A DNA stretch of 64,000 nt from sequence record OR449013; one strand, written 5' to 3'. This DNA comes from Escherichia phage Mangalyan. The notes beneath the pieces are model-generated. The model was not told the origin of the DNA, did no database searches, and was given only the letters and a program-made list of their open reading frames with translations. How positions within the stretch are numbered: the stretch's first letter is position 1; each line of letters opens with the position of its first letter. The translations under genes were made by a program, and so were the position numbers. Shown here piece by piece: positions 1-64,000 of the stretch.

Positions 1-140
1 ATTCACCTTCATCTTCTAAATAATCCTCATTCATGGAACGAAAAACGAGCTTAACCTTAAACATAGCATTACCTGTAGACCTCGTAAGTTAAAATTGCAT
101 CACATCATATTGCAGATCTTATCAGGTAACACTATTTTTG

Positions 141-329
141 TCAACAGATTCCGGCCTTATCCTTCCTGTCTGCGTATTCTTTAATCGCAACCTCATCTGC
201 ATTAGTGACCAGGTCTTCAAAGTAACTCTCAAGCTCCTCGTCAATGTCAGGAGACCAGCTCTTTTTCCTGTCAGTGTGAATTGCAGACTTGTTGAACTTA
301 TTACAGTTCTTTGCTACCGGGTTGTTCAT
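141..329 (-). CDS. hypothetical small protein (62 aa)
   Basis: ORF with GAGGAG Shine-Dalgarno about 7 nt upstream of ATG; same orientation as leftward block; overlapping + strand ORF 138-332 starts at TTG without RBS. Confidence 0.4.
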   Translation of the reverse strand: MNNPVAKNCNKFNKSAIHTDRKKSWSPDIDEELESYFEDLVTNADEVAIKEYADRKDKAGIC

Positions 330-339
330 TAAGCGCTCC

Positions 340-918
340 TCAGCGTTCGTAGTAGATTTTATTTAACATTACCTCATCTTTTGCAGAAAGAATACCGAGA
401 TATGCATCACCGAATCTACCTGCAACAACCTCTGCATGATACATCACTTCGTTAATATCGTCAAGAGTGATAACTGGATGACCGTATCTCTCTGAGTATT
501 GTCTCAGAGTGCGATGTAGAGAGTCATCATCATAGGCAGACTTTTTAATATCACAAACACGACGAATAGCCTTGATGTCGAAAAACCCTGTACGATACCA
601 ACCAAGAAAAAGGTTTCGTGCAGTGTCAACATCCACATCAATACCATCAAGAACCTTATCTACAAGATAGCTGTCATCCTTTGGACCTGCTTCCTTAGTG
701 CGAATGTAGTTGCCATCTTTTCCAGGTGACAGCTCCTTCTCATCACCAACCTGCATGCCATCATTTGGCGGTGTTAACCACTTATCCGGATGCTTACGAT
801 CACGAGCGTTAGAATGATTACGCTGGAAACCGGGCTTCCACTTGAAAGTTTTCTCCATCTGTTCTTCATTCTGATAACGTTTTGCAATCTTTTCACGGTC
901 ATCTTTGCGTGAACCCAT
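340..918 (-). CDS. hypothetical protein (192 aa)
   Basis: long uninterrupted ORF co-oriented with neighbours; no motif I can name. Confidence 0.5.
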   Translation of the reverse strand: MGSRKDDREKIAKRYQNEEQMEKTFKWKPGFQRNHSNARDRKHPDKWLTPPNDGMQVGDEKELSPGKDGNYIRTKEAGPKDDSYLVDKVLDGIDVDVDTARNLFLGWYRTGFFDIKAIRRVCDIKKSAYDDDSLHRTLRQYSERYGHPVITLDDINEVMYHAEVVAGRFGDAYLGILSAKDEVMLNKIYYER

Positions 919-1423
919 AGCTGCCTCCTCTTCAAGTTATAGAAAAACTCACTGTATCGCTTTGTAACGAGCTTTTCTATCAAACTGGTGCGATTGCATT
1001 ACCTGGTATAGTTTATATAGCTGTGGAGCGATTTAGGGGCCTTCTTGTCAGTTTCCACACATAAACTTCATCCAAGCTCGCGCGGGAGACTCTCAACCGA
1101 CTCCTTACGGCGCTGGCAAGCTTTCGTCGGTGGTCCACATCAGTGCTCGGCCTTTGGCCTGCGCTATAGCTTCGCTCCCACACATGTTAACAGACCTGCA
1201 TGTGTGCACTTCTGTTATTGTGTGCACCAAGGAGGCCCGGCATCTCGCCCCTCGTAGGCGAGTGCCAATGAAGGGCCGACACTGCCCATAGTAAGTAATA
1301 AATTTAAAACATGGTACTTAGGATCTAGTATATTCTACATAAGTTAAGTATATGTACTTAGTACCATAAGTACTAGATCTTTTATTTTTTTATTATTTAG
1401 TTATTTTAGTTATATTCTTTATG

Positions 1424-1532
1424 TGTCCGTATCACGGACAGTTAGTGTCCGTATTACGGGCAGATGTGTCCGCGTGACGGACAGTAGTGTCCGTATCACG
1501 GACAGTTAATAGTATCCGTTCCATGGCGAACA
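1424..1532. repeat. array of 17-bp palindromes TGTCCGTATCACGGACA (4 good copies plus 1 degenerate), 21-22 bp centre to centre
   Basis: read directly: copies at 1424-1440, 1446-1462, 1467-1483, 1488-1504, degenerate 1513-1532; each is a 7-bp inverted repeat around a 3-bp spacer. Confidence 0.85.
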
Positions 1533-1579
1533 TAAAACATACGAATCCTTATAGTATAGATATTTAAGTTTTTACTGGT

Positions 1580-1930
1580 CTAACCAGTTGTTGACATCCG
1601 AATAACTTCTTCTGGTGGCAAAACTTTGGAAAATGTGCATCTTTTACCTCTCCCTTGTGTGGATGTTTCAACCACTCCTGCACATTCTAAAGTTTTAACG
1701 CACGCTGCTGCTTTTGTTTTCTTTATCCCAACATCTGCTGCAATTTTCCTTGTGCTTGGTGTGAAGCGTGAATTTCCTCCAAGCTTATACCAGTTGTGCA
1801 GGTAGCAGTATACGATCTTGTCATACAAGTCAAGAACAACAACCTCCCCAGTTGTGTCATTCAAAACTTTTGACATAGATAGTATTTCAAGGGGGACTTT
1901 AAGATATAGCAGCTTATCCCCATCTTTCAT
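1580..1930 (-). CDS. hypothetical protein, possible helix-turn-helix DNA-binding protein
   Basis: 116-aa ORF; segment RKIAADVGIKKTKAAACVKTLECAGVV looks like an HTH region; gene ends beside the palindrome array. Confidence 0.45.
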   Translation of the reverse strand: MKDGDKLLYLKVPLEILSMSKVLNDTTGEVVVLDLYDKIVYCYLHNWYKLGGNSRFTPSTRKIAADVGIKKTKAAACVKTLECAGVVETSTQGRGKRCTFSKVLPPEEVIRMSTTG

Positions 1931-1977
1931 ATCTCCTGATTCTCCTTGTGTGGCAATTTTCTTTAAAATAGCAGGGA

Positions 1978-2532
1978 TTACTCCCTACTGTCAATATCAA
2001 AACTCATTGCAATACGGTATGCCTCCTCTAATGGTAAGAGTCTCCCCCACACATCCCAACCGACATCAAGCTGCCTGCCAAACAACTGTTGTGTGGTTCC
2101 GTGAGCATGACCGAACAGTTGGACTGATCCGTGAGGCTTTCTGTTCCACTTTGCAAACTGGTAATGGCTCATACAGATCAAATTCTTGTTGTGGCGAAGC
2201 TCGTAATAATCTACAACCTCATGACCGAACTCTTTCATAATTCTGACAGTCGTCCTTGTGTCATGGTTGCCACGAACAAGAATAATATGTCCGTTCAACA
2301 TATTTAGAATATCTGGAAGTAAGTTGTTGATATTCTTATCATTAGTGCACGCAATATCTCCCAAGTGGAACACAGTGTCTGCAGGTGACACAACAGAGTT
2401 CCACTTGGCGATGATTCCCGCATTCATACTGTCAAGATTGTGATCATACTGAGATCTGTGTTTTTGACATGAATCAAACTCCATGACCCGCTGATGGAGA
2501 AAGTGTGTGTCGCTTGTTACAAAGTATTTCAT
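1978..2532 (-). CDS. calcineurin-like metallophosphoesterase (candidate polynucleotide 3'-phosphatase or Ser/Thr phosphatase)
   Basis: motifs SDTHF (D-x-H), HLGDIA (GD), RGNHD (GNHD), GHAHG; start placed at internal ATG 2530-2532 (MKYF) with GAGGA RBS, directly after the stop of the upstream kinase ORF. Confidence 0.85.
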   Translation of the reverse strand: MKYFVTSDTHFLHQRVMEFDSCQKHRSQYDHNLDSMNAGIIAKWNSVVSPADTVFHLGDIACTNDKNINNLLPDILNMLNGHIILVRGNHDTRTTVRIMKEFGHEVVDYYELRHNKNLICMSHYQFAKWNRKPHGSVQLFGHAHGTTQQLFGRQLDVGWDVWGRLLPLEEAYRIAMSFDIDSRE

Positions 2533-2539
2533 ACATTCC

Positions 2540-2950
2540 TCATTTAAGTTTAATGCAGTTTTTAAGCTGGCGTTCCATACGATCCACAACCTTGTCTGGA
2601 ACATCATGAATGCTTTTATTACCGTGGCGGTTTTCAACCACGATCACGGTATAACTATACCCATGACTGATTGCCATGTCAACATATTCCTGCACATGTT
2701 TTTCTTTTGTAAACGTATTACTTACCACGATACGGTCGTATCCCATACGCATCATATCTTCTACGTTATCTTTGCACCATTTTGCTGCGAGTGTTACTTT
2801 ACTTGCATCCCAGTTGTAATTGCCGTCATCGTCATACCAGAACATGTCGTTCTCAAAATGTGGATACAGACCCTCTAAAGATAGCGCATTTGCCAGTGTT
2901 GATTTGCCAGACCCTGGTAGACCACGCACGATATATAGCATTTTAGACAT
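2540..2950 (-). CDS. P-loop kinase, polynucleotide 5'-kinase-like
   Basis: Walker A GLPGSGKST near N-terminus; start placed at ATG 2948-2950 (MSKMLYIV) preceded by GGAGGG; immediately upstream of the phosphoesterase gene. Confidence 0.65.
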   Translation of the reverse strand: MSKMLYIVRGLPGSGKSTLANALSLEGLYPHFENDMFWYDDDGNYNWDASKVTLAAKWCKDNVEDMMRMGYDRIVVSNTFTKEKHVQEYVDMAISHGYSYTVIVVENRHGNKSIHDVPDKVVDRMERQLKNCIKLK

Positions 2951-3010
2951 AGTGACCCTCCGTTTTAATTTCAACGGTAGTATACCTGACTGTTTTGTTA
3001 ATTTCAAGTG

Positions 3011-3040
3011 TTGACACTAGGTTATTTGTGTGGCAGGATA
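3011..3040 (+). promoter_or_regulatory. candidate sigma70-like promoter in divergent control region
   Basis: TTGACA at 3011-3016; -10 element poor; sits between divergent kinase and RNA ligase genes. Confidence 0.3.
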
Positions 3041-3050
3041 GACTGACAAA

Positions 3051-3986
3051 ATGACAAATGAGGAACGTATAATGAAGTATTTTAATGCAGACGACCTAGT
3101 TGACAAAGGTCTTGTAACCAGTAGGTATTACCCAGATCTCGGGCTAAAGATCTATAAATATGCCAGAAAAGTATTCTACAACAATCTGTGGCATTTGTCT
3201 CCGCGTTTACTGGAGTGCCGAGGTATTGTTGTTGGCAATGAGGGGAATGTTGTGGCATGGCCTTTCACAAAAGTATTCAACTTAGGAGAAAACTCCACCA
3301 ACCTACCGGACAGTAAACTTGTTACTGCGGTAGAGAAAAAGAACGGATTCCTCGGTGTGGTATCATCTCATAAAGGTGACCTATTGTTCTCAACAACCGG
3401 GTCTCTTGATTCTCCATATTGTAACCTTGCAAAGGAAACCATCCAAGAGCAATGTGGTAATTTAGATCTTATCAAGAAGGTTATGGGCAATGAAAACATG
3501 ACATTCATGTTTGAAATTTGTCACCCTTCAGATCCGCATATTGTTCAAGAAGACCATGGCGCATATTTGATAGGTTGCAGATATAATGATTCTGGAATAA
3601 TGCTACCAGAAGCAGCTTTAGATGGGATTGCCAAATACCTTGGTGCAAAACGTCCTCACACTGTGCGTGAAATTCCGTTCAGCTATGCAAAAGAGTTAGC
3701 TGCAGAAACAAGAGGTGAAGGATATATGATTCGTAAGCCTTACTACCCTTATGATCTGCAGTTGAAGATCAAGTCTCCATACTATCTGGCACGAAAGGCC
3801 GTAATGAGGGGTAAAGCTTGGAAGATTTGGGATGATGATATCTTTAAACGTGTTGACGAAGAGTTTTACGGCATGGTAAACTTCATTCGTAACAACTACA
3901 CAGAGGATGTATGGAACTGCCTCCTGGAGCAGGAACGCCGTGAGATACTTGACTGCTATTTCCACAACGAGGACTATATGCAATGA
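3051..3986 (+). CDS. rnlA: RNA ligase, Rnl1 family (T4 gp63-like)
   Basis: nucleotidyltransferase motif I K-x-N-G (VEKKNGFLG, Lys about residue 96); blocks LECRGIV and KVFNLGEN match the N-terminal region of T4 RNA ligase 1 as I recall it. Confidence 0.8.
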   Translation: MTNEERIMKYFNADDLVDKGLVTSRYYPDLGLKIYKYARKVFYNNLWHLSPRLLECRGIVVGNEGNVVAWPFTKVFNLGENSTNLPDSKLVTAVEKKNGFLGVVSSHKGDLLFSTTGSLDSPYCNLAKETIQEQCGNLDLIKKVMGNENMTFMFEICHPSDPHIVQEDHGAYLIGCRYNDSGIMLPEAALDGIAKYLGAKRPHTVREIPFSYAKELAAETRGEGYMIRKPYYPYDLQLKIKSPYYLARKAVMRGKAWKIWDDDIFKRVDEEFYGMVNFIRNNYTEDVWNCLLEQERREILDCYFHNEDYMQ

Positions 3987-4333
3987 AGAAGTTGATTGTG
4001 TGGCTGGATGACTTGAGAGATCCGTCAAATTACGGGCTCCAAGACGCTGTTTGGCTAAAGAATTCCTCCGAGTTTATAGATTTTATTAACGATAATAGAA
4101 AGCTCTACAGACGCGTTTCTGAGTGGCACATGGACAACGACCTTGGAGAGTTGTTCGAAGGGTACGATTGCCTATCTATGTTGGAGGAAAAATTTGTATT
4201 TGGTAAGCCCCCTGTAGTTGACAACGTGAAGATTTTCGTGCATACTTCTAACCCATCAGCGGCTCGTAAATTCATGCTTGCAGCTGACTCGTTTAAAAAG
4301 TTTGGAATAGAGATTAAACAAAACATCTACTGA
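3983..4333 (+). CDS. hypothetical protein (116 aa)
   Basis: ORF overlapping stop of rnl by 4 nt (translational coupling); no motif recognised. Confidence 0.55.
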   Translation: MKKLIVWLDDLRDPSNYGLQDAVWLKNSSEFIDFINDNRKLYRRVSEWHMDNDLGELFEGYDCLSMLEEKFVFGKPPVVDNVKIFVHTSNPSAARKFMLAADSFKKFGIEIKQNIY

Positions 4334-4341
4334 GGACACTT

Positions 4342-5103
4342 ATGCGACGACTGATTATTATCTCCGGTGCTGGTTTGAGCGCTGAATCTGGTATTCCCAC
4401 TTTCCGATCTGGTAGCACTGCAATGTGGGAGAATTTCAGCATCGATGAGGTGTGCAACATCCACACCTTTGCCAAGAACTACTACAAGGTGCATGACTTT
4501 TACAATGCACGTCGTGTAGCTCTAGGCGGTGTTGAGCCTAACCTTGCACATCTTCGGATCGCTGAGTGGTATTCCCGCTGGTCTGGTCGTGTGATCAACC
4601 TTACCACCAATGTAGATGATTTGCTGGAGCGTGCTGGTGTAAAACATGAAGATATTTTACATGTTCACGGGTATTTGCCAGAAATAGTCTATGAGGACGA
4701 TGAAGGAAGTGACGTCATTAAGGACATTGGATACTCTGAGGTAGATGCAGGAAAGTATACCTGGGTTAAACCTAATGTGGTGTTCTTCGGAGAAGTAGCT
4801 CCGAAGTATACAGACATGTATGACCTGTTGACTTCTCTTACAAGCAATGATATGGTTATCCTTGTAGGGTGTTCCAACACAGTTATCAATTTTAACTGGG
4901 AGCTATTCCCTGCCTGCAATAAGGGCACCAAACTGCTGATCGTTAACAAATACGACTCACAGCATCTAGAGGAGAATGGCATTTCACGTAGTGATATTTA
5001 CCAGTACGAGGATCGCGGCATCCCGGTTTGGTTTAACGGGGCGGTTGACGCTTTCTCTGATAAAACATTCATTGAGACCGTAGAAAACTTTATGGAACTT
5101 TAA
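4342..5103 (+). CDS. Sir2-family protein (NAD-dependent deacylase / ADP-ribosyltransferase fold)
   Basis: canonical Sir2 NAD-binding motif GAGLSAESGIPTFR at residues 9-22, TTNVDDL, HVHGYL (catalytic His), VVFFGE; no zinc-ribbon cysteines. Confidence 0.8.
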   Translation: MRRLIIISGAGLSAESGIPTFRSGSTAMWENFSIDEVCNIHTFAKNYYKVHDFYNARRVALGGVEPNLAHLRIAEWYSRWSGRVINLTTNVDDLLERAGVKHEDILHVHGYLPEIVYEDDEGSDVIKDIGYSEVDAGKYTWVKPNVVFFGEVAPKYTDMYDLLTSLTSNDMVILVGCSNTVINFNWELFPACNKGTKLLIVNKYDSQHLEENGISRSDIYQYEDRGIPVWFNGAVDAFSDKTFIETVENFMEL

Positions 5104-5116
5104 AAGGAGACCTTTA

Positions 5117-5830
5117 ATGCTGAATACTAAACTGATCGACAACCTGGAAAAACTGTCTCAGCCTGAAAACTACCTTTGGTCTGCCAACTGGGTGGAAAAC
5201 TGGAACCGTGTGGCAGCTAAAGTGAAAAAATCATACACACCATTCGAATTACAGCTTAGCTTCATTGAGGAAGAGTTCAATGAGGTTTTGGAAGAGCTGG
5301 AGAAAGGTGATGGTGGAGATCACCTGCTAAAAGAGGCCTGCGATCTTCACGTTGTCACAAGTTATGCCGCTTATCTTGTTAATGATAATCACGAAAAGTG
5401 GTCAAACCTGTTTGATAATCCACGAGGTCTTAAGTTCAAGATCGGTGAGTTCTATGATACACTGATCGCTGCGAAAAACACATCCAAGCAAAGAGCGTCA
5501 GCTTACCGCTTAGCGGAGTTGTCAACAGCTTTGCTGTTCCAGCTTCGCGGCGATGTGTGTGGGATGATGCGGAAGGTTCTCAAATCTAATGACAGCAAGT
5601 TTGCACGGATCAACCATCTACGATATTCTCACGGTGCCAGTGCAGATATGTCTACTGAATTGCTCATAGAGTTAGAGATTGAAGATCTTGAGCGTCGTTT
5701 TGGTGGTCGCTACGAAGGTTTCGTTGCTAAAGAGGAGTTCTACAACGGTAATAAAGTTATTATATTCCTTGACAGTAAAGGTAAGATTATGAAGCCTTCG
5801 AGCTTCAAGGATGTAACAGAGTATATTTAA
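5117..5830 (+). CDS. MazG-like nucleotide pyrophosphohydrolase (tentative)
   Basis: acidic cluster EEEFNEVLEELEKGDGGDHLLKEACDLHVV resembles the all-alpha NTP-PPase E-x2-E ... E-x2-D metal-binding pattern; 237 aa. Confidence 0.45.
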   Translation: MLNTKLIDNLEKLSQPENYLWSANWVENWNRVAAKVKKSYTPFELQLSFIEEEFNEVLEELEKGDGGDHLLKEACDLHVVTSYAAYLVNDNHEKWSNLFDNPRGLKFKIGEFYDTLIAAKNTSKQRASAYRLAELSTALLFQLRGDVCGMMRKVLKSNDSKFARINHLRYSHGASADMSTELLIELEIEDLERRFGGRYEGFVAKEEFYNGNKVIIFLDSKGKIMKPSSFKDVTEYI

Positions 5831-5836
5831 CAACAT

Positions 5837-5860
5837 AGCCGGGATTACCCGGCTTTACTT
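5837..5860 (+). terminator. rho-independent terminator
   Basis: stem AGCCGGG / CCCGGCT with 4-nt loop followed by T-rich tract. Confidence 0.6.
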
Positions 5861-5892
5861 ATTATGGAAAGTATGCAGTGAGGTAGTTAGTT

Positions 5893-6201
5893 ATGTACAA
5901 GCATTCCAGAGATCTTGAAAAAGATGCTGTGTTTGGCGACCAGATGAAGGAGCTGATCAAACTTATAGGTAGAATGGAAGATAAGTTTGACACTAAAATC
6001 TACATCGATAGCAAGATCTTCAACCACAAAATATGGACAAATGTGTGTGTTGGGCTACATGGTGATAAAGATATTGTAAATTTGGTTGTAATAAAGTTCA
6101 TAGTGTGGCAGAATAGGACTATACGTTATTCCGATCCACACTTACTTGTTTATCCTATAAAAGACCTACTACAGAAGGAGGACTGCAATGCCGTTATTTA
6201 A
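5893..6201 (+). CDS. hypothetical protein (102 aa)
   Basis: ORF after terminator with GAGG-containing leader. Confidence 0.5.
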   Translation: MYKHSRDLEKDAVFGDQMKELIKLIGRMEDKFDTKIYIDSKIFNHKIWTNVCVGLHGDKDIVNLVVIKFIVWQNRTIRYSDPHLLVYPIKDLLQKEDCNAVI

Positions 6202-6457
6202 TCTTGCTAAACCTGTAGAAGCACACCAGTTTGATGGAAGCTCTTCATCAGTATCTGATCTGCAACGGTGGATTGATACAGGTGTGTTTACATCGTCACC
6301 TGTTCGGACCAGAGATATTCGTCGCATGTGTGAGCTTGTTGAGCCGTTTGGTAACCTTGTCCTGTACCAGGGAGATTGGCTAGTTGACTTTATGGGAGAC
6401 TGGTTGGTAATGAGTAAAGAAGAGATGTTTAAAATTTTTAAGGAAGAGGCCGAGTAA
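6188..6457 (+). CDS. hypothetical protein (89 aa)
   Basis: ORF with GAAGGAGG upstream; overlaps neighbours by a few nt. Confidence 0.5.
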   Translation: MPLFNLAKPVEAHQFDGSSSSVSDLQRWIDTGVFTSSPVRTRDIRRMCELVEPFGNLVLYQGDWLVDFMGDWLVMSKEEMFKIFKEEAE

Positions 6458-7740
6458 TGCATCAAATCAAAACAACACTGTACGCACTGAACAAAGATGG
6501 CAGCTACCAACAGTGGAAAGTATTCACTGATGGCGAAAAGGTTATCGTAGAGTTTGGCAAGCTTGACGGTAAATTGCAGTACAAAGAGACGGTATGCACA
6601 CCTAAGAACGTAGGTCGTGCCAATGAGACTACAGCTGAGCAACAGGCCGAGCTTGAGGCTATCAGCAAGTGGGAAAAACAAGTCCGTCTGGGGTATGTTG
6701 AAAACATGGAAGATTGCGAGCAGGGTGTTGATCTTTTACCCATGCTGGTGCATGACTACCTGAAGCGTGGCAAGGCACTTAAACTACCTTGCTGGATCTT
6801 GCGTAAGTTAGATGGCCTTCGTCTGCTTGTTGTTTTCCAAAATGGTGAGCCTAAATTTATTTCCCGTGGTAATAAGTCCTACCCTATTCAAGGAAAGCTT
6901 TTAGAGCAACTTCGTTCTTTCCATTCTACCACTGGGATTAAACAACTTGATGGGGAACTATACATTCATGGTCTTCCTTTGCAGAAAATAGTGTCTCTTG
7001 CTAAACGGTGGCGCACACAGGAAGAGATTCAGGCCGAGATCGATAAAGACTATGAGGCAGATAAAAAACGCCGTCATGCCGCAATTAAGTCCGGCTTATC
7101 AACATACAAAAACTTCAACAAGGTAGATATTCCTGTCGATGTTGAGCCTGTTCGTGATGATTTGCGTTACGGTGGGTACTGTAGCTACGATCTGGAGTAT
7201 CACATTTTTGATATTCCTAGCGACAAGGTGTGGTGGGATCCCGAAACAGAGTCTGGACGCTGCAAGGATCTTATGGATGCAGAGGATACCGTTACCACTC
7301 TGATGCTTGACCATATCAAGGTTGTTGACGCAGAGCTTGCGTACACAGTTGATCATTGCGAAGAATCTGTTGGTATATTCATGTCCGAAGGATATGAAGG
7401 TACCATTATGCGTAACTTCTGTGGTAAATATGAGTACGGTCAGAGAACATCTGAAGCATTGAAATGGAAAAAGTTCAACGACGCAGAGGTGAAAGTTATT
7501 GACGTTGAGAAAGATAAGAATGATGAAGGTGTTCTTATCTGTGTTGACAAGGAAGGTATTGTTGTTAAAATGAAGATGAAAGGTACGCACGAGGAGCGTA
7601 GCTATGACAGAATGCAGGAAATGATCGGCAAGTTTGTCACCTTCAAATATCAAGCAAGGACAGAAGACAACAACTACCAATTCCCTGTCGGTATCTGCGT
7701 CCGAAATGTTAACCCAGACACTTGGGAGGTGCTGGAATAA
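6457..7740 (+). CDS. ATP-dependent polynucleotide ligase (probably DNA ligase)
   Basis: motif I KxDG (LRKLDGLR), EGTIMR (motif IV-like), LKWKKF (motif V K-x-K); 427 aa. Confidence 0.7.
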   Translation: MHQIKTTLYALNKDGSYQQWKVFTDGEKVIVEFGKLDGKLQYKETVCTPKNVGRANETTAEQQAELEAISKWEKQVRLGYVENMEDCEQGVDLLPMLVHDYLKRGKALKLPCWILRKLDGLRLLVVFQNGEPKFISRGNKSYPIQGKLLEQLRSFHSTTGIKQLDGELYIHGLPLQKIVSLAKRWRTQEEIQAEIDKDYEADKKRRHAAIKSGLSTYKNFNKVDIPVDVEPVRDDLRYGGYCSYDLEYHIFDIPSDKVWWDPETESGRCKDLMDAEDTVTTLMLDHIKVVDAELAYTVDHCEESVGIFMSEGYEGTIMRNFCGKYEYGQRTSEALKWKKFNDAEVKVIDVEKDKNDEGVLICVDKEGIVVKMKMKGTHEERSYDRMQEMIGKFVTFKYQARTEDNNYQFPVGICVRNVNPDTWEVLE

Positions 7741-7882
7741 TTTAGGTATGTTTAGTAGCCAATTGAATAAGTGTTTTCAATTTGCACCTACATATGCCCT
7801 GATGTATGAACTGTGCAACCTAGCCACACCACACAGTGGTGCTGATCGGGGCTCGTTATGAGTGAACTGGAGAGTATGAAAA

Positions 7883-8353
7883 ATGAAACTTGATAAAAAT
7901 GTTCAACGAAAGGCTTTCTTGGATATGATCGCATATTCGGAAGGCACAGATAATGGTAGACAACCTACCAAGGATCGGGGATACGATGTCATAGTCGGAG
8001 GCAAGCTGTTCAGCGATTACAGCAAGCATCCCGGTGTTTACGTTAAGCTAAATGCTAAACTTACCTCCTCCGCTGCTGGGCGTTACCAGGTTTTGGAGAA
8101 GTTTGCTAAACACTACATGGAACAGTTAGGATTGCCAGATTTTGGCCCTGCCAGTCAGGACAAGATTGCGTTGCAACTGATCCGTGAGTGCAAGGCTCTC
8201 GCCGACATTGACGAAGGGCGTATCCACGAGGCTATCCATAAATGCCGTTCCCGCTGGGCTTCGTTGCCTGGTGCTGGATATGGTCAGCATGAACAGAAGA
8301 TTGAGAAGTTGATCGAGGTGTTTAAAAAGGCAGGCGGTGTTGTCCTTGATTGA
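7883..8353 (+). CDS. endolysin, lambda R-type lytic transglycosylase
   Basis: near-colinear with lambda R as recalled: QRKAFLDM, SEGTDNGRQ, GYDVIVGG, AGRYQ, WASLPGAGYGQ; catalytic Glu in SEGT. Confidence 0.9.
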   Translation: MKLDKNVQRKAFLDMIAYSEGTDNGRQPTKDRGYDVIVGGKLFSDYSKHPGVYVKLNAKLTSSAAGRYQVLEKFAKHYMEQLGLPDFGPASQDKIALQLIRECKALADIDEGRIHEAIHKCRSRWASLPGAGYGQHEQKIEKLIEVFKKAGGVVLD

Positions 8354-8416
8354 TCATTGACATAACCACACGGACGTGGTATTGTTACCTCATAAAATGT
8401 TTAGGAGGGTTTAACC

Positions 8417-8623
8417 ATGAAAGACTTTCTGTTGGCAATTTTGTTCATGGCAGCATGTCTGGCCTGTGGTGTCGTGTTTGCAGGTGAAACAGCGTATCTT
8501 GTCGATGTATATCGGGACAATGGTAAACGTATTTGCCTTTATGAGACAAGTCAAGGTGAGCTCTACGAGCTTGTGAAACAAGGCGAGGCTGGATCTTGTC
8601 CTCGCACCCATTTCTTTGAGTGA
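8417..8623 (+). CDS. small membrane-anchored or secreted protein (68 aa), possible lysis accessory
   Basis: N-terminal hydrophobic stretch FLLAILFMAACLACGVVFAG; directly downstream of endolysin. Confidence 0.45.
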   Translation: MKDFLLAILFMAACLACGVVFAGETAYLVDVYRDNGKRICLYETSQGELYELVKQGEAGSCPRTHFFE

Positions 8624-8632
8624 GGAGAATAC

Positions 8633-9097
8633 GTGGAAGACGGACGTTTAATGAAGTCTGAACGCAGGCTTATTGTGCAACTGATCCCAGAAACAGCTTG
8701 GTATAATAACCTCCGAAACGCTGTGAAGAAGAGTGAGTGGGATAAGATCCGCAAGAAGTGCTATAGAGAAGCCAACTACACCTGTGAGGTGTGCGGCGGT
8801 AAAGGCAGCAAACACCCAGTGGAGTGTCATGAACTTTACACTTTCGAAGAGGGAGTGATCCGGCTTGTCGGACTGATAGCGTTGTGCCCAGATTGTCACA
8901 CATCGGTGCATCCTGGGTTAGCAAATATCCGTGGAAAGTATGCTCAGGCAGTTAGTCAGTTAGCTAAGGTGAATAAGATCACCAAGGGTATGGCAGAGGC
9001 CTATTACCGAGACTGCTTTGCAGAGTGGCGTGAGCTTAGTAAAGTTCCAGAATGGAAGACTGACTTTTCGTGGATAGAGGGTTACCTTGATGGCTAA
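8633..9097 (+). CDS. HNH-type nuclease
   Basis: CEVCGG ... HPVECHE ... CPDCH zinc-finger / HNH pattern; GTG start 5 nt after GAGGAG. Confidence 0.6.
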   Translation: MEDGRLMKSERRLIVQLIPETAWYNNLRNAVKKSEWDKIRKKCYREANYTCEVCGGKGSKHPVECHELYTFEEGVIRLVGLIALCPDCHTSVHPGLANIRGKYAQAVSQLAKVNKITKGMAEAYYRDCFAEWRELSKVPEWKTDFSWIEGYLDG

Positions 9098-9380
9098 GAA
9101 ACCTGTAAAAGAGAAATTCGATAAGACAGCTTTTGTATTCGATACACCTCTGGACGATATCATCAGAGGTATGCAAGCCTTGTATCGGAAGGCTGAATCT
9201 GAGCAGTTGTCTGAATCAGAACTTTACTGGCTTGGTTGGTGGGAGTTAAACCTGCCTAAAGCTGAAAGTTCTTGTCTGAGAACTGTTAAAACGTGCGCCC
9301 AAGAAAACGCTGCACTTGGAATCTACCACAAAAGGAAAAGATCAACAAAAAGCTCTCCAAGAAAGACTAAAAAGTCTTGA
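9087..9380 (+). CDS. hypothetical protein (97 aa), basic C-terminus
   Basis: ORF overlapping upstream stop. Confidence 0.45.
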   Translation: MMAKKPVKEKFDKTAFVFDTPLDDIIRGMQALYRKAESEQLSESELYWLGWWELNLPKAESSCLRTVKTCAQENAALGIYHKRKRSTKSSPRKTKKS

Positions 9381-9406
9381 CAAAAGTGTTATTAATCTGA
9401 TATTAT
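9377..9406 (+). promoter_or_regulatory. sigma70-like promoter
   Basis: TTGACA 9377-9382, 17-18 bp spacer, ATATTA/TATTAT at 9400-9406. Confidence 0.6.
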
Positions 9407-9439
9407 CGGTCAGATATCTATAAACTAGGAGAACTAGAT

Positions 9440-9748
9440 ATGCTTAAAATTTTTATTATTGAAGATAAAGATATTGTCCAGTTGTATGCAAACGAGAATC
9501 ATAAAGGTATGATTCTGAAGAAGGCAAGCAACCTTCATGAAAACACAATTCAACCTGGCGATGTAATTAAGATCTGTGGTTATATGATACCAGACTCCTT
9601 GATGAAAATAACCCACCACTGGGGGTCTAATCCGTTCCTTTTTGAAAAGTATTGGGATGTTGAGTCACTTATTGCAGAGAGTGATGATGCATTCCATTAC
9701 AGCATCCAACCATCTTGCAGAATAACTAACAGGAGGGTCTTTGAGTAG
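9440..9748 (+). CDS. hypothetical protein (102 aa)
   Basis: ATG 9 nt after AGGAGAA. Confidence 0.5.
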   Translation: MLKIFIIEDKDIVQLYANENHKGMILKKASNLHENTIQPGDVIKICGYMIPDSLMKITHHWGSNPFLFEKYWDVESLIAESDDAFHYSIQPSCRITNRRVFE

Positions 9749-10880
9749 AGAATATCCACTTATTGAGTCCATAGATTGTCTGGCTGATCTTCTTGAACCT
9801 GACGCTATAGTTTATTATGACTTCGATCAGGTTGCATATCAAGCTGCAGCAAGTTGTGAAAAAAGGACAATTGAGGTAACACACAAAGCCTCCGGACGTA
9901 AGAAGATGTTTAAAACACGAACAGAGTTCTGGGGGCGGCAGAAGAACACCGTTGGTGGTTGGTTAAAAGCTGAGAATACCAACCGTGAAGCTGCATGTAA
10001 AAAGGCTGGCAAGGAGTTTATTCCGTGGACACGAGAAGATTTCGATGTCTTGGATATCCAAACCCCAGATCCTGTAGAGAACTGCTTGCACACAATTAAG
10101 TGTAAAGCTAATGCAGTCCTTAATTATCTCGGTATTCCGGAAGATCGGTGCGTTGGGGTGCTGGGAGGCACAGGTAACTTCAGACTAGATCTCCCAATGC
10201 CGGAAAGATATAAAGCCAACCGTAACAATACTCTTCGACCACTGCTGCTTGGAGATGCAAGGCAGTATCTCCAAAAGCAGTATAATGCTCAAGTGATCAA
10301 CGGTATCGAGGCTGACGACTGGTTAGCTATCCAGCAATTTGAAGGTTGGAACCACTACCAAAAAACAGGTAAGTTCAACAAGTTTATTATCTCTATTGAT
10401 AAGGACCAAAGAACACTACCGGGGCTTGTGTTCGATCCCATGCGAAATGATAAGGGAGATTTTGTAAGGGAAACCCCTATGCTGATCGATAACGGTATGG
10501 GTAACATCTTCATGAAGCCTAATGGAGAGGTTGGTGGTTACGGAATGCTGTTCTTCGGATACCAAATGCTGTGTGGTGACTCTGCTGACAACATCAAGCC
10601 GTATCAAGGACTTATCGGTAAGGGTAAGTTCGGGGATGCCTCAGCATTCTACCTACTGTCTCAGTGCAGCACTCCAAAGGAGATGTGGGCGGCTATTATT
10701 GATCAGTACAAGAAGTGGTTCCCGAAAGGTGTTGTTAAGTATACTGACTTCAATGGTATTGATCGTAGAATTTCCGTAGGTCAGTGGATGAGTATAATTT
10801 TTGACTGTTTGTATATGAAGCGAACATTCAATGATCGAACAAAACTTGTTAACGTTCTTAGAAATGTTGGAGCAATTTGA
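9741..10880 (+). CDS. 5'-3' exonuclease, T7 gp6-like (FEN/PIN fold)
   Basis: blocks ERYKANRNN, FIISIDKDQRTLP, GIEADDWLA, CGDSADNIKPYQGLIG parallel T7 gene 6 exonuclease and T5 FEN motifs as recalled. Confidence 0.75.
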   Translation: MSREYPLIESIDCLADLLEPDAIVYYDFDQVAYQAAASCEKRTIEVTHKASGRKKMFKTRTEFWGRQKNTVGGWLKAENTNREAACKKAGKEFIPWTREDFDVLDIQTPDPVENCLHTIKCKANAVLNYLGIPEDRCVGVLGGTGNFRLDLPMPERYKANRNNTLRPLLLGDARQYLQKQYNAQVINGIEADDWLAIQQFEGWNHYQKTGKFNKFIISIDKDQRTLPGLVFDPMRNDKGDFVRETPMLIDNGMGNIFMKPNGEVGGYGMLFFGYQMLCGDSADNIKPYQGLIGKGKFGDASAFYLLSQCSTPKEMWAAIIDQYKKWFPKGVVKYTDFNGIDRRISVGQWMSIIFDCLYMKRTFNDRTKLVNVLRNVGAI

Positions 10881-11212
10881 TGACTAAAAATTCTGTAGAT
10901 AATGCAATTATGGAAGCTGTTTTTGAGGATGATCATACAACAGGGACCATTAAAACAAAAAATACATTTATTGTTGCCACAGGTATGTGGCGGTTGTATG
11001 AAGATGACACTATTTCATACATCCTGTACACAGATGATTACGCAGATGACCGTGTATGGTCTGCTGTTTTAAAAGAGGATTGTGAGTTGATTGAGGGCGA
11101 GCGGTTATGCATGTTCACCAGTGTGGAAACAGATGTTAAGCTTTGCTCTCTCGTCTTGTTCAAAGATAAGGCTTATGCTCCTGATGAAGGAGAGGAGGAT
11201 GAGGAAGCATGA
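10877..11212 (+). CDS. hypothetical protein (111 aa), acidic C-terminus
   Basis: ORF overlapping upstream stop by 4 nt. Confidence 0.5.
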   Translation: MMTKNSVDNAIMEAVFEDDHTTGTIKTKNTFIVATGMWRLYEDDTISYILYTDDYADDRVWSAVLKEDCELIEGERLCMFTSVETDVKLCSLVLFKDKAYAPDEGEEDEEA

Positions 11213-11838
11213 GAGAGCGTCTATTATCCATAGACCAGTCGTTGACACACACAGCTTGCGTTGTATGGGACGATGGAAAGCCTGTTCATAAGGTTGTGTT
11301 ACGAACTCAAAGCTCATCTGCAAAAGAGAAGAAACCAGGGACGGTTTCTTTTGCAACAGCTGCTGAGCGTATTGACTGGATCTGCAAACAGGTCAGATAT
11401 TATATCCACACGCATCACGTTGACACCGTGGTTATGGAAGGGCTTTCCTTTGGATCACGCGGGGATGCCACACGTGAACTGGCTGGGTTGTTTTACGGTC
11501 TTGAAATTATGCTTTGGGATGCCTTAGCTGATTGTGAAAATGACGGCCTGTTTAAGGTCCACACAGTGACACCAACAACTGCCAAAAAGTTTGCTCGTAG
11601 TCATCTTCCTGAAGAACTTGCTTTTGAGGAGAAGAAAAAGCTTGACAAAAAGACAGGTAAAGAGCATACTGTGAAGAAACCTGTTACAATGGATAAAAAG
11701 TTGATGGTTAAGGCCTGCGAAGTATCTGAACCTGGGTTCCTAGACGGGATCAATTTGGTACAAGGTAAGGCCGATCTCGCAGATGCTTATTGGATAGGCA
11801 GGGCTCATCTGGAGGGATTATCGCAAAGCGTAAAATAA
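11209..11838 (+). CDS. RuvC-like Holliday junction resolvase (tentative)
   Basis: N-terminal LLSIDQSL (catalytic Asp position), VVMEGLSFG, ADAYWIG acidic residues in RuvC-like order. Confidence 0.55.
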   Translation: MRERLLSIDQSLTHTACVVWDDGKPVHKVVLRTQSSSAKEKKPGTVSFATAAERIDWICKQVRYYIHTHHVDTVVMEGLSFGSRGDATRELAGLFYGLEIMLWDALADCENDGLFKVHTVTPTTAKKFARSHLPEELAFEEKKKLDKKTGKEHTVKKPVTMDKKLMVKACEVSEPGFLDGINLVQGKADLADAYWIGRAHLEGLSQSVK

Positions 11839-12395
11839 GAAAGAAAGCTGTCAAAGCCCCAGTTCATAACGGGTGGTTAAAAGATTCTAAGGACATAGCC
11901 AACTTTCGAAAAGAATTGTCAGAGGAGCAGGATGGTCTTGATCCGATCTTGTGCGAGCCACTTCGTAAGCCTTGTTTAGATCATGATCATCTGACTGGTC
12001 GTTGCAGGGGTGTTTTGTCTCAATGCACTAATACCTTTGAGGGGTATGTGCTTAAATACTGGATGAAATACTGTAACGAGTATACAGATTGCAGTTTATC
12101 AGAGGCGTTGCGCCGGATGGCTGACTATTTGGAGAAAGACTACAGCGACTTCCCGCTCCACAAAAACTACAGAGATGATATGACAAAGTTCTTGAGGAGA
12201 TGCTCTAAAGCTACGATTATTGCACGAGCAGAATCAGATCTCAATCTTGTCATTAATCCAGAGTGCACCAAGCATGAGGCTATTGAGCTCTACATGCAGG
12301 AGTTTATAAAGAAAACTGAGGAGAGAGATTTCTATGGGGATGAAAAAGGTATTCAATCCTTGCGACTCAGTCCTGATCAGGATGAAATACCGTAA
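11790..12395 (+). CDS. endonuclease VII-like (T4 gp49 family) resolvase
   Basis: LCEPL ... CLDHDHLTGRCRGVLSQCTN matches the DHDH / Cys-cluster core of recombination endonuclease VII; start uncertain (overlaps upstream gene by 49 nt). Confidence 0.65.
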   Translation: MDRQGSSGGIIAKRKIRKKAVKAPVHNGWLKDSKDIANFRKELSEEQDGLDPILCEPLRKPCLDHDHLTGRCRGVLSQCTNTFEGYVLKYWMKYCNEYTDCSLSEALRRMADYLEKDYSDFPLHKNYRDDMTKFLRRCSKATIIARAESDLNLVINPECTKHEAIELYMQEFIKKTEERDFYGDEKGIQSLRLSPDQDEIP

Positions 12396-12555
12396 CTGGA
12401 AAGGTGTTGTTGCAGATCGCTGCGTTACTGAGCCTAATTTATGGTTTGGCTCTACAGAGTATCATAAAGAAGAGCAGTGGTTGATGCGTGCCTTCGATGT
12501 AGACAAGGGCGAATATCGTGACTTCGCTTTAAAAGACATTCTTCAGTTTTACTAA
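12334..12555 (+). CDS. hypothetical protein (73 aa)
   Basis: ORF with GAGGAGAGAG leader; overlaps 3' end of endo VII-like ORF. Confidence 0.4.
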   Translation: MGMKKVFNPCDSVLIRMKYRNWKGVVADRCVTEPNLWFGSTEYHKEEQWLMRAFDVDKGEYRDFALKDILQFY

Positions 12556-12567
12556 GGAATCTTAACG

Positions 12568-13551
12568 ATGATGACAAAGTTAACTCTTGAGCAAATTTTA
12601 ACACTAAAGCAACAAGGATACACTAATAGACAAATTGCTCGTGAATTTTTAGGCCGTGAGTCACGTGAGAGCTGGATCCGACTACAGCTTAAACGTGCAC
12701 AAGAGAATATGTCAGAGATTGTAGGAGAAGCAACGGAGCGCTTCCTTGAAGAGCACAAAGGTGCTAAAGTTTGGGTGTATGATACAGAGACATCCCCAAC
12801 AAACGGCTGGTTCTTTGGGCACTATAAGACCAACATTCAAACCTGTGGTATTGAAGTTATGCCCTATATGCTAACTTTCGCAGGTAAGTGGTTAGACAGC
12901 TCTAGTGTGGTTGACTGCGCTCTTCCAGATTACAAAATGTGGGATGAGGATATTCACAATGATCTCGAATTGATTCAGGATTTGTGGTATTATCTGGATA
13001 AATGCGATGTCGCAGTAGCCCACAATTCAGGTTTTGACTGCGGGTGGGCCAACCAACGATTTGCATTTCACGGGTTGCCTCCAACAAGCCCCTACAAAGA
13101 GGTTGACACCCTTAAAATGATCAAGAAGGCATTCCGTTTGAATGCAAACACTTTAGAGTATGCATGCAAATACTTCCAACTGGCCCGACAGAAACTGATT
13201 GACCACACATTTGAAATGTGGATCAAGTGTGTCCATGGCGATCTTGAGGCATTTAAACAGATGCGGGAGTATAATGTTGGTGATATCCTGTCTCTGGAAG
13301 GCTTGTATTTGCTGGCTCGCCCGTTTGCTAAGCAGCACCCAAACATGTCATTGTACTACCAGGACGAGGAGCCAAAGGTTCGTTGCCCACGCTGTGGTGG
13401 AGAACACCTTCACGAGGAAGAAGCTTTGGCGTATACTCAGCTGAGTGCATTTAAAACATACCGCTGCGAAGGTTGTGGATCTGTTGTTCGTGATCGTAAC
13501 AACATCCGTACCAGAGAAGAGATGAAAAACACCCTGATTCAGATAATCTAA
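12568..13551 (+). CDS. DEDD-type 3'-5' exonuclease with N-terminal HTH and C-terminal zinc ribbon
   Basis: Exo I VWVYDTETSP, Exo II HNSGFDCGW, Exo III YNVGDILSLEGLY; N-terminal LKQQGYTNRQIAREF; C-terminal CPRCGG ... CEGCG. Confidence 0.65.
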   Translation: MMTKLTLEQILTLKQQGYTNRQIAREFLGRESRESWIRLQLKRAQENMSEIVGEATERFLEEHKGAKVWVYDTETSPTNGWFFGHYKTNIQTCGIEVMPYMLTFAGKWLDSSSVVDCALPDYKMWDEDIHNDLELIQDLWYYLDKCDVAVAHNSGFDCGWANQRFAFHGLPPTSPYKEVDTLKMIKKAFRLNANTLEYACKYFQLARQKLIDHTFEMWIKCVHGDLEAFKQMREYNVGDILSLEGLYLLARPFAKQHPNMSLYYQDEEPKVRCPRCGGEHLHEEEALAYTQLSAFKTYRCEGCGSVVRDRNNIRTREEMKNTLIQII

Positions 13552-13557
13552 CAAGTA

Positions 13558-13587
13558 GAGGGAGGCTTGCGCCTCCCTTTTCCTTTT
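13558..13587 (+). terminator. rho-independent terminator
   Basis: stem GGGAGGC / GCCTCCC, loop TTGC, then TTTTCCTTTT. Confidence 0.55.
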
Positions 13588-13596
13588 GGAGGCACT

Positions 13597-14415
13597 TTGA
13601 GCAAGAAAGAGTCTAACGACAAGTATTACACAAACCCAGGGTATGCAGAATATCTTGTTGGTAAAGTAAAAGATAAGTATGGGAATTGTGCATACGTTGA
13701 GCCTTCTGCTGGAAGAGGTTCTTTTTCAAAACTATTTTCAGAGATACTGTCGTACGATTTAGTACCAGATCCTGAATTTGAAGGACCAACACCGTGCATT
13801 CAGGCAAACTTCTTGGAGATGCACCCCAAGGCAGATGTCTTCATAGGTAACCCACCATTTGGCAAGAATTCATCTTTAGCTTGCAAATTCTTTAACCATT
13901 GTGCATCATTGCTAGAGCTTGGCGGGGCTATAGCCTTCATCTTGCCACGGACATTTGAAAAAATATTTTTTTCAAACAAACTGGACATGTCTATGCACCT
14001 TGTCTACAGCGAAAGGTGCCCTAAGAACTCGTTTTTACTTAATGGCAAACCTTATGACGTGCCATGTGTTTTCCAAATTTGGGAGAAAAAGGCGTGCAAT
14101 AGGGATCCTGTAGAGATTGGAGAGAATAAGTTATTTTCTTTTAGCACACCGGATGACTACGACTTCTGTGTAAGACGTGTTGGGTATAACGCTGGAAAAG
14201 TATTGGGTGATGATGATCCAAAATCTGAAGAATCTACATATTTCATAAAATCTTTAGTTGACGGTGTTGACAGAGTGTTTGCTGAATGCTATTCTTCTTT
14301 TCAAGAAGAAGCAGGTAAGACTGCTGGAATGAAGAGTATAGGCAAGAAAGAACTACAATACATTTTGGAGACCCGGTATGATCAAAAGCATAGACTTGAC
14401 CAAAGAACTTGCTGA
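13597..14415 (+). CDS. N6-adenine DNA methyltransferase, gamma class (TaqI/Eco57I-like catalytic domain)
   Basis: KYYTNPGYAEYLV, motif I VEPSAGRGSF, motif IV FIGNPPFG; ORF-track start 13567 is a TTG inside the terminator hairpin, so TTG 13597 (4 nt after GGAGG) is preferred but uncertain. Confidence 0.75.
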   Translation: MSKKESNDKYYTNPGYAEYLVGKVKDKYGNCAYVEPSAGRGSFSKLFSEILSYDLVPDPEFEGPTPCIQANFLEMHPKADVFIGNPPFGKNSSLACKFFNHCASLLELGGAIAFILPRTFEKIFFSNKLDMSMHLVYSERCPKNSFLLNGKPYDVPCVFQIWEKKACNRDPVEIGENKLFSFSTPDDYDFCVRRVGYNAGKVLGDDDPKSEESTYFIKSLVDGVDRVFAECYSSFQEEAGKTAGMKSIGKKELQYILETRYDQKHRLDQRTC

Positions 14416-14836
14416 TGCAAAAGCTTTTGGTGAGACAGCGGTACAAAGAGGCCAGGCTATGGGACTGGCACTACCTTTCGTCTTAAAAGAGCACTTTACA
14501 GATTTTCAACTTATCAAGGGTGATAAGGGAATTCTTATCCTGGAGCATAAGTTGAGTAAGAAACGCTATAAAGTTGTTTTTAATTCTAAAGCTCCAACAA
14601 AACTGGGATTCAGAACTTACAATCTTAACCCATCCTACACTAAGGGTGTAGGAAGAGTAGAACAACAGCATTTCAGTGCTAGAGCTTCTTTAGCCCCCTT
14701 GATGCTAAATTTTTCAGGGGTGGCTTTAGGATACCTTGACAAGAAAAGAGTTCTTCATGTCCGTTTCACAGACTTTGTAACGCTTTTAGCTAACAATGAG
14801 GTAGATGAAAAGGGACGTGTAAAAACAAACTTCTAA
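14378..14836 (+). CDS. hypothetical protein (152 aa)
   Basis: ORF overlapping 3' end of methyltransferase gene. Confidence 0.45.
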   Translation: MIKSIDLTKELADAKAFGETAVQRGQAMGLALPFVLKEHFTDFQLIKGDKGILILEHKLSKKRYKVVFNSKAPTKLGFRTYNLNPSYTKGVGRVEQQHFSARASLAPLMLNFSGVALGYLDKKRVLHVRFTDFVTLLANNEVDEKGRVKTNF

Positions 14837-14863
14837 TAACGCATAGTATGATTGGAGACCGCA

Positions 14864-15055
14864 ATGACACTAAAGTTAACAGTTCCAGACAGCTTTTCAG
14901 AAAACTTTATCCCAGAAATGATGGATAAGATGCGATCATTGCTTGATCAGATTGAAGAGGCTGTTTGGGAAGACGATGCTGTAGTGGCTAACGAGCTGGT
15001 AGATAAGTGTAAAAGTATTATTGATGCAGTTGAAGAATACCACGGAGGTTTTTGA
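14864..15055 (+). CDS. hypothetical protein (63 aa), acidic
   Basis: ATG 14864 after GGAGACC; ORF-track TTG 14852 less likely. Confidence 0.45.
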   Translation: MTLKLTVPDSFSENFIPEMMDKMRSLLDQIEEAVWEDDAVVANELVDKCKSIIDAVEEYHGGF

Positions 15056-15669
15056 TGGATATTATTGTTCTTAACGCCCCACCTAGTAGTGGTAAGGATC
15101 ACATTGCAGATCTCTTGTTGGAAGCTATTCCTAACTCACACCATCGTGAGGTTAAGGAGATGCTCTTCAGCGTGGCAATTAAGGCAGCTGGTGTAACTCC
15201 TCAACTCTGGAATGCACTTTATGACCGCCACTACAAAGAAGAGCCTTGCCCTTTCTTAATGATAGACGGTAAGCATGTTTCTCCGCGAGAGTGGATGATC
15301 CATTGTAGTGAAAATCTGATTAAACCTATCTTTGGTGAAGATGCTTTCGGTAAGGCCGCAGTCACATCCTTGAAGAAAGATTTCCCTAAAGGTAAAGGGG
15401 TTGTTGTTTACTCCGATGGTGGATTCAAAGAGGAGCTGGCATGCCTTAGTGAGTACGCATACAGCACAGGTGGAGATCTGTTGTTGTTCCGTATTCACCG
15501 TGTCGGATATGACTGGGGAAATGATTCCAGAACCTATCTAAGTCTGGAAAAGAACGGAATAAAAGGGATTGAGTTCGATGTTGTAAACCCTGAAGGTGCA
15601 CCTTGGGAGTGTGCATCGGAGATTGTGTGCAAGTATATTGATGCTAAAGAGGCCCAAGAAGAATGTTAA
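15052..15669 (+). CDS. P-loop kinase, deoxynucleoside monophosphate kinase-like (tentative)
   Basis: N-terminal Walker A-like LNAPPSSGKD as in T4 gp1-type dNMP kinases; sits among nucleotide-metabolism genes. Confidence 0.45.
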   Translation: MMDIIVLNAPPSSGKDHIADLLLEAIPNSHHREVKEMLFSVAIKAAGVTPQLWNALYDRHYKEEPCPFLMIDGKHVSPREWMIHCSENLIKPIFGEDAFGKAAVTSLKKDFPKGKGVVVYSDGGFKEELACLSEYAYSTGGDLLLFRIHRVGYDWGNDSRTYLSLEKNGIKGIEFDVVNPEGAPWECASEIVCKYIDAKEAQEEC

Positions 15670-16256
15670 TCGGAATTGATGTAGATTTGACACTGGTAGA
15701 TTCAGGAACAGCATGGTGGGAGTGGTTGGAGCGTTTGTATGGTCCAGCCAGTAAGACAGTCGCTAAACCTTCTAATGGACTGATGTATTACGATCTGTCA
15801 AAGTATTGGCCTGATCGCCCCAAAGAAAACATCATAGGGCCTTTTGATTTCTGGAGTGACCCATTCCTCTACGACTTTCTTAAGCCTGAAGAGGGGGCTA
15901 TTGAGGTTATGAAAGATTTGGTGGCTCGTGGTCACAAGCTTGCATTTATCTCGGTATGCAAGAAAGGTCACCTTGCATCTAAATCAAGGTTCTTAAAGCG
16001 TTGGACCAGTGATTTTATGGATCTGGACGATCACACCCAGGGTCACGGCTTCTACGCCACACATTTCAAAGGAAATGTGGCTGTAGATGTTATAATTGAC
16101 GACAGGCATGAATACCTTAACCAATTCGCTTCACGACCTGAAGTTATTAAAATCCTAAAAGATACGCCTTATGAGCAATTCGAGGAGTTAAAGGTCAGTG
16201 TTGACTATACCGCCAATAGCTGGTATAAAATAGGAAAGTTTTTAGAAGGTATTTGA
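15663..16256 (+). CDS. HAD-superfamily hydrolase, probable nucleotidase
   Basis: motif I IGIDVDLTLVDS (DxDxT), late VIIDDR acidic motif. Confidence 0.6.
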   Translation: MLIGIDVDLTLVDSGTAWWEWLERLYGPASKTVAKPSNGLMYYDLSKYWPDRPKENIIGPFDFWSDPFLYDFLKPEEGAIEVMKDLVARGHKLAFISVCKKGHLASKSRFLKRWTSDFMDLDDHTQGHGFYATHFKGNVAVDVIIDDRHEYLNQFASRPEVIKILKDTPYEQFEELKVSVDYTANSWYKIGKFLEGI

Positions 16257-16257
16257 A

Positions 16258-16458
16258 ATGGGCAGATGTTCTAAAGGTGGCGATCCTGTAGTCAGATACG
16301 GTGACTGGCTGGAGGTATATGATCTGGGAGGTAAGCTAGTGTATGCCTCCAGGATCACCCAAGACATGTGCTCTGATATGTTTAACAGATACCTTGCATT
16401 TAAGGCCAACATAAACCCAGACGAAATTTCCAAAATTAAAACAAGGAGAGCTAAATAA
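16258..16458 (+). CDS. hypothetical protein (66 aa)
   Basis: ORF tightly packed between neighbours. Confidence 0.45.
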   Translation: MGRCSKGGDPVVRYGDWLEVYDLGGKLVYASRITQDMCSDMFNRYLAFKANINPDEISKIKTRRAK

Positions 16459-17441
16459 TGCTAAAACTGTGCACTGCAAAGATCATTGCTGACAGCATTT
16501 CCGAGAAAGGTAAGCGTATCACCACTTTTGAGCTAGAGTATCCTCGAATTATTCACTCAGAGCTTATGACGCACCGAGTGTTCAGCCGAAACGCCATGTC
16601 TTCCCGTGCAGTTCCTGTCGGCAAGATGCTGCAGCAGATTGTGGAGAATCCGGCAATGCCAGTTCGCTTCGGTGTAAATAAGCGAGGTATGGAAGATGGT
16701 GGAGAACACGATCAAAAGATCCGTGTAGAGTACACTGACATGGAGCTAACCCCTGAAGAGTTTTGGAAAGAAGCTGCAAAAAACGCCGCTTGGCATGCAG
16801 AGAAGTTCGCCCTTGCTGGTTACCATAAACAAGTATGTAACCGCTTAGTGGAGCCGTTTCAGCGCATGAAAACAGTTGTAACAAGCACAGAGTGGAATAA
16901 TTTTTTCCATCTCCGTTGCTGGCACGATGCGGATCCTACGATTCAGATGTTGGCTAATTGTATGTGGGAAGCTCTTGTGAATAGCACTCCTGAAATCCTT
17001 AAACCATGGCAATGGCACACTCCATATGTAGAGCACGTTTATTTGGACGGAGAGTTTAACTACGCTGTACGTGACACAGAAGGAAAGCTCTGCATTCTCG
17101 ATACTAAAGAAGCTCTGTCTATCAGTGCTAGTTGCTGTGCACAAGTATCTTATCGAAATATTGACAGCACGTTTGAAAAGGCAGACAGTGTGGCTAAAAA
17201 ATTGATTGGTGGGGATCGTATCCATGCAAGCCCTTACGAGCACCAGGCAACACCTATGGATCACGATAACGCAATGGAACGTTTAAACTACTACCTGTCT
17301 TCATGTGAAATCACACAAGACAGCTGTGTTTGGCAGGAAGGTGTAACCCATCAAGACCGTGATGGTAAATTCTGGTCTGCCAACTTTTGTGGGTGGGTTC
17401 AGCACAGACAACTGCTTAATAACCACTTCGTGAAAGGTTAA
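16458..17441 (+). CDS. thyX: flavin-dependent thymidylate synthase ThyX
   Basis: ThyX signature R-H-R-x7-S in ELMTHRVFSRNAMSSRAVP; 327 aa. Confidence 0.85.
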   Translation: MLKLCTAKIIADSISEKGKRITTFELEYPRIIHSELMTHRVFSRNAMSSRAVPVGKMLQQIVENPAMPVRFGVNKRGMEDGGEHDQKIRVEYTDMELTPEEFWKEAAKNAAWHAEKFALAGYHKQVCNRLVEPFQRMKTVVTSTEWNNFFHLRCWHDADPTIQMLANCMWEALVNSTPEILKPWQWHTPYVEHVYLDGEFNYAVRDTEGKLCILDTKEALSISASCCAQVSYRNIDSTFEKADSVAKKLIGGDRIHASPYEHQATPMDHDNAMERLNYYLSSCEITQDSCVWQEGVTHQDRDGKFWSANFCGWVQHRQLLNNHFVKG

Positions 17442-17470
17442 TCCTATCACAGCGATAGGTAACTTTTGTG

Positions 17471-17499
17471 TTGACTAATAGTATCAGATAATCTATAAT
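17471..17499 (+). promoter_or_regulatory. strong sigma70-like promoter
   Basis: TTGACT 17471-17476, 17-bp spacer, TATAAT 17494-17499. Confidence 0.7.
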
Positions 17500-17527
17500 A
17501 ATGGCTCACTTTGTTGGTGAGCCAGAA

Positions 17528-18001
17528 ATGGAGACAGATATGAGTAATGTTATGATTCCTAAAAAGACATTTATTTCAGTTACTTTAGATTTCCTAGCTA
17601 CCGTCCCTGGGTTTAACGTTCGCACACGAAACGGTCTCCGAGCTGCACTCTTTGCCGTAGGGTTTGATTTAAAAAGTATTGATGTTCTTCGTGGAAAAAA
17701 CGTTCGATGCAAAAATAAGCCAACACATTATCGAAAGGCAGATGTATTTGCTGGTGTTATGCGTGCAGACTTTAGATACCCGCAAATGTATAACGGTGTA
17801 GATATTTTAGATGTGGATAAAGCACCTGGTGAGGCAATGCTTGTTCAAGATCTCCCGTATGATATCCCAGTAGAGGATCGTGTTAATGTAAGAAAGTATA
17901 CAAAACAATCTGAAAAGGCTGAAGATATTCATATTGTTGATGAACCTTTCAATTTTGAAGATCTGCATCGCCTGGAAAAATTATTCGGTATTGAAAGCTA
18001 A
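17528..18001 (+). CDS. hypothetical protein (about 157 aa)
   Basis: ATG 17528 six nt after GGTGAG; ORF-track ATG 17501 lies next to the -10 hexamer, upstream of the likely transcription start. Confidence 0.5.
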   Translation: METDMSNVMIPKKTFISVTLDFLATVPGFNVRTRNGLRAALFAVGFDLKSIDVLRGKNVRCKNKPTHYRKADVFAGVMRADFRYPQMYNGVDILDVDKAPGEAMLVQDLPYDIPVEDRVNVRKYTKQSEKAEDIHIVDEPFNFEDLHRLEKLFGIES

Positions 18002-18011
18002 GGTGGTGAAG

Positions 18012-18242
18012 ATGAGCCATAACTCCAAGTGGAAGGATCTTGGTTTTGCAAGTCGGGCAGAGTATGTTGGTTGGCTTTGGTTCAACGGCCTGACAAACGA
18101 TATTAAAATGTATGATGATGTTTATTATGACGAGTATACAGGTAAAATTATAAATATCTCTGTAGAAGAGGATACCTTTATCCAGCAAGATACTGATACC
18201 TGCCTTGATAAATACGTTAATGAAGTGGAGGAAGCAAATTGA
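18012..18242 (+). CDS. hypothetical protein (76 aa)
   Basis: ATG 18012 after AGGTGGTGAAG; ORF-track start 17934 would overlap upstream gene. Confidence 0.45.
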   Translation: MSHNSKWKDLGFASRAEYVGWLWFNGLTNDIKMYDDVYYDEYTGKIINISVEEDTFIQQDTDTCLDKYVNEVEEAN

Positions 18243-20554
18243 TCACCAAGGTAATTAAAAGCAACGGATGTGAGGTAGCATTCGATCCAGAACGTTTAAA
18301 TAAGGCAGCTATTTTCGGTGACGACGGTAACGGCAATTGGTCACATATTGCACTGGATGCATACAAACGACTGTATGATGGATGTACAACCAAAGAAGTT
18401 AACCAAGCTATCATAGACTCCTGTGTTAGCCGTAAAGACGAAGCACATTCCCGTATGGCTGGTCGTGTTCTTATTGGTCAGATTTATAAAGAGGCTTTTG
18501 GAGGGTTTACAAAGATCCCTTCCTTACCATCATTTTACAATACCATGGTTGAGAAAGGGTATTGGGAGGATATGGGCTATAGCTTTACCGAGCTAAACAC
18601 TTTAGACGCTGTTATTGACCACAGTAAAGATCTCGGTTATGGCTATGCAGTCCTTAAACAGTTTCGCGACAAATACGGGATCAAGGATACTCTTAAAGAC
18701 ACCTTGTTTGAATCTCCCCAGATGATGTTTATGGGGATAGCAATGGCTGTCATGAAGAATATGCCGAAAGAACGTCGTATCAACGATGTTGTAAAATTAT
18801 ACACTTATCTGTCCGACTTAAAGATCAATGCCCCGACACCGTACTTAAACGGGCTGCGCACAGGTAAGACAGGGTATGCATCTTGTTGTGTAATAAAAGC
18901 TGACGATACAGCAAAATCTATTGGTGTGGCACGTGAAGTTGCGTACACAATGACGGTTAACCAAGCAGGTATCGGCTACTATTTATCATCAAGATCTGCA
19001 GGCGATGGTGTTCGTGGTAACACTATTAAACACATGGGTAAGATTCCATATTATCGAGGTATTGATGCTGGGGTTAAGGAGAACAGACAACAATCACGTG
19101 GCGGTTCTGCAACAGTATCATTTCTTGCACTAGACCCGCAGATTGATGAGCTAATCCGTTTGAGAAACCCTATGACTGTTGCTTCAAAAAGAATCAACAC
19201 CATGGACTACTCCATCGGTATTAATAGGTCGTTTATCAACCGTGTGGCTAAGAATTTGGATTGGATGCTTGTTTCTTATAAGCACGCGCCTCAACTGCAT
19301 GAGGGTATCTTCACCATGTCTATGGAGGAGTTTGATGCAGAGGTTGATCGTATTGCTAAAGATGACAGTATTCCTAAAACATGGATCCGGGCCAGAGATC
19401 TTGCTGTTGAACTGATCACGCAGCGTACTGAGGTGGGAAGGCTGTATGTATACTGGACAGATGAGATGAATAGACATACACCTTTTAAAGATGTGATCTA
19501 TTCAAGTAACCTGTGTGCAGAAATAGCCCTCCCGACAAAAGGCTATTCAGATATGCGTAATATCTTCAAGTACGATGCTGATGATGGAGAGGTTGCATTG
19601 TGCTTCCTGTCATCTCTTGTAGCTGGGAGGGTTACTCCAGAGGAGTATGAGGATGTTGCATACTATACGGTGCTTATGATTGACAATGTTATGGAAATCA
19701 TGACATATCCGTATGAAAATATGGAAAGCACAGTTAAAAAACGCAGATCCATCGGGGTTGGCCTTACCAATGTTGCACATTTTATTGCCAGCCACAAGGT
19801 TACTTACGGATCTCCTGAAAGTAAACAGCTCGTTCACGATCTTGCAGAACTTCACAGCTACAGCTTGCATAAGGCAAGTTTACGGTTGGCAAAAGAGCGT
19901 GGTGTCTGCGAGTGGATGCATAAAACAAAATATCCAGAAGGTTGGTTACCAATCGACACCTATAACAAAGAGGTCGATAGCGTGGTGAAAGATCCTTCTC
20001 TTAAACAGGATTGGGAAGGGTTACGTAAAGAAATCATTGAAAATGGTGGGCTACGTAATAGCGTTCTTGAAGCATATATGCCTAATGAAAGCTCTTCGCT
20101 GGCAACAAACACCACTAACGGGGTCTATCCTGTCCGTGAGCACATTATCTTTAAAAAGTCGCCACAAGGGCAGGTGCTGTTTATCGTTCCTGACTATGAT
20201 GAGTTGAAAGAGTATTACACTTCGGCTTGGGACGTTGATACTAACGACATGATCGATATGTATGCTGTGATTCAAAAATTCACAGGTCAGGCAATCAGCG
20301 CGGATTTGTACATAGACTACACCAAGTTGAAAGATGGTAAAATTTCAATGAAGGAGCAGCTAGGGTACCTTATCCGTGCCACTAAATTCGGAATGAAGAC
20401 ATGGTATTATTTAAACTCTAGGGTTGGTGCTGGCGACTCCTTGGCAGAGGAACTTCATGCCAAGAAACAGGCTGAAGATGAAACCAGAAAGAACTATCCT
20501 TTGAATGCAGATAGTTCAGTTGAAGATCAGTATTGCGAAAGTTGTGCACTATAA
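18239..20554 (+). CDS. nrdA: ribonucleotide reductase class I large subunit NrdA
   Basis: N-terminal ATP-cone (VIKSNGCEVAFDPERL), active-site NLCAEIALPT, C-terminal CESCAL cysteine pair; 771 aa. Confidence 0.9.
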   Translation: MITKVIKSNGCEVAFDPERLNKAAIFGDDGNGNWSHIALDAYKRLYDGCTTKEVNQAIIDSCVSRKDEAHSRMAGRVLIGQIYKEAFGGFTKIPSLPSFYNTMVEKGYWEDMGYSFTELNTLDAVIDHSKDLGYGYAVLKQFRDKYGIKDTLKDTLFESPQMMFMGIAMAVMKNMPKERRINDVVKLYTYLSDLKINAPTPYLNGLRTGKTGYASCCVIKADDTAKSIGVAREVAYTMTVNQAGIGYYLSSRSAGDGVRGNTIKHMGKIPYYRGIDAGVKENRQQSRGGSATVSFLALDPQIDELIRLRNPMTVASKRINTMDYSIGINRSFINRVAKNLDWMLVSYKHAPQLHEGIFTMSMEEFDAEVDRIAKDDSIPKTWIRARDLAVELITQRTEVGRLYVYWTDEMNRHTPFKDVIYSSNLCAEIALPTKGYSDMRNIFKYDADDGEVALCFLSSLVAGRVTPEEYEDVAYYTVLMIDNVMEIMTYPYENMESTVKKRRSIGVGLTNVAHFIASHKVTYGSPESKQLVHDLAELHSYSLHKASLRLAKERGVCEWMHKTKYPEGWLPIDTYNKEVDSVVKDPSLKQDWEGLRKEIIENGGLRNSVLEAYMPNESSSLATNTTNGVYPVREHIIFKKSPQGQVLFIVPDYDELKEYYTSAWDVDTNDMIDMYAVIQKFTGQAISADLYIDYTKLKDGKISMKEQLGYLIRATKFGMKTWYYLNSRVGAGDSLAEELHAKKQAEDETRKNYPLNADSSVEDQYCESCAL

Positions 20555-20560
20555 TTTTAA

Positions 20561-20582
20561 AGGGGCTTCGGCCCCATTTTAG
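20561..20582 (+). terminator. rho-independent terminator / attenuator between nrdA and nrdB
   Basis: GGGGC TTCG GCCCC hairpin followed by ATTTT. Confidence 0.6.
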
Positions 20583-20593
20583 AGGTTAGAATA

Positions 20594-21682
20594 ATGGCTG
20601 TATTTAATGCTGAGAACACCGCTCATAAAACTGGTGACTATCCGCTGTTTCTAGGACAGCAAATGGGTATGTACGACTCTATCAACAAAAAATATCCACA
20701 ACTGTTTGAACTATACAAAAAACAAAAAGAACAAGACTGGGCAGAGGATGAAGTGGATTTGTCGCAATCTATTTCAGATTTTGTAACATGCTCAAAGTCA
20801 ACTTATGACGTGATGGTGCAGACCTTGATGTGGCAATGGGAGGCTGATAGCGTTGCGGCAAGATCTATCATTTGTCTGTTTTCACCATTTATCACCAATA
20901 GTGAGCTTTTCACTCTATTGATGAAACAGTCAGAGATTGAAGTTCTTCACGCACTAACTTACTCAGAGATTGTTAGACAATGCCTCCCCAATGCCCGTGA
21001 GATTATAGAAGAGATTCAGGAAAACCAAAACGTTCTGAGCAGATCCGGCGTTATTGTCAAATACATGCAAGAGCTTGAGGTTATTGGTGCAAAATACCGA
21101 CTGGATCCTTCTAGTGTTGAAGAAGATGTTGTGCGGAAATGCATTCTTAGAGCGCTTTTTGCACTTTTAGCTCTGGAAAGTATTGAGTTTATTGCAAGTT
21201 TTGCATGCACTTTCGCAGTAGCTGAGCAGGGTATCTTTGTTCAGGTGGCGCAGCTTGTTCAAAAAATCATGCTTGACGAAATGCTACATTCGAAAGGTGA
21301 TTTTGCCATCATTGATATCCTGCTTAATGATCCCGCATGGGAGAAAAGCTTCCTTGAGATAAAAGGGGAGTTAAAAGAGATTCTTGATGAAGTACGAACC
21401 AAAGAGTACGGTTGGAGTGACTATATTTTCAGCGAAGGAAGAGCGATTATAGGTCTTAACTCACCGTTGCTTAAAGAATGGGTTGACTATAACTGCTCAC
21501 CGATTTATGATTACTACGACATCGACAAAGACTTTGTGCCGCCAACAAAGGACCCTCTACCGTTTATGCAGGTGTGGATGAAACCTTCATTGCAACAGAC
21601 GGCGAACCAAGAAATGTCGAACACTGACTACCGCGTCAACACAACTGTTAACGACGCTGAAGAAGAAATTTGGGAGTTTTAA
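20594..21682 (+). CDS. nrdB: ribonucleotide reductase class I small subunit NrdB
   Basis: SFACTFAVAE block as in E. coli NrdB (SFACSFAFAE), acidic C-terminal tail; follows nrdA. Confidence 0.85.
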   Translation: MAVFNAENTAHKTGDYPLFLGQQMGMYDSINKKYPQLFELYKKQKEQDWAEDEVDLSQSISDFVTCSKSTYDVMVQTLMWQWEADSVAARSIICLFSPFITNSELFTLLMKQSEIEVLHALTYSEIVRQCLPNAREIIEEIQENQNVLSRSGVIVKYMQELEVIGAKYRLDPSSVEEDVVRKCILRALFALLALESIEFIASFACTFAVAEQGIFVQVAQLVQKIMLDEMLHSKGDFAIIDILLNDPAWEKSFLEIKGELKEILDEVRTKEYGWSDYIFSEGRAIIGLNSPLLKEWVDYNCSPIYDYYDIDKDFVPPTKDPLPFMQVWMKPSLQQTANQEMSNTDYRVNTTVNDAEEEIWEF

Positions 21683-21685
21683 TAC

Positions 21686-21964
21686 ATGAGCTGTGAAAAA
21701 TCTTTTTTCTTTATTATTTACGGTAAAGATAACTGCCCACATTGTGTAAGAGCAAAAGAATTTGCAGTCAGTAAGGGTCTGCCTTTTGTATATAAGACAC
21801 TTGGCGAGGGTTACACAAAAGAAGAGCTTATTGAGAAGTGCAGTCCAATCGTACCCAGAACGTTGCCGCAGATCTTCTTAGAAAGTAATCTTGAAAGTGT
21901 CCATATAGGCGGTGCCGACGATTTCATCTCTTTTGTTAAGAATGGTTTTGGAGAGAAAAAGTGA
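21686..21964 (+). CDS. glutaredoxin-like redoxin (RNR electron donor)
   Basis: CPHC active-site motif near N-terminus; 92 aa; between nrdB and nrdD. Confidence 0.75.
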   Translation: MSCEKSFFFIIYGKDNCPHCVRAKEFAVSKGLPFVYKTLGEGYTKEELIEKCSPIVPRTLPQIFLESNLESVHIGGADDFISFVKNGFGEKK

Positions 21965-22821
21965 AAGTTGTAAAACGGGACGGTAGAGAAGAGGTCTATA
22001 ACGGAATTAAGGTGATCAAGGCGGCAGAGTCCGCCTTACTTGAGTCTGGACATACTGAAGAAGAAGCTTACCGGATCGCCTGCGCGGTTAATGAAGTTGT
22101 TGCTAACACTCTACCAACCGACCAGTGCACGATCTCTGTAAAAAATATCCATATCCTTGTTGAAGACGCTCTTATGGATATGGGTTTAAAATGTGCAGCC
22201 AGAGAATACATCCAGTATAGGCAGACAAGAGATAATAATAGAGAGGCAGGTGGAAAACTGCTTGCAGATATTAGTGGCTTCTTGGATCGCACTTGTGATG
22301 AATTTACAAAAGAAAACGCAAATAAGCCTACCAATCATGTACACACTCATCGTGACCTGCTTGCAGGCATCCTTAGCAAACACCTTGCATCAACACAGAT
22401 CCTGCCAGACCGTGTCTCAGAAGAGCACAATAGAGGCTTCATCCATGTGCATGATCTTGACTACTTGATCAGTCCGTTAACAAACTGTTGTTTGGTAAAT
22501 TATCCAGATATGTTGGAAAACGGATTCAACATTGGTAACGCCCATGTCAGTAAGCCGAAGTCAATAGGGGTTGCAACAACAATCCTTAGCCAAATCTCTA
22601 GTGCAGTAGCTAGTGCTCAATATGGTGGTCAGACTATGAGCCATATTGATCATTATCTGGCACAGTATGCTGAAGCGACCTATGAGAAGAACCTTAAATT
22701 TTGCCAGGAACATTGGTTGCCAGATGCTGAGACTGTTGCAATGCAAATGACAGATAAAGACGTATTTGACAGCATGCAGACTTTGCTCTATCAAATCAAT
22801 ACGTTAACTTCTGTCAACGGT
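21961..22821 (+). CDS. nrdD: anaerobic ribonucleotide reductase NrdD, exon 1
   Basis: GTG start overlapping upstream stop; ATP-cone MKVVKRDGREEVYN; reading frame hits TAA at 22822 exactly where a P1 helix and intron core begin. Confidence 0.8.
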
Positions 22822-23618
22822 TAACAAACTGGCCGTTGTAAAACTCTCCTAACCTCATAAGAGGGGTCGGTAAATCCGGCTAACGGGGAACGCTAAGGCG
22901 AAAGCTATGCCAATCCCGTGACTAGTTCTTACAGGAGTTGGAACGGTTGTAACGACTAACGAAAGGCAGAGATGCTTGACAAACATTTCTGAACCAAGTA
23001 GTGTAGGGGTTAGTTGAAATACTAACTTCGAAATGGAGAGGCTCTATGAAAAAGATCATTCTTAATGGTGAAGAATCAAACTATGTGATTGATGAGGTTG
23101 GAAACGTATACGGAAAACGTGGAATGCTACACCCAATATTGTGGGGAGGTTATGGAAAAGGTAAAAAGCATGTTAAACGCCGTTATATGTACTCTTTCAA
23201 CCACAAAGGTAAAAAGATTCGAATCCAAACCTCAAGGATTGTTGCCTTGTATTGTTTGCCGGATGTCCCAGAAGACCCTGAAAACTGGGAAGTGAATCAT
23301 AAAGATGGCAATACATTGAATGATCATCCGTCTAACCTAGAGTGGGTTTTGCCGGAAGATAATAAGAGACATGCTTTCCGAACAGGACTTTGTCCAGGTA
23401 AGTGCTATAGGAAAGTGCAGGCATACAAAGGGAAAACCTTGGTGGGTGAATATCCTTCACTCTATGCCTGTGCAAAAGCCTTAAATTTGAACGTAGGTAA
23501 CGTTCATAGGGCTATCGAAGGAAATGCCGAAGGTAAGCATCTCACAATAAAGGGTTATTATCTTATTGAAGTAGAGTAAGAGATAGTCTGGCCCTGTGGA
23601 AACACAGGGAGGAGACAG
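22822..23618 (+). mobile_element. group I intron (IA-like) interrupting nrdD, carrying an HNH homing endonuclease ORF
   Basis: P1: exon CAACGGU (22815-22821) pairs perfectly with intron GCCGUUG (22832-22838), U-G at splice site; core-like AACGGGGAAC and CAATCCCGTG; omega G at 23618 restores frame ...SVNG|QTPFITLSLGLDTS. Confidence 0.8.
23046..23579 (+). CDS. HNH homing endonuclease (intron-encoded)
   Basis: HNH_3-like EVNHKDGNTLNDHPSNLEWVLPEDNKRHA; strong RBS GGAGAGG before ATG; located inside the intron. Confidence 0.75.
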   Translation: MKKIILNGEESNYVIDEVGNVYGKRGMLHPILWGGYGKGKKHVKRRYMYSFNHKGKKIRIQTSRIVALYCLPDVPEDPENWEVNHKDGNTLNDHPSNLEWVLPEDNKRHAFRTGLCPGKCYRKVQAYKGKTLVGEYPSLYACAKALNLNVGNVHRAIEGNAEGKHLTIKGYYLIEVE

Positions 23619-24881
23619 CAGACTCCATTCATCACATTGAGTTTAGGACTGGATACCTCGGTCTTTGGTAGAATGATTACCAAAAACTACTTGAAAGTCC
23701 ACAAAATGGGTCTTGGTGAAGAACGTATTACACCTGTATTCCCTAAAGTGCTGTTCTTCCTGGAAGAGGGTGTTAACATGAACCCTGGGGATCCTAACTA
23801 TGATTTGAAACGATTAGCTCTGGAATGCTGTGCAGAACGTATCTACCCTGACTTCGTATCTGTACCACTAAATAGAAAAGTGACAGGCTCGACAGATGGC
23901 AAAGTAACGAGCATGGGTTGCCGGAGTTTTCTTAGCAAATATAATGACTTGGAAACAGGTGAGGAAAAATACCTTGGCAGATTCAACTTGGGTGTTGTTA
24001 GCCTTAACCTGCCAATGATTGCGGCAAAAGCTAAGACGGAAGGTGTTGATTTCTTTGCAGTTCTTGACGAATACTTGGATCTTGCATACGAGGCTCACCT
24101 TGTAAGGGTTAACCGTCTAAAAGGAACAAAGGCAGGGCAGAACCCCATCATGTGGTGTGAAGGCGCTCTTGCTCGCCTGGATCCTGAAGAAAGTATTGAT
24201 AAACTCTTCTATGACGGGTACGCTTCCATCAGCATTGGGTATATTGGTGTGTATGAAACCTGTCAGATTTTGGGCAGAGAGGGTGACAAGGCTTTAGCTC
24301 TTGGAATCCTTCAGCACATGAGAGATGCTTGTGAGCGATACAAGAAGGAAAGTAGACTAGCGTTTAGCTTGTACGGCACCCCTTCTGAGAGTCTATGCTA
24401 TAAAGCTGCAACCTGTCTGGATCGTGAATATCCTGAAGTGTTGAAGCACGAGCATGAATATCTCACCAACAGTTTCCATCAGCCAGTATGGATCAATAGC
24501 TCTCCTTTTGATAAGTGGGCGTATGAGGAAGGTTTTGCTATGATCTCCTCTGGTGGCAACATCGGATATGTAGAGACACCGAATCTGAAAAACAACTTAG
24601 ATGCTTTAGAGGCTCTTGTTGACTTCGGGTATAAACACATTATGTATTTTGGTATTAACCAACCTGTGGATAAATGTCTCAAGTGTGGTTTCTCTGGGGA
24701 GTTCAGTGCAACAGCTAAAGGCTTTGTATGCCCAGAGTGTGGAAACCATGAAGAGGGAACGATCAGTGTGATCAGACGTGTGTCTGGATACCTTTCCAGT
24801 CCTAACTCCCGTCCTTATAATAAAGGTAAGCAAGCGGAAGTTATCGAGCGAGTTAAGCACTATGGAAGTTGTAGTTGCTGA
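23619..24881 (+). CDS. nrdD: anaerobic ribonucleotide reductase NrdD, exon 2
   Basis: glycyl-radical motif RRVSGYL near C-terminus, zinc ribbon CLKCG ... CPECG; frame open from 23580; 5' boundary set by inferred 3' splice site. Confidence 0.8.
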   Translation, partial: QTPFITLSLGLDTSVFGRMITKNYLKVHKMGLGEERITPVFPKVLFFLEEGVNMNPGDPNYDLKRLALECCAERIYPDFVSVPLNRKVTGSTDGKVTSMGCRSFLSKYNDLETGEEKYLGRFNLGVVSLNLPMIAAKAKTEGVDFFAVLDEYLDLAYEAHLVRVNRLKGTKAGQNPIMWCEGALARLDPEESIDKLFYDGYASISIGYIGVYETCQILGREGDKALALGILQHMRDACERYKKESRLAFSLYGTPSESLCYKAATCLDREYPEVLKHEHEYLTNSFHQPVWINSSPFDKWAYEEGFAMISSGGNIGYVETPNLKNNLDALEALVDFGYKHIMYFGINQPVDKCLKCGFSGEFSATAKGFVCPECGNHEEGTISVIRRVSGYLSSPNSRPYNKGKQAEVIERVKHYGSCSC

Positions 24882-24945
24882 TACTTGACAAAAGCCACAA
24901 GGATGTGGCACCATACAGATGTTTAGGGAAGTTAGGAAACAAGAG

Positions 24946-26079
24946 ATGGCTAAATTATCGACAGAAGAGTTTATAGAGAAGGCGAAAATCATTCACGGTT
25001 ATAAATACAATTACAAGAAAACAGTGTACGTGGATTGCTATGCGAAGGTTTGCATTACCTGTCAAATCCATGGAGATTTTATGCAAGCACCTTGTCAACA
25101 CTTGCAAGGTCGTGGTTGTCCTTTTTGTGCAAAACTTTCTCGTGCTACAAAGTGTAATAAAGGTCTTAAATTTGTAGAAAGAGCCAAAGAAATCCATGGA
25201 GATAACTATGACTACTCTCTCGTATACTACAAGACTTGCAAAGATAAAGTAGAAATAATCTGCAATACTTGTGGAAATCACTTTACACAGACACCTGACA
25301 ATCATATAAATTTGAAAAGAGGTTGTCCAGTTTGCAAGGGGTCAAGAATCTCACAAAGCAAAACCAAACCTCATGAAAAGTGGGTTGAGGACATAGAGAA
25401 GAAAAATACTTATATTGAAATATTAGAAGAGATCACCACTGGGTGGAATAAAGTATTATGTCGTTGCAAAGTTTGCAACCACGAATGGTCAGCTACGCCT
25501 GTTATCCTTAAGCGTGGTCACGGCTGCCCCGGATGTGGCGGATCTATGAAAAAGACCACTGAAGAGTTTATCCAGGACGCTGTGGCTATCCACGGGAACA
25601 AGTATGATTACTCTAAAGTGAGGTATGTGAATTCACACATCAAGGTTACAATTGTTTGCACAGATCATGGAGATTTCTGTCAATCCCCTACCCAGCATTT
25701 AGGAGGGGGAGGGTGTCCTAAATGCACCAAAAGAGGATTTTTATCCCACGATTGTGGTAAACTTTACATTATGGTTGATGATCCGGAAGTGCCTACATTT
25801 ATGAAAATAGGTGTCAGTCATAATGAAAGTAAGCGAAGAGACCAGATACTTAAAAGTGCACAAAGATCTGGAGCTGGTATCTGCGATCTGTACATAGTGA
25901 AAACGTTGGAAGGATCAACTGAAAACATGCTGGCTGTAGAAAAATCTATGCACAAAGCCTTCAGTAAATATAAAATAAACTTCCCTGTAAAATTTGATGG
26001 TAGCACCGAATTCTTCTACTACAGGCCTGAGGTGTTCAGCACAGTGGAAGCAGCGTACAAAGAGATCTGCGGTAAATGA
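24946..26079 (+). CDS. GIY-YIG-like (T5orf172-type) domain protein with four N-terminal zinc-ribbon repeats; putative free-standing homing endonuclease
   Basis: four repeats of H-G-x-x-Y-x-Y ... I-x-C ... HG-x-F ... GCP-x-C; C-terminal LYIMVDDPEVPTFMKIGVS ... RR ... E resembles GIY-(10)-YIG spacing. Confidence 0.6.
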   Translation: MAKLSTEEFIEKAKIIHGYKYNYKKTVYVDCYAKVCITCQIHGDFMQAPCQHLQGRGCPFCAKLSRATKCNKGLKFVERAKEIHGDNYDYSLVYYKTCKDKVEIICNTCGNHFTQTPDNHINLKRGCPVCKGSRISQSKTKPHEKWVEDIEKKNTYIEILEEITTGWNKVLCRCKVCNHEWSATPVILKRGHGCPGCGGSMKKTTEEFIQDAVAIHGNKYDYSKVRYVNSHIKVTIVCTDHGDFCQSPTQHLGGGGCPKCTKRGFLSHDCGKLYIMVDDPEVPTFMKIGVSHNESKRRDQILKSAQRSGAGICDLYIVKTLEGSTENMLAVEKSMHKAFSKYKINFPVKFDGSTEFFYYRPEVFSTVEAAYKEICGK

Positions 26080-26131
26080 TCGTAGAAAGATACACATATC
26101 TTAAACATGCTATAAACTAAGGAGGTACAGT

Positions 26132-26248
26132 ATGTCTACAGGCATTTATAAAATTTGCAAGTGTGGTTGTCGTTGCAATCTTCGTTGGTGCAAGGCACTG
26201 GACGATTTTATTTGGCATTGTCCTGAATGCGATGCAGAGTACTTATAA
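26132..26248 (+). CDS. small Cys-rich protein (38 aa), zinc-ribbon-like
   Basis: below ORF-track cutoff; ATG 8 nt after TAAGGAGGT; MSTGIYKICKCGCRCNLRWCKALDDFIWHCPECDAEYL. Confidence 0.55.
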   Translation: MSTGIYKICKCGCRCNLRWCKALDDFIWHCPECDAEYL

Positions 26249-26263
26249 GCATAAGGGGTCGAA

Positions 26264-26368
26264 ATGCGGAAATCTATCAAGAAAATCAAGATAAAATTGT
26301 TAGCACTGAAGCGTAAGTATAAAAAGTTATACGGCTTCATCAAATGGACTTTTATAAGTTTATCTTGA
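26264..26368 (+). CDS. small basic protein (34 aa)
   Basis: below ORF-track cutoff; ATG after AAGGGG; Lys-rich. Confidence 0.35.
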   Translation: MRKSIKKIKIKLLALKRKYKKLYGFIKWTFISLS

Positions 26369-26399
26369 ATAGAAGCACACCACAGAAGAGAGGTTCCTT

Positions 26400-26636
26400 A
26401 TGGTAGGTGTCTGTGTAAAAGCTAACAGATGGTTTACATTCGGCAAGGATTACGAAATTATCTTTCATTCGGACAGAGCCACAACAGTAGAAAGCGATGA
26501 TGGGTGCTACTGGTTCGTTAGTTACCAGGGTGATGGGTATTATAGATCTACTGATTCCAGAGGGGAAGAAGCTGTTTTCTTAGATAGAGCTTATTGTGGG
26601 CCTGAATATCCCTACCTCAAAGAGGGTAAGGAATGA
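26400..26636 (+). CDS. hypothetical protein (78 aa)
   Basis: ATG after AGAGAGG; overlaps nrdG start by 4 nt. Confidence 0.5.
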   Translation: MVGVCVKANRWFTFGKDYEIIFHSDRATTVESDDGCYWFVSYQGDGYYRSTDSRGEEAVFLDRAYCGPEYPYLKEGKE

Positions 26637-27106
26637 ATGTTGTTAATATTATAGAGTGTAGCATGGTTGACGGCCCAGGCATTAGGACAACGGTGTTCTG
26701 TTCTGGTTGTCCACATCACTGCGTTGGTTGCCAAAACAAAAGTGTTTGGTCACCCGCTAAAGGGGAACCGTTAACAAATGACACAATTGAGAGTATACTT
26801 CACTCTATAGAGCCGAAACATATTACTGGCGTTACATTATGCGGTGGCGAACCTTTAGCGCCTTACAATATCGATGGTATGTACTCGATCATTCTCGCTA
26901 TCCGTGAACGCTTCGGCAACACAAAAACTATCTGGGTGTACACAGGGTATTTGTTTGAAGAAGTCCCAGGTTATATTAAAGATAGTGTCGATTACATTAT
27001 GGATGGTAAGTACGAAAAAGATAACCCCACCAAAAAACCATTCAGAGGTAGTGATAACCAAAGAATGTTTAAAAAAGTATCAGGCGGTTGGGTTCAGGTA
27101 GACTAG
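26633..27106 (+). CDS. nrdG: anaerobic ribonucleotide reductase activating protein NrdG (radical SAM)
   Basis: Cys cluster FCSGCPHHCVGCQN (C-x3-C-x2-C) near N-terminus, GGEP motif; 157 aa. Confidence 0.85.
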   Translation: MNVVNIIECSMVDGPGIRTTVFCSGCPHHCVGCQNKSVWSPAKGEPLTNDTIESILHSIEPKHITGVTLCGGEPLAPYNIDGMYSIILAIRERFGNTKTIWVYTGYLFEEVPGYIKDSVDYIMDGKYEKDNPTKKPFRGSDNQRMFKKVSGGWVQVD

Positions 27107-27109
27107 CTG

Positions 27110-27139
27110 TTGACAAAGCTTTGTTTAGATAGGTATAAT
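27110..27139 (+). promoter_or_regulatory. sigma70-like promoter
   Basis: TTGACA 27110-27115, 18-bp spacer, TATAAT 27134-27139. Confidence 0.65.
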
Positions 27140-27170
27140 TATCGTAAAATGAAAGCAGAGGAGGTGCCAA

Positions 27171-27284
27171 ATGGCTAAAAAAGCCTTGAAGAAGGCGTAC
27201 AAAAAAGAAATTGCGCTTGAGCTCAAGAAAAAACACAAGCGTGAAAAGAAACATCATGAGGATGAAGAGGAGCTGCAACAGTGA
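27171..27284 (+). CDS. small basic protein (37 aa)
   Basis: below ORF-track cutoff; ATG 7 nt after GAGGAGG; Lys-rich then acidic tail. Confidence 0.5.
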   Translation: MAKKALKKAYKKEIALELKKKHKREKKHHEDEEELQQ

Positions 27285-27631
27285 CACAAGAACGTATCGA
27301 TTTGGCTAATAAGTTTGTAGATCTCATTTTGCCACGGTTAGTTACTCAACATGCAGACGCTATTTCTACTAATCTTGATGGCTTACGCCTAATGCTGAAT
27401 CGCACAGATGACCCTCGCATTCGGGCTGATTTAGAAGCCTCTGCCAACAAACTGGAAAAGTTCTTGCAAGTAGATACGCAAGAAGCCTTACACAAGATTA
27501 TGGTGGAAGGTTTCTCTAAAGAATTTACCATTAAAGAGCTTAAGGAGCTGATCCACCAAGAAGAGATGAATATCCGAGTTCAGGCTGTTGCAAGCAGCAT
27601 GGAAGCGGCTATTGAAAAACTGTTGCAGTAA
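27281..27631 (+). CDS. hypothetical protein (116 aa)
   Basis: GTG start overlapping upstream stop. Confidence 0.45.
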   Translation: MTQERIDLANKFVDLILPRLVTQHADAISTNLDGLRLMLNRTDDPRIRADLEASANKLEKFLQVDTQEALHKIMVEGFSKEFTIKELKELIHQEEMNIRVQAVASSMEAAIEKLLQ

Positions 27632-27669
27632 AAGTACTTGGCACATCTCAATCTGAAAGGAGTCCCAAC

Positions 27670-28458
27670 ATGGGTCGAGCTAAAGAAACAAAACGCATGC
27701 GTGATGAAGCTAGAGAGGCTCGCAAATCTGATCGCCTGCGCAAGGCTGCTGAGAAATTTGCTGACGAAAGAGAGCACACCGCTCCAGCTCTCCGACCAAT
27801 GAATAAGAAGCAGCAAAAGTATCTTGATTATCTAGGGTCACGTAAGATTATCATTGTAAACGGTGTGTTTGGATCCGGTAAGACATTCATGGCATCTGCA
27901 TATGCAGGTGATCTTCTGCGTAAGAACGAGATTGATAAGATCATTGTTGCACGTCCTTACGTTCAGACAGGAAAGACTTCAGGATTTAAACCTGGAAATG
28001 CAATGCAGAAACTGTGGCCCTATCTTCGAAGCATGATGGACACGATTTGTCGTCGTGTTGGCAAAGGTGCTTTTGCCGCAATGCTGGGAGACGGTCAGAA
28101 CAGTCGTATCGAGATTTGTGAAGTTGAAAGCATTCGTGGTCGTAGTTTCGATGAGCGATGCTTTGTCCTGATTGACGAGGCACAGCAAACTAACCCTGAA
28201 GAAATGTTGTCAATTATCACAAGGATCTCTGATCAGGCCACCCTTGTAATCATGGGCGATAATAGCCAACGTGACATCCCTGGTAAATCTGGACTTGCAT
28301 GGGTGACGGATTTCTTTACTCGTCATCCAGATCCTGAGGTTGGAATGATCAGCTTTGATAGTCCAGACGATGTCGTTCGTTCCGGATTGGGTCGTCAGAT
28401 TGCACTCAATCTTATTGAGGATCGTGCAAATCATATTTGGACCCCTGTTTCCGAGTAA
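27670..28458 (+). CDS. phoH: PhoH-like ATPase
   Basis: Walker A GVFGSGKT, Walker B-like VLIDEAQ, PhoH-type GDNSQRD; 262 aa. Confidence 0.85.
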   Translation: MGRAKETKRMRDEAREARKSDRLRKAAEKFADEREHTAPALRPMNKKQQKYLDYLGSRKIIIVNGVFGSGKTFMASAYAGDLLRKNEIDKIIVARPYVQTGKTSGFKPGNAMQKLWPYLRSMMDTICRRVGKGAFAAMLGDGQNSRIEICEVESIRGRSFDERCFVLIDEAQQTNPEEMLSIITRISDQATLVIMGDNSQRDIPGKSGLAWVTDFFTRHPDPEVGMISFDSPDDVVRSGLGRQIALNLIEDRANHIWTPVSE

Positions 28459-28502
28459 CACAGAAGGGTGGTTATTCCACCCTTAGATATCTAAAACAGT
28501 TG

Positions 28503-28531
28503 TTGACAAACAGGTAAGCTTTAGATATTAT
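28503..28531 (+). promoter_or_regulatory. sigma70-like promoter
   Basis: TTGACA 28503-28508, 17-bp spacer, TATTAT 28526-28531; preceded by hairpin GGGTGG-TTATTCC-ACCC at 28467-28483. Confidence 0.65.
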
Positions 28532-28556
28532 TATCGGACAAGGAGAAGGAGATAGT

Positions 28557-28868
28557 ATGGCTACAGTACAAGAGAAACTGAATAAAATATACTGCCTGTT
28601 TGTCTATAACGGCGAGACAATTCTGGCATATAAAGGATCCAAGAATGTATGGATCAAGGACAGTGGTGGTAATATAATCAACTTAGCGTTGCTACGTGAG
28701 CGCCGACACAGATTCTTTATCGAGTCTCGGATTATTGAAAGCAGCACCTGCTACAGAACAGGCGATAAAGTAATTGTTGACAATGATACGTGGTATGTGG
28801 TAGACTGGCAATCACTGAGCTGTGATGCTTCTGACAATCGTAAGTACTCTATAGTGATTGCTAAATAA
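28557..28868 (+). CDS. hypothetical protein (103 aa)
   Basis: ATG after AAGGAGAAGGAG. Confidence 0.55.
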   Translation: MATVQEKLNKIYCLFVYNGETILAYKGSKNVWIKDSGGNIINLALLRERRHRFFIESRIIESSTCYRTGDKVIVDNDTWYVVDWQSLSCDASDNRKYSIVIAK

Positions 28869-28928
28869 AGGTAAATGTGAATCAGGTTTAAATAAATAGC
28901 TTTCAACTTCCAATATTAAGGATCTCTC

Positions 28929-29978
28929 ATGAATTTAACACCTCGCAGCACCATGGTACACGGCATGAAAGAAAAACAGAACGGTTTCGAACCTATGAGT
29001 AATAAAATGTTTGGTATGCCGGGGGGTATTATGGAAACATATAGCTACCCAACACCTGTTGTTGACCACGTTCTTTATATCGACGATTTGGAAGACTTAC
29101 AAGATCATATGTCTCGTCTGCAGACGATCCGTATGGCTCAGCCGGAAGAAAGCATTCGGGTGATCATCAATAGCCCAGGGGGCTGCGTGCACATTGCAAT
29201 GGCTTATTTGCAGGCATTCCGCGAGTCTCAGGCAAGCGTTGTTGCACACGCTGAAGGGATGTGCTGCTCGGCAGGAACAATCTTATGGCTGGGCTGCAAA
29301 GAACGAACTGTGGCTCCGGACACAGAATTTATGTTCCACTACTATCAAGGTGGCACCTATGGTAACGGTGTGAACATGAATACCCAGATCAACTACTGGA
29401 AGAAACGTTTTGAACGCCTGATCGAAAAATACTACGGTGGGGTGTTAACAGAAGATGAGATCGCATCCATCACAGCTGGCGGTGAAGTGTGGTTAGATGG
29501 AGAAGAACTGGCATCTAGAACTGGTGCTATCATTCTGGACGATGAAAACATTCAGCGCATTCAGAATGGACAGAAACCGAAAAAGCTTTTGGCAAAAAGT
29601 GATGAAGAAGGTGTGCTAGGCGAAGCAGGCCTGCCAGAGATTCACCAATGCACATCTCTGGACGAGCTGGTTCATGCTGTTGAGTCTGCAAAAGCAAATG
29701 GTATGAAAGATGATGTTCACACTGTGTTCCTGAATCTGCAGATGGAAAGTGGCGAGACCGTCCGGATCGCCCTGGGTGAAATTACTTCAGAAGATCTGCA
29801 GCGATTCTCTGTCGTCGAACTTCAGGATATTCTGTCTCAATTGAAGACTACTCTGAACGGCGGTGAAGAGGTTAAGGTGAAAGACAAGACCCGCAAGCGT
29901 CTGATGGACAATATCATTAAAACAGCAAAAGAGCTCAATGAAAAAATCCTGGGTGCAGGAATTGTCGAAGAAGCTTAA
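28929..29978 (+). CDS. ClpP-like serine peptidase (S14 fold) with C-terminal extension
   Basis: IRVIINSPGG, GMCCSAGT (Ser in G-x-S-x-G-like context), FMFHYYQ (His) in ClpP order; 349 aa. Confidence 0.65.
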   Translation: MNLTPRSTMVHGMKEKQNGFEPMSNKMFGMPGGIMETYSYPTPVVDHVLYIDDLEDLQDHMSRLQTIRMAQPEESIRVIINSPGGCVHIAMAYLQAFRESQASVVAHAEGMCCSAGTILWLGCKERTVAPDTEFMFHYYQGGTYGNGVNMNTQINYWKKRFERLIEKYYGGVLTEDEIASITAGGEVWLDGEELASRTGAIILDDENIQRIQNGQKPKKLLAKSDEEGVLGEAGLPEIHQCTSLDELVHAVESAKANGMKDDVHTVFLNLQMESGETVRIALGEITSEDLQRFSVVELQDILSQLKTTLNGGEEVKVKDKTRKRLMDNIIKTAKELNEKILGAGIVEEA

Positions 29979-29991
29979 ACATTAATTCTAA

Positions 29992-30014
29992 AGCCCTCTT
30001 CGGAGGGCTTTTAT
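29992..30014 (+). terminator. rho-independent terminator
   Basis: AGCCCTC TTCG GAGGGCT followed by TTTTA. Confidence 0.65.
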
Positions 30015-30029
30015 GATCTGGAGATTTGC

Positions 30030-30563
30030 ATGACTTGTGCTAGAAAACCTGATGAACAACGTAACGCCTACGATGAGTATGTGACACCGGAGTGGTGTGC
30101 AGAAGGGCTGTATGACCTTATTCCGTTCCCAGAAGACTGGACCTACTTAGAGCCTTGCAGGAATAGTGCCTCAGGTGTGTTCTACTCCCGTATGCCGTTA
30201 GGATCTGCATGGGGAGAAATACAAGAAGGTGTTGACTATCTGAATACAGAATACAACCATGTTGACTGTATTATCACCAACCCACCATACAGCCTGGCTC
30301 GTGAGTTTGTAGACAAGGCGTTGAAAGATGCTGACGTAGTTATTATGCTTTTGCGTCTTAATTTTCTGGAAAGCAAAGCCAGATTTGAATGGTGGCTTGA
30401 TAATGCACCTACTACTGTGATCACAATATCTAAGCGTCCATCATTTCAATCAAACGGCAGAACTGACGGGCAAGCATATGCATATTTTGTGTGGGATAAG
30501 AAAAACCGTTTAGACTTGCCGCCGTTTATGTGGTTGGCACCCCCAGAGGTAGACCTGAAATGA
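30030..30563 (+). CDS. short gamma-class methyltransferase catalytic domain (NPPY motif)
   Basis: YVTPEW, LEPCRNSASG (motif I-like), IITNPPYS (motif IV); only 177 aa, no obvious target-recognition domain. Confidence 0.6.
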   Translation: MTCARKPDEQRNAYDEYVTPEWCAEGLYDLIPFPEDWTYLEPCRNSASGVFYSRMPLGSAWGEIQEGVDYLNTEYNHVDCIITNPPYSLAREFVDKALKDADVVIMLLRLNFLESKARFEWWLDNAPTTVITISKRPSFQSNGRTDGQAYAYFVWDKKNRLDLPPFMWLAPPEVDLK

Positions 30564-30844
30564 AAATGAGTGCTAAGGACAAATTACACCAGCTAGCGCT
30601 AAAACGCCCTGTAACGCTCCCTGACGAGCTTAACTCCATTTATGATGCGATTGTAGGGGAGATACAAAATAAAGCGTTAGCAGGCTTTCTGGGGTGCGGA
30701 TTTTCGATAAATCTACCCTCGCATCTCTCAGATTACTTCCCGCACATTGTTGGAGATTTAAGGGCAGGAGGTCTGCAGGTAGATGTTGTTGGCATCTCCC
30801 CAGAGAAAAATAATACGGTTGCCTACTTGACAGTAACCTGGTAG
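30560..30844 (+). CDS. hypothetical protein (about 94 aa)
   Basis: ATG 30560 overlaps stop of methyltransferase ORF (ATGA), GAGG upstream. Confidence 0.45.
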   Translation: MKMSAKDKLHQLALKRPVTLPDELNSIYDAIVGEIQNKALAGFLGCGFSINLPSHLSDYFPHIVGDLRAGGLQVDVVGISPEKNNTVAYLTVTW

Positions 30845-30880
30845 TTGTGTATTGTTGTTTTCAACAAGAGGGGGTCATTT

Positions 30881-31120
30881 ATGTACAAGTCATTTTCAAT
30901 CTACTCAAGACAGGCGAAACACTACACAGAGATCCTGATCACTCAGAAAAAATCTGTGGAAGGTGAGTGGGAATATCACCATAAAATGTTGCGTCCAGAC
31001 TGGGTTTTTGATAGACTTATTGCTATGATCCCTCTCGGAGAAGTATACCCTCTGACAGCCCATCGCGATGCTTGGGATTTAATTGATTACATAGATTCAT
31101 TTAAGGAGCCTAGATTATGA
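30881..31120 (+). CDS. hypothetical protein (79 aa)
   Basis: ATG after AGAGGGGG. Confidence 0.5.
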   Translation: MYKSFSIYSRQAKHYTEILITQKKSVEGEWEYHHKMLRPDWVFDRLIAMIPLGEVYPLTAHRDAWDLIDYIDSFKEPRL

Positions 31121-31515
31121 AGATTGAGATTACTAAAGAAGGTAAGAAAGTGTCCGGCAACTATGCAACAGTAATTCGGGATTTAATGTTTGAAGCCACC
31201 AAGATCGGTACATCTAAAGTTGGTCAAACTGTTAGTGTGAAAAGTAATATCTCCACAGGAGAGAAGGTATTCATTGTGGTCAAAGGGCAGGATCCCGTGG
31301 AAGGAACAGTGGGCCGAGGTGGCTACCTGTGCATTTCTGAAGAGCCGCGTATGTTAGTGGCTGACGCTACTATGGGTGGGAAACGTGTGTGCGAGGCGGA
31401 TGAGGTAATGATTATCCAACCTGTTGATCCAGATGACCCAGCAACTTGGGTGGTAGGAAATGAAATCTTCTCTTTAGAAGAGTTATCCTTCCCAGCACCG
31501 CGCTCTGTTCAGTAA
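31117..31515 (+). CDS. small acidic protein (132 aa), MKIEI-type family
   Basis: starts MKIEIT; AAGGAG RBS; overlaps upstream stop. Confidence 0.55.
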   Translation: MKIEITKEGKKVSGNYATVIRDLMFEATKIGTSKVGQTVSVKSNISTGEKVFIVVKGQDPVEGTVGRGGYLCISEEPRMLVADATMGGKRVCEADEVMIIQPVDPDDPATWVVGNEIFSLEELSFPAPRSVQ

Positions 31516-31554
31516 TAATTTATCTTACCAGGGACGGTAGAAGCAGGAGGTAGC

Positions 31555-31788
31555 ATGAAAGTTAAATTTCTTACAGATTTAGGGTACCCTTCCTTGGTTG
31601 ACTGCGTTGGTAAAATTGTGGAAGCAAAACGGCTATCTGCAAACGAGAATGTTGTCCTGGTTAAGGGAAAGGATTTACTAGCTGCAGGTGCAGAGTCTGG
31701 CAGGATCTCTCCTGACTATACATATTACCTATCTTTAAGTAATCTGCCAGAACGAGGCGGCAAAGGCCTTGAAGTTGTGGAGGAGTGA
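31555..31788 (+). CDS. small protein, paralogue family A (77 aa)
   Basis: MKVKFL ... VLVKGKDLLAAGAESG shared with 35212, 35429, 37304. Confidence 0.6.
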   Translation: MKVKFLTDLGYPSLVDCVGKIVEAKRLSANENVVLVKGKDLLAAGAESGRISPDYTYYLSLSNLPERGGKGLEVVEE

Positions 31789-31793
31789 CAGGT

Positions 31794-32318
31794 ATGCTTC
31801 TTATTAACTGGGAAGACCTCTATGGGGACAAAGACCCTGTTGCGTTTGTTGATCGTAGATGGAGATATACTGAAGAACAACTGGCTGCAAAAAATTTAAC
31901 TGCGAAACGCAGAAAGATTATCCAGTGCAAGTACAAATACGCACAGTTTGCTGCAAAAGTGTCTCCACAAATCGAGAGCTTTGTACTTAAATTGTATGAC
32001 GAGTATCTCAAATTCAAATTGGATTTTGTGCAGGTATACCGTGCACAGGTACGCCCAGATACCAGCATTTGCAGATGGAAGGTTGTTTGTGACGGTAAAG
32101 CTTTGCCGATCAGCTTGACAATTGAGCAGCGTTGGGGGTATCATGAGTGTGGTCTGTATGAGACTTGGGATGTCATTGTAGATCCTGCTAAGTACCTGAA
32201 CACAGAGGAGCTGGAATATATCAATAAGGTTATTCTAGATATGTTTTTCAACTACACCCGTGAAAACTCTGAGAAAGAACGAGATAATTTTCTTGACACC
32301 ATCAGCAACCATCTGTAG
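31794..32318 (+). CDS. hypothetical protein (174 aa)
   Basis: ATG 31794 nine nt after GGAGGA. Confidence 0.5.
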   Translation: MLLINWEDLYGDKDPVAFVDRRWRYTEEQLAAKNLTAKRRKIIQCKYKYAQFAAKVSPQIESFVLKLYDEYLKFKLDFVQVYRAQVRPDTSICRWKVVCDGKALPISLTIEQRWGYHECGLYETWDVIVDPAKYLNTEELEYINKVILDMFFNYTRENSEKERDNFLDTISNHL

Positions 32319-32348
32319 TATATAATTTAACCTACAAAGAGAGGACTA

Positions 32349-32585
32349 ATGAGTATAGATGTTGCGCTAATAGGTTACCTGGTAATAGCCGTTATAACGG
32401 CAGTATTCTTGACAGGTGTATGCATCGTGTCCACACGAAGGGTGAAGTTTGATGATTTTATCACTATCATCACTGCTGCACCTTTTTGGCCTGTTGTTAT
32501 CTTCATCGTGATAATGTGCCTGGTGGATTACTACAAGAATACCCGTAAGGAGAAAAAGGAGAGTAGGGATGGAGACTGCACCTAA
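32349..32585 (+). CDS. small membrane protein (78 aa, two hydrophobic segments)
   Basis: hydrophobic IGYLVIAVITAVFLTGVCIV and FWPVVIFIVIMCLV. Confidence 0.5.
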   Translation: MSIDVALIGYLVIAVITAVFLTGVCIVSTRRVKFDDFITIITAAPFWPVVIFIVIMCLVDYYKNTRKEKKESRDGDCT

Positions 32586-32804
32586 AACTGTTTATACTGT
32601 TCTTAAAGAGATTGCGTTCTACGCAGATCTTAGCCAGGCACCTTTATGGGAAAAGAGCATGTATTTAAAATGGTGCATTAATTTAGGGAGATCTTCCAGT
32701 GTTTCAAGCCATGTTTATTGAAATGCTATCTGGGGTATTGTTACTGGTAACCATCTTAGGTGGTGCAGTTCTGATGTATAACTATCTTGAAAAAGGAGAC
32801 AGCA

Positions 32805-32990
32805 ATGGTAAAAAATAAATCTTTAGAGCAGGCTGAAAACCTTCTCCACGAGCTGGTAAAGGAGTGGAAAGTTGAATACTCAGATTTTAATGCAAGAGAG
32901 GGGGAAGATTATTGGCCTACGGAGCGCTCAGAGGGAGAGTGGTATCAAGATTTCATAGAATGGTTATATCAGACGTGTGATGAGGGGTGA
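32805..32990 (+). CDS. hypothetical protein (61 aa)
   Basis: ATG 32805 after AAAGGAGAC. Confidence 0.45.
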   Translation: MVKNKSLEQAENLLHELVKEWKVEYSDFNAREGEDYWPTERSEGEWYQDFIEWLYQTCDEG

Positions 32991-32992
32991 CG

Positions 32993-33448
32993 ATGTTTGT
33001 TAAATATGTAAAAACGTGCCTCAACAACCTTGGTAGAGAGCATTGGTACACCTTGCTTGAAAAAGGAGAAATTTTAACAAAATCTGGAAAGATAACTTTG
33101 ATACCCTTGGATGATAAAGACCCGTCACTACTTGTCATAGATGATTACGTTACAGGTGTGTCGTACGAGGTCTCTGTGGAGAGGTTAATACGCAGATCTG
33201 GAGGGCCTTATGACCGAAGAGAGTATGTTTTCGATTCTGTTACAGAGAAGGAGGATCCGTCTCTAATGTTTAGGATGGTAATCAGGGATATGAAATCATC
33301 TATAAATAGGATCGTAAAGGACATTAAAGAGCCTTTTAGGGTAAAAGTTAAGAAGTTTTTTGATTCTAAGATTAACATACTCGCCGTTGTACTAGGCGTA
33401 ATTCAACTTCTGTTAATTTTGCACTATCTTGAACTGTTGTTCAAGTAG
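32993..33448 (+). CDS. hypothetical protein with C-terminal membrane anchor
   Basis: ATG after GAGGGG; C-terminal ILAVVLGVIQLLLILHYL. Confidence 0.45.
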   Translation: MFVKYVKTCLNNLGREHWYTLLEKGEILTKSGKITLIPLDDKDPSLLVIDDYVTGVSYEVSVERLIRRSGGPYDRREYVFDSVTEKEDPSLMFRMVIRDMKSSINRIVKDIKEPFRVKVKKFFDSKINILAVVLGVIQLLLILHYLELLFK

Positions 33449-33508
33449 TGTGCAACAAGGCACAAAGGAGGTGCCATGATTAAATAAACTAAGAAAGAGG
33501 TAGAGAGA

Positions 33509-33856
33509 ATGCCAAAGATTAAGTCGGTATTAATGTGGGCAGCTGTTGTAGCTTTTGTAGGATACTGGACTTGGGAAACTGAATTAAAAGATATCGGATA
33601 TACCAGTCTTGAGAGCAAGGCATGCATTGGCATAACCGATGCATTCAGGCAAAATGCTATGGATCACGAATGTGTTGATGCAGATATAGATGAGAAACTG
33701 TCTAAGGACAAGGATTTTTACCATGGTCATGCCTTGCTTGATAGTGGTGACACTGTGGAATTCTGGTCGTGGTTCCGTGAAGATGGAACAATAAAGACAG
33801 CAGTAAAGATTTCCAACAAAGAGTTAATGCTGTTGCAGCAGAAGGAGGTGCAATGA
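33509..33856 (+). CDS. hypothetical protein with N-terminal signal/anchor (115 aa)
   Basis: AGAAAGAGG RBS; N-terminal VLMWAAVVAFVGYW. Confidence 0.5.
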   Translation: MPKIKSVLMWAAVVAFVGYWTWETELKDIGYTSLESKACIGITDAFRQNAMDHECVDADIDEKLSKDKDFYHGHALLDSGDTVEFWSWFREDGTIKTAVKISNKELMLLQQKEVQ

Positions 33857-34140
33857 TTTGGATATCCTACACTGATGGCACCATGCTGTATACCGCAGGT
33901 ACTAGGTATGAAGTTCAGGAGGACGATAAAAAATTTATCGTAAAAACATTTGACAAGGACGACAACCTTTTGCTAGAGTTAACTTACAAAGTTGGAGAGG
34001 TATCCAATATCCAGCTGGATTGCGGTCATAAAGATAATCCACTCAAAAAACCTGGGATAGGCAAGGCTTCAGAAGAACGTTTGTCTCGTGTTGCAGAAAG
34101 CGTTTCTCCCCAAAAATCTAAGAAGAGGATTAGAAAATGA
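33853..34140 (+). CDS. hypothetical protein (95 aa)
   Basis: AAGGAGG RBS, overlaps upstream stop. Confidence 0.5.
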   Translation: MIWISYTDGTMLYTAGTRYEVQEDDKKFIVKTFDKDDNLLLELTYKVGEVSNIQLDCGHKDNPLKKPGIGKASEERLSRVAESVSPQKSKKRIRK

Positions 34141-34337
34141 GTGACAAAATTCTTAAATTTAATACCTACTATGAGAATGATTTGAACGATCTGTATTATA
34201 TAGTGCGTAGCGAAAACCCAAATGTAGTACTGTTTTGTCGAGAACCTTTCAAAAAAGAGGAGATTGAATCTACCATGAATGTGGATCAGATTTCACACCT
34301 GCTGCTCCTTGGATCATTAAAAGAGGCTGTATTCTAA
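34137..34337 (+). CDS. hypothetical protein (66 aa)
   Basis: overlaps upstream stop by 4 nt. Confidence 0.45.
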   Translation: MSDKILKFNTYYENDLNDLYYIVRSENPNVVLFCREPFKKEEIESTMNVDQISHLLLLGSLKEAVF

Positions 34338-34356
34338 ACCAGGGTGGAGGGTTTTT

Positions 34357-34542
34357 ATGAAGCACTACTGTCTGTCTGGTAGAATGGGTGCAGATTGTGA
34401 TTGGGTTTTCTTGAAACTTGTCAGTATTCGAGAGTTCATTCCAGAGGAAGAGCAAGAAAGCGAGCTGATGTCATGGATCAACCATTACGGTAACACTTTT
34501 AGGCATGTTAAGGTGGAAGAGTTGCCAAGCGAGGCTGATTGA
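34357..34542 (+). CDS. hypothetical protein (61 aa)
   Basis: ATG after GGGTGGAGGG. Confidence 0.45.
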   Translation: MKHYCLSGRMGADCDWVFLKLVSIREFIPEEEQESELMSWINHYGNTFRHVKVEELPSEAD

Positions 34543-34544
34543 CT

Positions 34545-34634
34545 ATGATTGCATCAATATTAACGTTTATGGGTGGCGTGGCATTCGGATTCATTGTTTG
34601 CCTGTTTATAGTGATTATGTCTATGCGAGGCTGA
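34545..34634 (+). CDS. hydrophobic mini-protein (29 aa, single TM)
   Basis: below ORF-track cutoff; MIASILTFMGGVAFGFIVCLFIVIMSMRG; packed between neighbours. Confidence 0.35.
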   Translation: MIASILTFMGGVAFGFIVCLFIVIMSMRG

Positions 34635-34637
34635 ATT

Positions 34638-34931
34638 ATGAAACTTTTTGAGTGGTTTAAAAAGTTTAAATATAAAGCTGTAGCCATCGTGCCGTGGTCC
34701 ATTCAGTGGGTGGACGATGAGGGATTACCAATTCCAGGTGATAAAGACACGGGATACTGGATCATGCTTGAGAACGGGTTCGGTAAACGGAAATATTCCT
34801 GCACGGATACCTCAGGAGCATCTTTTAGGAGAATTCCTGGGTATAAATGTATGATTGTGTGGAAGATGTCTGGTGTACCTCCGGCTAATGCACAATATCT
34901 TACTACCAATCCAACCACAGAAGAGGACTAG
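34638..34931 (+). CDS. hypothetical protein (97 aa)
   Basis: ORF in packed array. Confidence 0.45.
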   Translation: MKLFEWFKKFKYKAVAIVPWSIQWVDDEGLPIPGDKDTGYWIMLENGFGKRKYSCTDTSGASFRRIPGYKCMIVWKMSGVPPANAQYLTTNPTTEED

Positions 34932-34933
34932 TA

Positions 34934-35215
34934 ATGAAAAAGATTTGCGATACAGATGTGGAGTTCAAGGTGTGTAGTAAGGAGACCTATTGGGAAGTGA
35001 GACAAAAGGTATATTTGTTTGGACTTATCCCATATTGGTCTAAATTCTACTGGGGAGCAGATGAATTAGGGAGATATGCCACCAAAGCTATGGCGCTTAT
35101 AGGTATAGCTGAATATATTGCTGCTAGGGACAGGGCTGGAAAAACCTGCTACTACACTGCTGACGAGATTCGTAACAGTGTTTACGTCCCCCAACCACCT
35201 GAAGGAGACCGTTGA
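34934..35215 (+). CDS. hypothetical protein (93 aa)
   Basis: ATG after AGAGGA. Confidence 0.5.
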   Translation: MKKICDTDVEFKVCSKETYWEVRQKVYLFGLIPYWSKFYWGADELGRYATKAMALIGIAEYIAARDRAGKTCYYTADEIRNSVYVPQPPEGDR

Positions 35216-35439
35216 TGAAAGTTAAAGTTTTAGATTCAAGCTTCTATATTGGTCAGGAGCCTTTAGTGGGTAAAGTGTTTACCGCTGTCCCTAACGAAGA
35301 TTACCCTGACCTTTTAAAAATAAAGGGTGCAGATCTTATTGCCGCTGGTGCATCTCAGGACTGCTTTGACAGCCAGTGGACCTACAACTTTGCCCTAGGT
35401 GAGGATGTGGAGATAATGGAGGACGATCATGAAGGTTAA
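35212..35439 (+). CDS. small protein, paralogue family A (75 aa)
   Basis: MMKVKVLDSSFYIGQEPLVGKV ... LKIKGADLIAAGASQD. Confidence 0.6.
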   Translation: MMKVKVLDSSFYIGQEPLVGKVFTAVPNEDYPDLLKIKGADLIAAGASQDCFDSQWTYNFALGEDVEIMEDDHEG

Positions 35440-35683
35440 AATTCTTGATTCTAACGTCTACTTGGGGCAATCCTTTCTTAAAGGGAAGGTTGTACCTGCG
35501 GTATACTTCGAAGGGTTGCCGTGGGATGATCCTGTGCGGCAACATCACAGTTATGTAGGCCACAACGTGGTGTTTATCTTAGGATCAGACCTGATCACCG
35601 CTGGTGCACCTGAATATTATTTCGGGGAAGAGTCCTATTATGCCTTTGGGGTAGGTTCAGATGCAGATATTGTAGAGCTGTGA
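35429..35683 (+). CDS. small protein, paralogue family A (84 aa)
   Basis: MKVKILDSNVYLGQSFLKGKV ... ILGSDLITAGAPEY. Confidence 0.6.
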   Translation: MKVKILDSNVYLGQSFLKGKVVPAVYFEGLPWDDPVRQHHSYVGHNVVFILGSDLITAGAPEYYFGEESYYAFGVGSDADIVEL

Positions 35684-35695
35684 TGGGTAACCGTT

Positions 35696-36094
35696 GTGAA
35701 AAATAAACTGTTCAAAGTTACAATGAAAATTCGCGGAGCTTGGAGCGTAAAGCAAGGGCGTATTCCGGAATTTGAGAAAGACTTCTACGTAGTCTCCACC
35801 TCGGAGGAGGCTGCATGCTGGCAGGCTGGCTATGCCTATGCAAGAACCTGGTACGAAGGATACCAGACTGGGGGCTATGACGGAGAAATTGTCAGCAAGG
35901 GTGTAGAAGAAATTAATGTGTTGACAAGTGAAAAAGTTTTTGTTATAGTGCATCCAGATTCCAGAGTGAAGCATTACTGGAATGCCAGAACAAAAACTTG
36001 GACACCGTTTGCAGACTCTGCTACACCACTTTTAAACCAAAAAGCTCTTGACTCTGCCCCGAGCTATGGGGTTGTTGAAGAAAAGCTAAACTGA
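35696..36094 (+). CDS. small protein, paralogue family B (132 aa)
   Basis: VHPDSRVKHYWNARTKTWTPFADSATPLL parallels RHPHSNIAYYWDVLNNEWTPDLQKATVLTPFL in 37904-38299. Confidence 0.6.
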   Translation: MKNKLFKVTMKIRGAWSVKQGRIPEFEKDFYVVSTSEEAACWQAGYAYARTWYEGYQTGGYDGEIVSKGVEEINVLTSEKVFVIVHPDSRVKHYWNARTKTWTPFADSATPLLNQKALDSAPSYGVVEEKLN

Positions 36095-36111
36095 AACAGT
36101 GAGGTGTCACT

Positions 36112-36402
36112 ATGATGGATTTAATTCTAAATATTGATAACGCAGAAGAGGTTAAAGACGATGGTGTAACAAGCATGGACCAACCATGCCCTGCCAAGAT
36201 TGACTCAAAATGGACATATAAGTTTGACGGAGAGATCTCTGCAAATGATGAAAAGGTTGTAGATGCTGCAGCCATTTTGAACGCTCTAGGGTACGACCCT
36301 GTAAATTCTTTGATCAAGGATCCTGTTGAGTTTGCAGAGTATGTTCGAAAAATGGCAGATCTTGCTGTAGATATTTTAAATACTATCGACAACAATCTGT
36401 AA
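36112..36402 (+). CDS. hypothetical acidic protein (96 aa)
   Basis: ATG after GAGGTG. Confidence 0.5.
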   Translation: MMDLILNIDNAEEVKDDGVTSMDQPCPAKIDSKWTYKFDGEISANDEKVVDAAAILNALGYDPVNSLIKDPVEFAEYVRKMADLAVDILNTIDNNL

Positions 36403-36408
36403 AAACTG

Positions 36409-36437
36409 TTGACACAACGCTTCAGCTATAGTATTAT
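36409..36437 (+). promoter_or_regulatory. sigma70-like promoter upstream of hpf homologue
   Basis: TTGACA 36409-36414, 17-bp spacer, TATTAT 36432-36437. Confidence 0.65.
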
Positions 36438-36484
36438 TGTTTTCAAAGAGAGAGTTATTCCCTCTTCTTTAAAAGGAACACGTT

Positions 36485-36802
36485 ATGCAAATTGAGATCA
36501 CTGGCAACGTAGAAATCACCGAAGGTATGGTGTCTTTCATTTCCCACAAAATGTCAAAACTGGAGCGTCTACATCCTTCTGTAAATCATGCACGTGTAAG
36601 TGTAAAAGTTGAAAATGATCACCAGGAAGTTATGGCGTTCATTTTTGACACTTCTGGAAAAGAAGTTATTGCCAAAGCTAAAGGCAGTGATGCTTACGAG
36701 GCAACTGACCGTATGGTAGATGTTGCAGCACGTCAGCTGGCTAAATGCGGTGGAAAGAAAGGTAAAGGGAAAGGAAAAGTAAAGATTGACTTTGGAGAAT
36801 GA
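36485..36802 (+). CDS. hpf: ribosome hibernation promoting factor / RaiA-family protein (HPF homologue)
   Basis: MQIEITGNVEITEGM ... KLERL ... VSVKVE ... GSDAYEATDRMVDVAARQLAK parallels E. coli HPF (MQLNITGNNVEITEAL ... KLARQLTK) over its whole length; Lys/Gly-rich tail. Confidence 0.8.
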   Translation: MQIEITGNVEITEGMVSFISHKMSKLERLHPSVNHARVSVKVENDHQEVMAFIFDTSGKEVIAKAKGSDAYEATDRMVDVAARQLAKCGGKKGKGKGKVKIDFGE

Positions 36803-36939
36803 GGTGCTACAATGGGCGTGATTAAGAAATTAGTCCCAAGTGTATAGATTGCATGCTTTGAAATTATGTTTGCAATCGCAGTTGTAGTTAATGTGTTAGG
36901 TTACGGCTATTAATATCAAATAATTGAGGAGACCTCTAA

Positions 36940-37209
36940 ATGAAAATTAAATTATTCAAAACCGAGCTGGCAGACAAAAACTGTGGACTGGTTGAAGGCA
37001 TGATCGTTGAAGCACAACCAGTGGACTACATGAAGGTAGTTCGTGATGCCTTGGGTGAAGGTTTTGATCTGATGGAACCAGCTCTGCGAGAAGATGTTAT
37101 TGAGATGGCTAAAAAGCACACACCTGAAGGTTTGGTGGTGTTTGTTGCACCTGGTAACGGAGAAGAGTTGATTGTAACCCCTGATGTGTATGAGATTGTA
37201 GAAGAGTAA
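36940..37209 (+). CDS. small acidic protein (89 aa), MKIK-type family
   Basis: GAGGAGAC RBS; starts MKIKLF, ends YEIVEE. Confidence 0.55.
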   Translation: MKIKLFKTELADKNCGLVEGMIVEAQPVDYMKVVRDALGEGFDLMEPALREDVIEMAKKHTPEGLVVFVAPGNGEELIVTPDVYEIVEE

Positions 37210-37303
37210 TCCTGCTCGGATCAGCATACTCCTTCAATAAAAAGAAAAGTTTGTAATTATTTGTGGGAAAGGAGTCCCCATCTCTTGCCAGAGGTGATAC
37301 TAT

Positions 37304-37567
37304 ATGATTATTTATTTTAAAACTTCAGGTGGATACCCTGATTCTCAAAGCTTGATCGGAAAAACGTGCACAGCATACTCACCTCTTGATGAGGAGGTAA
37401 GCGATATCATACGAGATATGTATCGGATTGACCCCCAAGAAGCTTTTGATCAAAACCTTGTATTTGTCAAGGGCTCAGACATGAAGTCTTTGGGAGCATT
37501 TCCTGAAGCAGATGATGATGCCGTTTATTCGTTTATGGCCCCTTTTGAAGCTATGGTTGTTGGGTGA
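37304..37567 (+). CDS. small protein, paralogue family A (87 aa)
   Basis: LIGKTCTAYSP ... VFVKGSDMKSLGAFPE. Confidence 0.55.
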   Translation: MIIYFKTSGGYPDSQSLIGKTCTAYSPLDEEVSDIIRDMYRIDPQEAFDQNLVFVKGSDMKSLGAFPEADDDAVYSFMAPFEAMVVG

Positions 37568-37571
37568 GAAT

Positions 37572-37904
37572 ATGAAAGTACGATTTATTGGTGAAACAAT
37601 TCCTGTGCATCTCCGGTCGCCTGAAGATTCTGCAGATCTTGCATCTCAGAAGGCGAGAGGTTATGATAAGAAAGTAATCTCAACCGATGTAGAACTTGAG
37701 GCTACTAGTTTACCTGACCCTGCTGCATTCTTTAATCATTATGGATACTATTTCAGCAATCTGATGAATATCGGTGAGCTTGTGTTTATTAGTGGTGGAG
37801 AAATTGTCAGCAAGCTTGGCGGCGATCCGGATGTCTTTCATGAAACCTGTCCTTTTGCATTTGTGGTGGGTTCAGATGTGGAAGTTATTGAGGAGGTGCG
37901 GTAA
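37572..37904 (+). CDS. small acidic protein (110 aa), family A-related
   Basis: ATG 37572 after GGGTGAG; MKVRFIGETIP ... FISGGEIVSKLGGDP ... VEVIEEVR. Confidence 0.5.
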   Translation: MKVRFIGETIPVHLRSPEDSADLASQKARGYDKKVISTDVELEATSLPDPAAFFNHYGYYFSNLMNIGELVFISGGEIVSKLGGDPDVFHETCPFAFVVGSDVEVIEEVR

Positions 37905-38299
37905 TGGTAAGCCTATACCGTGTTGAGTATAGCTCAGATACTGTGTACAACGTAAGAAGCAAAGATCGCAGCGACAGAGTGCAAGAAATGTATGTTCTTG
38001 CCGACAGTCAGTTATCTGCAGCGTTCAAGGCAGGGGCTCTTGCATCTCGTTGGAAATTTGAAGGCGGATCTTTCTATGAAGAAACCCTTGAAGATTCTGT
38101 TGTTATTTCTTCTGTAGAGGTTTCAGATGACTACGAAGGGAAAAAGTTCGTAATGCGGCACCCACACAGCAACATTGCGTACTACTGGGATGTTCTGAAC
38201 AACGAGTGGACCCCAGATCTTCAGAAGGCTACTGTGCTAACACCGTTTTTGGCAGATAAGTTCCCACCAGAAGGTAATTTATCCGCACTGTTTCAGTAA
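37904..38299 (+). CDS. small protein, paralogue family B (131 aa)
   Basis: see 35696-36094. Confidence 0.6.
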   Translation: MVSLYRVEYSSDTVYNVRSKDRSDRVQEMYVLADSQLSAAFKAGALASRWKFEGGSFYEETLEDSVVISSVEVSDDYEGKKFVMRHPHSNIAYYWDVLNNEWTPDLQKATVLTPFLADKFPPEGNLSALFQ

Positions 38300-38317
38300 T
38301 TTTCTTGCACACAGGTG

Positions 38318-38346
38318 TTGACAACACCAACCCTGTGTGAAATAAT
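38318..38346 (+). promoter_or_regulatory. sigma70-like promoter
   Basis: TTGACA 38318-38323, 17-bp spacer, AATAAT with upstream TGTGTG. Confidence 0.5.
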
Positions 38347-38375
38347 ACCTTCATCTTAACAAGACAGGAGACTGA

Positions 38376-38636
38376 TTGATGAAGATTAAACTGAAAAACC
38401 TTGAAATGGCAGAGATTCAGGATGGTGTTGATTTCCGCTCTAAAGATGGTGACATCTTAGAGGTAAATCTTCCAACCTACAAGCTGATTAAAGGTTTTGG
38501 CAACGTTCCGGAAGAGGATATTCCAGAAATTCTTATGATGTTGATTCTTGACGGAACTGTGTTTGTAGGTGAAGGTGAGAACGCTATTGCAATCCCAAGC
38601 CATTTTTATGAAGTAGTTGACGAAGAGGTGCTGTAA
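38376..38636 (+). CDS. small acidic protein (86 aa), MKIK-type family
   Basis: AGGAGAC RBS; MMKIKLKNL ... FYEVVDEEVL. Confidence 0.55.
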   Translation: MMKIKLKNLEMAEIQDGVDFRSKDGDILEVNLPTYKLIKGFGNVPEEDIPEILMMLILDGTVFVGEGENAIAIPSHFYEVVDEEVL

Positions 38637-38987
38637 ATGAAAGTAGAAATTACCGGTTTTGATGTGAATGCGGTTCCGGAAGATATTTTATCTAAATTGC
38701 CGGAAGGTTTTGGTAACGGTGTTGTGGTGGACGCTGTTCCTCCTACCAAAGACATTCTGCTGCAGTATGGTGTAGCAGAGGAAGATGTTGATAAAGTTCT
38801 TACAATGATGGCAATCGATCGTGTTGTCGTTGTTAAAGGTCTCGATAATTTTGAGAGTGATCCTCTGATTATTCGTGGAGATGACTACAAAATCATCGAT
38901 AATGAAGGCCAAGAGTTCTATGAGCCTTGTGCAGAAGATATTCTTAACTTATTACTGGAAGCAGGCACCGAAGAGGAGGACGAATAA
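38637..38987 (+). CDS. small acidic protein (116 aa), MKVEI-type
   Basis: ATG one nt after upstream stop; ends EEEDE. Confidence 0.55.
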   Translation: MKVEITGFDVNAVPEDILSKLPEGFGNGVVVDAVPPTKDILLQYGVAEEDVDKVLTMMAIDRVVVVKGLDNFESDPLIIRGDDYKIIDNEGQEFYEPCAEDILNLLLEAGTEEEDE

Positions 38988-39316
38988 TGAAGATTGACCC
39001 GTTACTGAAGGCTCGTGCAGAAAAAGCGTACACCATTAAGCTGACCAACCTAGTTCCTACTTGTCATCCAGATGTAGGTTGGCCCGAAGGTTTGGTGGAA
39101 GGAACTGTAACAGCTGCATACCTTCCTAACATCAAATACCTCATGGAGATCTTAGAGATGGATGAGGAAACTGCAGAACAGTTCCAGTTGGATATGAAAC
39201 AGAGTGGGACTCTGGTTATTCACGGGTGGTATAATACTAAAGATGCAGAAGACCCTCTGGTAACTTCTAATCTGGCATATGAAATCTTAGGGCCTTTGAA
39301 CCTGGAGGAAGACTAA
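38987..39316 (+). CDS. small acidic protein (109 aa)
   Basis: overlapping stop/start ATAATGA; GAGGAGGA upstream. Confidence 0.55.
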   Translation: MKIDPLLKARAEKAYTIKLTNLVPTCHPDVGWPEGLVEGTVTAAYLPNIKYLMEILEMDEETAEQFQLDMKQSGTLVIHGWYNTKDAEDPLVTSNLAYEILGPLNLEED

Positions 39317-39603
39317 TGAAAGATCTGGTTAAGATTAAGATTAAAGATACCAATGGGGAGCTCAGCCATTTTGGAATTAATGATGGTGACGAGCTGATCG
39401 CACACCTGCCTACCAAGGAGGTTGTAAGCAAAGCAGTTGCCGGAGAAGAAGCTGCAATGCAGGCTGCAGGTGTGGATGAAAACTATGTAGCTATGTGCAT
39501 GTGCCGAGATCAGGTTGTTCTGTATAAAGCGTATAGACCAAACGGAGCCACGGAGTGGCTTGTATTCCGACCCGAAGGATATGAAATCTTAGAGGCACTA
39601 TGA
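39316..39603 (+). CDS. small acidic protein (95 aa)
   Basis: overlapping stop/start; GGAGGAAG upstream; ends YEILEAL. Confidence 0.55.
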   Translation: MKDLVKIKIKDTNGELSHFGINDGDELIAHLPTKEVVSKAVAGEEAAMQAAGVDENYVAMCMCRDQVVLYKAYRPNGATEWLVFRPEGYEILEAL

Positions 39604-39692
39604 TAAATCTTGCCAAGGTTGCAACGGCACTGTTAATTATTTGCTGGTCAGTAACCTTAACACTGTGTCTTGTATTTCAGTGAGGTGCTTGT

Positions 39693-39956
39693 ATGAACAT
39701 CCTGATGTGGGTTGTAGCAGTGGCGTTTGTTGCATGTTTTTGCTGCTGGGTTGCGGTGAGGATTTCTGTAGCTACCCTTCGGAAGTTGGGGTTCTCAGAG
39801 TGGGATATTAATATCCTTTCTTTTCGCAATGAAACAATCTCAGCCGCCCTGCTCTGTAAGAAATTCAAGTGGGAACCTTGCGAGGTCATGAACTATCTAA
39901 GAACGGGAGATATCCCTGAAAGATTTAAAAAAGTTCTTGACGACAAGGATAAATGA
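39693..39956 (+). CDS. small membrane protein (87 aa)
   Basis: AGTGAGGTG RBS; N-terminal ILMWVVAVAFVACFCCWVAV. Confidence 0.5.
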   Translation: MNILMWVVAVAFVACFCCWVAVRISVATLRKLGFSEWDINILSFRNETISAALLCKKFKWEPCEVMNYLRTGDIPERFKKVLDDKDK

Positions 39957-39984
39957 TAGTATAGTGACTAACAAGAGGTGAGGA

Positions 39985-40125
39985 ATGACTGATTTTACTG
40001 AAGCTTTAATGATGGCCTTGTCTGTTTTAGCGCTATCGGTGTGTTTTGGGGCGTTATTCACATCTCTGGTTAAAGTTTTACATACAGTATTATTACCCAA
40101 GGAGCGCAGTAATGACGAAGATTGA
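39985..40125 (+). CDS. hydrophobic mini-protein (46 aa)
   Basis: below cutoff; ATG after AGAGGTGAGGA; ALMMALSVLALSVCFGALF. Confidence 0.4.
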   Translation: MTDFTEALMMALSVLALSVCFGALFTSLVKVLHTVLLPKERSNDED

Positions 40126-40363
40126 CTTAAATGCTGGAGACCATGTTGTTGTCAAATGCATCGGAGATTATCTTGGATTCACAATCGGCAATACTTACGA
40201 GGCGGTAGTGGCGAAGGTTTACCATGATAAAGTCCTCAGTCTTGTATTTGACTGCGATGATGATGGGGATGACCGATACGTCTGTGAGGTGCTGGCACGA
40301 GACGATAGTGAAGACCAGAAATTCCTGGTTATTGAACTGAACGGTATTTTTGTAGAACGTTAA
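40112..40363 (+). CDS. hypothetical protein (83 aa)
   Basis: ATG 40112 after CAAGGAGCG; ORF-track start 40046 less likely. Confidence 0.5.
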   Translation: MTKIDLNAGDHVVVKCIGDYLGFTIGNTYEAVVAKVYHDKVLSLVFDCDDDGDDRYVCEVLARDDSEDQKFLVIELNGIFVER

Positions 40364-40391
40364 TTTAAAACAACATAAGGAGACTCTTACT

Positions 40392-40697
40392 ATGGCTAAA
40401 TCTAAAGTTGAACTGTTCACCTCTCTTCCTTCTGACACTGCAGAGCGTGATCGCCTTCGCAAAACAATCGAAGAACTGGTAGAACTCCAACTTCAGATTA
40501 AAGATCTGAAAGATGCCATTAAGGATATCATTCTCGTTGAGAAGCAGGATCACCTGTATTCTCCTAAATTCATCAAATCTCTGGTGGCTACCGAGTTCGA
40601 TATTCGCTATGAGGCTGAAAAACGTCGAGCTAAAATCGAAGAAGAGGTTGAGCACATGTCCGAGGCAGACATTCTGTTCAAACGCTCTGTAGAATAA
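40392..40697 (+). CDS. hypothetical coiled-coil protein (101 aa)
   Basis: ATG after AAGGAGAC; heptad-like charged sequence. Confidence 0.55.
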   Translation: MAKSKVELFTSLPSDTAERDRLRKTIEELVELQLQIKDLKDAIKDIILVEKQDHLYSPKFIKSLVATEFDIRYEAEKRRAKIEEEVEHMSEADILFKRSVE

Positions 40698-40704
40698 TGA
40701 CAAA

Positions 40705-40730
40705 AAGAGGGGCTTGGGCCCCTCTTTTTA
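40705..40730 (+). terminator. rho-independent terminator
   Basis: GAGGGGC TTGG GCCCCTC followed by TTTTT. Confidence 0.75.
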
Positions 40731-40752
40731 CTATCTATGAAGGAGATTTGAG

Positions 40753-41085
40753 ATGGGTATACCGATCACTGTAAAAGAATTGAATGAACGTGATGCAGGT
40801 GGTCTATGGCCTGCACGAAAAATACGCTGCATCCGTATGAAAGAGAACCTTGAGCATCTTGAGCAACAGAAACGGATTGAGGTTGGTGATATTTTCGAAG
40901 TATTTTATTCTGATCGCCGTAACTGGGAAACCATTCAACCTTCCGGTTTTGTTCTTGCTAAGCTTGACACTGGAGAAGTGATTGTTCCTGGGTTGGATAT
41001 TGTCTTCGAAATTATCCAGGAGTGGGATCCGGACAAGATTAGATACGAAGAGCTATTCGGTGAAGGTATTATCAAACCTGTGTGA
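40753..41085 (+). CDS. hypothetical protein (110 aa)
   Basis: ATG after GAAGGAGA. Confidence 0.55.
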   Translation: MGIPITVKELNERDAGGLWPARKIRCIRMKENLEHLEQQKRIEVGDIFEVFYSDRRNWETIQPSGFVLAKLDTGEVIVPGLDIVFEIIQEWDPDKIRYEELFGEGIIKPV

Positions 41086-41393
41086 GGTGGATTATGTCTA
41101 CAAAGGCGGCTAAATACTCCTACATGCCATCAACCTCTGCAGAGGTAGACTTTAGTTTCGATGTGTTTCCACTGTTTGAGGTGGTTCTGGCATACCCAAC
41201 AATACTATCTACTCCTGAATCACTTGTGCCTGTTAAGTTGCAGAACGCTATGCATTCCATGCACTACAACAACAAATGTAGGCACAGATGGTGTCAGGAC
41301 GAGGAAAAAGATTTGGATAGTTTGAGAGATTTTGACAGTCACCTTTTGACACCTTTCAGCTACTCCAACCTTGATAAGCCTTCGTGGGTATAG
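41082..41393 (+). CDS. hypothetical protein (103 aa)
   Basis: ATG after GAGGTGGA, overlaps upstream stop. Confidence 0.5.
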   Translation: MRWIMSTKAAKYSYMPSTSAEVDFSFDVFPLFEVVLAYPTILSTPESLVPVKLQNAMHSMHYNNKCRHRWCQDEEKDLDSLRDFDSHLLTPFSYSNLDKPSWV

Positions 41394-41417
41394 CAAAATA
41401 TCAAATTTAAGACACCT

Positions 41418-41446
41418 AGGACGCTCTGTGGCGTCCTTTTCTTTAT
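41418..41446 (+). terminator. rho-independent terminator
   Basis: AGGACGC TCTGTG GCGTCCT followed by TTTTCTTT. Confidence 0.7.
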
Positions 41447-41616
41447 CTGGTGCACGATTGCATACCTTGGGCAGTTAATCTCATTACAGAGCGTTTAAGA
41501 GCTCCCTACAAACAACTCCATATTTCGAGCGTAGCGAGAACGCACGTCCGTTTTGACCCAAATCACCATACGCTCGGATTTTAACCAAACCCTCGCGGCG
41601 TTTCTGTTGACACATT

Positions 41617-41645
41617 ACCGATCCAGTGATAGTATCCACACATAG
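41617..41645 (+). promoter_or_regulatory. sigma70-like promoter
   Basis: TTGACA 41617-41622, 17-bp spacer, TAGTAT 41640-41645. Confidence 0.55.
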
Positions 41646-41667
41646 TTTGTAGAATATGGAGTACACA

Positions 41668-41757
41668 ATGAGAACATTGTCCGAAGTTTTAGTGGTGATC
41701 CTGATGATCATTACGTCCATAGCGGCTGTTGCCGGAATACTCACGGGTGGAACATGA
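41668..41757 (+). CDS. hydrophobic mini-protein (29 aa)
   Basis: below cutoff; ATG 8 nt after GGAG; MRTLSEVLVVILMIITSIAAVAGILTGGT. Confidence 0.35.
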   Translation: MRTLSEVLVVILMIITSIAAVAGILTGGT

Positions 41758-41966
41758 TAAACACACATGCATCTGAAGAGACATCCAAAGGAGTGACTAT
41801 ATGTCCCTTGGCTGAGCCAGTGAAAGAGGAAAACTTAGATTCTGAAGATTCTCCATCTTCGCTCCAGGTAGATCCTGAGGCTGATGACCTAACGTGGGAA
41901 GACATCGTAGACATCTGGTTCTCCATTATGCCTGAGCACGAAGAGTTCAGAGGTGGTAGACTATGA
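41754..41966 (+). CDS. hypothetical acidic protein (70 aa)
   Basis: ORF only; weak RBS. Confidence 0.3.
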   Translation: MINTHASEETSKGVTICPLAEPVKEENLDSEDSPSSLQVDPEADDLTWEDIVDIWFSIMPEHEEFRGGRL

Positions 41967-42087
41967 AGCACCGAGCCCACACAGGTTCCTCATGCTAAAG
42001 CATGGCCTGAAGAGGCAAACGTGTATAATTCCTGTGCATTAGAACGTATAAAACCCTGTTCACACTTTCATTCCCAGAGGAGATTTT

Positions 42088-42303
42088 ATGAAGATAGAGA
42101 TATTTGGTGGAGCTGACAACACTCGTGGCCTGATTTACCTTGAATTCGATGAATCATACCTGCCAGAGGTGTTAAATATGGACTCTGTTGCTGAGGCTTT
42201 GGGAGTAAGTCCTAAAGATCTCCACTCTGGTGCTGAGATTGATGGTTGGGAGGAGACCATGAACATCGATTTCAGTGAAGTAGGGGATGAACCACTGGAC
42301 TGA
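42088..42303 (+). CDS. small acidic protein (71 aa), MKIEI-type
   Basis: ATG after CAGAGGAG; last rightward gene. Confidence 0.55.
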   Translation: MKIEIFGGADNTRGLIYLEFDESYLPEVLNMDSVAEALGVSPKDLHSGAEIDGWEETMNIDFSEVGDEPLD

Positions 42304-42430
42304 CACACAATTAGTTGCCCGGCTAAAGTGCTGGGAGCACCCATAACACATCTTTCAACTAAATTTTCTACCACCACAATCACTTACCTCCCACACATGA
42401 CTGTTTGCTTGTTTAGTGAGCAGTCATGCC

Positions 42431-42458
42431 TTGACATTCTTGCCTATCCTGATAAAAT
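42431..42458 (+). promoter_or_regulatory. candidate sigma70-like promoter at entry to ORF-free zone
   Basis: TTGACA 42431-42436, 16-bp spacer, TAAAAT 42453-42458; no ORF downstream. Confidence 0.4.
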
Positions 42459-42654
42459 TAAGTTCTTCTCTTTTCTTTTACCGAGTAATTCGGGTTTTCT
42501 GTTCTCTTCGGTTTGAAGGGGTATGGAGATACACCTGAGTGAACAGGGTGAACAACCGAACCATTGGCTATGGCATTAGCATGGCGAAGCGGACGGGTGA
42601 CGAAAGAGGGGCCGGAGGACACCAGTCACTGCCATATGATATATGGGTGATAAC

Positions 42655-43193
42655 CTGAAGAGTCTGAATAAGTGTTTAAGTACCAGTCAGAGGAAAAGGT
42701 GAATGGTAGCCGAAGGGGGAGGGGGGTTACCTGCTTCTGTAAACATGCATCTGAAATACTACTTTAGATAACCTGAACCTGCCTTTCTGACAAATATTCC
42801 CTATTAAACTTGAATTATTTATAGAAAATACCACAACACCACTTAAGTCTTTGATTTTACACACAAATCTTACAGATATTAAACCTCTCTATTTAACATA
42901 CCTGTAACATATACTATACTCCACCTGTCTGATCAATTTCCCCAACTACATCCCCATATTTTCCCTGTCTGTACTACCCCTGCCCCGCCGGGAGTCCCGT
43001 CATATCTGGCTTTCCAGCAAATATCACACCCACAAATATCATCACCTGAAGAGGGTTTCATCCCATAATACATGCCTTACCTGAAGAGCGCTTCATACAC
43101 CACATAAATTTTTTAATTGACCCCCTCCCCGCCGCCGGAGAGGTTGGCTTTTCCCACACAGACCTGGAGAGTCAGCCAGAAATATCTGAAGAG
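42655..43193. repeat. four dispersed copies of about 15-bp motif CCTGAAGAG(G/C)G(T/C)TTCA
   Basis: CTGAAGAG at about 42655, 43046, 43081, 43186. Confidence 0.7.
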
Positions 43194-43750
43194 GGTCTAG
43201 TTCTGCCCTGTCATAAGCGGTAGCGACTGGAGTGCTGCTAGGCGGACGAAATGGGAATACTTCTCATTCTTATAACAATTCTCAAATATCGAGGCAGTGA
43301 GGCAAATTAATAGGTGAGGCCGTTCACACAGTGGCACAACATTTGCAACCTATCTTGTGGGATTGAATGAGAATACCTATCATTGTGAGAACTGTTATCA
43401 TTACGGGCAATTTAACATAATACCCATTATGCGCACCACTGGCGATACATACAGGGATTGATAACATGGGTTACTGTTTACGCACATAACAATTATATTT
43501 CTTACTATTTGTGTGGGATATAGTTAGCAGCCGATAGATTAGATATTAACCTGCAGACTTCTGACCGTCCAGACGTCTAAACGCCCACACACCAAGGATT
43601 ATACATACACTCCTGAATGTAAACAGGGCCGCAAAAATGCTACCATACAAGCTTGTAAATTTTTCATGCAGCACTTGACAAAGAGGAGAAAAACTTGTCT
43701 GACATAATGTGACCTAACTGACACAACATGACACTTTTACACACCTATTA

Positions 43751-43820
43751 GTTTACACACTGGATTGTTTACATTCCTGATTGTTCACATGCTAACCATT
43801 TACATGATTGACTGTTTACA
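43751..43820. repeat. iteron-like array: five copies of GTTTACA (variants GTTCACA, ATTTACA) at 15-16 bp spacing
   Basis: copies starting about 43751, 43767, 43783, 43798, 43814. Confidence 0.75.
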
Positions 43821-43833
43821 CACCGATAATCAG

Positions 43834-44083
43834 CCATGCCATTCGTTTGCATGACAATAATTATACATGACAATAATCGCACTGATCATAATTAGCATGA
43901 CATAATATAAAAGCAGGGCAACTATTAGCAGATCTATAGTTGCCTTGCTTGTTATGTCATGATTAACTAAATACAAGGCAACTATGATCTGATTAATAGT
44001 TTGCAGACAAACTATCACGGGGGTGATGGTTACTGCTTTTATATTATGTCGCGACTCCGTCGCGCCATGCCATTCGTTTGCAT
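43834..44083. repeat. direct 19-bp repeat CCATGCCATTCGTTTGCAT (two copies) flanking inverted repeats GGCAACTAT / ATAGTTGCC
   Basis: 19-mer at 43834-43852 and 44065-44083; palindrome arms at 43917-43925 / 43936-43944; second related palindrome about 43977-44005. Confidence 0.7.
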
Positions 44084-44697
44084 AGTTGCCTTATTGTTAC
44101 AGATAAAATAATTGTATTGTTAATTATTTCTTATCTTTCTATTAGTCATCTAATGATTTCAGTTAATATAGTAACGTACAGTAAACATTAGACGACTAAA
44201 GATTTCTATGCTTATGGTAACCTAACGTGACAATTCCAGACTGTTTACGAAAAATGTTGACACCTGGGCCGATTTATGTTATGCAGTTTACACGAATAAT
44301 TATTTTATGCAGGTATTGACTATTCCGTTATTCTATGGTTGGAATAAATGCTTAGCAGGCTATAGAATGGCGAGCGTACGTAAATTCTGAGATCTGGCGG
44401 CTATAGTTATACTCGATTTTTCACGTAGAAAACGCTTTTGTAGTTATGTAAGTGTATGACTTATAAAGTTGACAAGCTATTGAATATATGCATCAGGTTA
44501 AATTTTGTGCAAATGCTGCATTACGTGCAATTTTGGAAGGAAAAACGTGTAAAAATGGCCCTGCTACCACACAATGAAAAATTATGCAATAGTTATTTTA
44601 TATGTATGTTTGTACAGTGTGTGGGATTGATGGCTCGTCAATTATTCCACTTGCCAGGTAGGGCCGTTTATGGTAGGGGGAAGAGCAGACAAAAAGA

Positions 44698-44715
44698 AAG
44701 GGGCCTAAGCCCCTT
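44698..44715 (-). terminator. rho-independent terminator for leftward transcripts
   Basis: AAGGGGC CTAA GCCCCTT; on minus strand followed by UCUUUUUGUC. Confidence 0.65.
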
Positions 44716-44733
44716 GATAATTCAGTTAAAAAA

Positions 44734-45153
44734 TTATAATGATTCGTATATTTCAAAAATCCGATTTGCCAGGTCGTTACGGTAGCGGAATTTTTCCTCG
44801 CGTTTGATCATAAGATCTTTATAGCCGTACTCTTTAAGCACTTCATTAACTTTATGGCGGCATACTTTCATATTATCCTGCGCGTCACCAATAAATCTGT
44901 TGCTATGGTGCATGGCTTTAATTTCTTCTTCCAGGACCAGGGCAACTATGCGGACCGGATCAAGCTGATAGGCGGTAACATCCATGCGGCATTGTAGACG
45001 GCTTTTAACGTCTGCCACCGGATATACTGCAACCTCTTCCCCGTCAACATTGACAATAATTAGTTTACCATCGATTTCGAATCCTTTCGCCGCCGGACCG
45101 TGACAAAAAGCGTTATCAAAGCTATATGCCGGATTATTAGATTTAATGTTCAT
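44734..45153 (-). CDS. hypothetical protein (139 aa)
   Basis: ORF followed by terminator. Confidence 0.55.
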   Translation of the reverse strand: MNIKSNNPAYSFDNAFCHGPAAKGFEIDGKLIIVNVDGEEVAVYPVADVKSRLQCRMDVTAYQLDPVRIVALVLEEEIKAMHHSNRFIGDAQDNMKVCRHKVNEVLKEYGYKDLMIKREEKFRYRNDLANRIFEIYESL

Positions 45154-45296
45154 GGTGTTTTTACCTCTTAGTTAATTTTCTTACAACTCCCCTTCAAAAA
45201 AGAATATAGCAAAACTGCCGATCCCTGTCAACCAGGGATAGCATAATTTTTATGTGATCAAGGGGCTTTATTACCCCCTGACCGTAACTTGTTGTA

Positions 45297-45632
45297 TTAT
45301 TTGTTGCTCATCCAGTTTTCCCAAGCTGCCTGATAATCTGCCTCACTGCGGCGGATCTCTTCTTGTTCTTCAAGCCGGATCTCTTCTTCCAGGTACCCCA
45401 GGATATCGGATTTTTTGGTCTGGCGTAGCATCCAGTCATCTTTTTTGCGAGTAAAGATCTTATAAGCTTTCTCGCAAACCTCTTTTTTGCTACCTTTTTG
45501 GACTTCAAGAATTCTGTAGGCCATGTACTGAACTAATTTAAGCTGATCCAGACGTTTCATGATGTTTTCCTCTTTATGCGGTTCGTTTTGATTAGTTGAT
45601 AATACAGCAGTTCGCAGATCAGTCTTTAGCAA
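45297..45632 (-). CDS. hypothetical protein (111 aa)
   Basis: ORF in leftward block. Confidence 0.5.
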   Translation of the reverse strand: MLKTDLRTAVLSTNQNEPHKEENIMKRLDQLKLVQYMAYRILEVQKGSKKEVCEKAYKIFTRKKDDWMLRQTKKSDILGYLEEEIRLEEQEEIRRSEADYQAAWENWMSNK

Positions 45633-45638
45633 TTCATG

Positions 45639-45857
45639 CTATTTACTCACAACGGTGTCGAAAACAAATTTTTCTTTGTTGTCTAAACTCACGTATCCGA
45701 TTCGACCACGCAAGCCGCAAGTAGTGCCGTACTCGTAACCATTAAGGCCTTTAACCTTCCAATCCGTACCCATTAAAACCGCATTATATTCCTGACCAAC
45801 TACAAAAGCGCCCCCAGTCGATTCAATGCAAACAACTTTAATTTTACGGGTTGTCAT
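45639..45857 (-). CDS. hypothetical protein (72 aa)
   Basis: ATG preceded by AAAGAGAGAAAG and upstream GC hairpin. Confidence 0.5.
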   Translation of the reverse strand: MTTRKIKVVCIESTGGAFVVGQEYNAVLMGTDWKVKGLNGYEYGTTCGLRGRIGYVSLDNKEKFVFDTVVSK

Positions 45858-45917
45858 TTTCTTTCTCTCTTTGTGTGGTTCTGATTAGTGGGCCTTTTGG
45901 CCCGTGTCATTATCTTA

Positions 45918-46190
45918 TTACTTACGGCGGCAGAATTCAAGCGTTTTTAATTGATAATCTTCCTCAGCCTGGAGTACAACCGCCTCGATCATTTCGTTGG
46001 CATTGTTGAAGCCATACCCTTTAGCGAACTCATCCGCACCACCTTCGTGATCATGTTCTGCGTTCATCGCTTCCACGAAATGGAATTCAAGATTATTGAG
46101 ATAAGGGCTTGATGTTCCGTCCTCTTTTTCGATGAGATCCCAAATAGCATTAAAACGTGATTCGACTTCTTGATTAATCCAGCTTGACAT
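45918..46190 (-). CDS. hypothetical acidic protein (90 aa)
   Basis: ATG preceded by AGAAGAGAGGAAA and GC hairpin. Confidence 0.5.
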   Translation of the reverse strand: MSSWINQEVESRFNAIWDLIEKEDGTSSPYLNNLEFHFVEAMNAEHDHEGGADEFAKGYGFNNANEMIEAVVLQAEEDYQLKTLEFCRRK

Positions 46191-46401
46191 AATGTTTTCC
46201 TCTCTTCTGGTTGTTGTGTGGGCACTTTTGCCCCTTCAAGATAAATGTTACCCCACCACCTGGCAGATGTCAACGGTTTTTATAGTTCTTATATGACAGG
46301 CAGGCCCGGTGATTGTCTCCACCCGTCGCCAGGTGCCTGCCGTGAAACAAGTATAACAAAAAACAGGACCATTGCAAGCCCTGTTTTGTAGTTTATAAGG
46401 A

Positions 46402-46593
46402 TTATATTTTTTCGCCTATGTAGTCCGGTCGGTTTTTCTCTGTCATGCGCTTGAGCAATTCTTGCATGTTGCTTATGGCTTGCAGTGTATCCCCTTCCAG
46501 GCTTGAATCGACATAATCAGGATCGTCTATGACCTTTCTATGATTATGATAACGCAGTACCGCCAATACCTTTCTAACTTGTTCGATATTCAT
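46402..46593 (-). CDS. hypothetical protein (63 aa)
   Basis: ORF only. Confidence 0.4.
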   Translation of the reverse strand: MNIEQVRKVLAVLRYHNHRKVIDDPDYVDSSLEGDTLQAISNMQELLKRMTEKNRPDYIGEKI

Positions 46594-46607
46594 TTTTTAT
46601 CGCTCTT

Positions 46608-46741
46608 TAAAACAAGGTGCCAACCGTTTCCAATAGATCACTGACCATCAGGACAATACTGATCAGCACATATCTAACCATAAGGGGAAAGAGCGCCAGC
46701 GATCCCGCCACGATCCCCATGGTAATAATTATCTTTCTCAT
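46608..46741 (-). CDS. hydrophobic mini-protein (44 aa)
   Basis: below cutoff; start overlaps stop of upstream gene; MRKIIITMGIVAGSLALFPLMV. Confidence 0.3.
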
Positions 46742-46743
46742 GG

Positions 46744-47028
46744 TTAACGGTTCACGTAAGTTTTCCCGTTTACGGTTATCGGCAGATCCTCCAGGTCTGG
46801 ATCTTCTTTAAGGTCGCGAGCAAGCTCACCGCACCGGATACCCTCGAATCCGTAGTACTCTGTTGTGCCGTCCTTAAAAGTTTTTGCGGCAAGGCATAAC
46901 CGATAAGTAACACCGATTTGATTGACTGCATGAATATCTGTTAGATTAACCTCTTTTGCCAGCTCTTTGGCCATTGCAGGCGCATTAAGTCCAACAACCA
47001 GGGCAACCACTGCGATCATCTTTTTCAT
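46744..47028 (-). CDS. secreted or periplasmic protein (94 aa)
   Basis: N-terminal signal-peptide-like MKKMIAVVALVVGLNAPAMA. Confidence 0.55.
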   Translation of the reverse strand: MKKMIAVVALVVGLNAPAMAKELAKEVNLTDIHAVNQIGVTYRLCLAAKTFKDGTTEYYGFEGIRCGELARDLKEDPDLEDLPITVNGKTYVNR

Positions 47029-47117
47029 TGTGTCTATCCTCTTTCTGCTGCGTTTAAGGCGGTCACCGCCGCCTGTTTATGCTTTGTTAGTTAATGGGGC
47101 GCACGGTATAGATTAAA

Positions 47118-47342
47118 CTATGCTGTACGCTCAACTATAACAACGGCTTGAGGGATCTCACCTTCCACCACTATCAAGGCTTTTTTCTGCGTAATGGATA
47201 TCTTTACCCGTTGCAGCGTGGCGGTGAAGTCTTTCATTTCGTCACGTGGTGTTTTAGTGCAATGCCAGATCTCAGGTTTGCCGATCTGCAAGCCGCGTAA
47301 AAATTCCGTTTTGCCTGTTTTGTTAGTTATCATTTGATTCAC
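47118..47342 (-). CDS. hypothetical protein (74 aa)
   Basis: ORF in leftward block. Confidence 0.45.
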   Translation of the reverse strand: MNQMITNKTGKTEFLRGLQIGKPEIWHCTKTPRDEMKDFTATLQRVKISITQKKALIVVEGEIPQAVVIVERTA

Positions 47343-47347
47343 CTCAA

Positions 47348-47452
47348 CCGATACCGTGGGAAGATAGGATCATGTTAGCCATAGTTGCAACCAATCCAAC
47401 CAATAATGCCAGGCCAACTACTACAACCGTGAAAATTTTTTCTAACATGATT
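47348..47452 (-). CDS. hydrophobic mini-protein (about 34 aa)
   Basis: below cutoff; MLEKIFTVVVVGLALLVGLVATMANMIL; preceded by GC hairpin and GAGGG. Confidence 0.3.
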
Positions 47453-47525
47453 CTACCCTCAGTAATGGCGGGAAGTATTCCCGCGCTATGTAGTACACTT
47501 TACCAGATTGTTGACTGTTGTCAAA

Positions 47526-47750
47526 CTAATTTTTACAAGGGATCAGTAAACTTCTTGCTACTGCTTCACGTAGTCCTTGACTTTTTATCAGATCTATTGT
47601 TGCAGGATGGCAAGTAAAAGCCTTTGACCATTTTTGATCCCCTGGTTTACGGGCAAAAATGTAAACTTCCCCGTCGATTTCATCCCAACGAGTATTGCTT
47701 GTTAGTTTTTTAAGCGCCATGATGATTTCTCTTTTAGTTGTGAGCGGCAC
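47526..47750 (-). CDS. hypothetical protein (about 64-74 aa)
   Basis: ORF; alternative internal start MALKKL. Confidence 0.4.
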   Translation of the reverse strand: MPLTTKREIIMALKKLTSNTRWDEIDGEVYIFARKPGDQKWSKAFTCHPATIDLIKSQGLREAVARSLLIPCKN

Positions 47751-47808
47751 TATTGCCGCCCTATATGATAAACTATACCAGAATAAAAAACAGTGTCAAG
47801 CTATTTTA

Positions 47809-48048
47809 TCACATTCCAACCATCGCGGCACGGATCGCCGTAGTGCTGTACTTGAAGCCGTCCGGGGTCTTATCTTGTCCGGTTAGCTCCAGAAAAAGCA
47901 TCATATCCCGCGCCGCATCATTACGATTAGCATTAGCGTTAATAAAGCCTTGGGCCAACCGGTACAATGACTCATCGTTATTAATCCAAAGGCTTACATT
48001 CCAATGAGTTTTGTTTTTGTAACCGTTATAACCTTTATTGCTTTTCAT
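47809..48048 (-). CDS. hypothetical protein (79 aa)
   Basis: ATG preceded by AAAGAAGAGG. Confidence 0.5.
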   Translation of the reverse strand: MKSNKGYNGYKNKTHWNVSLWINNDESLYRLAQGFINANANRNDAARDMMLFLELTGQDKTPDGFKYSTTAIRAAMVGM

Positions 48049-48394
48049 GGTGTTTACCTCTTCTTTGTTCCGGGTGGAGGATCATTCTACCACCTTATGT
48101 ATTATGCTTTGTTAGATGGTTGTTTGTTGCCAAACTATTTTAACGATAATCATCATATGCTTTATTTACCTGGCGAATATAACATTCAAAAGCCAGATCA
48201 ATAGATTTATATTCACGGATATACTCACCATAGGAAACCACATACATTTCTATAGCTTCCTCATATGCGAGGAGAATAGAATCTAAGCCTACGATCTCAG
48301 TTTTTGCAATAATAGCCATGATTTTTATCCTCTTTGTGGTTGGTGGGGCTTGTTGCCCCCTTTGATTTATATACTACAGTTTTATATGGTCATG

Positions 48395-48628
48395 TCAACA
48401 CTTTTCAAAAAATTTTTCTGCCGTGATATTCTTCCCGGTAGGGTTCGCTACTTTCAAAATTTTATCATGCACTGGACGCCCAAAAGAATAAGATCCGTAT
48501 ACAGTAAACCAATAATCTCCGTCAGGCTGTACTATTACCGCCGCATATGGTACGCCTTTTTCGTTTTTGCTGACAAAATAGATCACATTACCATTAATAG
48601 CCTCAGCGCGTTTAATTTGTTCCATCAT
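48395..48628 (-). CDS. hypothetical protein (77 aa)
   Basis: ATG preceded by AAAGAGAGG and GC hairpin. Confidence 0.5.
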   Translation of the reverse strand: MMEQIKRAEAINGNVIYFVSKNEKGVPYAAVIVQPDGDYWFTVYGSYSFGRPVHDKILKVANPTGKNITAEKFFEKC

Positions 48629-48695
48629 GATGATTTGCCTCTCTTTATTTTTTTTATGATTTTATGCTGTAGGGGCCTTTTCGGCCCCGCCAGGT

Positions 48696-48980
48696 TTATT
48701 TATTGATAGCGTGCAGCGGGAAAGCTACGCCAGGTTGATAGATAACCTTTACAACCTCATCAGGACAAAAGAAATTGCAGAACTCACCGCAATAGGCCTC
48801 ATCCTCTTTTAATTCTTCATCAACATACTCAAAAAAGTAGTCGATGCTTGGATAATCCTGGCCGGGATTATAGTCGACCATCGTTAATAATAACTCTTGA
48901 TCATTCCGTAAGATATGCATACCCGCTTTTAAGTATTTTGCTTCCATTTCTACTGCATCGCCAGCGGTAACAATAGCCAT
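48696..48980 (-). CDS. hypothetical protein (94 aa)
   Basis: ATG preceded by ATAGGAG and GC hairpin. Confidence 0.5.
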   Translation of the reverse strand: MAIVTAGDAVEMEAKYLKAGMHILRNDQELLLTMVDYNPGQDYPSIDYFFEYVDEELKEDEAYCGEFCNFFCPDEVVKVIYQPGVAFPLHAINK

Positions 48981-49203
48981 GGTTTTAACTCCTATCTATC
49001 CGGTTAATGATTTGGGGCCGCCCCCTGATGCGTCCTATTATCCATATTGTGGGGCTTGATGCAAGTACTTCTTTAAAAATTTTTTAAGCGCCTTGGGGCC
49101 GCTGTAACGCTAAAATAATAAAGACCATGCAACCGCATAGCCTTAATGTGATTATATCGCTGCAGGCCCTGCTAGGGGCCTTATTTTGCATCATTTACCG
49201 GAA

Positions 49204-49512
49204 CTATACAGAGAAAACATCGTTCACAATAGCGATCACAATGCCGCCCACCTTGTCACGGTCAACAATGCACAAATCACCATAGATCATGTGGTAGTCT
49301 GGATGATCTTTCACAGAATAGTCAATAAGCGTTTTCTTGTCGTCCAGCTTCGTAACTTCCATTCTCATAACGATATGAGAATCATCAAAGGCATTATTCC
49401 GAAAAATCATAGCCTGGCCGCCAGGGCACCCGGTGATCTCCACTTCCACACCATCTACGATCTGACCATCAAAGAAATAAAGATTATTAGCCTGGATAAA
49501 CATGCCTATCAC
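49204..49512 (-). CDS. hypothetical protein (102 aa)
   Basis: ATG preceded by AAGGAG. Confidence 0.5.
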   Translation of the reverse strand: MIGMFIQANNLYFFDGQIVDGVEVEITGCPGGQAMIFRNNAFDDSHIVMRMEVTKLDDKKTLIDYSVKDHPDYHMIYGDLCIVDRDKVGGIVIAIVNDVFSV

Positions 49513-49549
49513 TCCTTGTTAACTGCGTGGTATTTTAACAGGGTTTAAA

Positions 49550-49598
49550 TTTACTTTATTGATGGCCTTGGAGTCAAGGCCATCTAAAAATAAATTTT
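49550..49598 (-). promoter_or_regulatory. conserved about 46-bp element (copy 1 of 3): hairpin GATGGCC-N10-GGCCATC with TTGACT in loop, leftward promoter-like
   Basis: near-identical copies at 53291-53337 and 53912-53957; on minus strand reads TTGACT, 18-bp spacer, TAAATT. Confidence 0.5.
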
Positions 49599-49797
49599 AC
49601 AGGCCTACAATCTCTTTAATTCGTTTTACTGCTGCCTCAGCGCCTTGAGGGTAAAAATTATGGTAACCAATCACGCGAGTGATACTAATCGCCGTTTGAT
49701 GATCTTCATAATCACCTTTAAAGATTTCTTGACCGTCAATCAGCACGGCAATTTTTTCTTCTTTTTTGAAGTTAATAACGCGGATATTGTTGCTCAT
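49597..49797 (-). CDS. hypothetical protein (66 aa)
   Basis: ATG preceded by GAAAGGAGAAAC and 5' GC hairpin 49829-49843. Confidence 0.5.
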   Translation of the reverse strand: MSNNIRVINFKKEEKIAVLIDGQEIFKGDYEDHQTAISITRVIGYHNFYPQGAEAAVKRIKEIVGL

Positions 49798-49851
49798 TTT
49801 GTTTCTCCTTTCTGGTTTTTGTGGTGGTGGGGATTAGCTCCCCGTTGATTG

Positions 49852-49881
49852 TTATTATCCACATTCCGGACCGGATTGCAA
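49852..49881 (-). promoter_or_regulatory. leftward sigma70-like promoter followed by 5'-proximal GC hairpin
   Basis: minus-strand TTGCAA (49876-49881), 17-bp spacer, ATAATA (about 49853-49858); hairpin GGGGA-TTAGC-TCCCC at 49829-49843. Confidence 0.45.
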
Positions 49882-49928
49882 CACCCCGGAAGAATTTTTT
49901 TTTTTTTAAAGATAGGCCCCCATGATCG

Positions 49929-50048
49929 GGGGCCGTTCTTAGTTACTTACAGCGATAAAGTACATCCCTACGCCTAGCAATATTTCAAGGGCGATAATCT
50001 CAAGCCATACCATAACGCGGCGCACCTTATCGGTGCGGGGCTTATCCT
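49929..50048 (-). CDS. hydrophobic mini-protein (39 aa)
   Basis: below cutoff; GGGGGAG RBS; MTPKDKPRTDKVRRVMVWLEIIALEILLGVGMYFIAVSN. Confidence 0.35.
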
Positions 50049-50224
50049 TGGGTGTCATCGTCTCCCCCTTCCCTTCTGGTAGTAGTGACGTGGTTTACAA
50101 TGGCCCCCAGGAGTATTATCACCACGCACATTACAAGAAAAATTATCTCTGTCGTTGTTCGATCCATTGTTATAAAATTCCTTAAGATCAGGCCTGAAAA
50201 TAAAGCTTTCATTATTGAATCCAT
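50042..50224 (-). CDS. small membrane protein (up to 60 aa)
   Basis: ORF with hydrophobic core IIFLVMCVVIILLGAIV; start uncertain. Confidence 0.3.
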   Translation of the reverse strand: MDSIMKALFSGLILRNFITMDRTTTEIIFLVMCVVIILLGAIVNHVTTTRREGGDDDTQG

Positions 50225-50277
50225 CCCGCCAGGCGGCTGGCCTCAAATCTTCACTAAATGGATTAATTAACGTGGTA

Positions 50278-50682
50278 TTATTTAAACGGCTGGCCCACAT
50301 ATTTTCTATTCCTCTCAAATAAGCGATCCGCCTCAGTTAAACAAATCTCATGGGCGTGATCTCTGGTTTTAGCTTCATCGAAAACCTGTTGTGCAAGGCT
50401 GCAACGTAGGGAGACTGGAAGATCACTATAATAGGCGTTGACAAACGTTTGAGCGTCGTACAGGTCGGAAAATACTTTACCCTTTCTATTATTCCCCTTG
50501 TCAACAATTGCAAGGATAACCAATACAATAGTTGCAACCACCCCCAGGAAAATAGATATAATAAACCATAAAAAGGCGGATCTTCCCATCTTGCCAGCGA
50601 TCCAGGCGTTAAACAAGGCAACCAATACAGCCAAAATAATAAATTCCATTCTATGTACCTCTTTTACAGTTCTGATTAACAA
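50278..50682 (-). CDS. membrane protein (134 aa, two TM segments)
   Basis: FIILAVLVALFNAWIAG and FLWFIISIFLGVVATIVLVILAIV. Confidence 0.55.
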   Translation of the reverse strand: MLIRTVKEVHRMEFIILAVLVALFNAWIAGKMGRSAFLWFIISIFLGVVATIVLVILAIVDKGNNRKGKVFSDLYDAQTFVNAYYSDLPVSLRCSLAQQVFDEAKTRDHAHEICLTEADRLFERNRKYVGQPFK

Positions 50683-50713
50683 TAAGGCGGCAAATATGCC
50701 GCCTGTTACCTGA

Positions 50714-51094
50714 TTAAAAATTATCGCCGTAAATCTTTCCGCTTTCTACCCATACCACCACGCGAGGCATACTATCCCACACGTCTTGTTTTAGATTGAG
50801 CGCGTGCAATTCTTCGGTGGTGCTCATACCGGGCACGGGCTGATTGTATACTGCAAAACGACCGCCTGCATAATCATAGGCCAGGGTTAAATCACACTGG
50901 ATCATCTTTTTGATCATGGCATTAAGCATGGCGTTAGCCGCATATTGGTCACGTTTTAAAGGCAACTCTTTGATTAGTTTGCGATAGTTTTCGATATGGT
51001 CGCACACTGTTTCACGCGGAAGATCTTTCATATCCTCGCGAAAGGTAACCAGGTTAAACATAACGGTGTCAATAGCCTTGGTAGTGTTTTTCAT
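50714..51094 (-). CDS. hypothetical protein (126 aa)
   Basis: ATG preceded by AAAGAGGATAAAATC, 5' hairpin 51119-51139 and promoter. Confidence 0.55.
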   Translation of the reverse strand: MKNTTKAIDTVMFNLVTFREDMKDLPRETVCDHIENYRKLIKELPLKRDQYAANAMLNAMIKKMIQCDLTLAYDYAGGRFAVYNQPVPGMSTTEELHALNLKQDVWDSMPRVVVWVESGKIYGDNF

Positions 51095-51148
51095 GATTTT
51101 ATCCTCTTTGTTTTGTGTGGGGGCAAACGTCTTGCCCCCTTGAGTTTT

Positions 51149-51176
51149 AATATAGCAGGTTTTTAGGTTATTGCAA
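51149..51176 (-). promoter_or_regulatory. leftward sigma70-like promoter followed by 5'-proximal GC hairpin
   Basis: minus-strand TTGCAA (51171-51176), 16-bp spacer, TATATT (51149-51154); hairpin GGGGGC-N9-GCCCCC at 51119-51139. Confidence 0.5.
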
Positions 51177-51184
51177 CACTTTAT

Positions 51185-51808
51185 TTATGAAAAAGTCATC
51201 TCGCCATATTCATCCACATCAAACCGCCAATCATTGGCCTCGATAAGGCCGATCAGGTTTTCGGTAGTGAATTGTTCAAGATAGGCCCCCTCCAGGTCTA
51301 CGTAAACCTTGCGGGATAGCTCCCGTACCGTCTCGGTGATCAGCTCTTCCAGGTCTTCCACTTTGTTTTCTTGTTTGGCGGTCAGATCTAGCCAGGTGGT
51401 ATCAATGTATCCGCTTACAGTGTTTTCATGGCTGTAATGGCTGTACTTGTCGCGTTCAACACTGGCCGATAACTCGCCATCGTGCATTGTGCCGAACAAG
51501 TGACGAATTGATCGGAACTTGGTCAGGGCCTTGACTTTACGCAAGAATTTTTCTAAGTCTACATTTTCAGCACTAATCGATGCGCCATCGCCTTGACACC
51601 AAAAGCCGGACCAATGTACTTCGGTATCTTCAAGGCCGTACTCTGGAAAAACTTGTTCTTTATAGTATTCAATTACATTTTCTGCAAAAAAGTTATCCCC
51701 GCTGTGTTCTTCTCTTTCGCGTACCATTTCAATGGCTTTTTCTTTTTGTTCGTCGGTCAGCACGTCGAAAGATAAATTGTAACCTGTGGTAATGTTAACG
51801 GTGGTCAT
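51185..51808 (-). CDS. hypothetical protein (207 aa)
   Basis: ATG preceded by AACAGGAGAAAA; contains HWSGFWCQGDGASI block that I cannot assign. Confidence 0.55.
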   Translation of the reverse strand: MTTVNITTGYNLSFDVLTDEQKEKAIEMVREREEHSGDNFFAENVIEYYKEQVFPEYGLEDTEVHWSGFWCQGDGASISAENVDLEKFLRKVKALTKFRSIRHLFGTMHDGELSASVERDKYSHYSHENTVSGYIDTTWLDLTAKQENKVEDLEELITETVRELSRKVYVDLEGAYLEQFTTENLIGLIEANDWRFDVDEYGEMTFS

Positions 51809-51865
51809 GATATTTTCTCCTGTTTTCTTTGTTAGTGGCGGGAAGTTTTCCCGCCTATGTTTTTA

Positions 51866-51893
51866 ATTATACTTATCAAGATTTACTTGTCAA
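51866..51893 (-). promoter_or_regulatory. leftward sigma70-like promoter
   Basis: minus-strand TTGACA (51888-51893), 16-bp spacer, TATAAT (51866-51871). Confidence 0.6.
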
Positions 51894-52143
51894 CACTATT
51901 TTTTAAATTATTGTGGCGCAAAATGTTTAAAATCTCCTCAACGTCATCAACACGGCGGCAATTTTTAAACGCTACCAATTGCCCCAAGATTTTAATTACT
52001 GGGCGGCCTTGCCAGTGACCTTGAAGAAAGCGCGCTTTAACTTTATCGGTGGAACTATCACGCCACCAAATAGCCTTGTTGTTGCAGTAGTAAAAATTAT
52101 TCAGGATAACATCAACCTTATCAAAATTTTTTAATTTACGCAT
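51883..52143 (-). CDS. hypothetical protein (86 aa)
   Basis: ATG preceded by AAAGGAGTAAACGCC. Confidence 0.5.
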   Translation of the reverse strand: MRKLKNFDKVDVILNNFYYCNNKAIWWRDSSTDKVKARFLQGHWQGRPVIKILGQLVAFKNCRRVDDVEEILNILRHNNLKNSVDK

Positions 52144-52175
52144 GGCGTTTACTCCTTTCTCTCTTTGATGTGGTT

Positions 52176-52203
52176 AGTATAGCTAACCTGTTTAAGATGT
52201 CAA
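52176..52203 (-). promoter_or_regulatory. leftward sigma70-like promoter
   Basis: minus-strand TTGACA (52198-52203), 16-bp spacer, TATACT (52176-52181). Confidence 0.55.
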
Positions 52204-52386
52204 GCTTTAAATAAAATCACTGTCAATAATATTTTTAACGCCATAAAACGGTCCTGGGCGATGTTTTCAGGTTAAAGGGGGCGATTTTGCATAGGTGGGG
52301 GCCTTTTTGGCGCTTACAGGGCCAACCAGGGGCGCTATTCGTAGGATAGAAACAAAAAGCCCCGCACAATGGCGGGGCGTTGGTTG

Positions 52387-52584
52387 TTATTTGTCTTTAT
52401 GGCGGTACCGTTCCGCCTGTCGTTCACGTTCCAAAAGTAGGCTGGGCAATTTACGATCATAATGATTGCGCCAGATCTTCCCAAACCTTTTTGGCTTATT
52501 CAGTTTATTGTTACGCTGGCGGCGTTCCGGCAGCTCTTCGGAATCATGAGGGCGCTTTACAATTTTCTCGAAATTAATTTTCAT
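52387..52584 (-). CDS. hypothetical basic protein (65 aa)
   Basis: ORF overlapping upstream stop. Confidence 0.45.
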   Translation of the reverse strand: MKINFEKIVKRPHDSEELPERRQRNNKLNKPKRFGKIWRNHYDRKLPSLLLERERQAERYRHKDK

Positions 52585-52991
52585 ATATTCCCCCCCTTGC
52601 TAACTTCAATATTGGCCTGAATGGCCCGGATACGGCGCTTTATAACTTCCTGATCTGTGTGATCGTATCCCCAAAAGTCCACAATTTTTGCGCCCCCCGC
52701 CTCCAGGCGGTATAGTGTTTCCTGCATTTTGTAAGCCGGGATCGGTCGCGGTGTTACTTGGTCACCTTCTTTATTTTTATACTTTATAATATAATCTTCG
52801 TTATCGTTAAATGTCCAAAATGGATATTCTGCAAGGGCGGTACTTCCTCTTTCCTTTTTATCCTGGATCTTGTTTACAATTAAAGCCGTAGCAATAGCGC
52901 CAATAATAAAACTAGCCCCGCTAATCATGTACTTTCTCCTTTCATTGTATTGATAAACTATCTTTATAGATGGCCCTGCAACCAGGACCAC
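52581..52991 (-). CDS. hypothetical protein with N-terminal TM anchor (136 aa)
   Basis: ISGASFIIGAIATALIV hydrophobic segment. Confidence 0.5.
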   Translation of the reverse strand: MVLVAGPSIKIVYQYNERRKYMISGASFIIGAIATALIVNKIQDKKERGSTALAEYPFWTFNDNEDYIIKYKNKEGDQVTPRPIPAYKMQETLYRLEAGGAKIVDFWGYDHTDQEVIKRRIRAIQANIEVSKGGNI

Positions 52992-53002
52992 CGAAAAAAT
53001 AA

Positions 53003-53248
53003 CTATTTCACAATGCCTACAAAACAGATTCCGCCTTCACCTATATAGGCAATATCGGTAATTTTATAATTTGTCAAGATCCGCGTGTTCAGCTCATTAA
53101 TAAAATCGGTCATCGCGTTGGTGTAGTTGTCTTCCGTATCTAAGGCATAATCCCAGGTGTAAACCTTTTTACGTCCGAAGCCTTTTACCATGATACGGGC
53201 GCTTTTGGTGTTGGTAGGGGCATAATATTTGGTGATTAGTGCTGCCAT
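53003..53248 (-). CDS. hypothetical protein (81 aa)
   Basis: ATG preceded by ATAGGAG. Confidence 0.5.
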   Translation of the reverse strand: MAALITKYYAPTNTKSARIMVKGFGRKKVYTWDYALDTEDNYTNAMTDFINELNTRILTNYKITDIAYIGEGGICFVGIVK

Positions 53249-53290
53249 GGTTTTAACTCCTATGCATTAGTTCAGTGTTAACAGTATAAA

Positions 53291-53337
53291 GTTTACTTTA
53301 TTGATGGCCCTGGTGTCAAGGCCATCTAAAAATAAAT
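53291..53337 (-). promoter_or_regulatory. conserved about 46-bp element (copy 2 of 3)
   Basis: TTTACTTTATTGATGGCCCTGGTGTCAAGGCCATCTAAAAATAAA; minus strand TTGACA, 18-bp spacer, TAAACT. Confidence 0.5.
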
Positions 53338-53679
53338 TTACTCGTTTTCTTCCAGTTCTGCAAGCTCTTCTTTCACTTCTTCCAGCTCTGTCTGCAATTC
53401 TTGGTACTCTTCATCGTCCTCAATATCCAGGCTGTCGATGTAGTCGCTAAATCCGCAGCGGTAAGCGATAGGATCTAACTCCTTGAGGATACGCGACGGA
53501 AGAAAAGAAATGTTTCCGATCATAATTTCGCCATAGATCTCGTCTAGCCATTCATCATAGTTTTCGTCGTACTTGTCCTCGTCGATTTCAAAGTTATCGA
53601 TCTTGTTCTCAAGGTCTGCGATCTGTTTTTTCAGCGCGGCGATCTGAATAGCTTTTTCTGCGGCGGTCATAGTAGTCAT
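53338..53679 (-). CDS. hypothetical acidic coiled-coil protein (113 aa)
   Basis: ATG preceded by AAAGGAGAAAACACC. Confidence 0.5.
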   Translation of the reverse strand: MTTMTAAEKAIQIAALKKQIADLENKIDNFEIDEDKYDENYDEWLDEIYGEIMIGNISFLPSRILKELDPIAYRCGFSDYIDSLDIEDDEEYQELQTELEEVKEELAELEENE

Positions 53680-53729
53680 GGTGTTTTCTCCTTTTTGTGT
53701 TTTGGGAAGTTTTCCCGTTTACGTGTTTA

Positions 53730-53757
53730 AGTATACCGATTTGGGTTAGCTTGTCAA
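53730..53757 (-). promoter_or_regulatory. leftward sigma70-like promoter
   Basis: minus-strand TTGACA (53752-53757), 16-bp spacer, TATACT (53730-53735). Confidence 0.55.
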
Positions 53758-53911
53758 TTAAAAATTTAAGAAAAATTTTGCAAAACTGTTGGCGCTACCC
53801 ATCAACATTTGCGCCAGGATGTACCCAATGATGCAAACGATGATGGTTACCTTTGTGTGCTGGCGTGTAGTGCTCATCTTTAAGCCTCCTTTTCCGCTCA
53901 ACTGTGGTTAG

Positions 53912-53957
53912 TTTACTTTATTGATGGCCCTGGAGTCAAGGCCATCTAAAAATAAAC
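53912..53957 (-). promoter_or_regulatory. conserved about 46-bp element (copy 3 of 3)
   Basis: TTTACTTTATTGATGGCCCTGGAGTCAAGGCCATCTAAAAATAAA. Confidence 0.5.
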
Positions 53958-54353
53958 TCAATAAGTTTTTAGTACTTTCCCGTCCAATCTGTCAAGCTGG
54001 ATCTCGATAGCTGCAGAAAACCTATTGTAAACCACATCGCCCAGGGAGTCCAGCCAATCTATGACGTTATATACCTGCTCTTTATTCTTGCAAGTCCGGA
54101 TCCGTTTCATTACGTAAGACGGATCAATATTAGCGCTCTCGTTGTTGTGGTCCTGCGCCTGGCCTGCTGCGCTAATTATAGATTTTACAACCACCTGAAA
54201 GGGCTTTAAGGTGCCTTTTGCGTTCATCTCACGCGCTTTTGCGGCGCGGTTGTTATATGTTACACAACGGCGGCAAATGTTGACCAAATGCATATCAATA
54301 ATTTTTTCATCGTTTGCCAGTTCGTTCATGATGCGGCGTACGTTCTTATTCAT
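53958..54353 (-). CDS. hypothetical protein (131 aa)
   Basis: ATG preceded by AAAGGAAAAAGATC and GC hairpin. Confidence 0.5.
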   Translation of the reverse strand: MNKNVRRIMNELANDEKIIDMHLVNICRRCVTYNNRAAKAREMNAKGTLKPFQVVVKSIISAAGQAQDHNNESANIDPSYVMKRIRTCKNKEQVYNVIDWLDSLGDVVYNRFSAAIEIQLDRLDGKVLKTY

Positions 54354-54435
54354 GATCTTTTTCCTTTGTGCTGGCGGGAAACATTCCCGCCTTTTGTGTC
54401 TAGTTTACTTAAATTTTGCAGCGTGTCAATGATTT

Positions 54436-54834
54436 TTATTCGTGGGCGCATGTTACAATGTGTTTTTTATAGCCCAGGTGGTCAGCAAGTGCCGACAAAA
54501 ACTCTTCTTCGTAGATCCAGCCGTCGGCAGTGATCCCCATAGCATTTAATGCGCTCTCAAGTGCTGCGTTAGCTTTATCGTAACCGTGACCGCTCGCCTT
54601 GCCGCCAGTATAACCGTACTTATTGTTCTTGTTGTCGTGAATCCAAAACACGCAGTAGTGAGTGTTCCCGCTGGCGGCGGCATAATACCGGATCTCAGCT
54701 ACTTCGTGCAAATTATTGTCATCGTCCAGGCCCACCAGATTATAAGCCTTGTAAAATCCACGATCACGGCGGCAGTTCTTGACATCAGAAAAAGAAAAGT
54801 CCGCATTATCAAAATTAAAGGTAGTGGTTTTCAT
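54436..54834 (-). CDS. hypothetical protein (132 aa)
   Basis: ATG preceded by AAGAGGATAAAATC. Confidence 0.5.
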   Translation of the reverse strand: MKTTTFNFDNADFSFSDVKNCRRDRGFYKAYNLVGLDDDNNLHEVAEIRYYAAASGNTHYCVFWIHDNKNNKYGYTGGKASGHGYDKANAALESALNAMGITADGWIYEEEFLSALADHLGYKKHIVTCAHE

Positions 54835-54898
54835 GATTTTATCCTCTTAGTGTCTTTTGTGCTTTTAGTGTATTTGGTGTCTGACTATATGTCAATAC

Positions 54899-55096
54899 TT
54901 ATTTTTTATTAAACCAGTGGTTGATCTGGCCTTTTGTCAGGGCGCAACGATTAAGCTGTTGCCGGGTATAGCTCTGACCGCGACGGAATTTATAAAGGCC
55001 TTGCCCGTTGTTGATGGTTACGTCCACCTGGCAAACCATTTGATCGGTGACGGCCTGGCGAGTGTTGCGACGTACTTTAATTCCGTAGGCGTTCAT
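54899..55096 (-). CDS. hypothetical basic protein (65 aa)
   Basis: ATG preceded by AGAGAGGATAAAAAATC. Confidence 0.45.
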   Translation of the reverse strand: MNAYGIKVRRNTRQAVTDQMVCQVDVTINNGQGLYKFRRGQSYTRQQLNRCALTKGQINHWFNKK

Positions 55097-55465
55097 GATT
55101 TTTTATCCTCTCTGTTAATTAGTGTGGTGTTGTTCACCTTGCGAGGATAAGAATAACAGAACTATCCGAGCTGTCAACCATTAGTTAGAATTATTTTTTG
55201 GGCAGAATTCTCCAGCCGCCGCCCCTGCCAGGTTAACCATCATTTTTTCGTACTCTTCTTTATGTTCCAACGCTCCCGCCATAGCCTTTTCAACCAGGGC
55301 GATAACTTCAGCGGCATTGATCGCTACATTTTCCAGGGGATTATATTACTTTTCATTTTTGTACCTCTTCTGTAGCTGCTTACTTTATAGCGTGGACCTG
55401 CCAGGCTGGCCCCGCCAGGTTGCAACGGTTAGCGCATCAGGTTAGAATTTTTTTTTTGAAAAGTG

Positions 55466-55494
55466 TTGACAGCGGCCCCGCCAGGTGGCACAAT
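55466..55494 (+). promoter_or_regulatory. candidate rightward promoter driving tandem structured units
   Basis: TTGACA 55466-55471, 17-bp spacer, CACAAT; GC-rich spacer GGCCCCGCCAGGTGG. Confidence 0.4.
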
Positions 55495-55510
55495 ATACCT
55501 ATCGAAAGGA

Positions 55511-55735
55511 CGGCAGGCACCGGTGACGGGGGAGACAACCACCGGGGATGGGCGCTGCATAAAATGAGAACGGTTATCATTATCATTTAAAAATTTATGC
55601 AAAAAGTCCTTGCTTTCTTTGTCCTGTGTGATACTATAATAACAAGCCGGGGCAACAGGGGCCGGGAGACAATCACCGGGGGTGCCCGTTATTCTGCAAA
55701 CGAGAATGATTATCATTCAAAATTCTAAATGAGAA
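55511..55735 (+). ncRNA. two tandem about 85-nt related units (candidate small structured RNAs or regulatory elements)
   Basis: unit A about 55511-55600 and unit B about 55649-55735 share GGGAGACAAYCACCGGGG and GAGAAYGRTTATCATT; second unit preceded by TATAAT 55635-55640; no ORF with RBS. Confidence 0.3.
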
Positions 55736-55899
55736 CTCCTCGCATTTAATAAATTTAATTAGCATGCTAATTACCCTCCGTAACAATTTCCTATAAAACA
55801 GTATCCCATAAAATATTCCCATATAGAAATTTTAAAAATCCATTTCTGAAAACGAAAAATCGATTTCGTCCCCAAAAATTTCAGGTCGAGATCCGGAAC

Positions 55900-56025
55900 G
55901 ATTTCCAGAAAATCCGATTTAGAAAACGAAAAACAGATCGAGTACTGAGAAATTTATCGAGAAAAATTTTCAGAAAATCCAAGCCATGAAATGAAAAGTA
56001 GATCGAGTACTGGAAAAATTGTACC
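55900..56025. repeat. tandem about 65-bp AT-rich direct repeat (two units) within a larger repeat-rich spacer
   Basis: AGATCGAGTACTG at about 55935 and 56000; CAGAAAATCC at about 55908 and 55971; GAAAACGAAAAA at about 55849 and 55922. Confidence 0.7.
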
Positions 56026-56319
56026 GCAACCCACTGATAGTGATGGGTTTTCCGTCATAAATCACTAAGAGTGAGTGGAGAAAGGTATGGTGGAGAGGTG
56101 TGTATGTGTGGGAAATATGGAACGGTGATCTCGAGTATGGTGCAAACGGCTAGATAGATTGGCACAATTTTCCGCGCTTGTGTTGAAAAAATCCATTTTA
56201 GTTTTCGATCCATTTTCTGATTTTCTAAGAATTTTAAAATATCTATGTGTTCAAAATATCAGGAGAAAATACATTTTAGAAATTCCCCTGATTTCTGGCA
56301 ACTTGGCAATTTAAAAATA

Positions 56320-56652
56320 TCAGGTGCCCAGTTTGTTCTTTCCTTTATATAAACGCAAGGGTATAGTTTTTGTAACAGTCCACCTTCCCACACCTTCCCA
56401 GTTCCAGTTGTAGGCATGGTACCCGGTTACGCATGCACTGCTAGAGTGGTCATAGGCATAAGAGAACGCTATACGCACCAAATGGAACCAGTCTTTCCAC
56501 GGTTGTGGTCCGTAAGCTTTTCTCCAACACCGACACAAACTAAATGTCTCAAGAATAGGCAGGATAACAAATCCATACACCGCCACCAGAATAGCCAGCG
56601 CAATGATTGTCAGGAATACATACCCTGCAGTTGAAACGATGATCTCTGTCAT
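56320..56652 (-). CDS. membrane protein (110 aa)
   Basis: N-terminal YVFLTIIALAILVAVYGFVILPIL. Confidence 0.5.
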   Translation of the reverse strand: MTEIIVSTAGYVFLTIIALAILVAVYGFVILPILETFSLCRCWRKAYGPQPWKDWFHLVRIAFSYAYDHSSSACVTGYHAYNWNWEGVGRWTVTKTIPLRLYKGKNKLGT

Positions 56653-56852
56653 TTGTCGTCCCCTTTCTTACGGATATAGATGTGAGAGCCTGCCTGTATA
56701 TAAATTTCTCGACCATCTTCTGCAAAGATATGAAATACACGATCACCTTCATACTCGATACGTGATATCTTCATAATGGTCTTTCCACCTGGGATGCGGA
56801 TCTCGTCCCCCACAGCGATGTTCCATGCAGATTTAAGCTTAAACATCTGCAC
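56649..56852 (-). CDS. hypothetical protein (67 aa)
   Basis: ORF overlapping neighbours by 4 nt. Confidence 0.5.
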   Translation of the reverse strand: MQMFKLKSAWNIAVGDEIRIPGGKTIMKISRIEYEGDRVFHIFAEDGREIYIQAGSHIYIRKKGDDK

Positions 56853-57084
56853 CCTCCTTTGGGAACTTAAACTCTGGCATAGCCATATACGCTACAACAG
56901 GGTTGTGATCAAAGTAGAACTGACCGTTAATTATCCCGGTTTTACTCACATAGTTACCAGATCCTGCAAGAACAACCTCGCAAGCTCCGAAATCTACATT
57001 GCCATCCTCATCAGCCATGGCTACGATATACTTTCCAAGAGGCATGTTTTTAACGCCATCTACAAATGTCCACTCTGTGTTCAT
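56839..57084 (-). CDS. hypothetical protein (81 aa)
   Basis: ORF in packed array. Confidence 0.5.
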   Translation of the reverse strand: MNTEWTFVDGVKNMPLGKYIVAMADEDGNVDFGACEVVLAGSGNYVSKTGIINGQFYFDHNPVVAYMAMPEFKFPKEGADV

Positions 57085-57093
57085 ACTTTACCC

Positions 57094-57426
57094 TTAAGGT
57101 AGCCAGTAAACAATCTCGCCTTTCAGCTTCATGTCGTTTCCAACATAAATTTCCCAGCCATCCATCTTAGCAACTGTAGGCCCAAAGTCATCCGCACCCC
57201 TTACCTCTTTCCAGGTCCCGTAGTCAGGTTGCCAGATATAGAATCCACCCTCTTTATCCCATGCTCCGTACACTACGTTTAACAGGTTTCCCATTGCAAC
57301 AATGGTGGGCCGTGGGAATAATACATCTACAGATGCGCCACAATTTCTGGTATCTTTTAAGTTGCAATCCCAAAAGATGTCTGCCAGTGTGGCGGCGATA
57401 GCTTTACGTCTTTCCAATGTTACCAT
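57094..57426 (-). CDS. hypothetical protein (110 aa)
   Basis: ORF in packed array. Confidence 0.5.
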   Translation of the reverse strand: MVTLERRKAIAATLADIFWDCNLKDTRNCGASVDVLFPRPTIVAMGNLLNVVYGAWDKEGGFYIWQPDYGTWKEVRGADDFGPTVAKMDGWEIYVGNDMKLKGEIVYWLP

Positions 57427-57433
57427 ATCATAC

Positions 57434-57625
57434 TCACTTGTTGTTAATAAGTTCTAAAACTTTCTGTCTTACTTTGTCAAGGTCTGTGGATTCAAAAACT
57501 GTACGGTATCCCCAACTTTGCCCATAGGAGTGACTGCAATCCCCGTAGCACCATTGCTCAATTTGATAGTATTCAAGGAACGGGTGCTGTCTAACTATGA
57601 TACCATCTCGGTTAAAAATTACCAT
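57434..57625 (-). CDS. hypothetical protein (63 aa)
   Basis: ORF in packed array. Confidence 0.45.
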   Translation of the reverse strand: MVIFNRDGIIVRQHPFLEYYQIEQWCYGDCSHSYGQSWGYRTVFESTDLDKVRQKVLELINNK

Positions 57626-57688
57626 AATACATCGCTCTCTGTTAGTTTATGCGTATATTATACACTGCAGTTTTCAGATGTCAACCTC

Positions 57689-57940
57689 TTACAGATTGCT
57701 CCAGTACAATCGGCATTTACATTTTGGGCAATGAGGTTCTTTTATATAATAACCATCAGTCTTTGGAACACTTTTTGGTGCAGTTTTAAGATTGTACCTG
57801 GTAAAACATCGGAAGCAGGTTACCTCTCCCACCTGTTGATCGTTGATCCACTCACCAGAGTAAAGTTCTTTCTTGTTTCTCATAATTCTCTCCCAAATCA
57901 TCTGCAATCTTATACCAAAATCTCCAGCCAGAAAGCACAC
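57689..57940 (-). CDS. hypothetical zinc-ribbon protein (83 aa)
   Basis: CFRCF ... CPKCKC cysteine pairs; start uncertain. Confidence 0.4.
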   Translation of the reverse strand: MCFLAGDFGIRLQMIWERIMRNKKELYSGEWINDQQVGEVTCFRCFTRYNLKTAPKSVPKTDGYYIKEPHCPKCKCRLYWSNL

Positions 57941-58115
57941 GGGAACACTTTGAGGATTGAATCTTTACTTGGCTCGGAAGTTCTTTTTCCGTATGATAGG
58001 TAGAAATACCCTCCTGCAGATTCGAATATAGCTCCTTCGGTTGTATCTACCACAGCAAGAATTAAGATTTTAGTCTCCACAGTGCTCTCCTCTCTTAGTT
58101 GTTGTGGAAACTATA

Positions 58116-58631
58116 TCACCTCAGAAGATGGTCGTCAACACTTTTGTACTCTACTACAACCACATCAATATCTGTGGTTGCAAGATTAATTACATCTTCT
58201 ACATGTTCCCACTTTAGACCTCCAATACCGCATCCGATTTTAGGAATGTAGAACGGCAATGACATACCTTTGAATACCTCGTTGACTCGCTCAAAACCTT
58301 TCATGATTGAGAAGTATTCAGCATTGGGCCCTGGGTAGAACTGGGTATACAGGTTGATTCCATATACGACCCTGGCCTTGGCAAAATGCTCCCAACAAGA
58401 AAACATACCCAGCTTGTCTAGATTACCATAAGCAGTCTCTTTGTCGGCTGCCAGTGCTTGAGGGAACTCACGGGCAATATCTTTCGCTATACCTGCACCC
58501 ATTGTGTGAAAGCAGTTACAACCGTGGATCATGTGGCCTGACCCTTTCTTGAAAATGGAGATTAGATCTCCCTTTACAGTATCAATAATCACGGTATTCC
58601 AGCTCCTCTTCTGCAATTTCCAAAAACTCAT
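58116..58631 (-). CDS. macro-domain protein (ADP-ribose binding / processing)
   Basis: GDLISIF ... IHGCNCFHTMGAGIAKDI and IPKIGCGIGGLKWEHV match macro-domain N-x6-GxG-I-A and G-x-G-G loops; start placed at internal ATG 58631 to limit overlap. Confidence 0.65.
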   Translation of the reverse strand: MSFWKLQKRSWNTVIIDTVKGDLISIFKKGSGHMIHGCNCFHTMGAGIAKDIAREFPQALAADKETAYGNLDKLGMFSCWEHFAKARVVYGINLYTQFYPGPNAEYFSIMKGFERVNEVFKGMSLPFYIPKIGCGIGGLKWEHVEDVINLATTDIDVVVVEYKSVDDHLLR

Positions 58632-59007
58632 CCCAACCCTGTGGCATATTTGAGTTGCCGAAGTGGCTTTCGTAGTAGAGATTTTTACCACTTGGAAGGT
58701 AGAAATCTGTTACCTCATAGAATCCACAATCGTCGCACTCACCTTCTTCAAACTTGGCCTCAACCTTAATACCGAGGAAGGTGAAAAGTTTATGGATATC
58801 TTCAGTTTCGAACTCCCAGTGAATGTTGTTTTCCGCATCGGTGTAGAACTGGATCAGCAGACCATTGTCCAGTTTACCAAAATACTCTGTGAAGTAACTT
58901 CCTTCCCAGAAATCTTTATGACAAATAATATCCATGCGTTTGCCCATAATAATGGTGTGAGCGTTTTGGGCATCGTCACGAATCAGTTTTGGCATTTCAT
59001 AGGTCAT
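58582..59007 (-). CDS. hypothetical acidic protein (141 aa)
   Basis: ORF; ATG preceded by GGAGAAC. Confidence 0.5.
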   Translation of the reverse strand: MTYEMPKLIRDDAQNAHTIIMGKRMDIICHKDFWEGSYFTEYFGKLDNGLLIQFYTDAENNIHWEFETEDIHKLFTFLGIKVEAKFEEGECDDCGFYEVTDFYLPSGKNLYYESHFGNSNMPQGWDEFLEIAEEELEYRDY

Positions 59008-59075
59008 CTTAGTTCTCCGGGTTCAACAGGTGGTGGCGCTATAGGAAGATCATAAAACATGGCTATCACATCCTC

Positions 59076-59273
59076 TTACACAGGAATTGCTTCAAATAGA
59101 CCGTTATCTATACCGTCCTTCAGATAGAGATTATATTCTATGTCGGTATCTGTATAAAGGGCAGCATCCAGCATTCTATCTGTGAGTCCATCCATCGGGT
59201 GGAGAAACCACCACCCACGCCAGTCAAAGTAACAGCCTGGTGCATCTTCTCTTACACGGATTCGATAAATCAT
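59076..59273 (-). CDS. hypothetical protein (65 aa)
   Basis: ATG preceded by AGGAGG. Confidence 0.5.
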   Translation of the reverse strand: MIYRIRVREDAPGCYFDWRGWWFLHPMDGLTDRMLDAALYTDTDIEYNLYLKDGIDNGLFEAIPV

Positions 59274-59368
59274 GGGCAGTGGCCTCCTGTTAGTTATACA
59301 TCCCAGTTTTCTTCGTTCATCACGTCCTCCCGTCTATGAAGTTATAATTGCACACCTTTCAACCTGTG

Positions 59369-59785
59369 TCAACAGAAAACTTCAACAAACTCTTCCACAG
59401 TTTTAATGTCGTGGGAAAAAGGTTTACGGCTATAACGGGCAATAGCACTATCAACCACCGCTCGGTACTCAAGATCTTCAGAGTATTTCATGAAGCATTG
59501 CAGTGTTTCTGGACAGATAGCTAGATAGCTCCACCACCCTTCATCAGATTGATAGTCAAAGCCCATGCTCTCCAACCATGAAGCATATACGCCTGCACCT
59601 TCCAGCCAGTGAGTATTTTCATCCAGAAACTTGTTAACAGACATGTGAGCTTCTAAGCACTTGTCCAGCTCTTTTCCGTTAACCAGCCACGCACTAACTG
59701 TGGCGCATCCAAGGTCTACAGATTGAGTTGACAGGTTGTATTGGTCATAGTTCTCAGGTTTAACAATGATATCTTCTAATGTCAT
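59369..59785 (-). CDS. hypothetical protein (138 aa)
   Basis: ATG preceded by AAGGAGATC. Confidence 0.5.
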   Translation of the reverse strand: MTLEDIIVKPENYDQYNLSTQSVDLGCATVSAWLVNGKELDKCLEAHMSVNKFLDENTHWLEGAGVYASWLESMGFDYQSDEGWWSYLAICPETLQCFMKYSEDLEYRAVVDSAIARYSRKPFSHDIKTVEEFVEVFC

Positions 59786-59847
59786 TTTTCAGATCTCCTT
59801 ATACAAAAATGCCCCACCCTTTCGGGCAGGGCTATGTTAGTTAGGTG

Positions 59848-60471
59848 CTAAAAGTATTCATAGAGGTATCCATCGGGGGCTGGAATTTTTTCATGAATGT
59901 AGTAATCAACACATATTCCGGTTTCTCTTCTACAAGAATTGTGGGATACCCATTCTTTAAGAACGTTTCCATTCATGTCCAGCCTTCTTACATTTTTACA
60001 CCGTCTACCGCTGGTGCTTCTATGCAACAGAATATCCTCCGTCTGCTTGTCTTTATTTTCTCCCCAGGTCGTTAAACGGATATTATCAAAAGAGTACCCT
60101 TTGAAATCATCTATCCTGTCACAAGAAGGCTTTTTCCTTTTGTCGTATCCGCTGGCTACCCACTGATCATACAACTCTTTGTAACCGTTCAGGTATAGCC
60201 ACTCCTTAAACTCTTTTTTGGTGTAAGTCGGAGGAGGGTGGCCTCTTTGCTTGCTGTTGCACTTTTGAGCCTTGTACAGCACGCGTATTACACCTTTTTC
60301 TGAAGAGTCGTGGGAAAACCTGTCAGCCTCCCTGCTGGCCTTCTTGCAACACTCTTTGCACTTATTAAGATGACCGTCAGACATCTTTGGGTGTTTGTAG
60401 AACTCGGAGAGGTTTTTCACCTCTCCGCACTTGATGCACCTCTTACAATGCGTGGATTCTGCTTTTTCCAT
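59848..60471 (-). CDS. HNH-type homing endonuclease-like protein (free-standing)
   Basis: N-terminal zinc ribbon CKRCIKCG ... CKEC and [28 protein letters not shown]-like core; start placed at MEKAE (ATG 60471); overlaps 3' end of upstream gene. Confidence 0.55.
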
Positions 60472-61714
60472 ATTGCAAACCCACCGGAGCGAAAGGTATG
60501 TCATCACAGAAGTCATACTGTGCTGGATTCTGATCCATCGGGTCATCTTCCTCGTCATTTACAGGAGGAGCGTCTACAGTGTTTTGCTGTGGAGCTGCTT
60601 CCTGTTTGGCAGCTTGAGGTTCTTGATGGTCAGTGGACCCAGCACCGTTCTTGATCCAATCGTACAACGGCTCAGCCAGATTAGTCAAGACATCTTTTGC
60701 TTCTGCAGTAATTGCCGCTGCAAAATCATCAACTTTCGTTTTCTTGTCAATACGGCGACAAGCGTTCAACACCGCATTGCCGACACTGGCACCTACTTCA
60801 TCTTCAGTTCGGTTGGTGGCTTGAGCATACTCTTTCTTAAGCTCGATGGTGACTACGTGCAGTGTTTTAGCCACGCCTAGTGGGTCGTCTACCTTAAACC
60901 CACGATCCAGGATGATCTGCAACGCATTGATGCTATGCCCCGTCTCCACACCAATAGGGTCGTAAGAGGATTTACGCTTGCCACCAGGGCCTTGAGTGCC
61001 GTTCTCTGCCTTAGGTGGGTAGGCTTTGAAACCACTGATAATGTTTCCGGTGTCTTTGTCCACAATGGCTGCAACACGACCGCCTACCACCAGGTCTTTA
61101 AGCTGCTCATCAGTTACAACCATAGCACCTTCGCCAATCTTGTGGTCATTTACAGTAACCACGTTGCCAACAATCTGAGTCACATCACCATAGATGCGTA
61201 AAACGTCCTGATTGGCATTCTGCTGAGGTTTCTGCTTCTGGCCTTGTGATTGTGCACCTTGTTGCTGTTTTTGCTGCTGAGTCGCTGCTGGAGCCTCTCC
61301 TGCGCCCAGCTTAACCATCTTAGCCAGTGAGCCTTTGTAGTAGGTCTTACCGTTATGCTCGTTTGCCTTCAAAGGGATATTTACGATCCATCCTGGCGTT
61401 ACGGTTTCCCACTTGTCATCAATCTTAACAGAGACAGAGTCTTGATGACCCGGTTTAAGCAGTTTATCACCCATGCTGATCCAGACTTCTTCACCACCTT
61501 GAAGCAGGTTATCAGAGGAATCCAGTTCAGAAATCAGTAAAGAGATGGTGTGGCTGGACTCAATTTTCTTACCTTGCCACACAGTGGTTTTAATACCTGT
61601 TGTAGGATCAGCACCTTTGATAGGCTTGATGCTGACGCGTTTAATCATGCCGTGAGCCAGTAAAACAGTTTCACGCGGATTCATCGGGTTAGCGAATTGT
61701 TGAATAACGCTCAT
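60443..61714 (-). CDS. hypothetical protein with Gln-rich linker and SSB-like acidic motif DFCDDIPF (possible ssDNA-binding protein)
   Basis: 423 aa; low-complexity [22 protein letters not shown]; DDIPF (the conserved SSB C-terminal tip) lies 15 codons before the stop. Confidence 0.5.
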
Positions 61715-62079
61715 TATTTGTCTCCTTGTTCTTCGTTAGTGTTTGCCGTGTGTGCAAACCCTGCTTGAATTAATTTGTCCTGAACTTGAGCCAACAGGCC
61801 CATTGCAAAACTTGTGGTCCCAGAGAGGGCCATCAGCATATCTCGTTGTTGAGCTACCCAACCTAAGGCATAGTCCAAACGACGATATTTTTCTTCTTCA
61901 CGCAGAGCCTGAAATAATTGTTCAGCCTCCGGTTGTTGTGTGAGCTCCTGAAGTCTTCCCATGAAAGAAGAAAGCACTAGCAAAAGAGACACTTGATCTT
62001 TACTTAACCCTAAGAAAAATTCTTGAGGTTGTTCTTGCTCGTTCATCGCAACCGACGCTTGATCGTTCATTTGTTCCAT
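61714..62079 (-). CDS. hypothetical protein (121 aa)
   Basis: ATG preceded by ATCGGAGATTCC; overlaps downstream start. Confidence 0.5.
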   Translation of the reverse strand: MEQMNDQASVAMNEQEQPQEFFLGLSKDQVSLLLVLSSFMGRLQELTQQPEAEQLFQALREEEKYRRLDYALGWVAQQRDMLMALSGTTSFAMGLLAQVQDKLIQAGFAHTANTNEEQGDK

Positions 62080-62162
62080 TATGGAATCTCCGATTTTATT
62101 TGAACAACATAGAAGGAGACACTATTTTAGCATCCCCTTCTGTAAATTACAATAGGTATTTG

Positions 62163-62408
62163 TTAGCCAATCACTTCGAAAGTTCCCCAATTCCCGTCCA
62201 GCAGGCAGGTGATCGGATCCCCATCGTCGTCAAAGATTTCAAAGTTTTCAGCATCCAGGATGTGGCCCTCGAACACAATACTTTCGTCGCCACCACCAGA
62301 AATAACAGCGTATTCCTTACCTTGAGTCAAGTTTTGACACCCTTTGCCACCAAAACCTACTTCAACACAACGTACTTTCTGTCCTGCGCGAGCAACTACT
62401 TCAGTCAT
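62163..62408 (-). CDS. hypothetical protein (81 aa)
   Basis: ATG preceded by TCAGGAGACC. Confidence 0.5.
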   Translation of the reverse strand: MTEVVARAGQKVRCVEVGFGGKGCQNLTQGKEYAVISGGGDESIVFEGHILDAENFEIFDDDGDPITCLLDGNWGTFEVIG

Positions 62409-62425
62409 CTTAAGGTCTCCTGATA

Positions 62426-62746
62426 TTAATCGTCAAGTTCAAAATAGATTTTAACAGCTTCATCAAAGATTGGAATCCCGATGTTGTTAATAAGCTGCCA
62501 AACTACCATATCTTTACCTGGGTCGGGGAGAATGTCAACCTTTCTCCATGCGCTGTATATCCAGTTCGGACCACCTTCTGCACTAACTGGCAGATTTTCA
62601 CCAGCCTCCTGCAGATACTTATACAGCAAAAGATATTCTGGATACTCTAGAACACTGTCCTCTGTAGTATATAGCAGTTCACGGTATACTTTTAAGAACC
62701 CTGCGGGGGTGATGTTTTCAGTCTTCATTTGCTGCTTCTCCTGCAT
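62426..62746 (-). CDS. hypothetical protein (106 aa)
   Basis: ATG preceded by AGGAGAAGCAGC. Confidence 0.5.
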   Translation of the reverse strand: MQEKQQMKTENITPAGFLKVYRELLYTTEDSVLEYPEYLLLYKYLQEAGENLPVSAEGGPNWIYSAWRKVDILPDPGKDMVVWQLINNIGIPIFDEAVKIYFELDD

Positions 62747-63110
62747 TCATCAGATCTGCCATAGCGTCACCCACGAAGAGAACAACCACATCGTTGACAG
62801 CGTCAGCATCATCTTTGTTGACGTTGCTGAATTTAGGACACACAGCAATGATCATATAGACACCGTTACCAACTTGAACTGTCCGTGTGGTGCACATCAT
62901 GGCGGTATTTGTGCCTTCTTTGAAGGCGAAGCCTTGAAGACGCTCCTCTAAAGTGTTACCGGTAGATTTCAGAAGCGCCAGCTCGTCCAAGGCATAGATG
63001 ATATCTCCGGAAGTTAGTGTTGCCTTGCCATCAGACACCATAATCACTCCATCAGCACCATCAAACTTAGAGGCTTCAAAGATATCGATATCCCAAATAT
63101 TTTTCATCAC
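62718..63110 (-). CDS. hypothetical protein (130 aa)
   Basis: ATG preceded by GAGGAAGCG. Confidence 0.5.
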   Translation of the reverse strand: MMKNIWDIDIFEASKFDGADGVIMVSDGKATLTSGDIIYALDELALLKSTGNTLEERLQGFAFKEGTNTAMMCTTRTVQVGNGVYMIIAVCPKFSNVNKDDADAVNDVVVLFVGDAMADLMNAGEAANED

Positions 63111-63439
63111 GCTTCCTCATCATCTAAGTAATCATCAAGAGAGGTGAAGATTTCACCGAAGTATTCTAAGATTTCTAGCTCACGTGTGGTGCAGCAAACA
63201 TAATCGCCTTGGTCGTCCTTAATAGTGGCCTCTTTACCCAGAATATCTACTTCAAGTTCATCGTTCAACAGGACGGCCCCTGTGTAAACTTTGTCAGCTG
63301 TGCAGTCCCGAAAAGCAGAGTCCTTCTCCAGATAGTCTGGCTTAACCTTGGCTTTAATTCGTTGATATTGTTTGGTCATTGCTGTGGTCCCCTTTCGTTT
63401 TGATAGGGCCATTATAGTAGGCCCTATGACTGTTGTCAA
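63107..63439 (-). CDS. small protein, tandem paralogue family C (110 aa)
   Basis: KPDYLEKDSAFRDCT ... DDQGDYVCCT parallels KPECVENDRAFKDCT ... DDEGDSVWCT of 63443-63697. Confidence 0.55.
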   Translation of the reverse strand: MTTVIGPTIMALSKRKGTTAMTKQYQRIKAKVKPDYLEKDSAFRDCTADKVYTGAVLLNDELEVDILGKEATIKDDQGDYVCCTTRELEILEYFGEIFTSLDDYLDDEEA

Positions 63440-63442
63440 GCA

Positions 63443-63697
63443 TTAATGTTCAGGTTTTACAAAAACTACTTCATTAACAGTGCACCAGACAGAGTCTCCT
63501 TCATCATCTTTAAAGGTAAGGCACTGTGCTGAGTTTTCCAACTCATCAAGCTCTTCCTGTGATAGAGGAGCTCCTTCTTCCAGAAGGGCTTTTACCAAAG
63601 GGTTCTCACAAAACTCTGCTTCATAAATTGCACCGATTGTGCAATCTTTAAAAGCTCGGTCATTTTCAACGCATTCTGGCTTCAGAGTAATTTTCAT
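63443..63697 (-). CDS. small protein, tandem paralogue family C (84 aa)
   Basis: see 63107-63439; ATG preceded by AAGGAGACCGC. Confidence 0.55.
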   Translation of the reverse strand: MKITLKPECVENDRAFKDCTIGAIYEAEFCENPLVKALLEEGAPLSQEELDELENSAQCLTFKDDEGDSVWCTVNEVVFVKPEH

Positions 63698-63797
63698 CTT
63701 AGCGGTCTCCTTAAGTGTTAAACAATCAACGCTCTGTTTGTGTGAAGCATCTTATATCTAATCTTACTTCCTGTCAACGACTATTTTCGATCATCCA

Positions 63798-64000
63798 CTA
63801 AGGATCAAGATAAGTTTGTTGACTTTTTGCCCACTGACAAACTTCATTGTACATCTGAACCTCGTTGTCCGTCAATTCACGAATAGGTTCATCTATACCC
63901 TCATTTTTATGGTAATCCCATTCTGCGTCTATCTCCCACAGCCATGACTTGTTGTCACCACGCTTACGCACACAGAAATCACCAGGGCGGCCTGCCAGTG
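63798..64000 (-). CDS. hypothetical protein, 3' portion only (gene start lies beyond window edge)
   Basis: frame open from window edge to TAA at about 63798; not in ORF track because its start is outside the window. Confidence 0.35.
   Translation of the reverse strand, partial: LAGRPGDFCVRKRGDNKSWLWEIDAEWDYHKNEGIDEPIRELTDNEVQMYNEVCQWAKSQQTYLDP

Follow-up and report, generated by a model that had tools for sequence, protein, structure and literature searches.

A zinc-free, phage-only sirtuin in an RNA-end-processing operon of Escherichia phage Mangalyan, with a possible role in RNA repair

In bacteria, sirtuins are best known for two activities, the deacylation of proteins and the consumption of NAD+ as effectors against phages, and canonical members carry a CxxC...CxxC zinc ribbon, which shapes the substrate cleft, between the catalytic HG and the FGE loop. 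Sirtuin deacylation and the reaction of Tpt1 share two steps, attack of a nucleophile on C1'' of NAD+ followed by attack of the ribose 2''-OH; we know, however, of no sirtuin with a phosphate nucleophile or an RNA substrate. The ligase domain of fungal Trl1 is related to T4 Rnl1 and the 2'-phosphate at the junction is later removed by Tpt1. Fungal Trl1 unites cyclic phosphodiesterase, kinase and ATP-dependent ligase functions in one protein, and its ligase needs a 3'-OH,2'-PO4 end (PMC10946426).

The closest described system is the type 2 neighbourhood of Iyer, Burroughs, Anantharaman & Aravind 2022 (Viruses 14:1977, PMC9503650), with Escherichia phage V5 and Proteus phage Mydo as prototypes. 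Section 3.7.3 of that paper describes exactly the phage V5 neighbourhood and proposes that the sirtuin strips 2'-phosphates from RNA with NAD+ in a KptA/Tpt1-like manner. The literature that we searched on this phage sirtuin clade consists of comparative papers (from the Aravind laboratory) and genome announcements only, and holds no experiments on it.

We report an analysis of 64,000 nt (the window, i.e. the whole stretch of DNA analysed) of Escherichia phage Mangalyan (OR449013), an rV5-like Vequintavirus that is 98.7% identical to rV5-type phages. The genes around its sirtuin are the same as in the V5 system and nothing material differs. The sirtuin gene is called Sir2-like in most of the annotated related records listed and the RNA-repair hypothesis is in print, so neither is new as a finding; the Tpt1-analogue idea has stood as a prediction since 2022 and the new part would be proof alone. 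What we add to the V5 system is a zinc-free and Q-to-T signature, an invariant Y-x-x-R, an acidic pI, an apparent NADAR fold replacing the cyclic-phosphate processing Receiver-like protein (cREC) in Hena1-like phages, the proximity of NAMPT, and the near-absence of the clade from cellular genomes. An earlier annotation of this DNA made from its letters, here called the sequence-only reading, included neither the published V5 neighbourhood nor the KptA/Tpt1-like mechanism (PMC9503650).

Motifs, predicted fold and family of the sirtuin

The sirtuin gene (4342..5103, + strand) runs from an ATG to a TAA codon and encodes a zinc-free, class III-like protein of 253 aa. The Rossmann NAD+-binding motif GAGxSxxxGIPxFR is present as GAGLSAESGIPTFR (residues 9-22; residues 8-22 read SGAGLSAESGIPTFR), with GAGLS at residues 9-13, TTNVDDL occupies residues 88-94, and HVHG includes the H109-G110 pair, which is invariant in the clade and aligns to the HG of CobB. 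The key residues are F21/R22, Y54/R57, N90/D92, H109, FFGE (148-151), S178 and N202. In an alignment of 56 clade sequences S16, G17, F21, R22, F53, Y54, R57, R58, N90, D92, H109, G110, F148, F149, E151, S178 and N202 are invariant and the GAG motif (G9, A10, G11) nearly so, while S16, G17, F21, R22, G9, A10 and G11 are all invariant in an alignment of 16 sequences. The intact Sir2 signature, NVDDL and catalytic HG named by the sequence-only reading were thus all found in the open reading frame, its catalytic residues are kept on alignment, and the active site is almost certainly intact.

The equivalent of TQNID is TTNVDD: the Gln is Thr across the clade, and the Asn and Asp, which in TQNID contact the nicotinamide ribose, are kept. 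There are three cysteines in all (C38, C177 and C192) and none in the 33-residue segment from HG to KPNVVFFGE (residues 111-143), in agreement with the earlier claim that zinc-ribbon cysteines are lacking; the four cysteines of the ribbon are all missing. In the AlphaFold2 model (pLDDT 90.5, pTM 0.89) a small beta module persists in this region (pLDDT 94-96). A regular-expression scan found 0 Cys in the ribbon segment for 21 of 28 TTN[VI]D representatives, and at least three for 37 of the 45 TQN representatives.

The protein is a genuine member of the Sir2 family, with a match far beyond chance: Pfam SIR2 (PF02146) gives E=5.5e-27 and 95.3 bits (cut-off 24) over profile positions 1-178 of 180, and PHROG 2162 'Sir2' gives E=3e-109. 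Searching the PDB with phmmer, E. coli CobB (1s5p) was found at E=4e-21. The predicted model points to the same family, the top 50 Foldseek PDB matches all being sirtuins (E down to 4.5e-18), with CobB, Af Sir2 and SIRT5 as the best (TM 0.72-0.75, query-length normalised; about 24-28% identity in the Foldseek alignments). GAGxS...GIPxFR, the N and D of TQNID, the catalytic HG, the FGE loop and Y-x-x-R are shared with these proteins; unlike them, the phage sirtuin has no zinc cysteines, has TTNVDD for TQNID, scores below the CobB equivalog cut-offs, is confined to phages and lies inside an RNA-end-processing operon.

This resemblance is the basis of the main rival to a role in RNA repair, namely that the protein is a conventional, class III-like NAD+-dependent lysine deacylase (probably a deacetylase and/or a desuccinylase or demalonylase) acting on host or phage proteins, e.g. 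translation or RNA-repair factors or metabolic enzymes, with cREC, MazG or Nudix, and macro proteins disposing of the O-acyl-ADP-ribose by-product. We regard it as possible but rather unlikely. The nearest sequences and folds are those of bona fide deacylases (CobB, SIRT5 and Af Sir2), and conservation extends to the catalytic His, to the N/D pair and to FFGE, the loop that binds peptide. Moreover, F53-Y54-N55-A56-R57-R58 aligns with FYNARR of CobB and FYHYRR of SIRT5, with Y54 and R57, the class III Y-x-x-R, invariant in the phage clade; SIRT5 uses this motif to bind the carboxylate group of succinylated or malonylated lysine. The macro protein of the phage resembles OARD1, an O-acetyl-ADP-ribose deacetylase, and Nudix enzymes are known to hydrolyse O-acetyl-ADP-ribose. 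What a lysine deacylase requires is in fact all kept, i.e. the FFGE substrate loop, the Y-x-x-R and the residues that match those lining the acyl-lysine tunnel of other sirtuins, and sequence alone therefore gives RNA no preference over protein substrates. A deacylase would, however, leave unexplained that separate phage lineages all have the gene next to RNA-end-processing enzymes, which come from three different families, and it is at odds with the loss of all zinc-ribbon cysteines, the change of the TQNID Gln to Thr, a phage-only clade and a score of 102.7 bits on the NCBIfam CobB equivalog NF040867 (cut-off 320).

A host-derived housekeeping CobB was rejected on an identity of ~27%, scores far under the NCBIfam cut-offs (also 122.4 bits against 243 for NF001753) and clade motifs that are nearly missing from cellular genomes. 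The protein does not cluster with housekeeping CobB, the outcome that would have counted against the sequence-only reading. The clade-specific motifs occur at 1 locus across 185,579 species genomes, whereas the sirtuin has 856 homologues, mostly on phage-sized contigs, and relatives in 975 phage records; it forms a distinct, essentially phage-only clade carried by about a thousand sequenced phages (Vequintavirinae, T5-like, phi92-like and jumbo phages). Descent from class III (CobB/SIRT5-like) sirtuins with loss of the zinc ribbon is the best explanation of its origin, as part of an overall reading that we hold tentatively.

A link to the Sir2 NADases of anti-phage defence, which the sequence-only reading mentions, was not supported. 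ThsA, DSR1/DSR2, SIR2-HerA and SPARSA share the Sir2 superfamily and the NAD+ substrate with the phage protein, which, in contrast, is a single domain with no sensor or partner domain and is encoded by a virulent phage among RNA-repair genes. The PADLOC defence-family scan of the sirtuin gave no match at E up to 0.01 and was equally blank for the cREC and MazG-like proteins, none of the 50 Foldseek matches listed, whose E values are all 6e-14 or lower, bears the description of a defence-type Sir2, and the closest folds are class III deacylases.

The operon and its counterparts in other phages

The sirtuin gene is the third in an operon with the order RNA ligase, cREC, Sir2 and MazG-like, followed by a terminator-like hairpin. 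The first gene (3051..3986, + strand) encodes a T4 Rnl1-type ATP-dependent RNA ligase (Pfam RNA_lig_T4_1, PF09511, E=1.5e-14; PHROG 562, E=3.5e-66); its longest ORF starts at 3051, and the start annotated in the relative MaxBurger (MZ501093) corresponds to 3069. The cREC gene (3983..4333, + strand; 116 aa, cREC_REC PF20274, E=3.1e-15) begins in overlap with the ligase stop, and its own TGA stop overlaps the ribosome-binding site of the sirtuin gene, a GAGG 6 nt 5' of the ATG. Judged from conserved columns, the Receiver-type acidic pocket of cREC is kept (D9/D10 nearly invariant, D51/D53 invariant, plus T88/S89 and K96). A search for cREC homologues gave 55 phage proteins, all single-domain, and hence no informative fusions; its function is a prediction (PMC7824862). 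After a gap of 13 nt the sirtuin gene is followed by the last gene of the operon (5117..5830, + strand; 237 aa), predicted to encode a MazG-like nucleotide pyrophosphohydrolase by PHROG 671 (E=5.7e-22); a Pfam search with this protein gave no match, and its V5-type counterpart has been assigned to the MazG superfamily (PMC9503650). Seven nt past its stop lies the GC-rich hairpin (5837..5854, + strand; a 7-bp stem with 6 GC pairs and a T-rich tail), which probably closes the ligase-cREC-Sir2-MazG transcription unit; a terminator is annotated in the corresponding stretch of phage EdH4.

Two further genes are transcribed divergently from the operon. One (2540..3007, - strand) encodes a P-loop polynucleotide-kinase-like protein (Pfam AAA_33, E=1.7e-10; PHROG 2071 and 505 'polynucleotide kinase'), which MZ501093 likewise calls a polynucleotide kinase, with a start corresponding to 2950. 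The other (1978..2637, - strand; annotated start corresponding to 2532) encodes a calcineurin-like metallophosphoesterase (Pfam Metallophos_2 and Metallophos; PHROG 547, E=1.8e-52), a candidate end-healing enzyme for RNA 2'/3'-phosphates or cyclic phosphates. The five neighbour genes of the type 2 system of Iyer et al., in which the calcineurin-like phosphoesterase is an optional member, thus lie within 1978-5830, and the Pfam and PHROG matches bear out the earlier statement that a phage-encoded sirtuin stands beside RNA-repair and MazG-like genes. That statement left unnamed the cREC gene directly upstream and treated the RNA-repair neighbours as scenery. These neighbours are the main functional clue to the sirtuin.

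The linkage recurs in other phages, the loci sampled standing for few independent lineages. Of 49 viral loci, 12 have metallophosphoesterase, RNA ligase, kinase, sirtuin and MazG genes together despite rearrangement; they belong to Vequinta-, Mydo-, Seuna- and Hena1-like phages, with a sirtuin identity of 44-95%, and eight of them also have cREC (sirtuin identity 53-95%). Of 29 T5-like loci, 28 lack the ligase-cassette genes and instead encode, directly downstream of the sirtuin, a phosphatase of the HAD_SAK_2 type ('Swiss Army Knife RNA repair'). In the jumbo phage slurp01 the next gene after the sirtuin (39% identical) overlaps it and encodes a Nudix protein, and cREC comes after that. The cREC slot is filled in three Hena1-like loci by a protein (phrog_652) that has no match in Pfam or PDB sequence searches and whose model (pLDDT 97) matches NADAR structures only; this match comes from structure comparison alone and is borderline (E=1e-3, TM 0.51-0.57), and the protein could be an unrelated anti-DarT gene that is in the slot by chance. 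Beside the sirtuin of six phi92-like loci and of L051 there is no recognisable RNA-repair gene, and the phi92-like neighbours (DUF7275/DUF7277 and unknowns) give no functional clue.

NAMPT, which recycles the nicotinamide released by sirtuins, is encoded within 4-8 kb of the sirtuin in nine loci; in L051 it lies some 0.5 kb upstream, with one small ORF between. Together with cREC, NADAR, Nudix and MazG it might form a module for turnover of NAD+ and ADP-ribose rather than for RNA repair, the sirtuin being an NAD+ glycohydrolase or a maker of soluble ADP-ribose derivatives that manipulates host NAD+ and nucleotide signals or serves counter-defence. The proximity of NAMPT is consistent with such a role, as are the partners recurring in separate lineages (cREC, NADAR-fold, Nudix and MazG), whose known or predicted substrates are ADP-ribose and pyrophosphates, and phage SIR2 domains have been suggested as possible producers of ADP-ribose-derived signals (Iyer et al. 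2021, PMC7824862). We nevertheless consider it improbable: the protein resembles no defence-type NADase Sir2 model, it strongly conserves acyl-lysine-type features (Y-x-x-R and the FFGE loop) for which a plain NADase has no need, depletion of NAD+ would hurt the phage, and the linkages to RNA ligase, kinase and HAD_SAK_2 would be left unexplained.

The distant macro domain gene

A macro domain ORF at 58116..58631, noted earlier, does exist (- strand; Pfam Macro, E=8e-6, 26.2 bits against a cut-off of 22), within a longest reading frame that begins at GTG 58691. Its product is Poa1p / OARD1 / DarG-like, with SCO6735, DarG, Poa1p and OARD1 as its PDB relatives, and could clear ADP-ribose derivatives. 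The further proposal that it is the other half of an ADP-ribosylation circuit, in which the sirtuin would be a SirTM-like protein ADP-ribosyltransferase and the macro protein the eraser, appears very improbable to us. Both genes are in one genome, as in SirTM systems, and both look intact, and sirtuin-macro pairs are found elsewhere, in SirTM operons and in Streptomyces phage Moab (PMC9503650). The macro gene of Mangalyan is, however, not in an operon with the sirtuin, being outside the RNA-repair cassette, 53 kb away and on the opposite strand, and 2729 phage records have relatives of it, compared with 975 that have relatives of the sirtuin. Its carriers include phages of ~166-172 kb, where the match lies beside a valyl-tRNA synthetase modifier gene, and wV8- and VpaE1-type phages of ~88 kb, which we take to be T4-like and FelixO1-like, respectively; neither type is among 50 sirtuin match rows sampled across the ranking. 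A dedicated Sir2-macro pair was rejected because of this distance, strand and far wider distribution. In addition, the macro protein is nearest to the DarG, TARG1 and Poa1p types, and Iyer et al. explicitly describe the sirtuin clade as lacking a coupled macro gene (PMC9503650). For the macro protein, a role against DarT2 or in the general clean-up of ADP-ribose is just as possible.

A possible role in RNA repair

A functional tie of the sirtuin to the processing of RNA ends or of ADP-ribose derivatives is, in our judgement, probable. We tentatively favour, at somewhat short of an even chance, an active, NAD+-consuming and operon-borne sirtuin that takes part in the repair of broken RNA, most likely of tRNA cut by anticodon nucleases of the host. 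Within this reading, Tpt1-like chemistry itself is a possibility that we hold with more doubt, and a phage sirtuin that is an RNA 2'-phosphotransferase, i.e. a non-homologous replacement of Tpt1/KptA, is a little more doubtful still. KptA and Tpt1 would be matched in role (NAD+-dependent removal of RNA 2'-phosphates), in an analogous two-step chemistry and in having ligase, kinase and cyclic-phosphodiesterase-type partners; they have an ADP-ribosyltransferase fold, in contrast to the Sir2 Rossmann fold of the phage sirtuin, and since the folds are unrelated the latter is not a member of their family but would be a functional analogue.

In the reaction put forward by Iyer et al. 2022, the likeliest chemistry on this reading, a 2',3'-cyclic phosphate would be opened such that a 2'-phosphate remains at the break or junction. 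This RNA 2'-phosphate would attack C1'' of NAD+ in the sirtuin active site with departure of nicotinamide, after which the 2''-OH, activated by the histidine, would displace the RNA, giving an RNA 2'-OH and ADP-ribose 1'',2''-cyclic phosphate; the latter would be broken down by cREC, MazG and possibly the distant macro domain. The cREC cyclic phosphodiesterase, P-loop kinase, Rnl1-type ligase, sirtuin and Poa1p-like macro protein would then correspond to a complete fungal/plant-style (Trl1 + Tpt1) set for healing and sealing tRNA, with which a virulent E. coli phage would reverse an anticodon-nuclease defence at the expense of NAD+. The analysis shows the family, the fold, the intact catalytic motifs, the operon, the recurrent linkage and the restriction to phages; the NAD+ turnover, the RNA substrate and each chemical step are inferred.

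Several observations argue against the RNA repair reading. T4-type healing (kinase-phosphatase plus Rnl1) leaves no 2'-phosphate, and the metallophosphoesterase of the cassette could itself take off 2'- or 3'-phosphates, which would make a Tpt1-like step unnecessary. The sirtuin is acidic (pI 4.8; clade median 5.1), which is unusual for an RNA-handling enzyme, yet the RNA ligase of the operon is acidic too (pI 6.0). The phi92-like and L051 loci without a recognisable adjacent RNA-repair gene and a cREC function that is itself a prediction also count against it.

A zinc-ribbon-less, phage-only sirtuin clade in about a thousand phages is thus tied to RNA-end-healing genes. Were the Tpt1 analogue true, the known chemistry of sirtuins would come to include phosphates of nucleic acids, and a 2'-phosphotransferase would, to our knowledge, be the first case of a sirtuin proven to work on such a phosphate instead of on acyl-lysine. 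It would also add an NAD+-dependent arm to the ways in which phages counter tRNA-cleaving immunity, and could help to explain why some phages have genes for NAD+ salvage and ADP-ribose clean-up and why depletion of host NAD+ is an effective defence. No tRNA genes lie within the 64,000 nt of the window; the relative MaxBurger has a tRNA cluster just past the point that matches its left end.

The sirtuin gene and its relatives

The gene at 4342-5103 (+) has an ATG start, a TAA stop and 253 codons, and its ribosome-binding GAGG, 6 nt 5' of the ATG, shares bases with the stop of the gene before it. The ORF carries the motifs SGAGLSAESGIPTFR, TTNVDDL and HVHG, covers nearly the full Pfam SIR2 profile (E=5.5e-27; 95.3 bits, threshold 24) and matches PHROG 2162 'Sir2' (E=3e-109), while its nearest PDB sequences are those of E. 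coli CobB (1s5p, E=4e-21), human SIRT5 and Archaeoglobus Sir2. That it encodes a sirtuin with an intact active site, as the sequence-only reading held, is nearly certain. The protein has three cysteines (C38, C177 and C192), none of them among the 33 residues from the catalytic HG to KPNVVFFGE, so the remark that zinc-ribbon cysteines are missing was correct. CobB has zinc ligands (C...CxCC) aligned in this segment and the Gln of TQNID, whereas the phage protein has no zinc ligands and a Thr instead of the Gln.

Megablast of window positions 3000-6500 returned 120 phage records, 117 with at least 80% query coverage, and the best identity (98.7%) was to Escherichia phages EdH4, rV5_ev168 and MaxBurger (genus Vequintavirus). 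Among the annotated records listed, most name the sirtuin gene ('putative Sir2-like protein', 'NAD-dependent protein deacylase' or 'sirtuin domain NAD-dependent deacetylase'), and two records hold a 100% identical protein; the gene was thus known and annotated beforehand. As for labels, 16 to 25 'Campylobacter phage' records with Campylobacter jejuni as host (e.g. MG065655, MG065661, MG065662 and MG065672; hits H13, H41, H43 and H89) are 79-96% identical to the rV5-like window phage in the regions tested, and probably either the organism/host labels of these records are wrong or the preparations were contaminated. Moreover, the sirtuin homologue of Klebsiella phage vB_Kpn_3 (P0059) carries the name 'tail assembly protein'.

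Two alignments of the clade (16 and 56 sequences, 45-98% identical) share the invariant residues S16, G17, F21, R22, F53, Y54, R57, R58, N90, D92, H109, G110, F148, F149, E151, S178 and N202, and the GAG motif (G9, A10 and G11) shows no variation among the 16 sequences and almost none among the 56. Judged by sequence comparison, these positions are those that bind NAD+ or act in catalysis in sirtuins, together with the FGE substrate loop and a Y-x-x-R motif; the latter aligns with FYNARR in CobB and FYHYRR in SIRT5, and in class III sirtuins it binds an acidic acyl group. The hallmarks of the clade are the replacement of the Gln of TQNID by Thr and the loss of the zinc cysteines. An exhaustive HMMER search (E up to 1e-3) gave 5594 matches, and in a regex scan of 150 representatives 21 of 28 with TTN[VI]D had no Cys in the ribbon segment, while 37 of 45 more distant ones with TQN[IV]D had at least three. 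This pattern makes the clade look like a branch of class III-like sirtuins that has become zinc-free.

The AlphaFold2 model (pLDDT 90.5, pTM 0.89) retains a small beta module at residues 110-146 (pLDDT 94-96) and is uncertain only in the cofactor loop (21-30) and an insertion (201-220). The top Foldseek matches in the PDB are CobB, Af Sir2, SIRT5 and SIRT2 (closest TM 0.72-0.75, normalised by query length). All NCBIfam CobB and deacylase models score far under their cut-offs. Kinship with defence-associated Sir2 proteins, for which a comparison had been suggested, found no support: no PADLOC defence model matched the sirtuin, and none of the Foldseek PDB matches listed is described as defence-type.

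Gene neighbourhoods in the window and at related loci

The sirtuin is the third gene of a tight same-strand block, preceded by a T4 Rnl1-type RNA ligase (3051-3986 (+); PF09511) and a cREC_REC domain protein (3983-4333 (+); PF20274), the start of which overlaps the ligase stop by 4 nt, and followed by a MazG-like pyrophosphohydrolase (5117-5830 (+); PHROG 671) with a GC-rich hairpin and T-rich tail 3' of it (5837-5854 (+)). Divergent from the block are genes for a polynucleotide-kinase-like P-loop protein (2540-3007) and for a metallophosphoesterase of the calcineurin-like kind (1978-2637), and an ATP-dependent DNA ligase (6457-7740) lies beyond the MazG-like gene. The RNA-repair and MazG-like neighbours noticed earlier were all matched in Pfam or PHROG. 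In 27 cREC homologues the acidic receiver pocket is kept (D51 and D53 invariant, D9 and D10 nearly so), as are T88/S89 and K96. Between the MazG-like and DNA ligase genes lie two small hypothetical genes, 5893-6201 (+; PHROG 7684) and 6188-6457 (+), which have homologues in nearly all rearranged RNA-repair/sirtuin cassettes of ~145-kb phages and travel with this module. ARAGORN predicted no tRNA genes in the 64-kb window; in MaxBurger a six-tRNA cluster (L050 422-1234) lies near the RNA-repair cassette, ~1-2 kb beyond the position of the window's left end.

Using clade-specific peptide patterns we gathered 49 viral loci, on which homologues of the window neighbours were placed by tblastn. In twelve Vequinta-, Mydo-, Seuna- and Hena1-like loci (sirtuin identity 44-95%) the genes for metallophosphoesterase, RNA ligase, kinase, sirtuin, DNA ligase and MazG have stayed clustered in an order that differs, and eight of these loci (sirtuin identity 53-95%) have cREC as well. 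The window-cassette neighbours were absent by tblastn from the 29 T5-like loci, 28 of which have a HAD_SAK_2 'Swiss Army Knife RNA repair' phosphatase gene (PF18143, E=4e-20) directly downstream of the sirtuin. PHROG 18062 'Sir2 (NAD-dependent deacetylase)' matches the C-terminal half of this phosphatase gene (T5-like locus L003, 9142-9648), which contains no sirtuin, and the label has probably spilled over from the adjoining gene. No recognisable partner was seen in six phi92-like loci. Downstream of the 39% identical sirtuin gene of jumbo phage slurp01 come a Nudix (Nudt16-like) gene, which overlaps it, and after this cREC.

Three loci lacking cREC (contigs like Erwinia phage Hena1; L037 7308-, L044 7079-7564 and L046 7090-) have a 161-aa PHROG 652 protein between kinase and sirtuin, the cREC slot of most other cassettes. 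Pfam NADAR does not detect it; the only probable PDB matches to its AlphaFold model (pLDDT 97) are three NADAR domains (YbiA (2b3w), 8bau and 8bat; probabilities 0.97-1.0, TM 0.51-0.57), and some homologues are fused to DUF4326. As modelled, a NADAR-fold protein occupies the slot. In nine ~145-kb phage loci (L022, L024, L027, L028, L037, L044, L046, L047 and L049) a homologue of nicotinamide phosphoribosyltransferase (NAMPT) is encoded at a distance of 4-8 kb from the sirtuin; none was found in the 64-kb window. The clade is nearly absent from cellular genomes, with a single match on a 43-kb contig of a Bacilli MAG (L051 2664-6723), where NADAR, one ORF, NAMPT and one small ORF come before the sirtuin, and endonuclease VII, NrdD and NrdG after it. 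Across the compared loci, therefore, two surroundings recur: enzymes that heal and seal RNA ends, and enzymes that degrade or recycle NAD+-breakdown products.

Candidate chemistry and the macro domain

The receiver-like cREC domain was defined by Iyer et al. 2021 (PMC7824862), who found it never with histidine kinases and in every case linked to RNA ligases or to enzymes that process NAD+/ADP-ribose, and predicted that it opens cyclic phosphates. For the sirtuin, Iyer et al. (PMC9503650) proposed a KptA/Tpt1-like role, i.e. NAD+-dependent removal of an RNA 2'-phosphate, with neighbours opening the cyclic phosphate or degrading the ADP-ribose cyclic phosphate product; we found no experimental test of the clade's proposed function in the literature searched. 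Since the gene is annotated and this specific hypothesis for this phage type is published, the finding is already known at the computational level. Our additions are modest: the zinc-free and Q-to-T signature with its family-wide correlation, the invariant Y-x-x-R, the near-absence from cellular genomes, the NADAR-fold protein in the cREC slot, the proximity of NAMPT, and evidence against the macro domain as dedicated partner.

From its sequence and setting we commit to a predicted active, NAD+-consuming sirtuin working inside a phage RNA-break repair module, and a functional tie to RNA-end or ADP-ribose processing is probable. Tpt1-like 2'-phosphate removal, by analogy, may be its most likely chemistry, a choice we make tentatively. 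We infer that anticodon nucleases would leave 2',3'-cyclic phosphate and 5'-OH ends, which a cyclic phosphodiesterase (perhaps cREC) and the kinase would convert to 2'-PO4/3'-OH and 5'-PO4, respectively, for sealing by the Rnl1-type ligase; one account of fungal Trl1 has it making 3'-OH,2'-PO4 and 5'-PO4 ends for its own ATP-dependent ligase domain (PMC10946426). The leftover 2'-phosphate would attack C1'' of NAD+ in the sirtuin site, the 2''-OH activated by His109 would free the RNA and ADP-ribose 1'',2''-cyclic phosphate, the latter might be broken down by cREC, MazG or Nudix, and macro, and nicotinamide would be recycled by NAMPT where present. Because this two-step pattern is common to sirtuin deacylation, the fold may be pre-adapted to such a reaction.

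Several points count against Tpt1-like removal. We know of no sirtuin shown to remove an RNA 2'-phosphate via NAD+, this protein has an acidic pI (4.8; clade median 5.1), T4-style healing leaves no 2'-phosphate, the metallophosphoesterase alone could clear the phosphates, and some sirtuin lineages have no RNA-repair neighbours. Moreover, every deacylase feature is conserved, which also favours the main rival, a class III-like lysine deacylase of the conventional kind, with the same neighbours removing the O-acyl-ADP-ribose that it forms; we regard it as possible. An NADase or a signal generator is unlikely.

The sequence-only reading had also joined the sirtuin to the ORF at 58116-58631 (-) in an ADP-ribosylation circuit. 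That ORF is a genuine macro domain, closest to SCO6735, DarG, yeast Poa1p and OARD1 and thereby to the DarG, TARG1/OARD1 and Poa1p types. Yeast Poa1p is an ADP-ribose 1''-phosphate phosphatase; some records label the gene 'Poa1p-like' or 'phosphatase', and it could complete the breakdown of ADP-ribose cyclic phosphate or O-acyl-ADP-ribose. The writer-eraser circuit, however, is very improbable: the two genes are 53 kb apart on opposite strands, macro relatives occur in 2729 phage records versus 975 for the sirtuin and include phage types missing from the sampled sirtuin matches, and the sirtuin clade was explicitly stated not to be macro-coupled (PMC9503650). Distance, strand and wider distribution thus speak against a dedicated macro partner. 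By analogy with the orphan NADAR antitoxins that neutralise DarTG1 in Bas60-62, phages assigned to Vequintavirinae (PMC11825919), the orphan macro protein may equally be a candidate anti-DarT2 factor countering DNA ADP-ribosylation.

An interrupted nrdD gene

Finally, the anaerobic ribonucleotide reductase gene nrdD (22297-24860 (+)) is split into two tblastn pieces, 22297-22821 (aa 29-204) and 23619-24860 (aa 205-568), which adjoin in the protein and lie ~800 bp apart in the DNA. The gap contains a 177-aa ORF (23046-23579), and the Rfam group I intron model matches there below threshold (23322-23609; 27.7 bits versus a gathering score of 50, E=2e-4). A group I intron, which may carry a homing-endonuclease ORF, probably accounts for the interruption; T4 nrdD holds a comparable intron.

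Follow-up and report, generated by a model that had tools for sequence, protein, structure and literature searches.

A conserved block of four nuclease genes in an rV5-like coliphage

Four nuclease genes of Escherichia phage Mangalyan (OR449013) probably belong to a conserved operon for DNA processing in a lytic, rV5-like (Vequintavirus) coliphage whose replication machinery is of the T7/phiKMV type; we give this reading a probability of about 0.75. The window, that is, the whole stretch of 64,000 nucleotides that was analysed, was assigned to the rV5-like group, and Escherichia phage PDX was 99.9% identical to it over the nuclease region (AlexBoehm, 99.0%). The first-pass annotation had placed T7 gp6-like, RuvC-like, endonuclease VII-like and DEDD nucleases here, and open reading frames (ORFs) of the plus strand were found at exactly the coordinates that it gave, with products assigned to phrog_107, phrog_159, phrog_423 and phrog_403, respectively (Table 1). 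The four nucleases are a standard, previously annotated block of rV5-like coliphages, and in this respect the finding is an ordinary one.

Table 1. Features of the nuclease unit and its borders (window positions)
Feature	Position	Strand	Product length	Assignment or description
Sigma-70-like promoter candidate	9377..9406	+		TTGACA, 18 nt spacer, TATTAT, TG extension; 11/12 matches
First gene of unit	9440..9748	+	102 aa	phrog_14449, E 3e-72; PHROG label 'transposase'
T7 gp6-type 5'-3' exonuclease / flap endonuclease (FEN superfamily)	9741..10880	+	379 aa	phrog_107 exonuclease, E 1.6e-71
Conserved ORF between FEN and RuvC genes	10877..11212	+	111 aa	phrog_7583, E 4.8e-57
RuvC-like Holliday-junction resolvase	11209..11838	+	209 aa	phrog_159 RuvC-like resolvase, E 4.5e-39
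Endonuclease VII homologue (HNH/beta-beta-alpha-Me nuclease)	11790..12395	+	201 aa	phrog_423 endonuclease VII, E 6.3e-37
Conserved ORF	12334..12555	+	73 aa	phrog_3715, E 2.6e-26
HTH + DEDDy 3'-5' exonuclease + Cys4 zinc ribbon	12568..13551	+	327 aa	phrog_403; PolB-exonuclease-like, PF13482 group
Domains of the DEDDy exonuclease	~12568-12753; ~12763-13332; ~13375-13503	+		HTH; exonuclease core; zinc ribbon
Intrinsic-terminator-like hairpin	13557..13580	+		10 bp stem, 6 GC pairs, then T-rich tail

Between positions 9440 and 13551, seven genes overlapped or were tightly packed, with a promoter-like site ahead of them and a terminator-like hairpin behind, and the catalytic motifs were intact in the products of four of them, the nucleases. 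The promoter candidate lies in the gap ahead of the first gene; promoter-like sites were no more frequent in the region than in shuffled sequence, and this one is a candidate only. The hairpin, 6 nt past the stop codon of the exonuclease gene, was the strongest terminator-like site within 5500-17500. All four nuclease genes are under strong purifying selection and are real genes, not chance ORFs: dN/dS relative to a contig ~89% identical in DNA (L015) was 0.016 for FEN, 0.027 for RuvC, 0.086 for endonuclease VII and 0.018 for the DEDD gene, and 0.065 and 0.052 for the interspersed 111-aa and 73-aa ORFs. Genes for a dNMP kinase (assigned by PHROG), thymidylate synthase and ribonucleotide reductase lie directly downstream of the unit, and the same genome arm also carries ligase, RNA ligase and polynucleotide kinase genes.

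Neither the FEN nor the RuvC-like protein directly matched any Pfam or NCBIfam model or PDB sequence; their family membership is supported by PHROG profiles, intermediate homologues and predicted structure. T7 gp6 itself was assigned to the same PHROG as the FEN, and BLASTP between the two gave E 0.002 over a region spanning the YKANR, E-DD and DKD motifs. D27, D29, E190, D192, D193, D220, D222, D280 and D283 were invariant in the family, T7 gp6 included. Further, the family profile matched T5 FEN, T4 RNase H and Taq 5' nuclease, and Pfam 5_3_exonuc_N was found in distant homologues. The protein has its invariant carboxylates and its 5'-3' exonuclease superfamily in common with T7 gene 6 exonuclease and T5 D15 flap endonuclease, whereas pairwise identity to T7 gp6 (300 aa) was only 19-28% and the window protein has a ~90-residue insertion after the first acidic motif.

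The AF2 model of the RuvC-like protein had a pLDDT of 92.8. When it was searched against the PDB with Foldseek, the top 11 matches were all bacterial RuvC (E 7e-8 to 1e-5; target TM 0.72-0.79); phage bIL67 RuvC and Ydc2 were also matched, and neither RNase HI nor RNase HII was among the 50 best structural matches. E77, D189 and D192 were invariant in the family and D9 nearly so; E77 aligned with EcRuvC E66, and D9 and E77 with the matching residues of D. radiodurans RuvC. Pfam RuvC (PF02075) was found in distant homologues. Structure and profile searches thus placed the protein among RuvC resolvases. Neither gave a non-nuclease family, the outcome that the first-pass annotation had regarded as fatal to its claim. 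The fold and the D-E-D-D catalytic set are those of bacterial and bIL67 RuvC (PMC3864405), to which identity was nevertheless only 11-17%. These enzymes have ~160 aa, and the window protein is longer because of a Lys-rich beta-hairpin insertion (~residues 135-160), which is clade-specific and absent in the shortest homologues. The annotation of the AlexBoehm genome lists no RuvA or RuvB partner. The gene is labelled 'hypothetical' or 'RNaseH' in many records.

The endonuclease VII gene starts with TTG, and its first 49 nt lie within the RuvC gene. Its product matched Pfam Endonuclease_7 with 31.6 bits (cut-off, 23.6 bits) and T4 endonuclease VII (1e7d) with E 3.6e-4 over residues 61-166, and the invariant D64, H65, H67, N81 and E84 corresponded to D40, H41, H43, N62 and E65 of T4. 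Thus, the window protein and T4 gp49 share a Pfam domain and the D-H-H-N-E catalytic residues, and their similarity continues through the C-terminal region (T4 residues 37-146). In contrast to the T4 enzyme, the window protein has a basic N-terminal extension and a C-terminal tail, each of ~25 residues, and lacks the Cys4 zinc site: in rV5-like members the CxxC...CxxC ligands are replaced. Its substrate range could therefore differ from that of T4 endonuclease VII. The homologue of the phiKMV-like phage MPK6, unlike that of the window, retains a CCHC zinc-ligand set (CxxC plus H/C). Three contigs (L035, L063 and L068) carried a RuvC relative together with a canonical Cys4 endonuclease VII, and loss of the zinc site is therefore not tied to the presence of RuvC. 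The absence of canonical ligands in the rV5-like clade is mildly interesting.

The fourth product matched phrog_403 ('DNA polymerase exonuclease subunit') over its full length (E 5.4e-110). Its AF2 model (pLDDT 93.9) contained helices at residues 7-15, 20-28 and 31-62, the exonuclease core and, at 281-312, a ribbon of three strands; D72, E74, D157, Y235, D239 and C273 were invariant in the family, and C276, C300 and C303 nearly invariant. Model and conserved residues bear out the N-terminal HTH and C-terminal zinc ribbon that the first-pass annotation had described. The best Foldseek matches in the PDB were exonuclease domains of family-B polymerases, and in BFVD full-length matches included the YprB-like protein of phage LKA1 (E 9e-30). 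PF13482 was matched by 52 of 64 family members, among which various HTH families were also matched. Majorek et al. (2014; PMC3985635) termed PF13482 an uncharacterised family and grouped its phage cluster F.23 with PolB-type 3'-5' exonucleases. The DEDD motifs and fold are shared with PolB-exonuclease-like enzymes of PF13482 and PF10108, the LKA1 protein and E. coli DnaQ; however, DnaQ is a DEDDh enzyme, and DnaQ and the polymerase domains lack the HTH and zinc ribbon. The architecture had been called unusual, and this did not hold: in addition to the full-length PHROG match, a search of 50,697 phage records gave homologues in 1526, with coverage of at least 80% of the query in 781, and there were 3470 representative clusters at 50% identity. 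Among the best 150 representatives, 136 had a C-terminal CxxC...CxxC and 108 had at least 45 residues ahead of the first catalytic motif. An exonuclease with a zinc ribbon, often with an N-terminal HTH, is among the commoner phage protein families.

The order FEN-RuvC-EndoVII-DEDD was found in 21 of 59 IMG/VR viral contigs holding a RuvC relative, in Seunavirus, Mydovirus and SSBI34, and in a Vibrio phage whose RuvC was only 30% identical. Phages PDX, AlexBoehm and FFH2 carried the same block at 98.8-99.9% DNA identity. In Salmonella phage vB_SEnST11_KE22 (PP856721, Seunavirus), all four genes are annotated in the order of the window: exonuclease, hypothetical protein, RuvC-like Holliday junction resolvase, endonuclease VII, hypothetical protein and DNA polymerase exonuclease subunit. 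In this block there was no substantive difference between these four annotated phages and the window. The phiKMV-like podophage MPK6 encodes proteins of the same three PHROG families in the order 5'-exonuclease, endonuclease VII and DEDD (gp24-26), its exonuclease matching phrog_403 over residues 21-348 of 348, and a 5'-3' exonuclease, endonuclease VII and DNA exonuclease are gp21, gp22 and gp24 of JG068 (PMC3765740). In contrast to the window, phiKMV-like podophages lack a RuvC-like gene; they belong to the Autographiviridae and differ in virion type. In composition, the block resembles two widespread modules joined together, FEN-RuvC and the FEN-EndoVII-DEDD of phiKMV-like podophages. The first-pass annotation had regarded the two resolvase folds as redundant on their face and had suggested that they may serve distinct roles in recombination, packaging and host DNA degradation. 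The impression of redundancy has some support in the report that RuvC and endonuclease VII are nearly complementary in jumbo phages (PMC7824862), but here the pair is conserved and selected across the whole rV5-like group; their stable co-occurrence is mildly interesting against that report.

By analogy with characterised relatives, we infer that these nucleases take part in primer removal, in recombination and debranching, and in the recycling of host DNA. The gp6-type FEN would remove RNA primers and resect 5' ends and, as in T7, may help to break host DNA down to mononucleotides for the dNMP kinase, thymidylate synthase and ribonucleotide reductase encoded downstream. A RuvC-like dimer would resolve true Holliday junctions arising in recombination-dependent replication. 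The endonuclease VII homologue may act in broad-specificity debranching and nicking, by which forks, Y-junctions and heteroduplex loops would be cleared from the concatemer before packaging, and the HTH-DEDDy-zinc-ribbon enzyme, as a DNA-bound 3'-5' exonuclease, would trim the 3' ends and flaps left by the endonucleases. Phage resolvases tend to be promiscuous towards branched DNA substrates (PMC3864405). We found no biochemical or genetic data on these nucleases in rV5-like phages in the searchable literature.

Among other readings, the one to be taken most seriously, although we consider it doubtful, is that RuvC is the only genuine resolvase and that the endonuclease VII homologue, its zinc site lost, has been repurposed as a nuclease that, like T7 gp3, would cut or nick branched or host DNA and so supply the 5' and 3' exonucleases on either side with substrate for nucleotide salvage. 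The retention of catalytic residues but not of Cys4 ligands, the salvage genes immediately downstream, the stand-alone FEN-EndoVII-DEDD module of phiKMV-like phages and the usual complementarity of RuvC and endonuclease VII (PMC7824862) are consistent with it. However, similarity to the T4 enzyme extends beyond the catalytic core, the MPK6 enzyme keeps its zinc ligands, and canonical Cys4 enzymes coexist with RuvC relatives in the three contigs mentioned above. It is unlikely that the DEDD protein serves the phage DNA polymerase as a separate subunit for proofreading. PHROG and RefSeq names ('DNA polymerase exonuclease subunit / DnaQ-like') imply such a role, the fold is nearest to polymerase proofreading domains, in phiKMV-like phages a few genes separate the polymerase from the exonuclease gene downstream of it, and a weak alignment to T7 gp5 places Arg at the Exo III Tyr site of the phage polymerase. 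This family-A polymerase nevertheless retains the N-terminal D-x-E (aligned with T7 gp5 D5/E7), HNxxxYD and the Exo III Asp, and its gene is ~50 kb from the exonuclease gene, which lies within the nuclease operon. Further, the HTH and zinc ribbon suggest autonomous DNA binding, and the chemistry is DEDDy, unlike that of DnaQ. The enzyme is thus probably not the polymerase's proofreader.

We think it improbable, to a slightly greater degree, that the clustering has no functional meaning and that the genes merely lie within a replication and nucleotide-metabolism arm. Phage genomes generally group DNA-metabolism genes, and the ligase, kinase and nucleotide-synthesis genes share this arm; but the nuclease-unit genes abut or overlap, and their order is retained at 30-50% RuvC protein identity and across virus families, which argues for the conserved operon. 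Several Vequintavirus GenBank records name the 209-aa product 'RNaseH' or 'ribonuclease H', and RuvC and RNase H have a superfold in common. It is nonetheless very improbable that this protein acts as an RNase H that removes RNA primers, instead of resolving junctions, given the exclusively RuvC top structural matches, the Pfam RuvC matches of homologues and the RuvC-like spacing of the D-E-D-D residues, in which the last helix opens with D-x2-D (PMC3864405); moreover, the adjoining FEN would already cover primer removal.

The 102-aa ORF overlaps the FEN gene by 8 nt and is 'hypothetical' in phage AlexBoehm. A gene of ~100-106 aa occupies the position of the 111-aa ORF in Seunavirus, Mydovirus and SSBI34. 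The 73-aa ORF had a weak, sub-threshold WYL/SH3-like match (Pfam WYL_2, E 0.021), and some records annotate a later start for it, at window position 12382.

The nuclease stretch (3.8 kb) shared 99.9% identity with Escherichia phage PDX. It matched 120 phage records at 90% identity or more, and nearly all of these were Vequintavirus (rV5-like) myophages infecting E. coli. According to the annotated relatives, its place in the ~136-kb genome is the arm for replication and nucleotide metabolism, with ligase, endolysin and HNH endonuclease genes on its 5' side and methyltransferase, dNMP kinase, thymidylate synthase and ribonucleotide reductase genes on its 3' side. The block is already known: its sequence is in GenBank, where all four nuclease genes are named in one or more related records and three of the four in others. 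Literature searches for functional work on rV5-like nucleases or on the HTH-DEDDy-zinc-ribbon family returned genome descriptions only.

Plus-strand ORFs were found exactly at the limits proposed by the first-pass annotation, and PHROG profiles placed all four large ORFs in the families that it had named. The genes of the block abut or overlap one another. The low dN/dS values against the reference contig indicate that these ORFs are working genes, and in its correct frame the methyltransferase gene downstream gave 0.05-0.09. The 111-aa and 73-aa ORFs are conserved, and their dN/dS points to purifying selection. In other genera, both positions between the nuclease genes were likewise filled by small ORFs of 45-106 aa; this match is positional and does not imply homology.

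Features of the nuclease block and its borders (window positions; dN/dS against L015, IMG/VR contig 3300010279_000001, ~89% DNA identity)
Feature	Position	Strand	Length	dN/dS	Remark
Candidate promoter-like site	9377-9406				best of the neighbourhood; 5' of the 102-aa ORF that heads the block
FEN ORF	9741-10880	+	379 aa	0.016	
Small ORF	10877-11212	+	111 aa	0.065	
RuvC-like ORF	11209-11838	+	209 aa	0.027	
EndoVII ORF	11790-12395	+	201 aa	0.086	
Small ORF	12334-12555	+	73 aa	0.052	sub-threshold WYL/SH3-like match
DEDD exonuclease ORF	12568-13551	+	327 aa	0.018	
Candidate terminator-like hairpin	13557-13580				strongest one; 3' of the exonuclease stop codon

Neither the 379-aa FEN sequence nor the 209-aa RuvC-like sequence, searched alone, matched anything in Pfam, NCBIfam or PDB sequences. 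We therefore needed family profiles and a predicted structure to place these two proteins. For the 5'-3' exonuclease, phrog_107 matched both the 379-aa protein (E 1.6e-71) and T7 gp6 (E 5.2e-79), and a weak BLASTP alignment of the two (E 0.002) spanned the YKANR, E-DD and DKD motifs. Nine carboxylates (D27, D29, E190, D192, D193, D220, D222, D280 and D283) did not vary across 26 aligned sequences, among them T7 gp6 and gp24 of the phiKMV-like podophage MPK6; in the FEN superfamily, such carboxylate clusters hold two metal ions. The profile of these 26 sequences matched the solved structures 9l56 (deposited as '5'-3' exonuclease family protein'; E 6e-7), T5 FEN (1exn; 6e-5), T4 RNase H (8e-4) and the 5' nuclease of Taq polymerase (4e-3), and also ExoIX. 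Further, PF02739 (5_3_exonuc_N) was carried by the distant homologues P0250, P0251, P0255, P0257 and P0260. The 379-aa protein differs from T7 gp6 in having a ~90-residue insertion after the first acidic motif. The shared PHROG, the invariant carboxylates, the matches to solved FENs and the PF02739 domains together indicate that it is a gp6-type enzyme of the FEN superfamily.

The AlphaFold (AF2) model of the 209-aa protein had a pLDDT of 92.8. When this model was compared with the PDB using Foldseek, ranks 1-11 were all bacterial RuvC (E 7e-8 to 1.4e-5), followed by TEFM, bIL67 RuvC and Ydc2; RNase H was absent from the first 50 matches. We collected 33 homologues, and among those annotated by Pfam the two shortest bore a RuvC domain. 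PF02075 was not matched by the 209-aa protein itself and was present in its homologues P0030 and P0032 (both 31% identity). In the homologue alignment, E77, D189 and D192 were invariant and D9 was nearly so. D9 and E77 aligned with D. radiodurans RuvC, and hhalign paired E77 with E66 of E. coli RuvC in a low-probability alignment that covered only the E66 region. Because D189 and D192 lie where the last helix starts and show the D-x2-D spacing, we infer that they correspond to D138 and D141 of E. coli RuvC (PMC3864405). The catalytic tetrads of E. coli RuvC and phage bIL67 RuvC are D7-E66-D138-D141 and D8-E71-D145-D149, respectively (PMC3864405), and, as judged from the alignments of D9 and E77 and the placing of D189 and D192, D9/E77/D189/D192 match this tetrad. 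A Lys-rich beta-hairpin at residues ~135-160 was clade-specific. Thus, structure and homologue profiles pointed to RuvC rather than to a non-nuclease family, and the RuvC-like call of the first-pass annotation stands: the predicted fold argues that the gene encodes a RuvC-type resolvase, not the 'hypothetical protein' or 'RNaseH' of the databases.

The adjacent 201-aa protein scored 31.6 bits with Pfam Endonuclease_7 (PF02945), above the gathering cut-off of 23.6 bits, and fell in phrog_423, the family of T4-type gp49. Its alignment with T4 endonuclease VII spanned T4 residues 37-146 and so included the C-terminal region; L107, Y113, L114 and H124 were invariant in the EndoVII alignment. Further, D64, H65, H67, N81 and E84, whose T4 counterparts we take from the alignment and the numbering of 1e7d to be D40, H41, H43, N62 and E65, were invariant across rV5-like, Vibrio-phage, phiKMV-like and T4-like sequences. 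In T4 endonuclease VII, four cysteines (CxxC...CxxC) hold a structural zinc. The ligand segments read CPIC...CNLCN in T4-type proteins and CPLC...HRSCN in MPK6, whereas the window protein has DPIL(C)...SQCTN at these positions and related genera have DPILG...SQCVN or CAILG...GSTLN. Thus, the T4 Cys4 ligands are not kept in rV5-like EndoVII (residues 51-81; loci L010, L011, L012 and L014 and the IMG/VR loci were compared), and no substitute four-ligand set conserved across this clade was found in the sequences aligned. EndoVII of an Asteriusvirus jumbo phage was similarly poor in cysteine and retained the catalytic residues. We conclude that the 201-aa protein belongs to Endonuclease_7 but to a divergent branch, with junction resolution as a predicted activity, and that rV5-like EndoVII may represent a branch without zinc.

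The EndoVII ORF, in the -1 frame, shares 49 nt (11790-11838) with the RuvC-like ORF. For EndoVII the sole standard start codon is a TTG, and no ribosome-binding site is obvious for it. Within the overlap a GGAGGG stands at 11811-11816, and no standard start codon follows it at the usual spacing. We treat the TTG as a tentative start. As for a programmed frameshift that would fuse the two proteins, no X-XXY-YYZ slippery site was seen by eye in the overlap, and the annotations of related genera give two separate genes, with EndoVII starting past the RuvC stop codon; we set this possibility aside.

In a comparison of jumbo phages, RuvC and EndoVII were nearly complementary in their occurrence (PMC7824862). 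The stable pairing of the two in the rV5-like block is therefore somewhat atypical, and it is in this light that the first-pass description of two resolvase folds as redundant on their face is understandable. However, the gene order is conserved, the catalytic residues of both resolvases are intact and the dN/dS of both is low. We therefore argue that the RuvC-like and EndoVII proteins are probably not redundant.

In the 327-aa exonuclease, D72, E74, D157, Y235, D239 and C273 were invariant in 64 sequences, and C276, C300 and C303 were nearly so. The Exo I (D-x-E), Exo II (D) and Exo III (Y-x3-D) motifs were all present. The H-x4-D form of Exo III typical of DEDDh enzymes was not found: a His at ~213 was confined to close relatives, and the invariant residues were Y235 and D239. 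DnaQ models gave 26.8 bits against a cut-off of 196. These motifs indicate DEDDy chemistry, not the DEDDh chemistry of DnaQ. The AlphaFold (AF2) model (pLDDT 93.9) had three helices at the N-terminus, then an exonuclease core and, at the C-terminus, a ribbon of three strands. Its best PDB matches were exonuclease domains from polymerases of family B (Pol epsilon, archaeal PolB and HSV polymerase; E ~1e-6). PF13482 was matched by 52 of the 64 relatives, some matched PF10108 or PolB exo, and the N-termini of relatives matched assorted HTH families. With the 327-aa protein itself, Pfam gave RNase_T, zinc-ribbon and HTH matches, all sub-threshold.

Could this exonuclease be the proofreading subunit of the phage polymerase? 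In a weak alignment of phage PolA with T7 gp5 (E 1e-5), an Arg of phage PolA stands at the Exo III Tyr, which would suit such a role. However, the same polymerase retains its own exonuclease motifs (D-x-E, HNxxxYD and the Exo III Asp, aligned with T7 gp5), and its gene lies ~50 kb from the exonuclease gene. We therefore regard the proofreading explanation as weak. The protein known in databases as 'DNA polymerase exonuclease subunit / DnaQ-like' is instead predicted to be a DEDDy, PolB-exonuclease-like enzyme with DNA-binding modules of its own. PADLOC defence models returned only a generic DEDDh match for it, and nothing we found pointed to a system for defence or counter-defence. In phage AlexBoehm, the family-A DNA polymerase gene (L004, 17352-20971) is interrupted by an intervening sequence with a homing endonuclease; by coordinate mapping from AlexBoehm, the C-terminal part of the polymerase is expected at ~62200-64000 on the minus strand of the window.

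The structure model, the conserved cysteines and the HTH matches in relatives agree with the layout given in the first-pass annotation, an HTH, a DEDD domain and a zinc ribbon. Its description of this architecture as unusual was not supported, although its observation of the cluster was confirmed and its family assignments were right. The protein matched phrog_403 end to end, and the family is widespread among phages. An exhaustive search with the 327-aa protein recovered 3470 representative clusters, of which 447 reached E<=1e-30; among the best 150 representatives, 136 had the C-terminal CxxC...CxxC and 108 had at least 45 residues before Exo I. Homologues were detected by tblastn in 1526 of 50,697 phage records, including phiKMV-like phages, PAK_P-like phages, ICP1, phAPEC8 and many mycobacteriophages, and full-length matches occurred among predicted viral structures (e.g., phage LKA1, E 9e-30). 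In an earlier survey of the RNase H-like superfamily, PF13482 sequences from diverse phages were separated as a cluster (PMC3985635).

The order 5' exonuclease, small ORF, RuvC-like, EndoVII, small ORF and DEDD exonuclease was also found in Seunavirus, Mydovirus and SSBI34. The same order occurred in a Vibrio phage, in which RuvC was only 30% identical and other genes were interspersed. Further, profiles of the four nuclease families were run on 59 IMG/VR loci, each with a relative of the RuvC-like gene. All four genes were present in the same order in 21 loci, the RuvC relative was alone in 25, and FEN and RuvC were found in 8; FEN adjoined RuvC in most loci that had both. In phiKMV-like podophages, the 5' exonuclease, EndoVII and DEDD exonuclease genes are adjacent and RuvC is absent (our data and PMC3765740). 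Since podophages carry these three genes without RuvC and FEN adjoins RuvC elsewhere, the rV5-like block looks as if two common modules had been joined.

The block was not unusually divergent in the identity profile against L015, and we rejected the idea that it is a horizontally swapped cassette. Identity was 84-92% in the nuclease block, 96-99.7% for 3 kb at window positions 13433-16432 and ~70% beyond. This is a mosaic profile, with a breakpoint close to the hairpin downstream of the exonuclease gene.

By analogy with T7 gp6 and T4 RNase H, the FEN would remove primers and resect 5' ends. The RuvC-like enzyme would resolve Holliday junctions, as RuvC does, and the EndoVII homologue, like T4 endonuclease VII, would clear other branches ahead of packaging; the DEDDy enzyme would trim 3' ends. 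T7 gp3 and gp6 turn host DNA into nucleotide precursors, and the block may likewise help such conversion, a role that the nucleotide-salvage genes downstream would fit. We also considered a bolder division of labour, in which rV5-like EndoVII lost Cys4 and ceded the resolvase job to the adjacent RuvC-like protein, and EndoVII works together with the 5' exonuclease of gp6 type and the HTH-DEDDy-zinc-ribbon 3' exonuclease as a machine for both DNA demolition and end processing. We consider this unlikely; if true, the three-enzyme machine would be common to rV5-like phages and phiKMV-like podophages.

Beyond annotation, in which the two widespread database labels of the 209-aa and 327-aa proteins are corrected, the block matters little. 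Modest leads are the paired resolvases, the EndoVII clade that lacks the zinc ligands and the exonuclease family, which is very large. A small biochemical study could be worthwhile for each of them; for the two resolvase classes, stably paired here, it would address how lytic phages share out branch-processing tasks.

Several observations concern the borders and records of the block. The 102-aa ORF at 9440-9748 is called 'transposase' in PHROGs and RefSeq and 'hypothetical' in the AlexBoehm record; because 102 aa seems small for a transposase, the tag resembles an inherited annotation. A fifth nuclease gene, the HNH endonuclease at 8633-9097 (phrog_5200, E 4.5e-72; 'homing endonuclease' in other annotations), lies ~650 bp 5' of the block and outside the putative transcription unit. 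The TTG at 13567 that opens the 282-aa methyltransferase ORF falls within the terminator-like hairpin; the start in annotated relatives, ~30 nt further downstream, was judged more plausible. Finally, 20 'Campylobacter phage' records in MG065635-MG065684 (host C. jejuni) matched the coliphage nuclease region, with 98.5-99.6% identity in the 12 listed, and their host labels look doubtful, for example through contamination or mislabelling.

Follow-up and report, generated by a model that had tools for sequence, protein, structure and literature searches.

The closest described relatives of the enzymes considered here are the gamma-class N6-adenine DNA methyltransferases M.TaqI, CamA, M.BseCI, HsdM and MmeI, of which M.TaqI is a 421-aa protein with a large C-terminal recognition domain. 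Smaller adenine methyltransferases are also on record. One is HP1 orf13, to which a later paper refers as the HP1 Dam methyltransferase that had been cloned, and another is Hia5, a 281-aa Dam-like enzyme with a DPPY motif and a divergent recognition region. In an Stx prophage the methyltransferase M.EcoPA8orf6770P is co-transcribed with PNB-2, a small nucleic-acid-binding protein encoded next to it, and the two proteins form a 1:1 complex in which PNB-2 sets the substrate preference (PMC10810198). With regard to restriction-modification (R-M), the BASEL Vequintavirinae that carry both of the methyltransferase genes discussed below are described as 'exceptionally susceptible' to all six of the R-M systems tested, including EcoRI, EcoRV and EcoP1.

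We analysed a 64,000-nucleotide stretch of DNA from Escherichia phage Mangalyan (OR449013; the window), which is rV5-like Vequintavirus sequence. Both methyltransferase regions within it share 95-99% DNA identity with ~120 GenBank phage records, among them rV5, FFH2, JES2013, Murica, slur16 and the BASEL phages AlexBoehm and DrSchubert. The two genes, here ORF-A and ORF-B, are already labelled 'putative (DNA) N6-adenine methyltransferase' in the matching records and are ordinary, known core genes of a very common E. coli phage group. Our literature search found papers that only list the genes and no methylome or biochemical study of an rV5-like methyltransferase, and the rV5 genome paper mentions neither enzyme nor methylation, the sole digest shown there being with XbaI. 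Both genes are housed in the replication and nucleotide-metabolism region, ORF-A between a DnaQ-like exonuclease gene on one side and dNMP-kinase, thymidylate-synthase and NrdAB genes on the other and ORF-B after NrdD/NrdG, PhoH and ClpP-like protease genes. Around 20 unannotated 'Campylobacter phage' records (MG0656xx; e.g. C5, A147, D1) are 97-99% identical to window positions 13000-15000 and 29500-31200, and the sequence that matches the ORF-A region best is among them. These entries are probably coliphages that were mislabelled or got in as contaminants. In AlexBoehm the CDS for the class III anaerobic ribonucleotide reductase is annotated as two joined pieces (L001 787-2954, by offset ~24300-26500 in the window), a split for which an intron or a programmed frameshift could be responsible.

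The reading that we favour, with a probability of roughly 0.55, is that the window encodes two intact M.TaqI-like N6-adenine methyltransferases, ORF-B acting as a stand-alone enzyme and ORF-A as an R-M-style enzyme with a non-cutting partner, ORF-D. The features of the ORF-A region are as follows.

13557..13580, plus strand: terminator-like hairpin, rich in GC and with a T-run after it, in the gap from the stop of the DnaQ-like exonuclease gene (13551) to ORF-A
13588..13592, plus strand: Shine-Dalgarno sequence GGAGG, 4 nt upstream of the ORF-A TTG, read from the sequence
13597..14415, plus strand: ORF-A, 272-aa gamma-order N6-adenine-type methyltransferase (motifs, fold, dN/dS 0.06-0.14)
13624-13638, plus strand: ORF-A motif X (YYTNP)
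13696-13725, plus strand: ORF-A motif I (EPSAGRGSF)
13843-13863, plus strand: ORF-A motif IV (NPPF)
14378..14836, plus strand: ORF-D, 152-aa protein of phrog_9938 (no assigned function), 38-nt overlap with the end of ORF-A (dN/dS 0.006-0.04)

The start codon of ORF-A at 13597 is TTG and its homologues begin at the equivalent MSKK...DQ(F/Y)YT position in the alignment. We found 758 of these homologues at ~250-290 aa with conservation reaching the C-terminus, and ORF-A-type genes are present in 225 phage records. An AF2 model (pLDDT 91) divides the protein into a catalytic domain (~residues 1-168) and an alpha/beta subdomain of ~100 aa (~169-272), in which R194, G196, G200, G244, S247 and E252 are invariant and for which comparison with known recognition domains gave no match. 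ORF-A fits the PADLOC MTase_II pair PDLC03255/03256 over almost all of its length, one match covering residues 28-253 (profile 25-249 of 269, E 2e-33) and the second residues 3-256 (profile 7-264 of 269, E 5e-24). PHROGs places it in phrog_5172, where function is unassigned, and the best PDB sequence matches of the family profile are Ta1320 and METTL5 with weak E-values of 5e-4 and 0.014. Precomputed matches to PF26055 (Mtase_EDM2) exist in many ORF-A homologues, some at 46-50% identity, but none in ORF-A's own cluster (P0121), and our Pfam search also gave none, even for P0133. The same search gave no match to PF02384 (N6_Mtase, HsdM) in ORF-A or ORF-B, and across the curated Pfam and NCBIfam libraries both proteins had sub-threshold matches only (Eco57I, EcoRI_methylase, Dam and TIGR01712).

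Two ORF-A orthologues (L018 and L019) were considered as pseudogenes and rejected as such, their internal stops sitting at codon 269 of 272 and giving a slightly shorter tail. In Cronobacter phage GAP32, a jumbo phage, a defence-like gene encoding a DUF262 protein lies upstream of the ORF-A-type methyltransferase (L016 1596-2780) and matches three defence models of PADLOC (NsnA, PD-T4-2_A and HEC-05).

The ORF-B region contains the following features.

29990..30011, plus strand: hairpin AAAGCCCTC-TTCG-GAGGGCTTT, behind the ClpP-like protease gene (stop 29978), read directly
30020-30023, plus strand: GGAG, between this hairpin and the ORF-B ATG (30030)
30030..30563, plus strand: ORF-B, 177-aa single-domain 'mini' N6-adenine-type methyltransferase (motifs, fold, dN/dS 0.037)
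30078-30095, plus strand: ORF-B motif X (YVTPEW)
30147-30176, plus strand: ORF-B motif I variant EPCRNSASG (A-x-G, with an NS insertion)
30273-30293, plus strand: ORF-B motif IV (NPPY)
30560..30844, plus strand: ORF-C, 94-aa protein of phrog_12158 (no assigned function), its start overlapping the ORF-B stop (ATGA)

A GC-rich hairpin and then a Shine-Dalgarno site thus precede both ORF-A and ORF-B and each may mark a transcription-unit boundary or an attenuation point. A terminator scan did not flag the hairpin at 29990-30011. An earlier note made from the sequence had described two gamma-class catalytic domains at these positions; both ORFs, all of the motifs that it quoted and the ATGA overlap of ORF-B and ORF-C are present, and the gamma order (X-I-...-IV) of the N6-adenine-type motifs is kept family-wide. 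In common with the gamma class, ORF-A and ORF-B have the class I Rossmann SAM-methyltransferase fold, the order X, I, IV and an N-terminal SAM region, but in comparison with M.TaqI ORF-B is without a large recognition domain and the extra part of ORF-A is only ~100 residues long.

Structure prediction of ORF-B alone, one of the checks that the earlier note proposed, returned a complete methyltransferase Rossmann core (AF2 pLDDT 87, pTM 0.85) with only ~20 residues beyond the last core strand, and a separate recognition domain is absent as had been suspected. As ORF-B residues 8-161 align with ORF-A residues 1-168 (hhalign 97.5%, E 5e-12), the distinction of a 'full' enzyme from a 'bare' one holds good. 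In a search of 5.8 billion proteins we identified 312 ORF-B homologues, of which the best 120 are 132-264 aa long, mostly 160-180, share a common end point and are in no case near the size of M.TaqI. The family alignment contains D-x-Y-x-TP, EPCxGxG (EPCR(NS)ASG in the rV5 clade), an acidic motif II and D-Y-L followed by TNPPYS, MLLRLNFLES, RPSF and TD...YAWFVW, ending ~20 residues further on, and R109, R118 and R136 are conserved basic residues in ORF-B. An HMM search, also proposed in the earlier note, had a divided outcome as ORF-B matched phrog_799 'DNA methyltransferase' with E 8e-67 while the Pfam and NCBIfam models scored only below threshold, with 19.2 bits for PF05869 Dam (cut-off 28.1) and 16.1 bits for TIGR01712 (cut-off 97). 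Against PDB sequences the family profile found M.TaqI (E 2e-5), whose motif I (ACAHG) shares the A-x-G form with ORF-B in the profile alignment; the ORF-B core is equally near to METTL5, ErmC', DIMT1 and DNA enzymes. Genes of this type were counted in 577 phage records, with Phapecoctavirus and phages of Vibrio, Aeromonas, Listeria and Campylobacter among them.

Some ORF-B homologues of 219-227 aa (P0004, P0012, P0031 and others, from Klebsiella, Erwinia and Salmonella relatives) have a charged, low-complexity C-terminal tail of ~55 aa. For some of them the record annotates 'DNA methyltransferase' across the match to ORF-C, which the tail does not resemble, and the tail may be an annotation artefact or may be translated.

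ORF-C follows ORF-B in 189 phage records comprising Vequintavirus and its Klebsiella, Cronobacter, Salmonella and Erwinia relatives, with 36-45% identity in the other genera. This synteny is confined to Vequintavirinae-type phages, ORF-C being absent from those of Phapecoctavirus type. No ORF-C homologue was found next to four distant ORF-B homologues (L009-L012), where the downstream genes encode a tailspike, a PDDEXK_15 protein and unknowns. In comparison with a Vequintavirus differing at 7% of nucleotides ORF-C has a dN of 0 and a dS of 0.42, a constraint stronger than is usual for hypothetical proteins of this size. Sequence searches with ORF-C and ORF-D against PDB, Pfam, NCBIfam and PADLOC gave no match. 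A gammaproteobacterial symbiont has, in a prophage-like region (L010 3519-3899), a gene for a 126-aa PDDEXK_15 protein that follows an ORF-B-type mini-methyltransferase and overlaps it by 1 nt; a relationship of ORF-C with it was considered and dropped, there being no similarity.

It is ORF-A and not ORF-B that has a conserved small partner. ORF-D is present in 185 phage records. In 119 of these, of Vequintavirus type, the identity is at least 80% and in the other 66 it is under 60%, those sampled from the latter group being of Phapecoctavirus type. An exhaustive HMMER search recovered seven representatives only of the ORF-D family and every representative that we looked up (phAPEC8 gp077/gp078, phage loci L003-L005, the marine contigs L021 and L022, then L023 and the partial L020) has an ORF-A-type methyltransferase gene, 39-54% identical to ORF-A, directly downstream of it. 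The two genes overlap wherever the full gene was visible. Their order is methyltransferase then ORF-D in Vequintavirus and ORF-D then methyltransferase elsewhere. No ORF-D-like neighbour was detected beside the methyltransferases of L006, L007 and GAP32. A 395-aa protein (P0139) that resembled a fusion of ORF-D-like and ORF-A-like sequences proved to be a gene-caller read-through, with a TAG between the two genes on the contig, and this artefact exposed the conserved adjacency of ORF-D and ORF-A. On the metagenomic phage contig L003 (438-460) ATT appears to be the start codon of the ORF-A-type gene, with AGGAGG before it and the TAG of the ORF-D-like gene just upstream, and a second ORF-A-like N-terminus further downstream (1242-1397) may be a tandem paralogue.

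For bacterial relatives of ORF-A a scan of one genome per species yielded 80 loci. In 23 of the 80 the next gene downstream encodes a member of a ~215-aa family matching REase_II PDLC03460. A smaller protein of ~163 aa adjoins the ORF-A relative in three loci, downstream in L033 and L101 and upstream in L104, and matches REase_II PDLC03550 with E 1e-14 in L101 and E 2e-12 in L033; all three of these proteins have a catalytic motif in the form D...E-V-K, E-S-R or D-Q-K. When the ORF-D profile was compared with the 2692 ORFs of the bacterial loci its sole match was the small restriction enzyme of L101 (E 3e-4). Comparison of the ORF-D family with the three small restriction enzymes by hhalign gave a local probability of 78% (E 1.9e-5, 96 columns) and a colinear global alignment of 133 columns (E 2.3e-5), scores that are moderate (probability 51-78%) and involve only three restriction-enzyme sequences. 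The blocks common to both are G..GL....L..HF, Y-x-V, L-x-PS...G-x-GR and G..L. A relationship of ORF-D with the ~215-aa family was rejected, a local match in L007 (LNP....GVGR) having vanished at profile level (probability 0.1%).

The ORF-D family differs from these enzymes at the expected active site. The (D/E)XK position is occupied by K/R-V/T-x in 11 of 11 members, and a helix Glu that is invariant in the small restriction enzymes corresponds to the invariant Pro33. The other invariant residues are Y64, P85, K89, G90, R93 and G146, and no Asp, Glu or His is invariant. We therefore consider with moderate confidence, on the basis of these alignments, that ORF-D is probably a restriction-enzyme-derived protein without canonical catalytic residues. 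More tentatively, and at somewhat less than even odds, ORF-D would be derived from a small type II restriction enzyme as a neofunctionalised protein with a dead nuclease, retained through strong purifying selection in at least 185 phage genomes as the obligate partner of ORF-A. It could supply recognition or activation as a detached subunit, shield specific sites against cognate host restriction enzymes or regulate the expression of the methyltransferase, and the pair would form a 'disarmed R-M module' that virulent phages have domesticated.

The earlier note held ORF-B to be too short for a complete enzyme and suggested that it was either decayed or split with 30560-30844. A methyltransferase completed by ORF-C would account for the missing recognition domain, for the ATGA overlap, which suggests translational coupling, and for the adjacency of ORF-C across genera under the constraint described above. 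The lengths and common C-terminal end of the best 120 of the 312 homologues argue against it, as do the whole Rossmann core, the excess of records with ORF-B (577) over those with ORF-C (189), the loci and Phapecoctavirus-type phages in which ORF-C is missing and the absence of any in-frame ORF-B/ORF-C fusion among the records examined. With regard to decay, comparison of ORF-B with a divergent Vequintavirus (86% nucleotide identity) gave a dS of 0.91, a dN of 0.034 and a dN/dS of 0.037, and this strong purifying selection indicates that the gene is neither decayed nor truncated. A phage adenine methyltransferase of ~170 aa also has a precedent in HP1 orf13, which at only 173 aa aligns with the ORF-B family. 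An incomplete ORF-B is accordingly unlikely; our checks of synteny, fusion and similarity found no evidence for ORF-C as part of the enzyme although the two proteins may interact, given their adjacency in 189 records. The lack of a recognition domain could also be read as the mark of a non-specific adenine methyltransferase like Hia5 or M.EcoGII, laying down an m6A blanket that protects broadly against restriction, and R109, R118 and R136 could contact any DNA backbone. We regard this as very improbable since the BASEL phages, which carry an identical ORF-B, are sensitive to the tested systems, a result that excludes dense non-specific adenine methylation, and methylation of the Hia5/EcoGII type was rejected for ORF-B on differing family, motif order and size as well as on this sensitivity.

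A substrate other than DNA is a somewhat more serious alternative, though still a minority one, in which one or both enzymes methylate adenine N6 in rRNA or tRNA and ORF-D steers ORF-A to RNA in the manner of PNB-2. The cores of ORF-A and ORF-B are about equally similar to METTL5, Erm, KsgA and DNA enzymes, and the Stx-prophage MT-A70 'DNA adenine methyltransferase' needs its adjacent small protein and prefers 16S rRNA, but that enzyme has DPPW and belongs to another family. We searched the window for tRNA genes as possible RNA substrates and found none in its 64 kb; rV5 has six of them elsewhere. DNA is favoured as the substrate by the R-M ancestry of ORF-A, seen in its fit to type II methyltransferase models and in the restriction-enzyme genes beside its bacterial relatives, by the kinship of ORF-B with the HP1 Dam family and by the location of both genes within DNA-replication and nucleotide-metabolism modules. 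In a further alternative ORF-A and ORF-D form a complete and active phage-borne type II R-M system in which ORF-D, as a small nuclease, degrades host DNA through a non-canonical site and ORF-A protects that of the phage. The alignment of ORF-D with the ~163-aa REase_II family, the tight overlapping R-M-like arrangement and the very strong purifying selection on ORF-D would all fit. Catalytic residues are relocated in some PD-(D/E)XK enzymes, and the alignment around the motif in ORF-D may be off by one residue, leaving room for a non-canonical active site. Set against this are the lack of any invariant acidic or histidine residue, the replacement of E-x-K in every member and of the helix Glu by Pro, and the REase_II models, none of which matches ORF-D or its phage homologues, and we consider active cleavage by ORF-D to be improbable.

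On the favoured reading of two intact methyltransferases, ORF-A and ORF-B would be distantly related, SAM-dependent enzymes of the gamma (M.TaqI-like) type that most likely methylate specific short motifs of phage DNA during replication. The analysis shows the fold, motifs, family size, selection and gene linkage and the loss of (D/E)XK in ORF-D, and we infer the activity, the DNA substrate and the part played by ORF-D. ORF-B would operate as a stand-alone Rossmann core, with any target selectivity coming from loops of the core. ORF-A, with its catalytic core and C-terminal subdomain, would form a fixed two-gene module with ORF-D, the latter having probably descended from a small PD-(D/E)XK endonuclease that accompanies the ORF-A family in some bacteria and most likely persisting, its canonical catalytic residues lost, as a non-cutting DNA-binding or specificity subunit or as a regulator. 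Palindrome-avoidance counts over the window gave no usable specificity hint for either methyltransferase. GATC (368 sites, O/E 1.11) and TGCA (O/E 1.17) are not avoided and the most depleted 4-mer palindromes are CTAG (O/E 0.54) and GTAC (O/E 0.66).

Such methylation could guard against cognate restriction enzymes only and would not be a general shield. The view in the earlier note that these genes protect against host restriction survives at best in this narrow form, as the BASEL phages fall to all six R-M systems and broad protection is consequently unlikely; their sensitivity fits motif-specific enzymes with targets unlike those of the six. Carrying these methyltransferases does not predict restriction resistance in Vequintavirinae, a point of relevance to the choice of therapeutic phages. 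For annotation, the 577 phage records in which a recognition-domain-free enzyme of ~177 aa is the normal state mean that such genes should not be flagged as truncated. The unexpected element of our computational analysis is the conserved pairing of a methyltransferase with what appears to be a disarmed restriction-enzyme-like protein, which suggests that virulent phages have retained an R-M module with its nuclease disarmed yet not discarded. If true, this would be a clear case of a restriction-enzyme scaffold reused for a non-cutting function and would assign a role to an unannotated and highly conserved phage protein family.

In comparison with other known systems, type I R-M, which combines HsdM with an HsdS specificity subunit containing two recognition domains, differs in that ORF-A and ORF-B do not match PF02384 and the neighbouring ORF-C (94 aa) and ORF-D (152 aa) have no Pfam match. 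Enzymes of the Hia5/Hin1523 type are alpha-class and Dam-like, have ~280 aa and a DPPY motif and methylate adenine almost completely, so that many restriction enzymes are blocked, and ORF-B does not conform to this type. METTL5-TRMT112 and archaeal Ta1320 (COG2263, rRNA m6A) share with ORF-A the NPPF motif and a small core, and the dependence of a methyltransferase on a small partner recalls TRMT112, but ORF-D bears no resemblance to that protein. EDM2 is a large nuclear PHD-finger protein of plants and its N6-adenine methyltransferase-like (ELP) domain, PF26055, is found in ORF-A homologues and not in ORF-A's own cluster. The Stx-prophage pair of M.EcoPA8orf6770P and PNB-2 (PMC10810198) offers a functional analogy to ORF-A and ORF-D with no sequence relationship, being an MT-A70 enzyme (DPPW) with a winged-helix partner and a 16S rRNA substrate in contrast to the gamma order of ORF-A (NPPF) and ORF-B (NPPY). 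HP1 orf13 is a full member of PF05869 (E 7e-75) and aligns with the ORF-B family with an hhalign probability of 95.7% (E 1e-8). The HP1 Dam-type enzymes (PF05869/TIGR01712) and ORF-B are alike in their size of ~170 aa and in D-x-[YW]-x-TP ... NPPYS ... V(V/I)MLL, but ORF-B retains a motif I of EPCxGxG type that HP1 orf13 is without, and on these alignments the ORF-B family is best regarded as a sister of the PF05869 mini-enzymes and not as a member. Finally, in type II R-M (PDLC03255/03256 with PDLC03550 or PDLC03460) ORF-A matches the methyltransferase models and its bacterial relatives directly adjoin these restriction enzymes, whereas ORF-D departs from the D...(D/E)XK of the adjacent nuclease and its module is carried by virulent phages.
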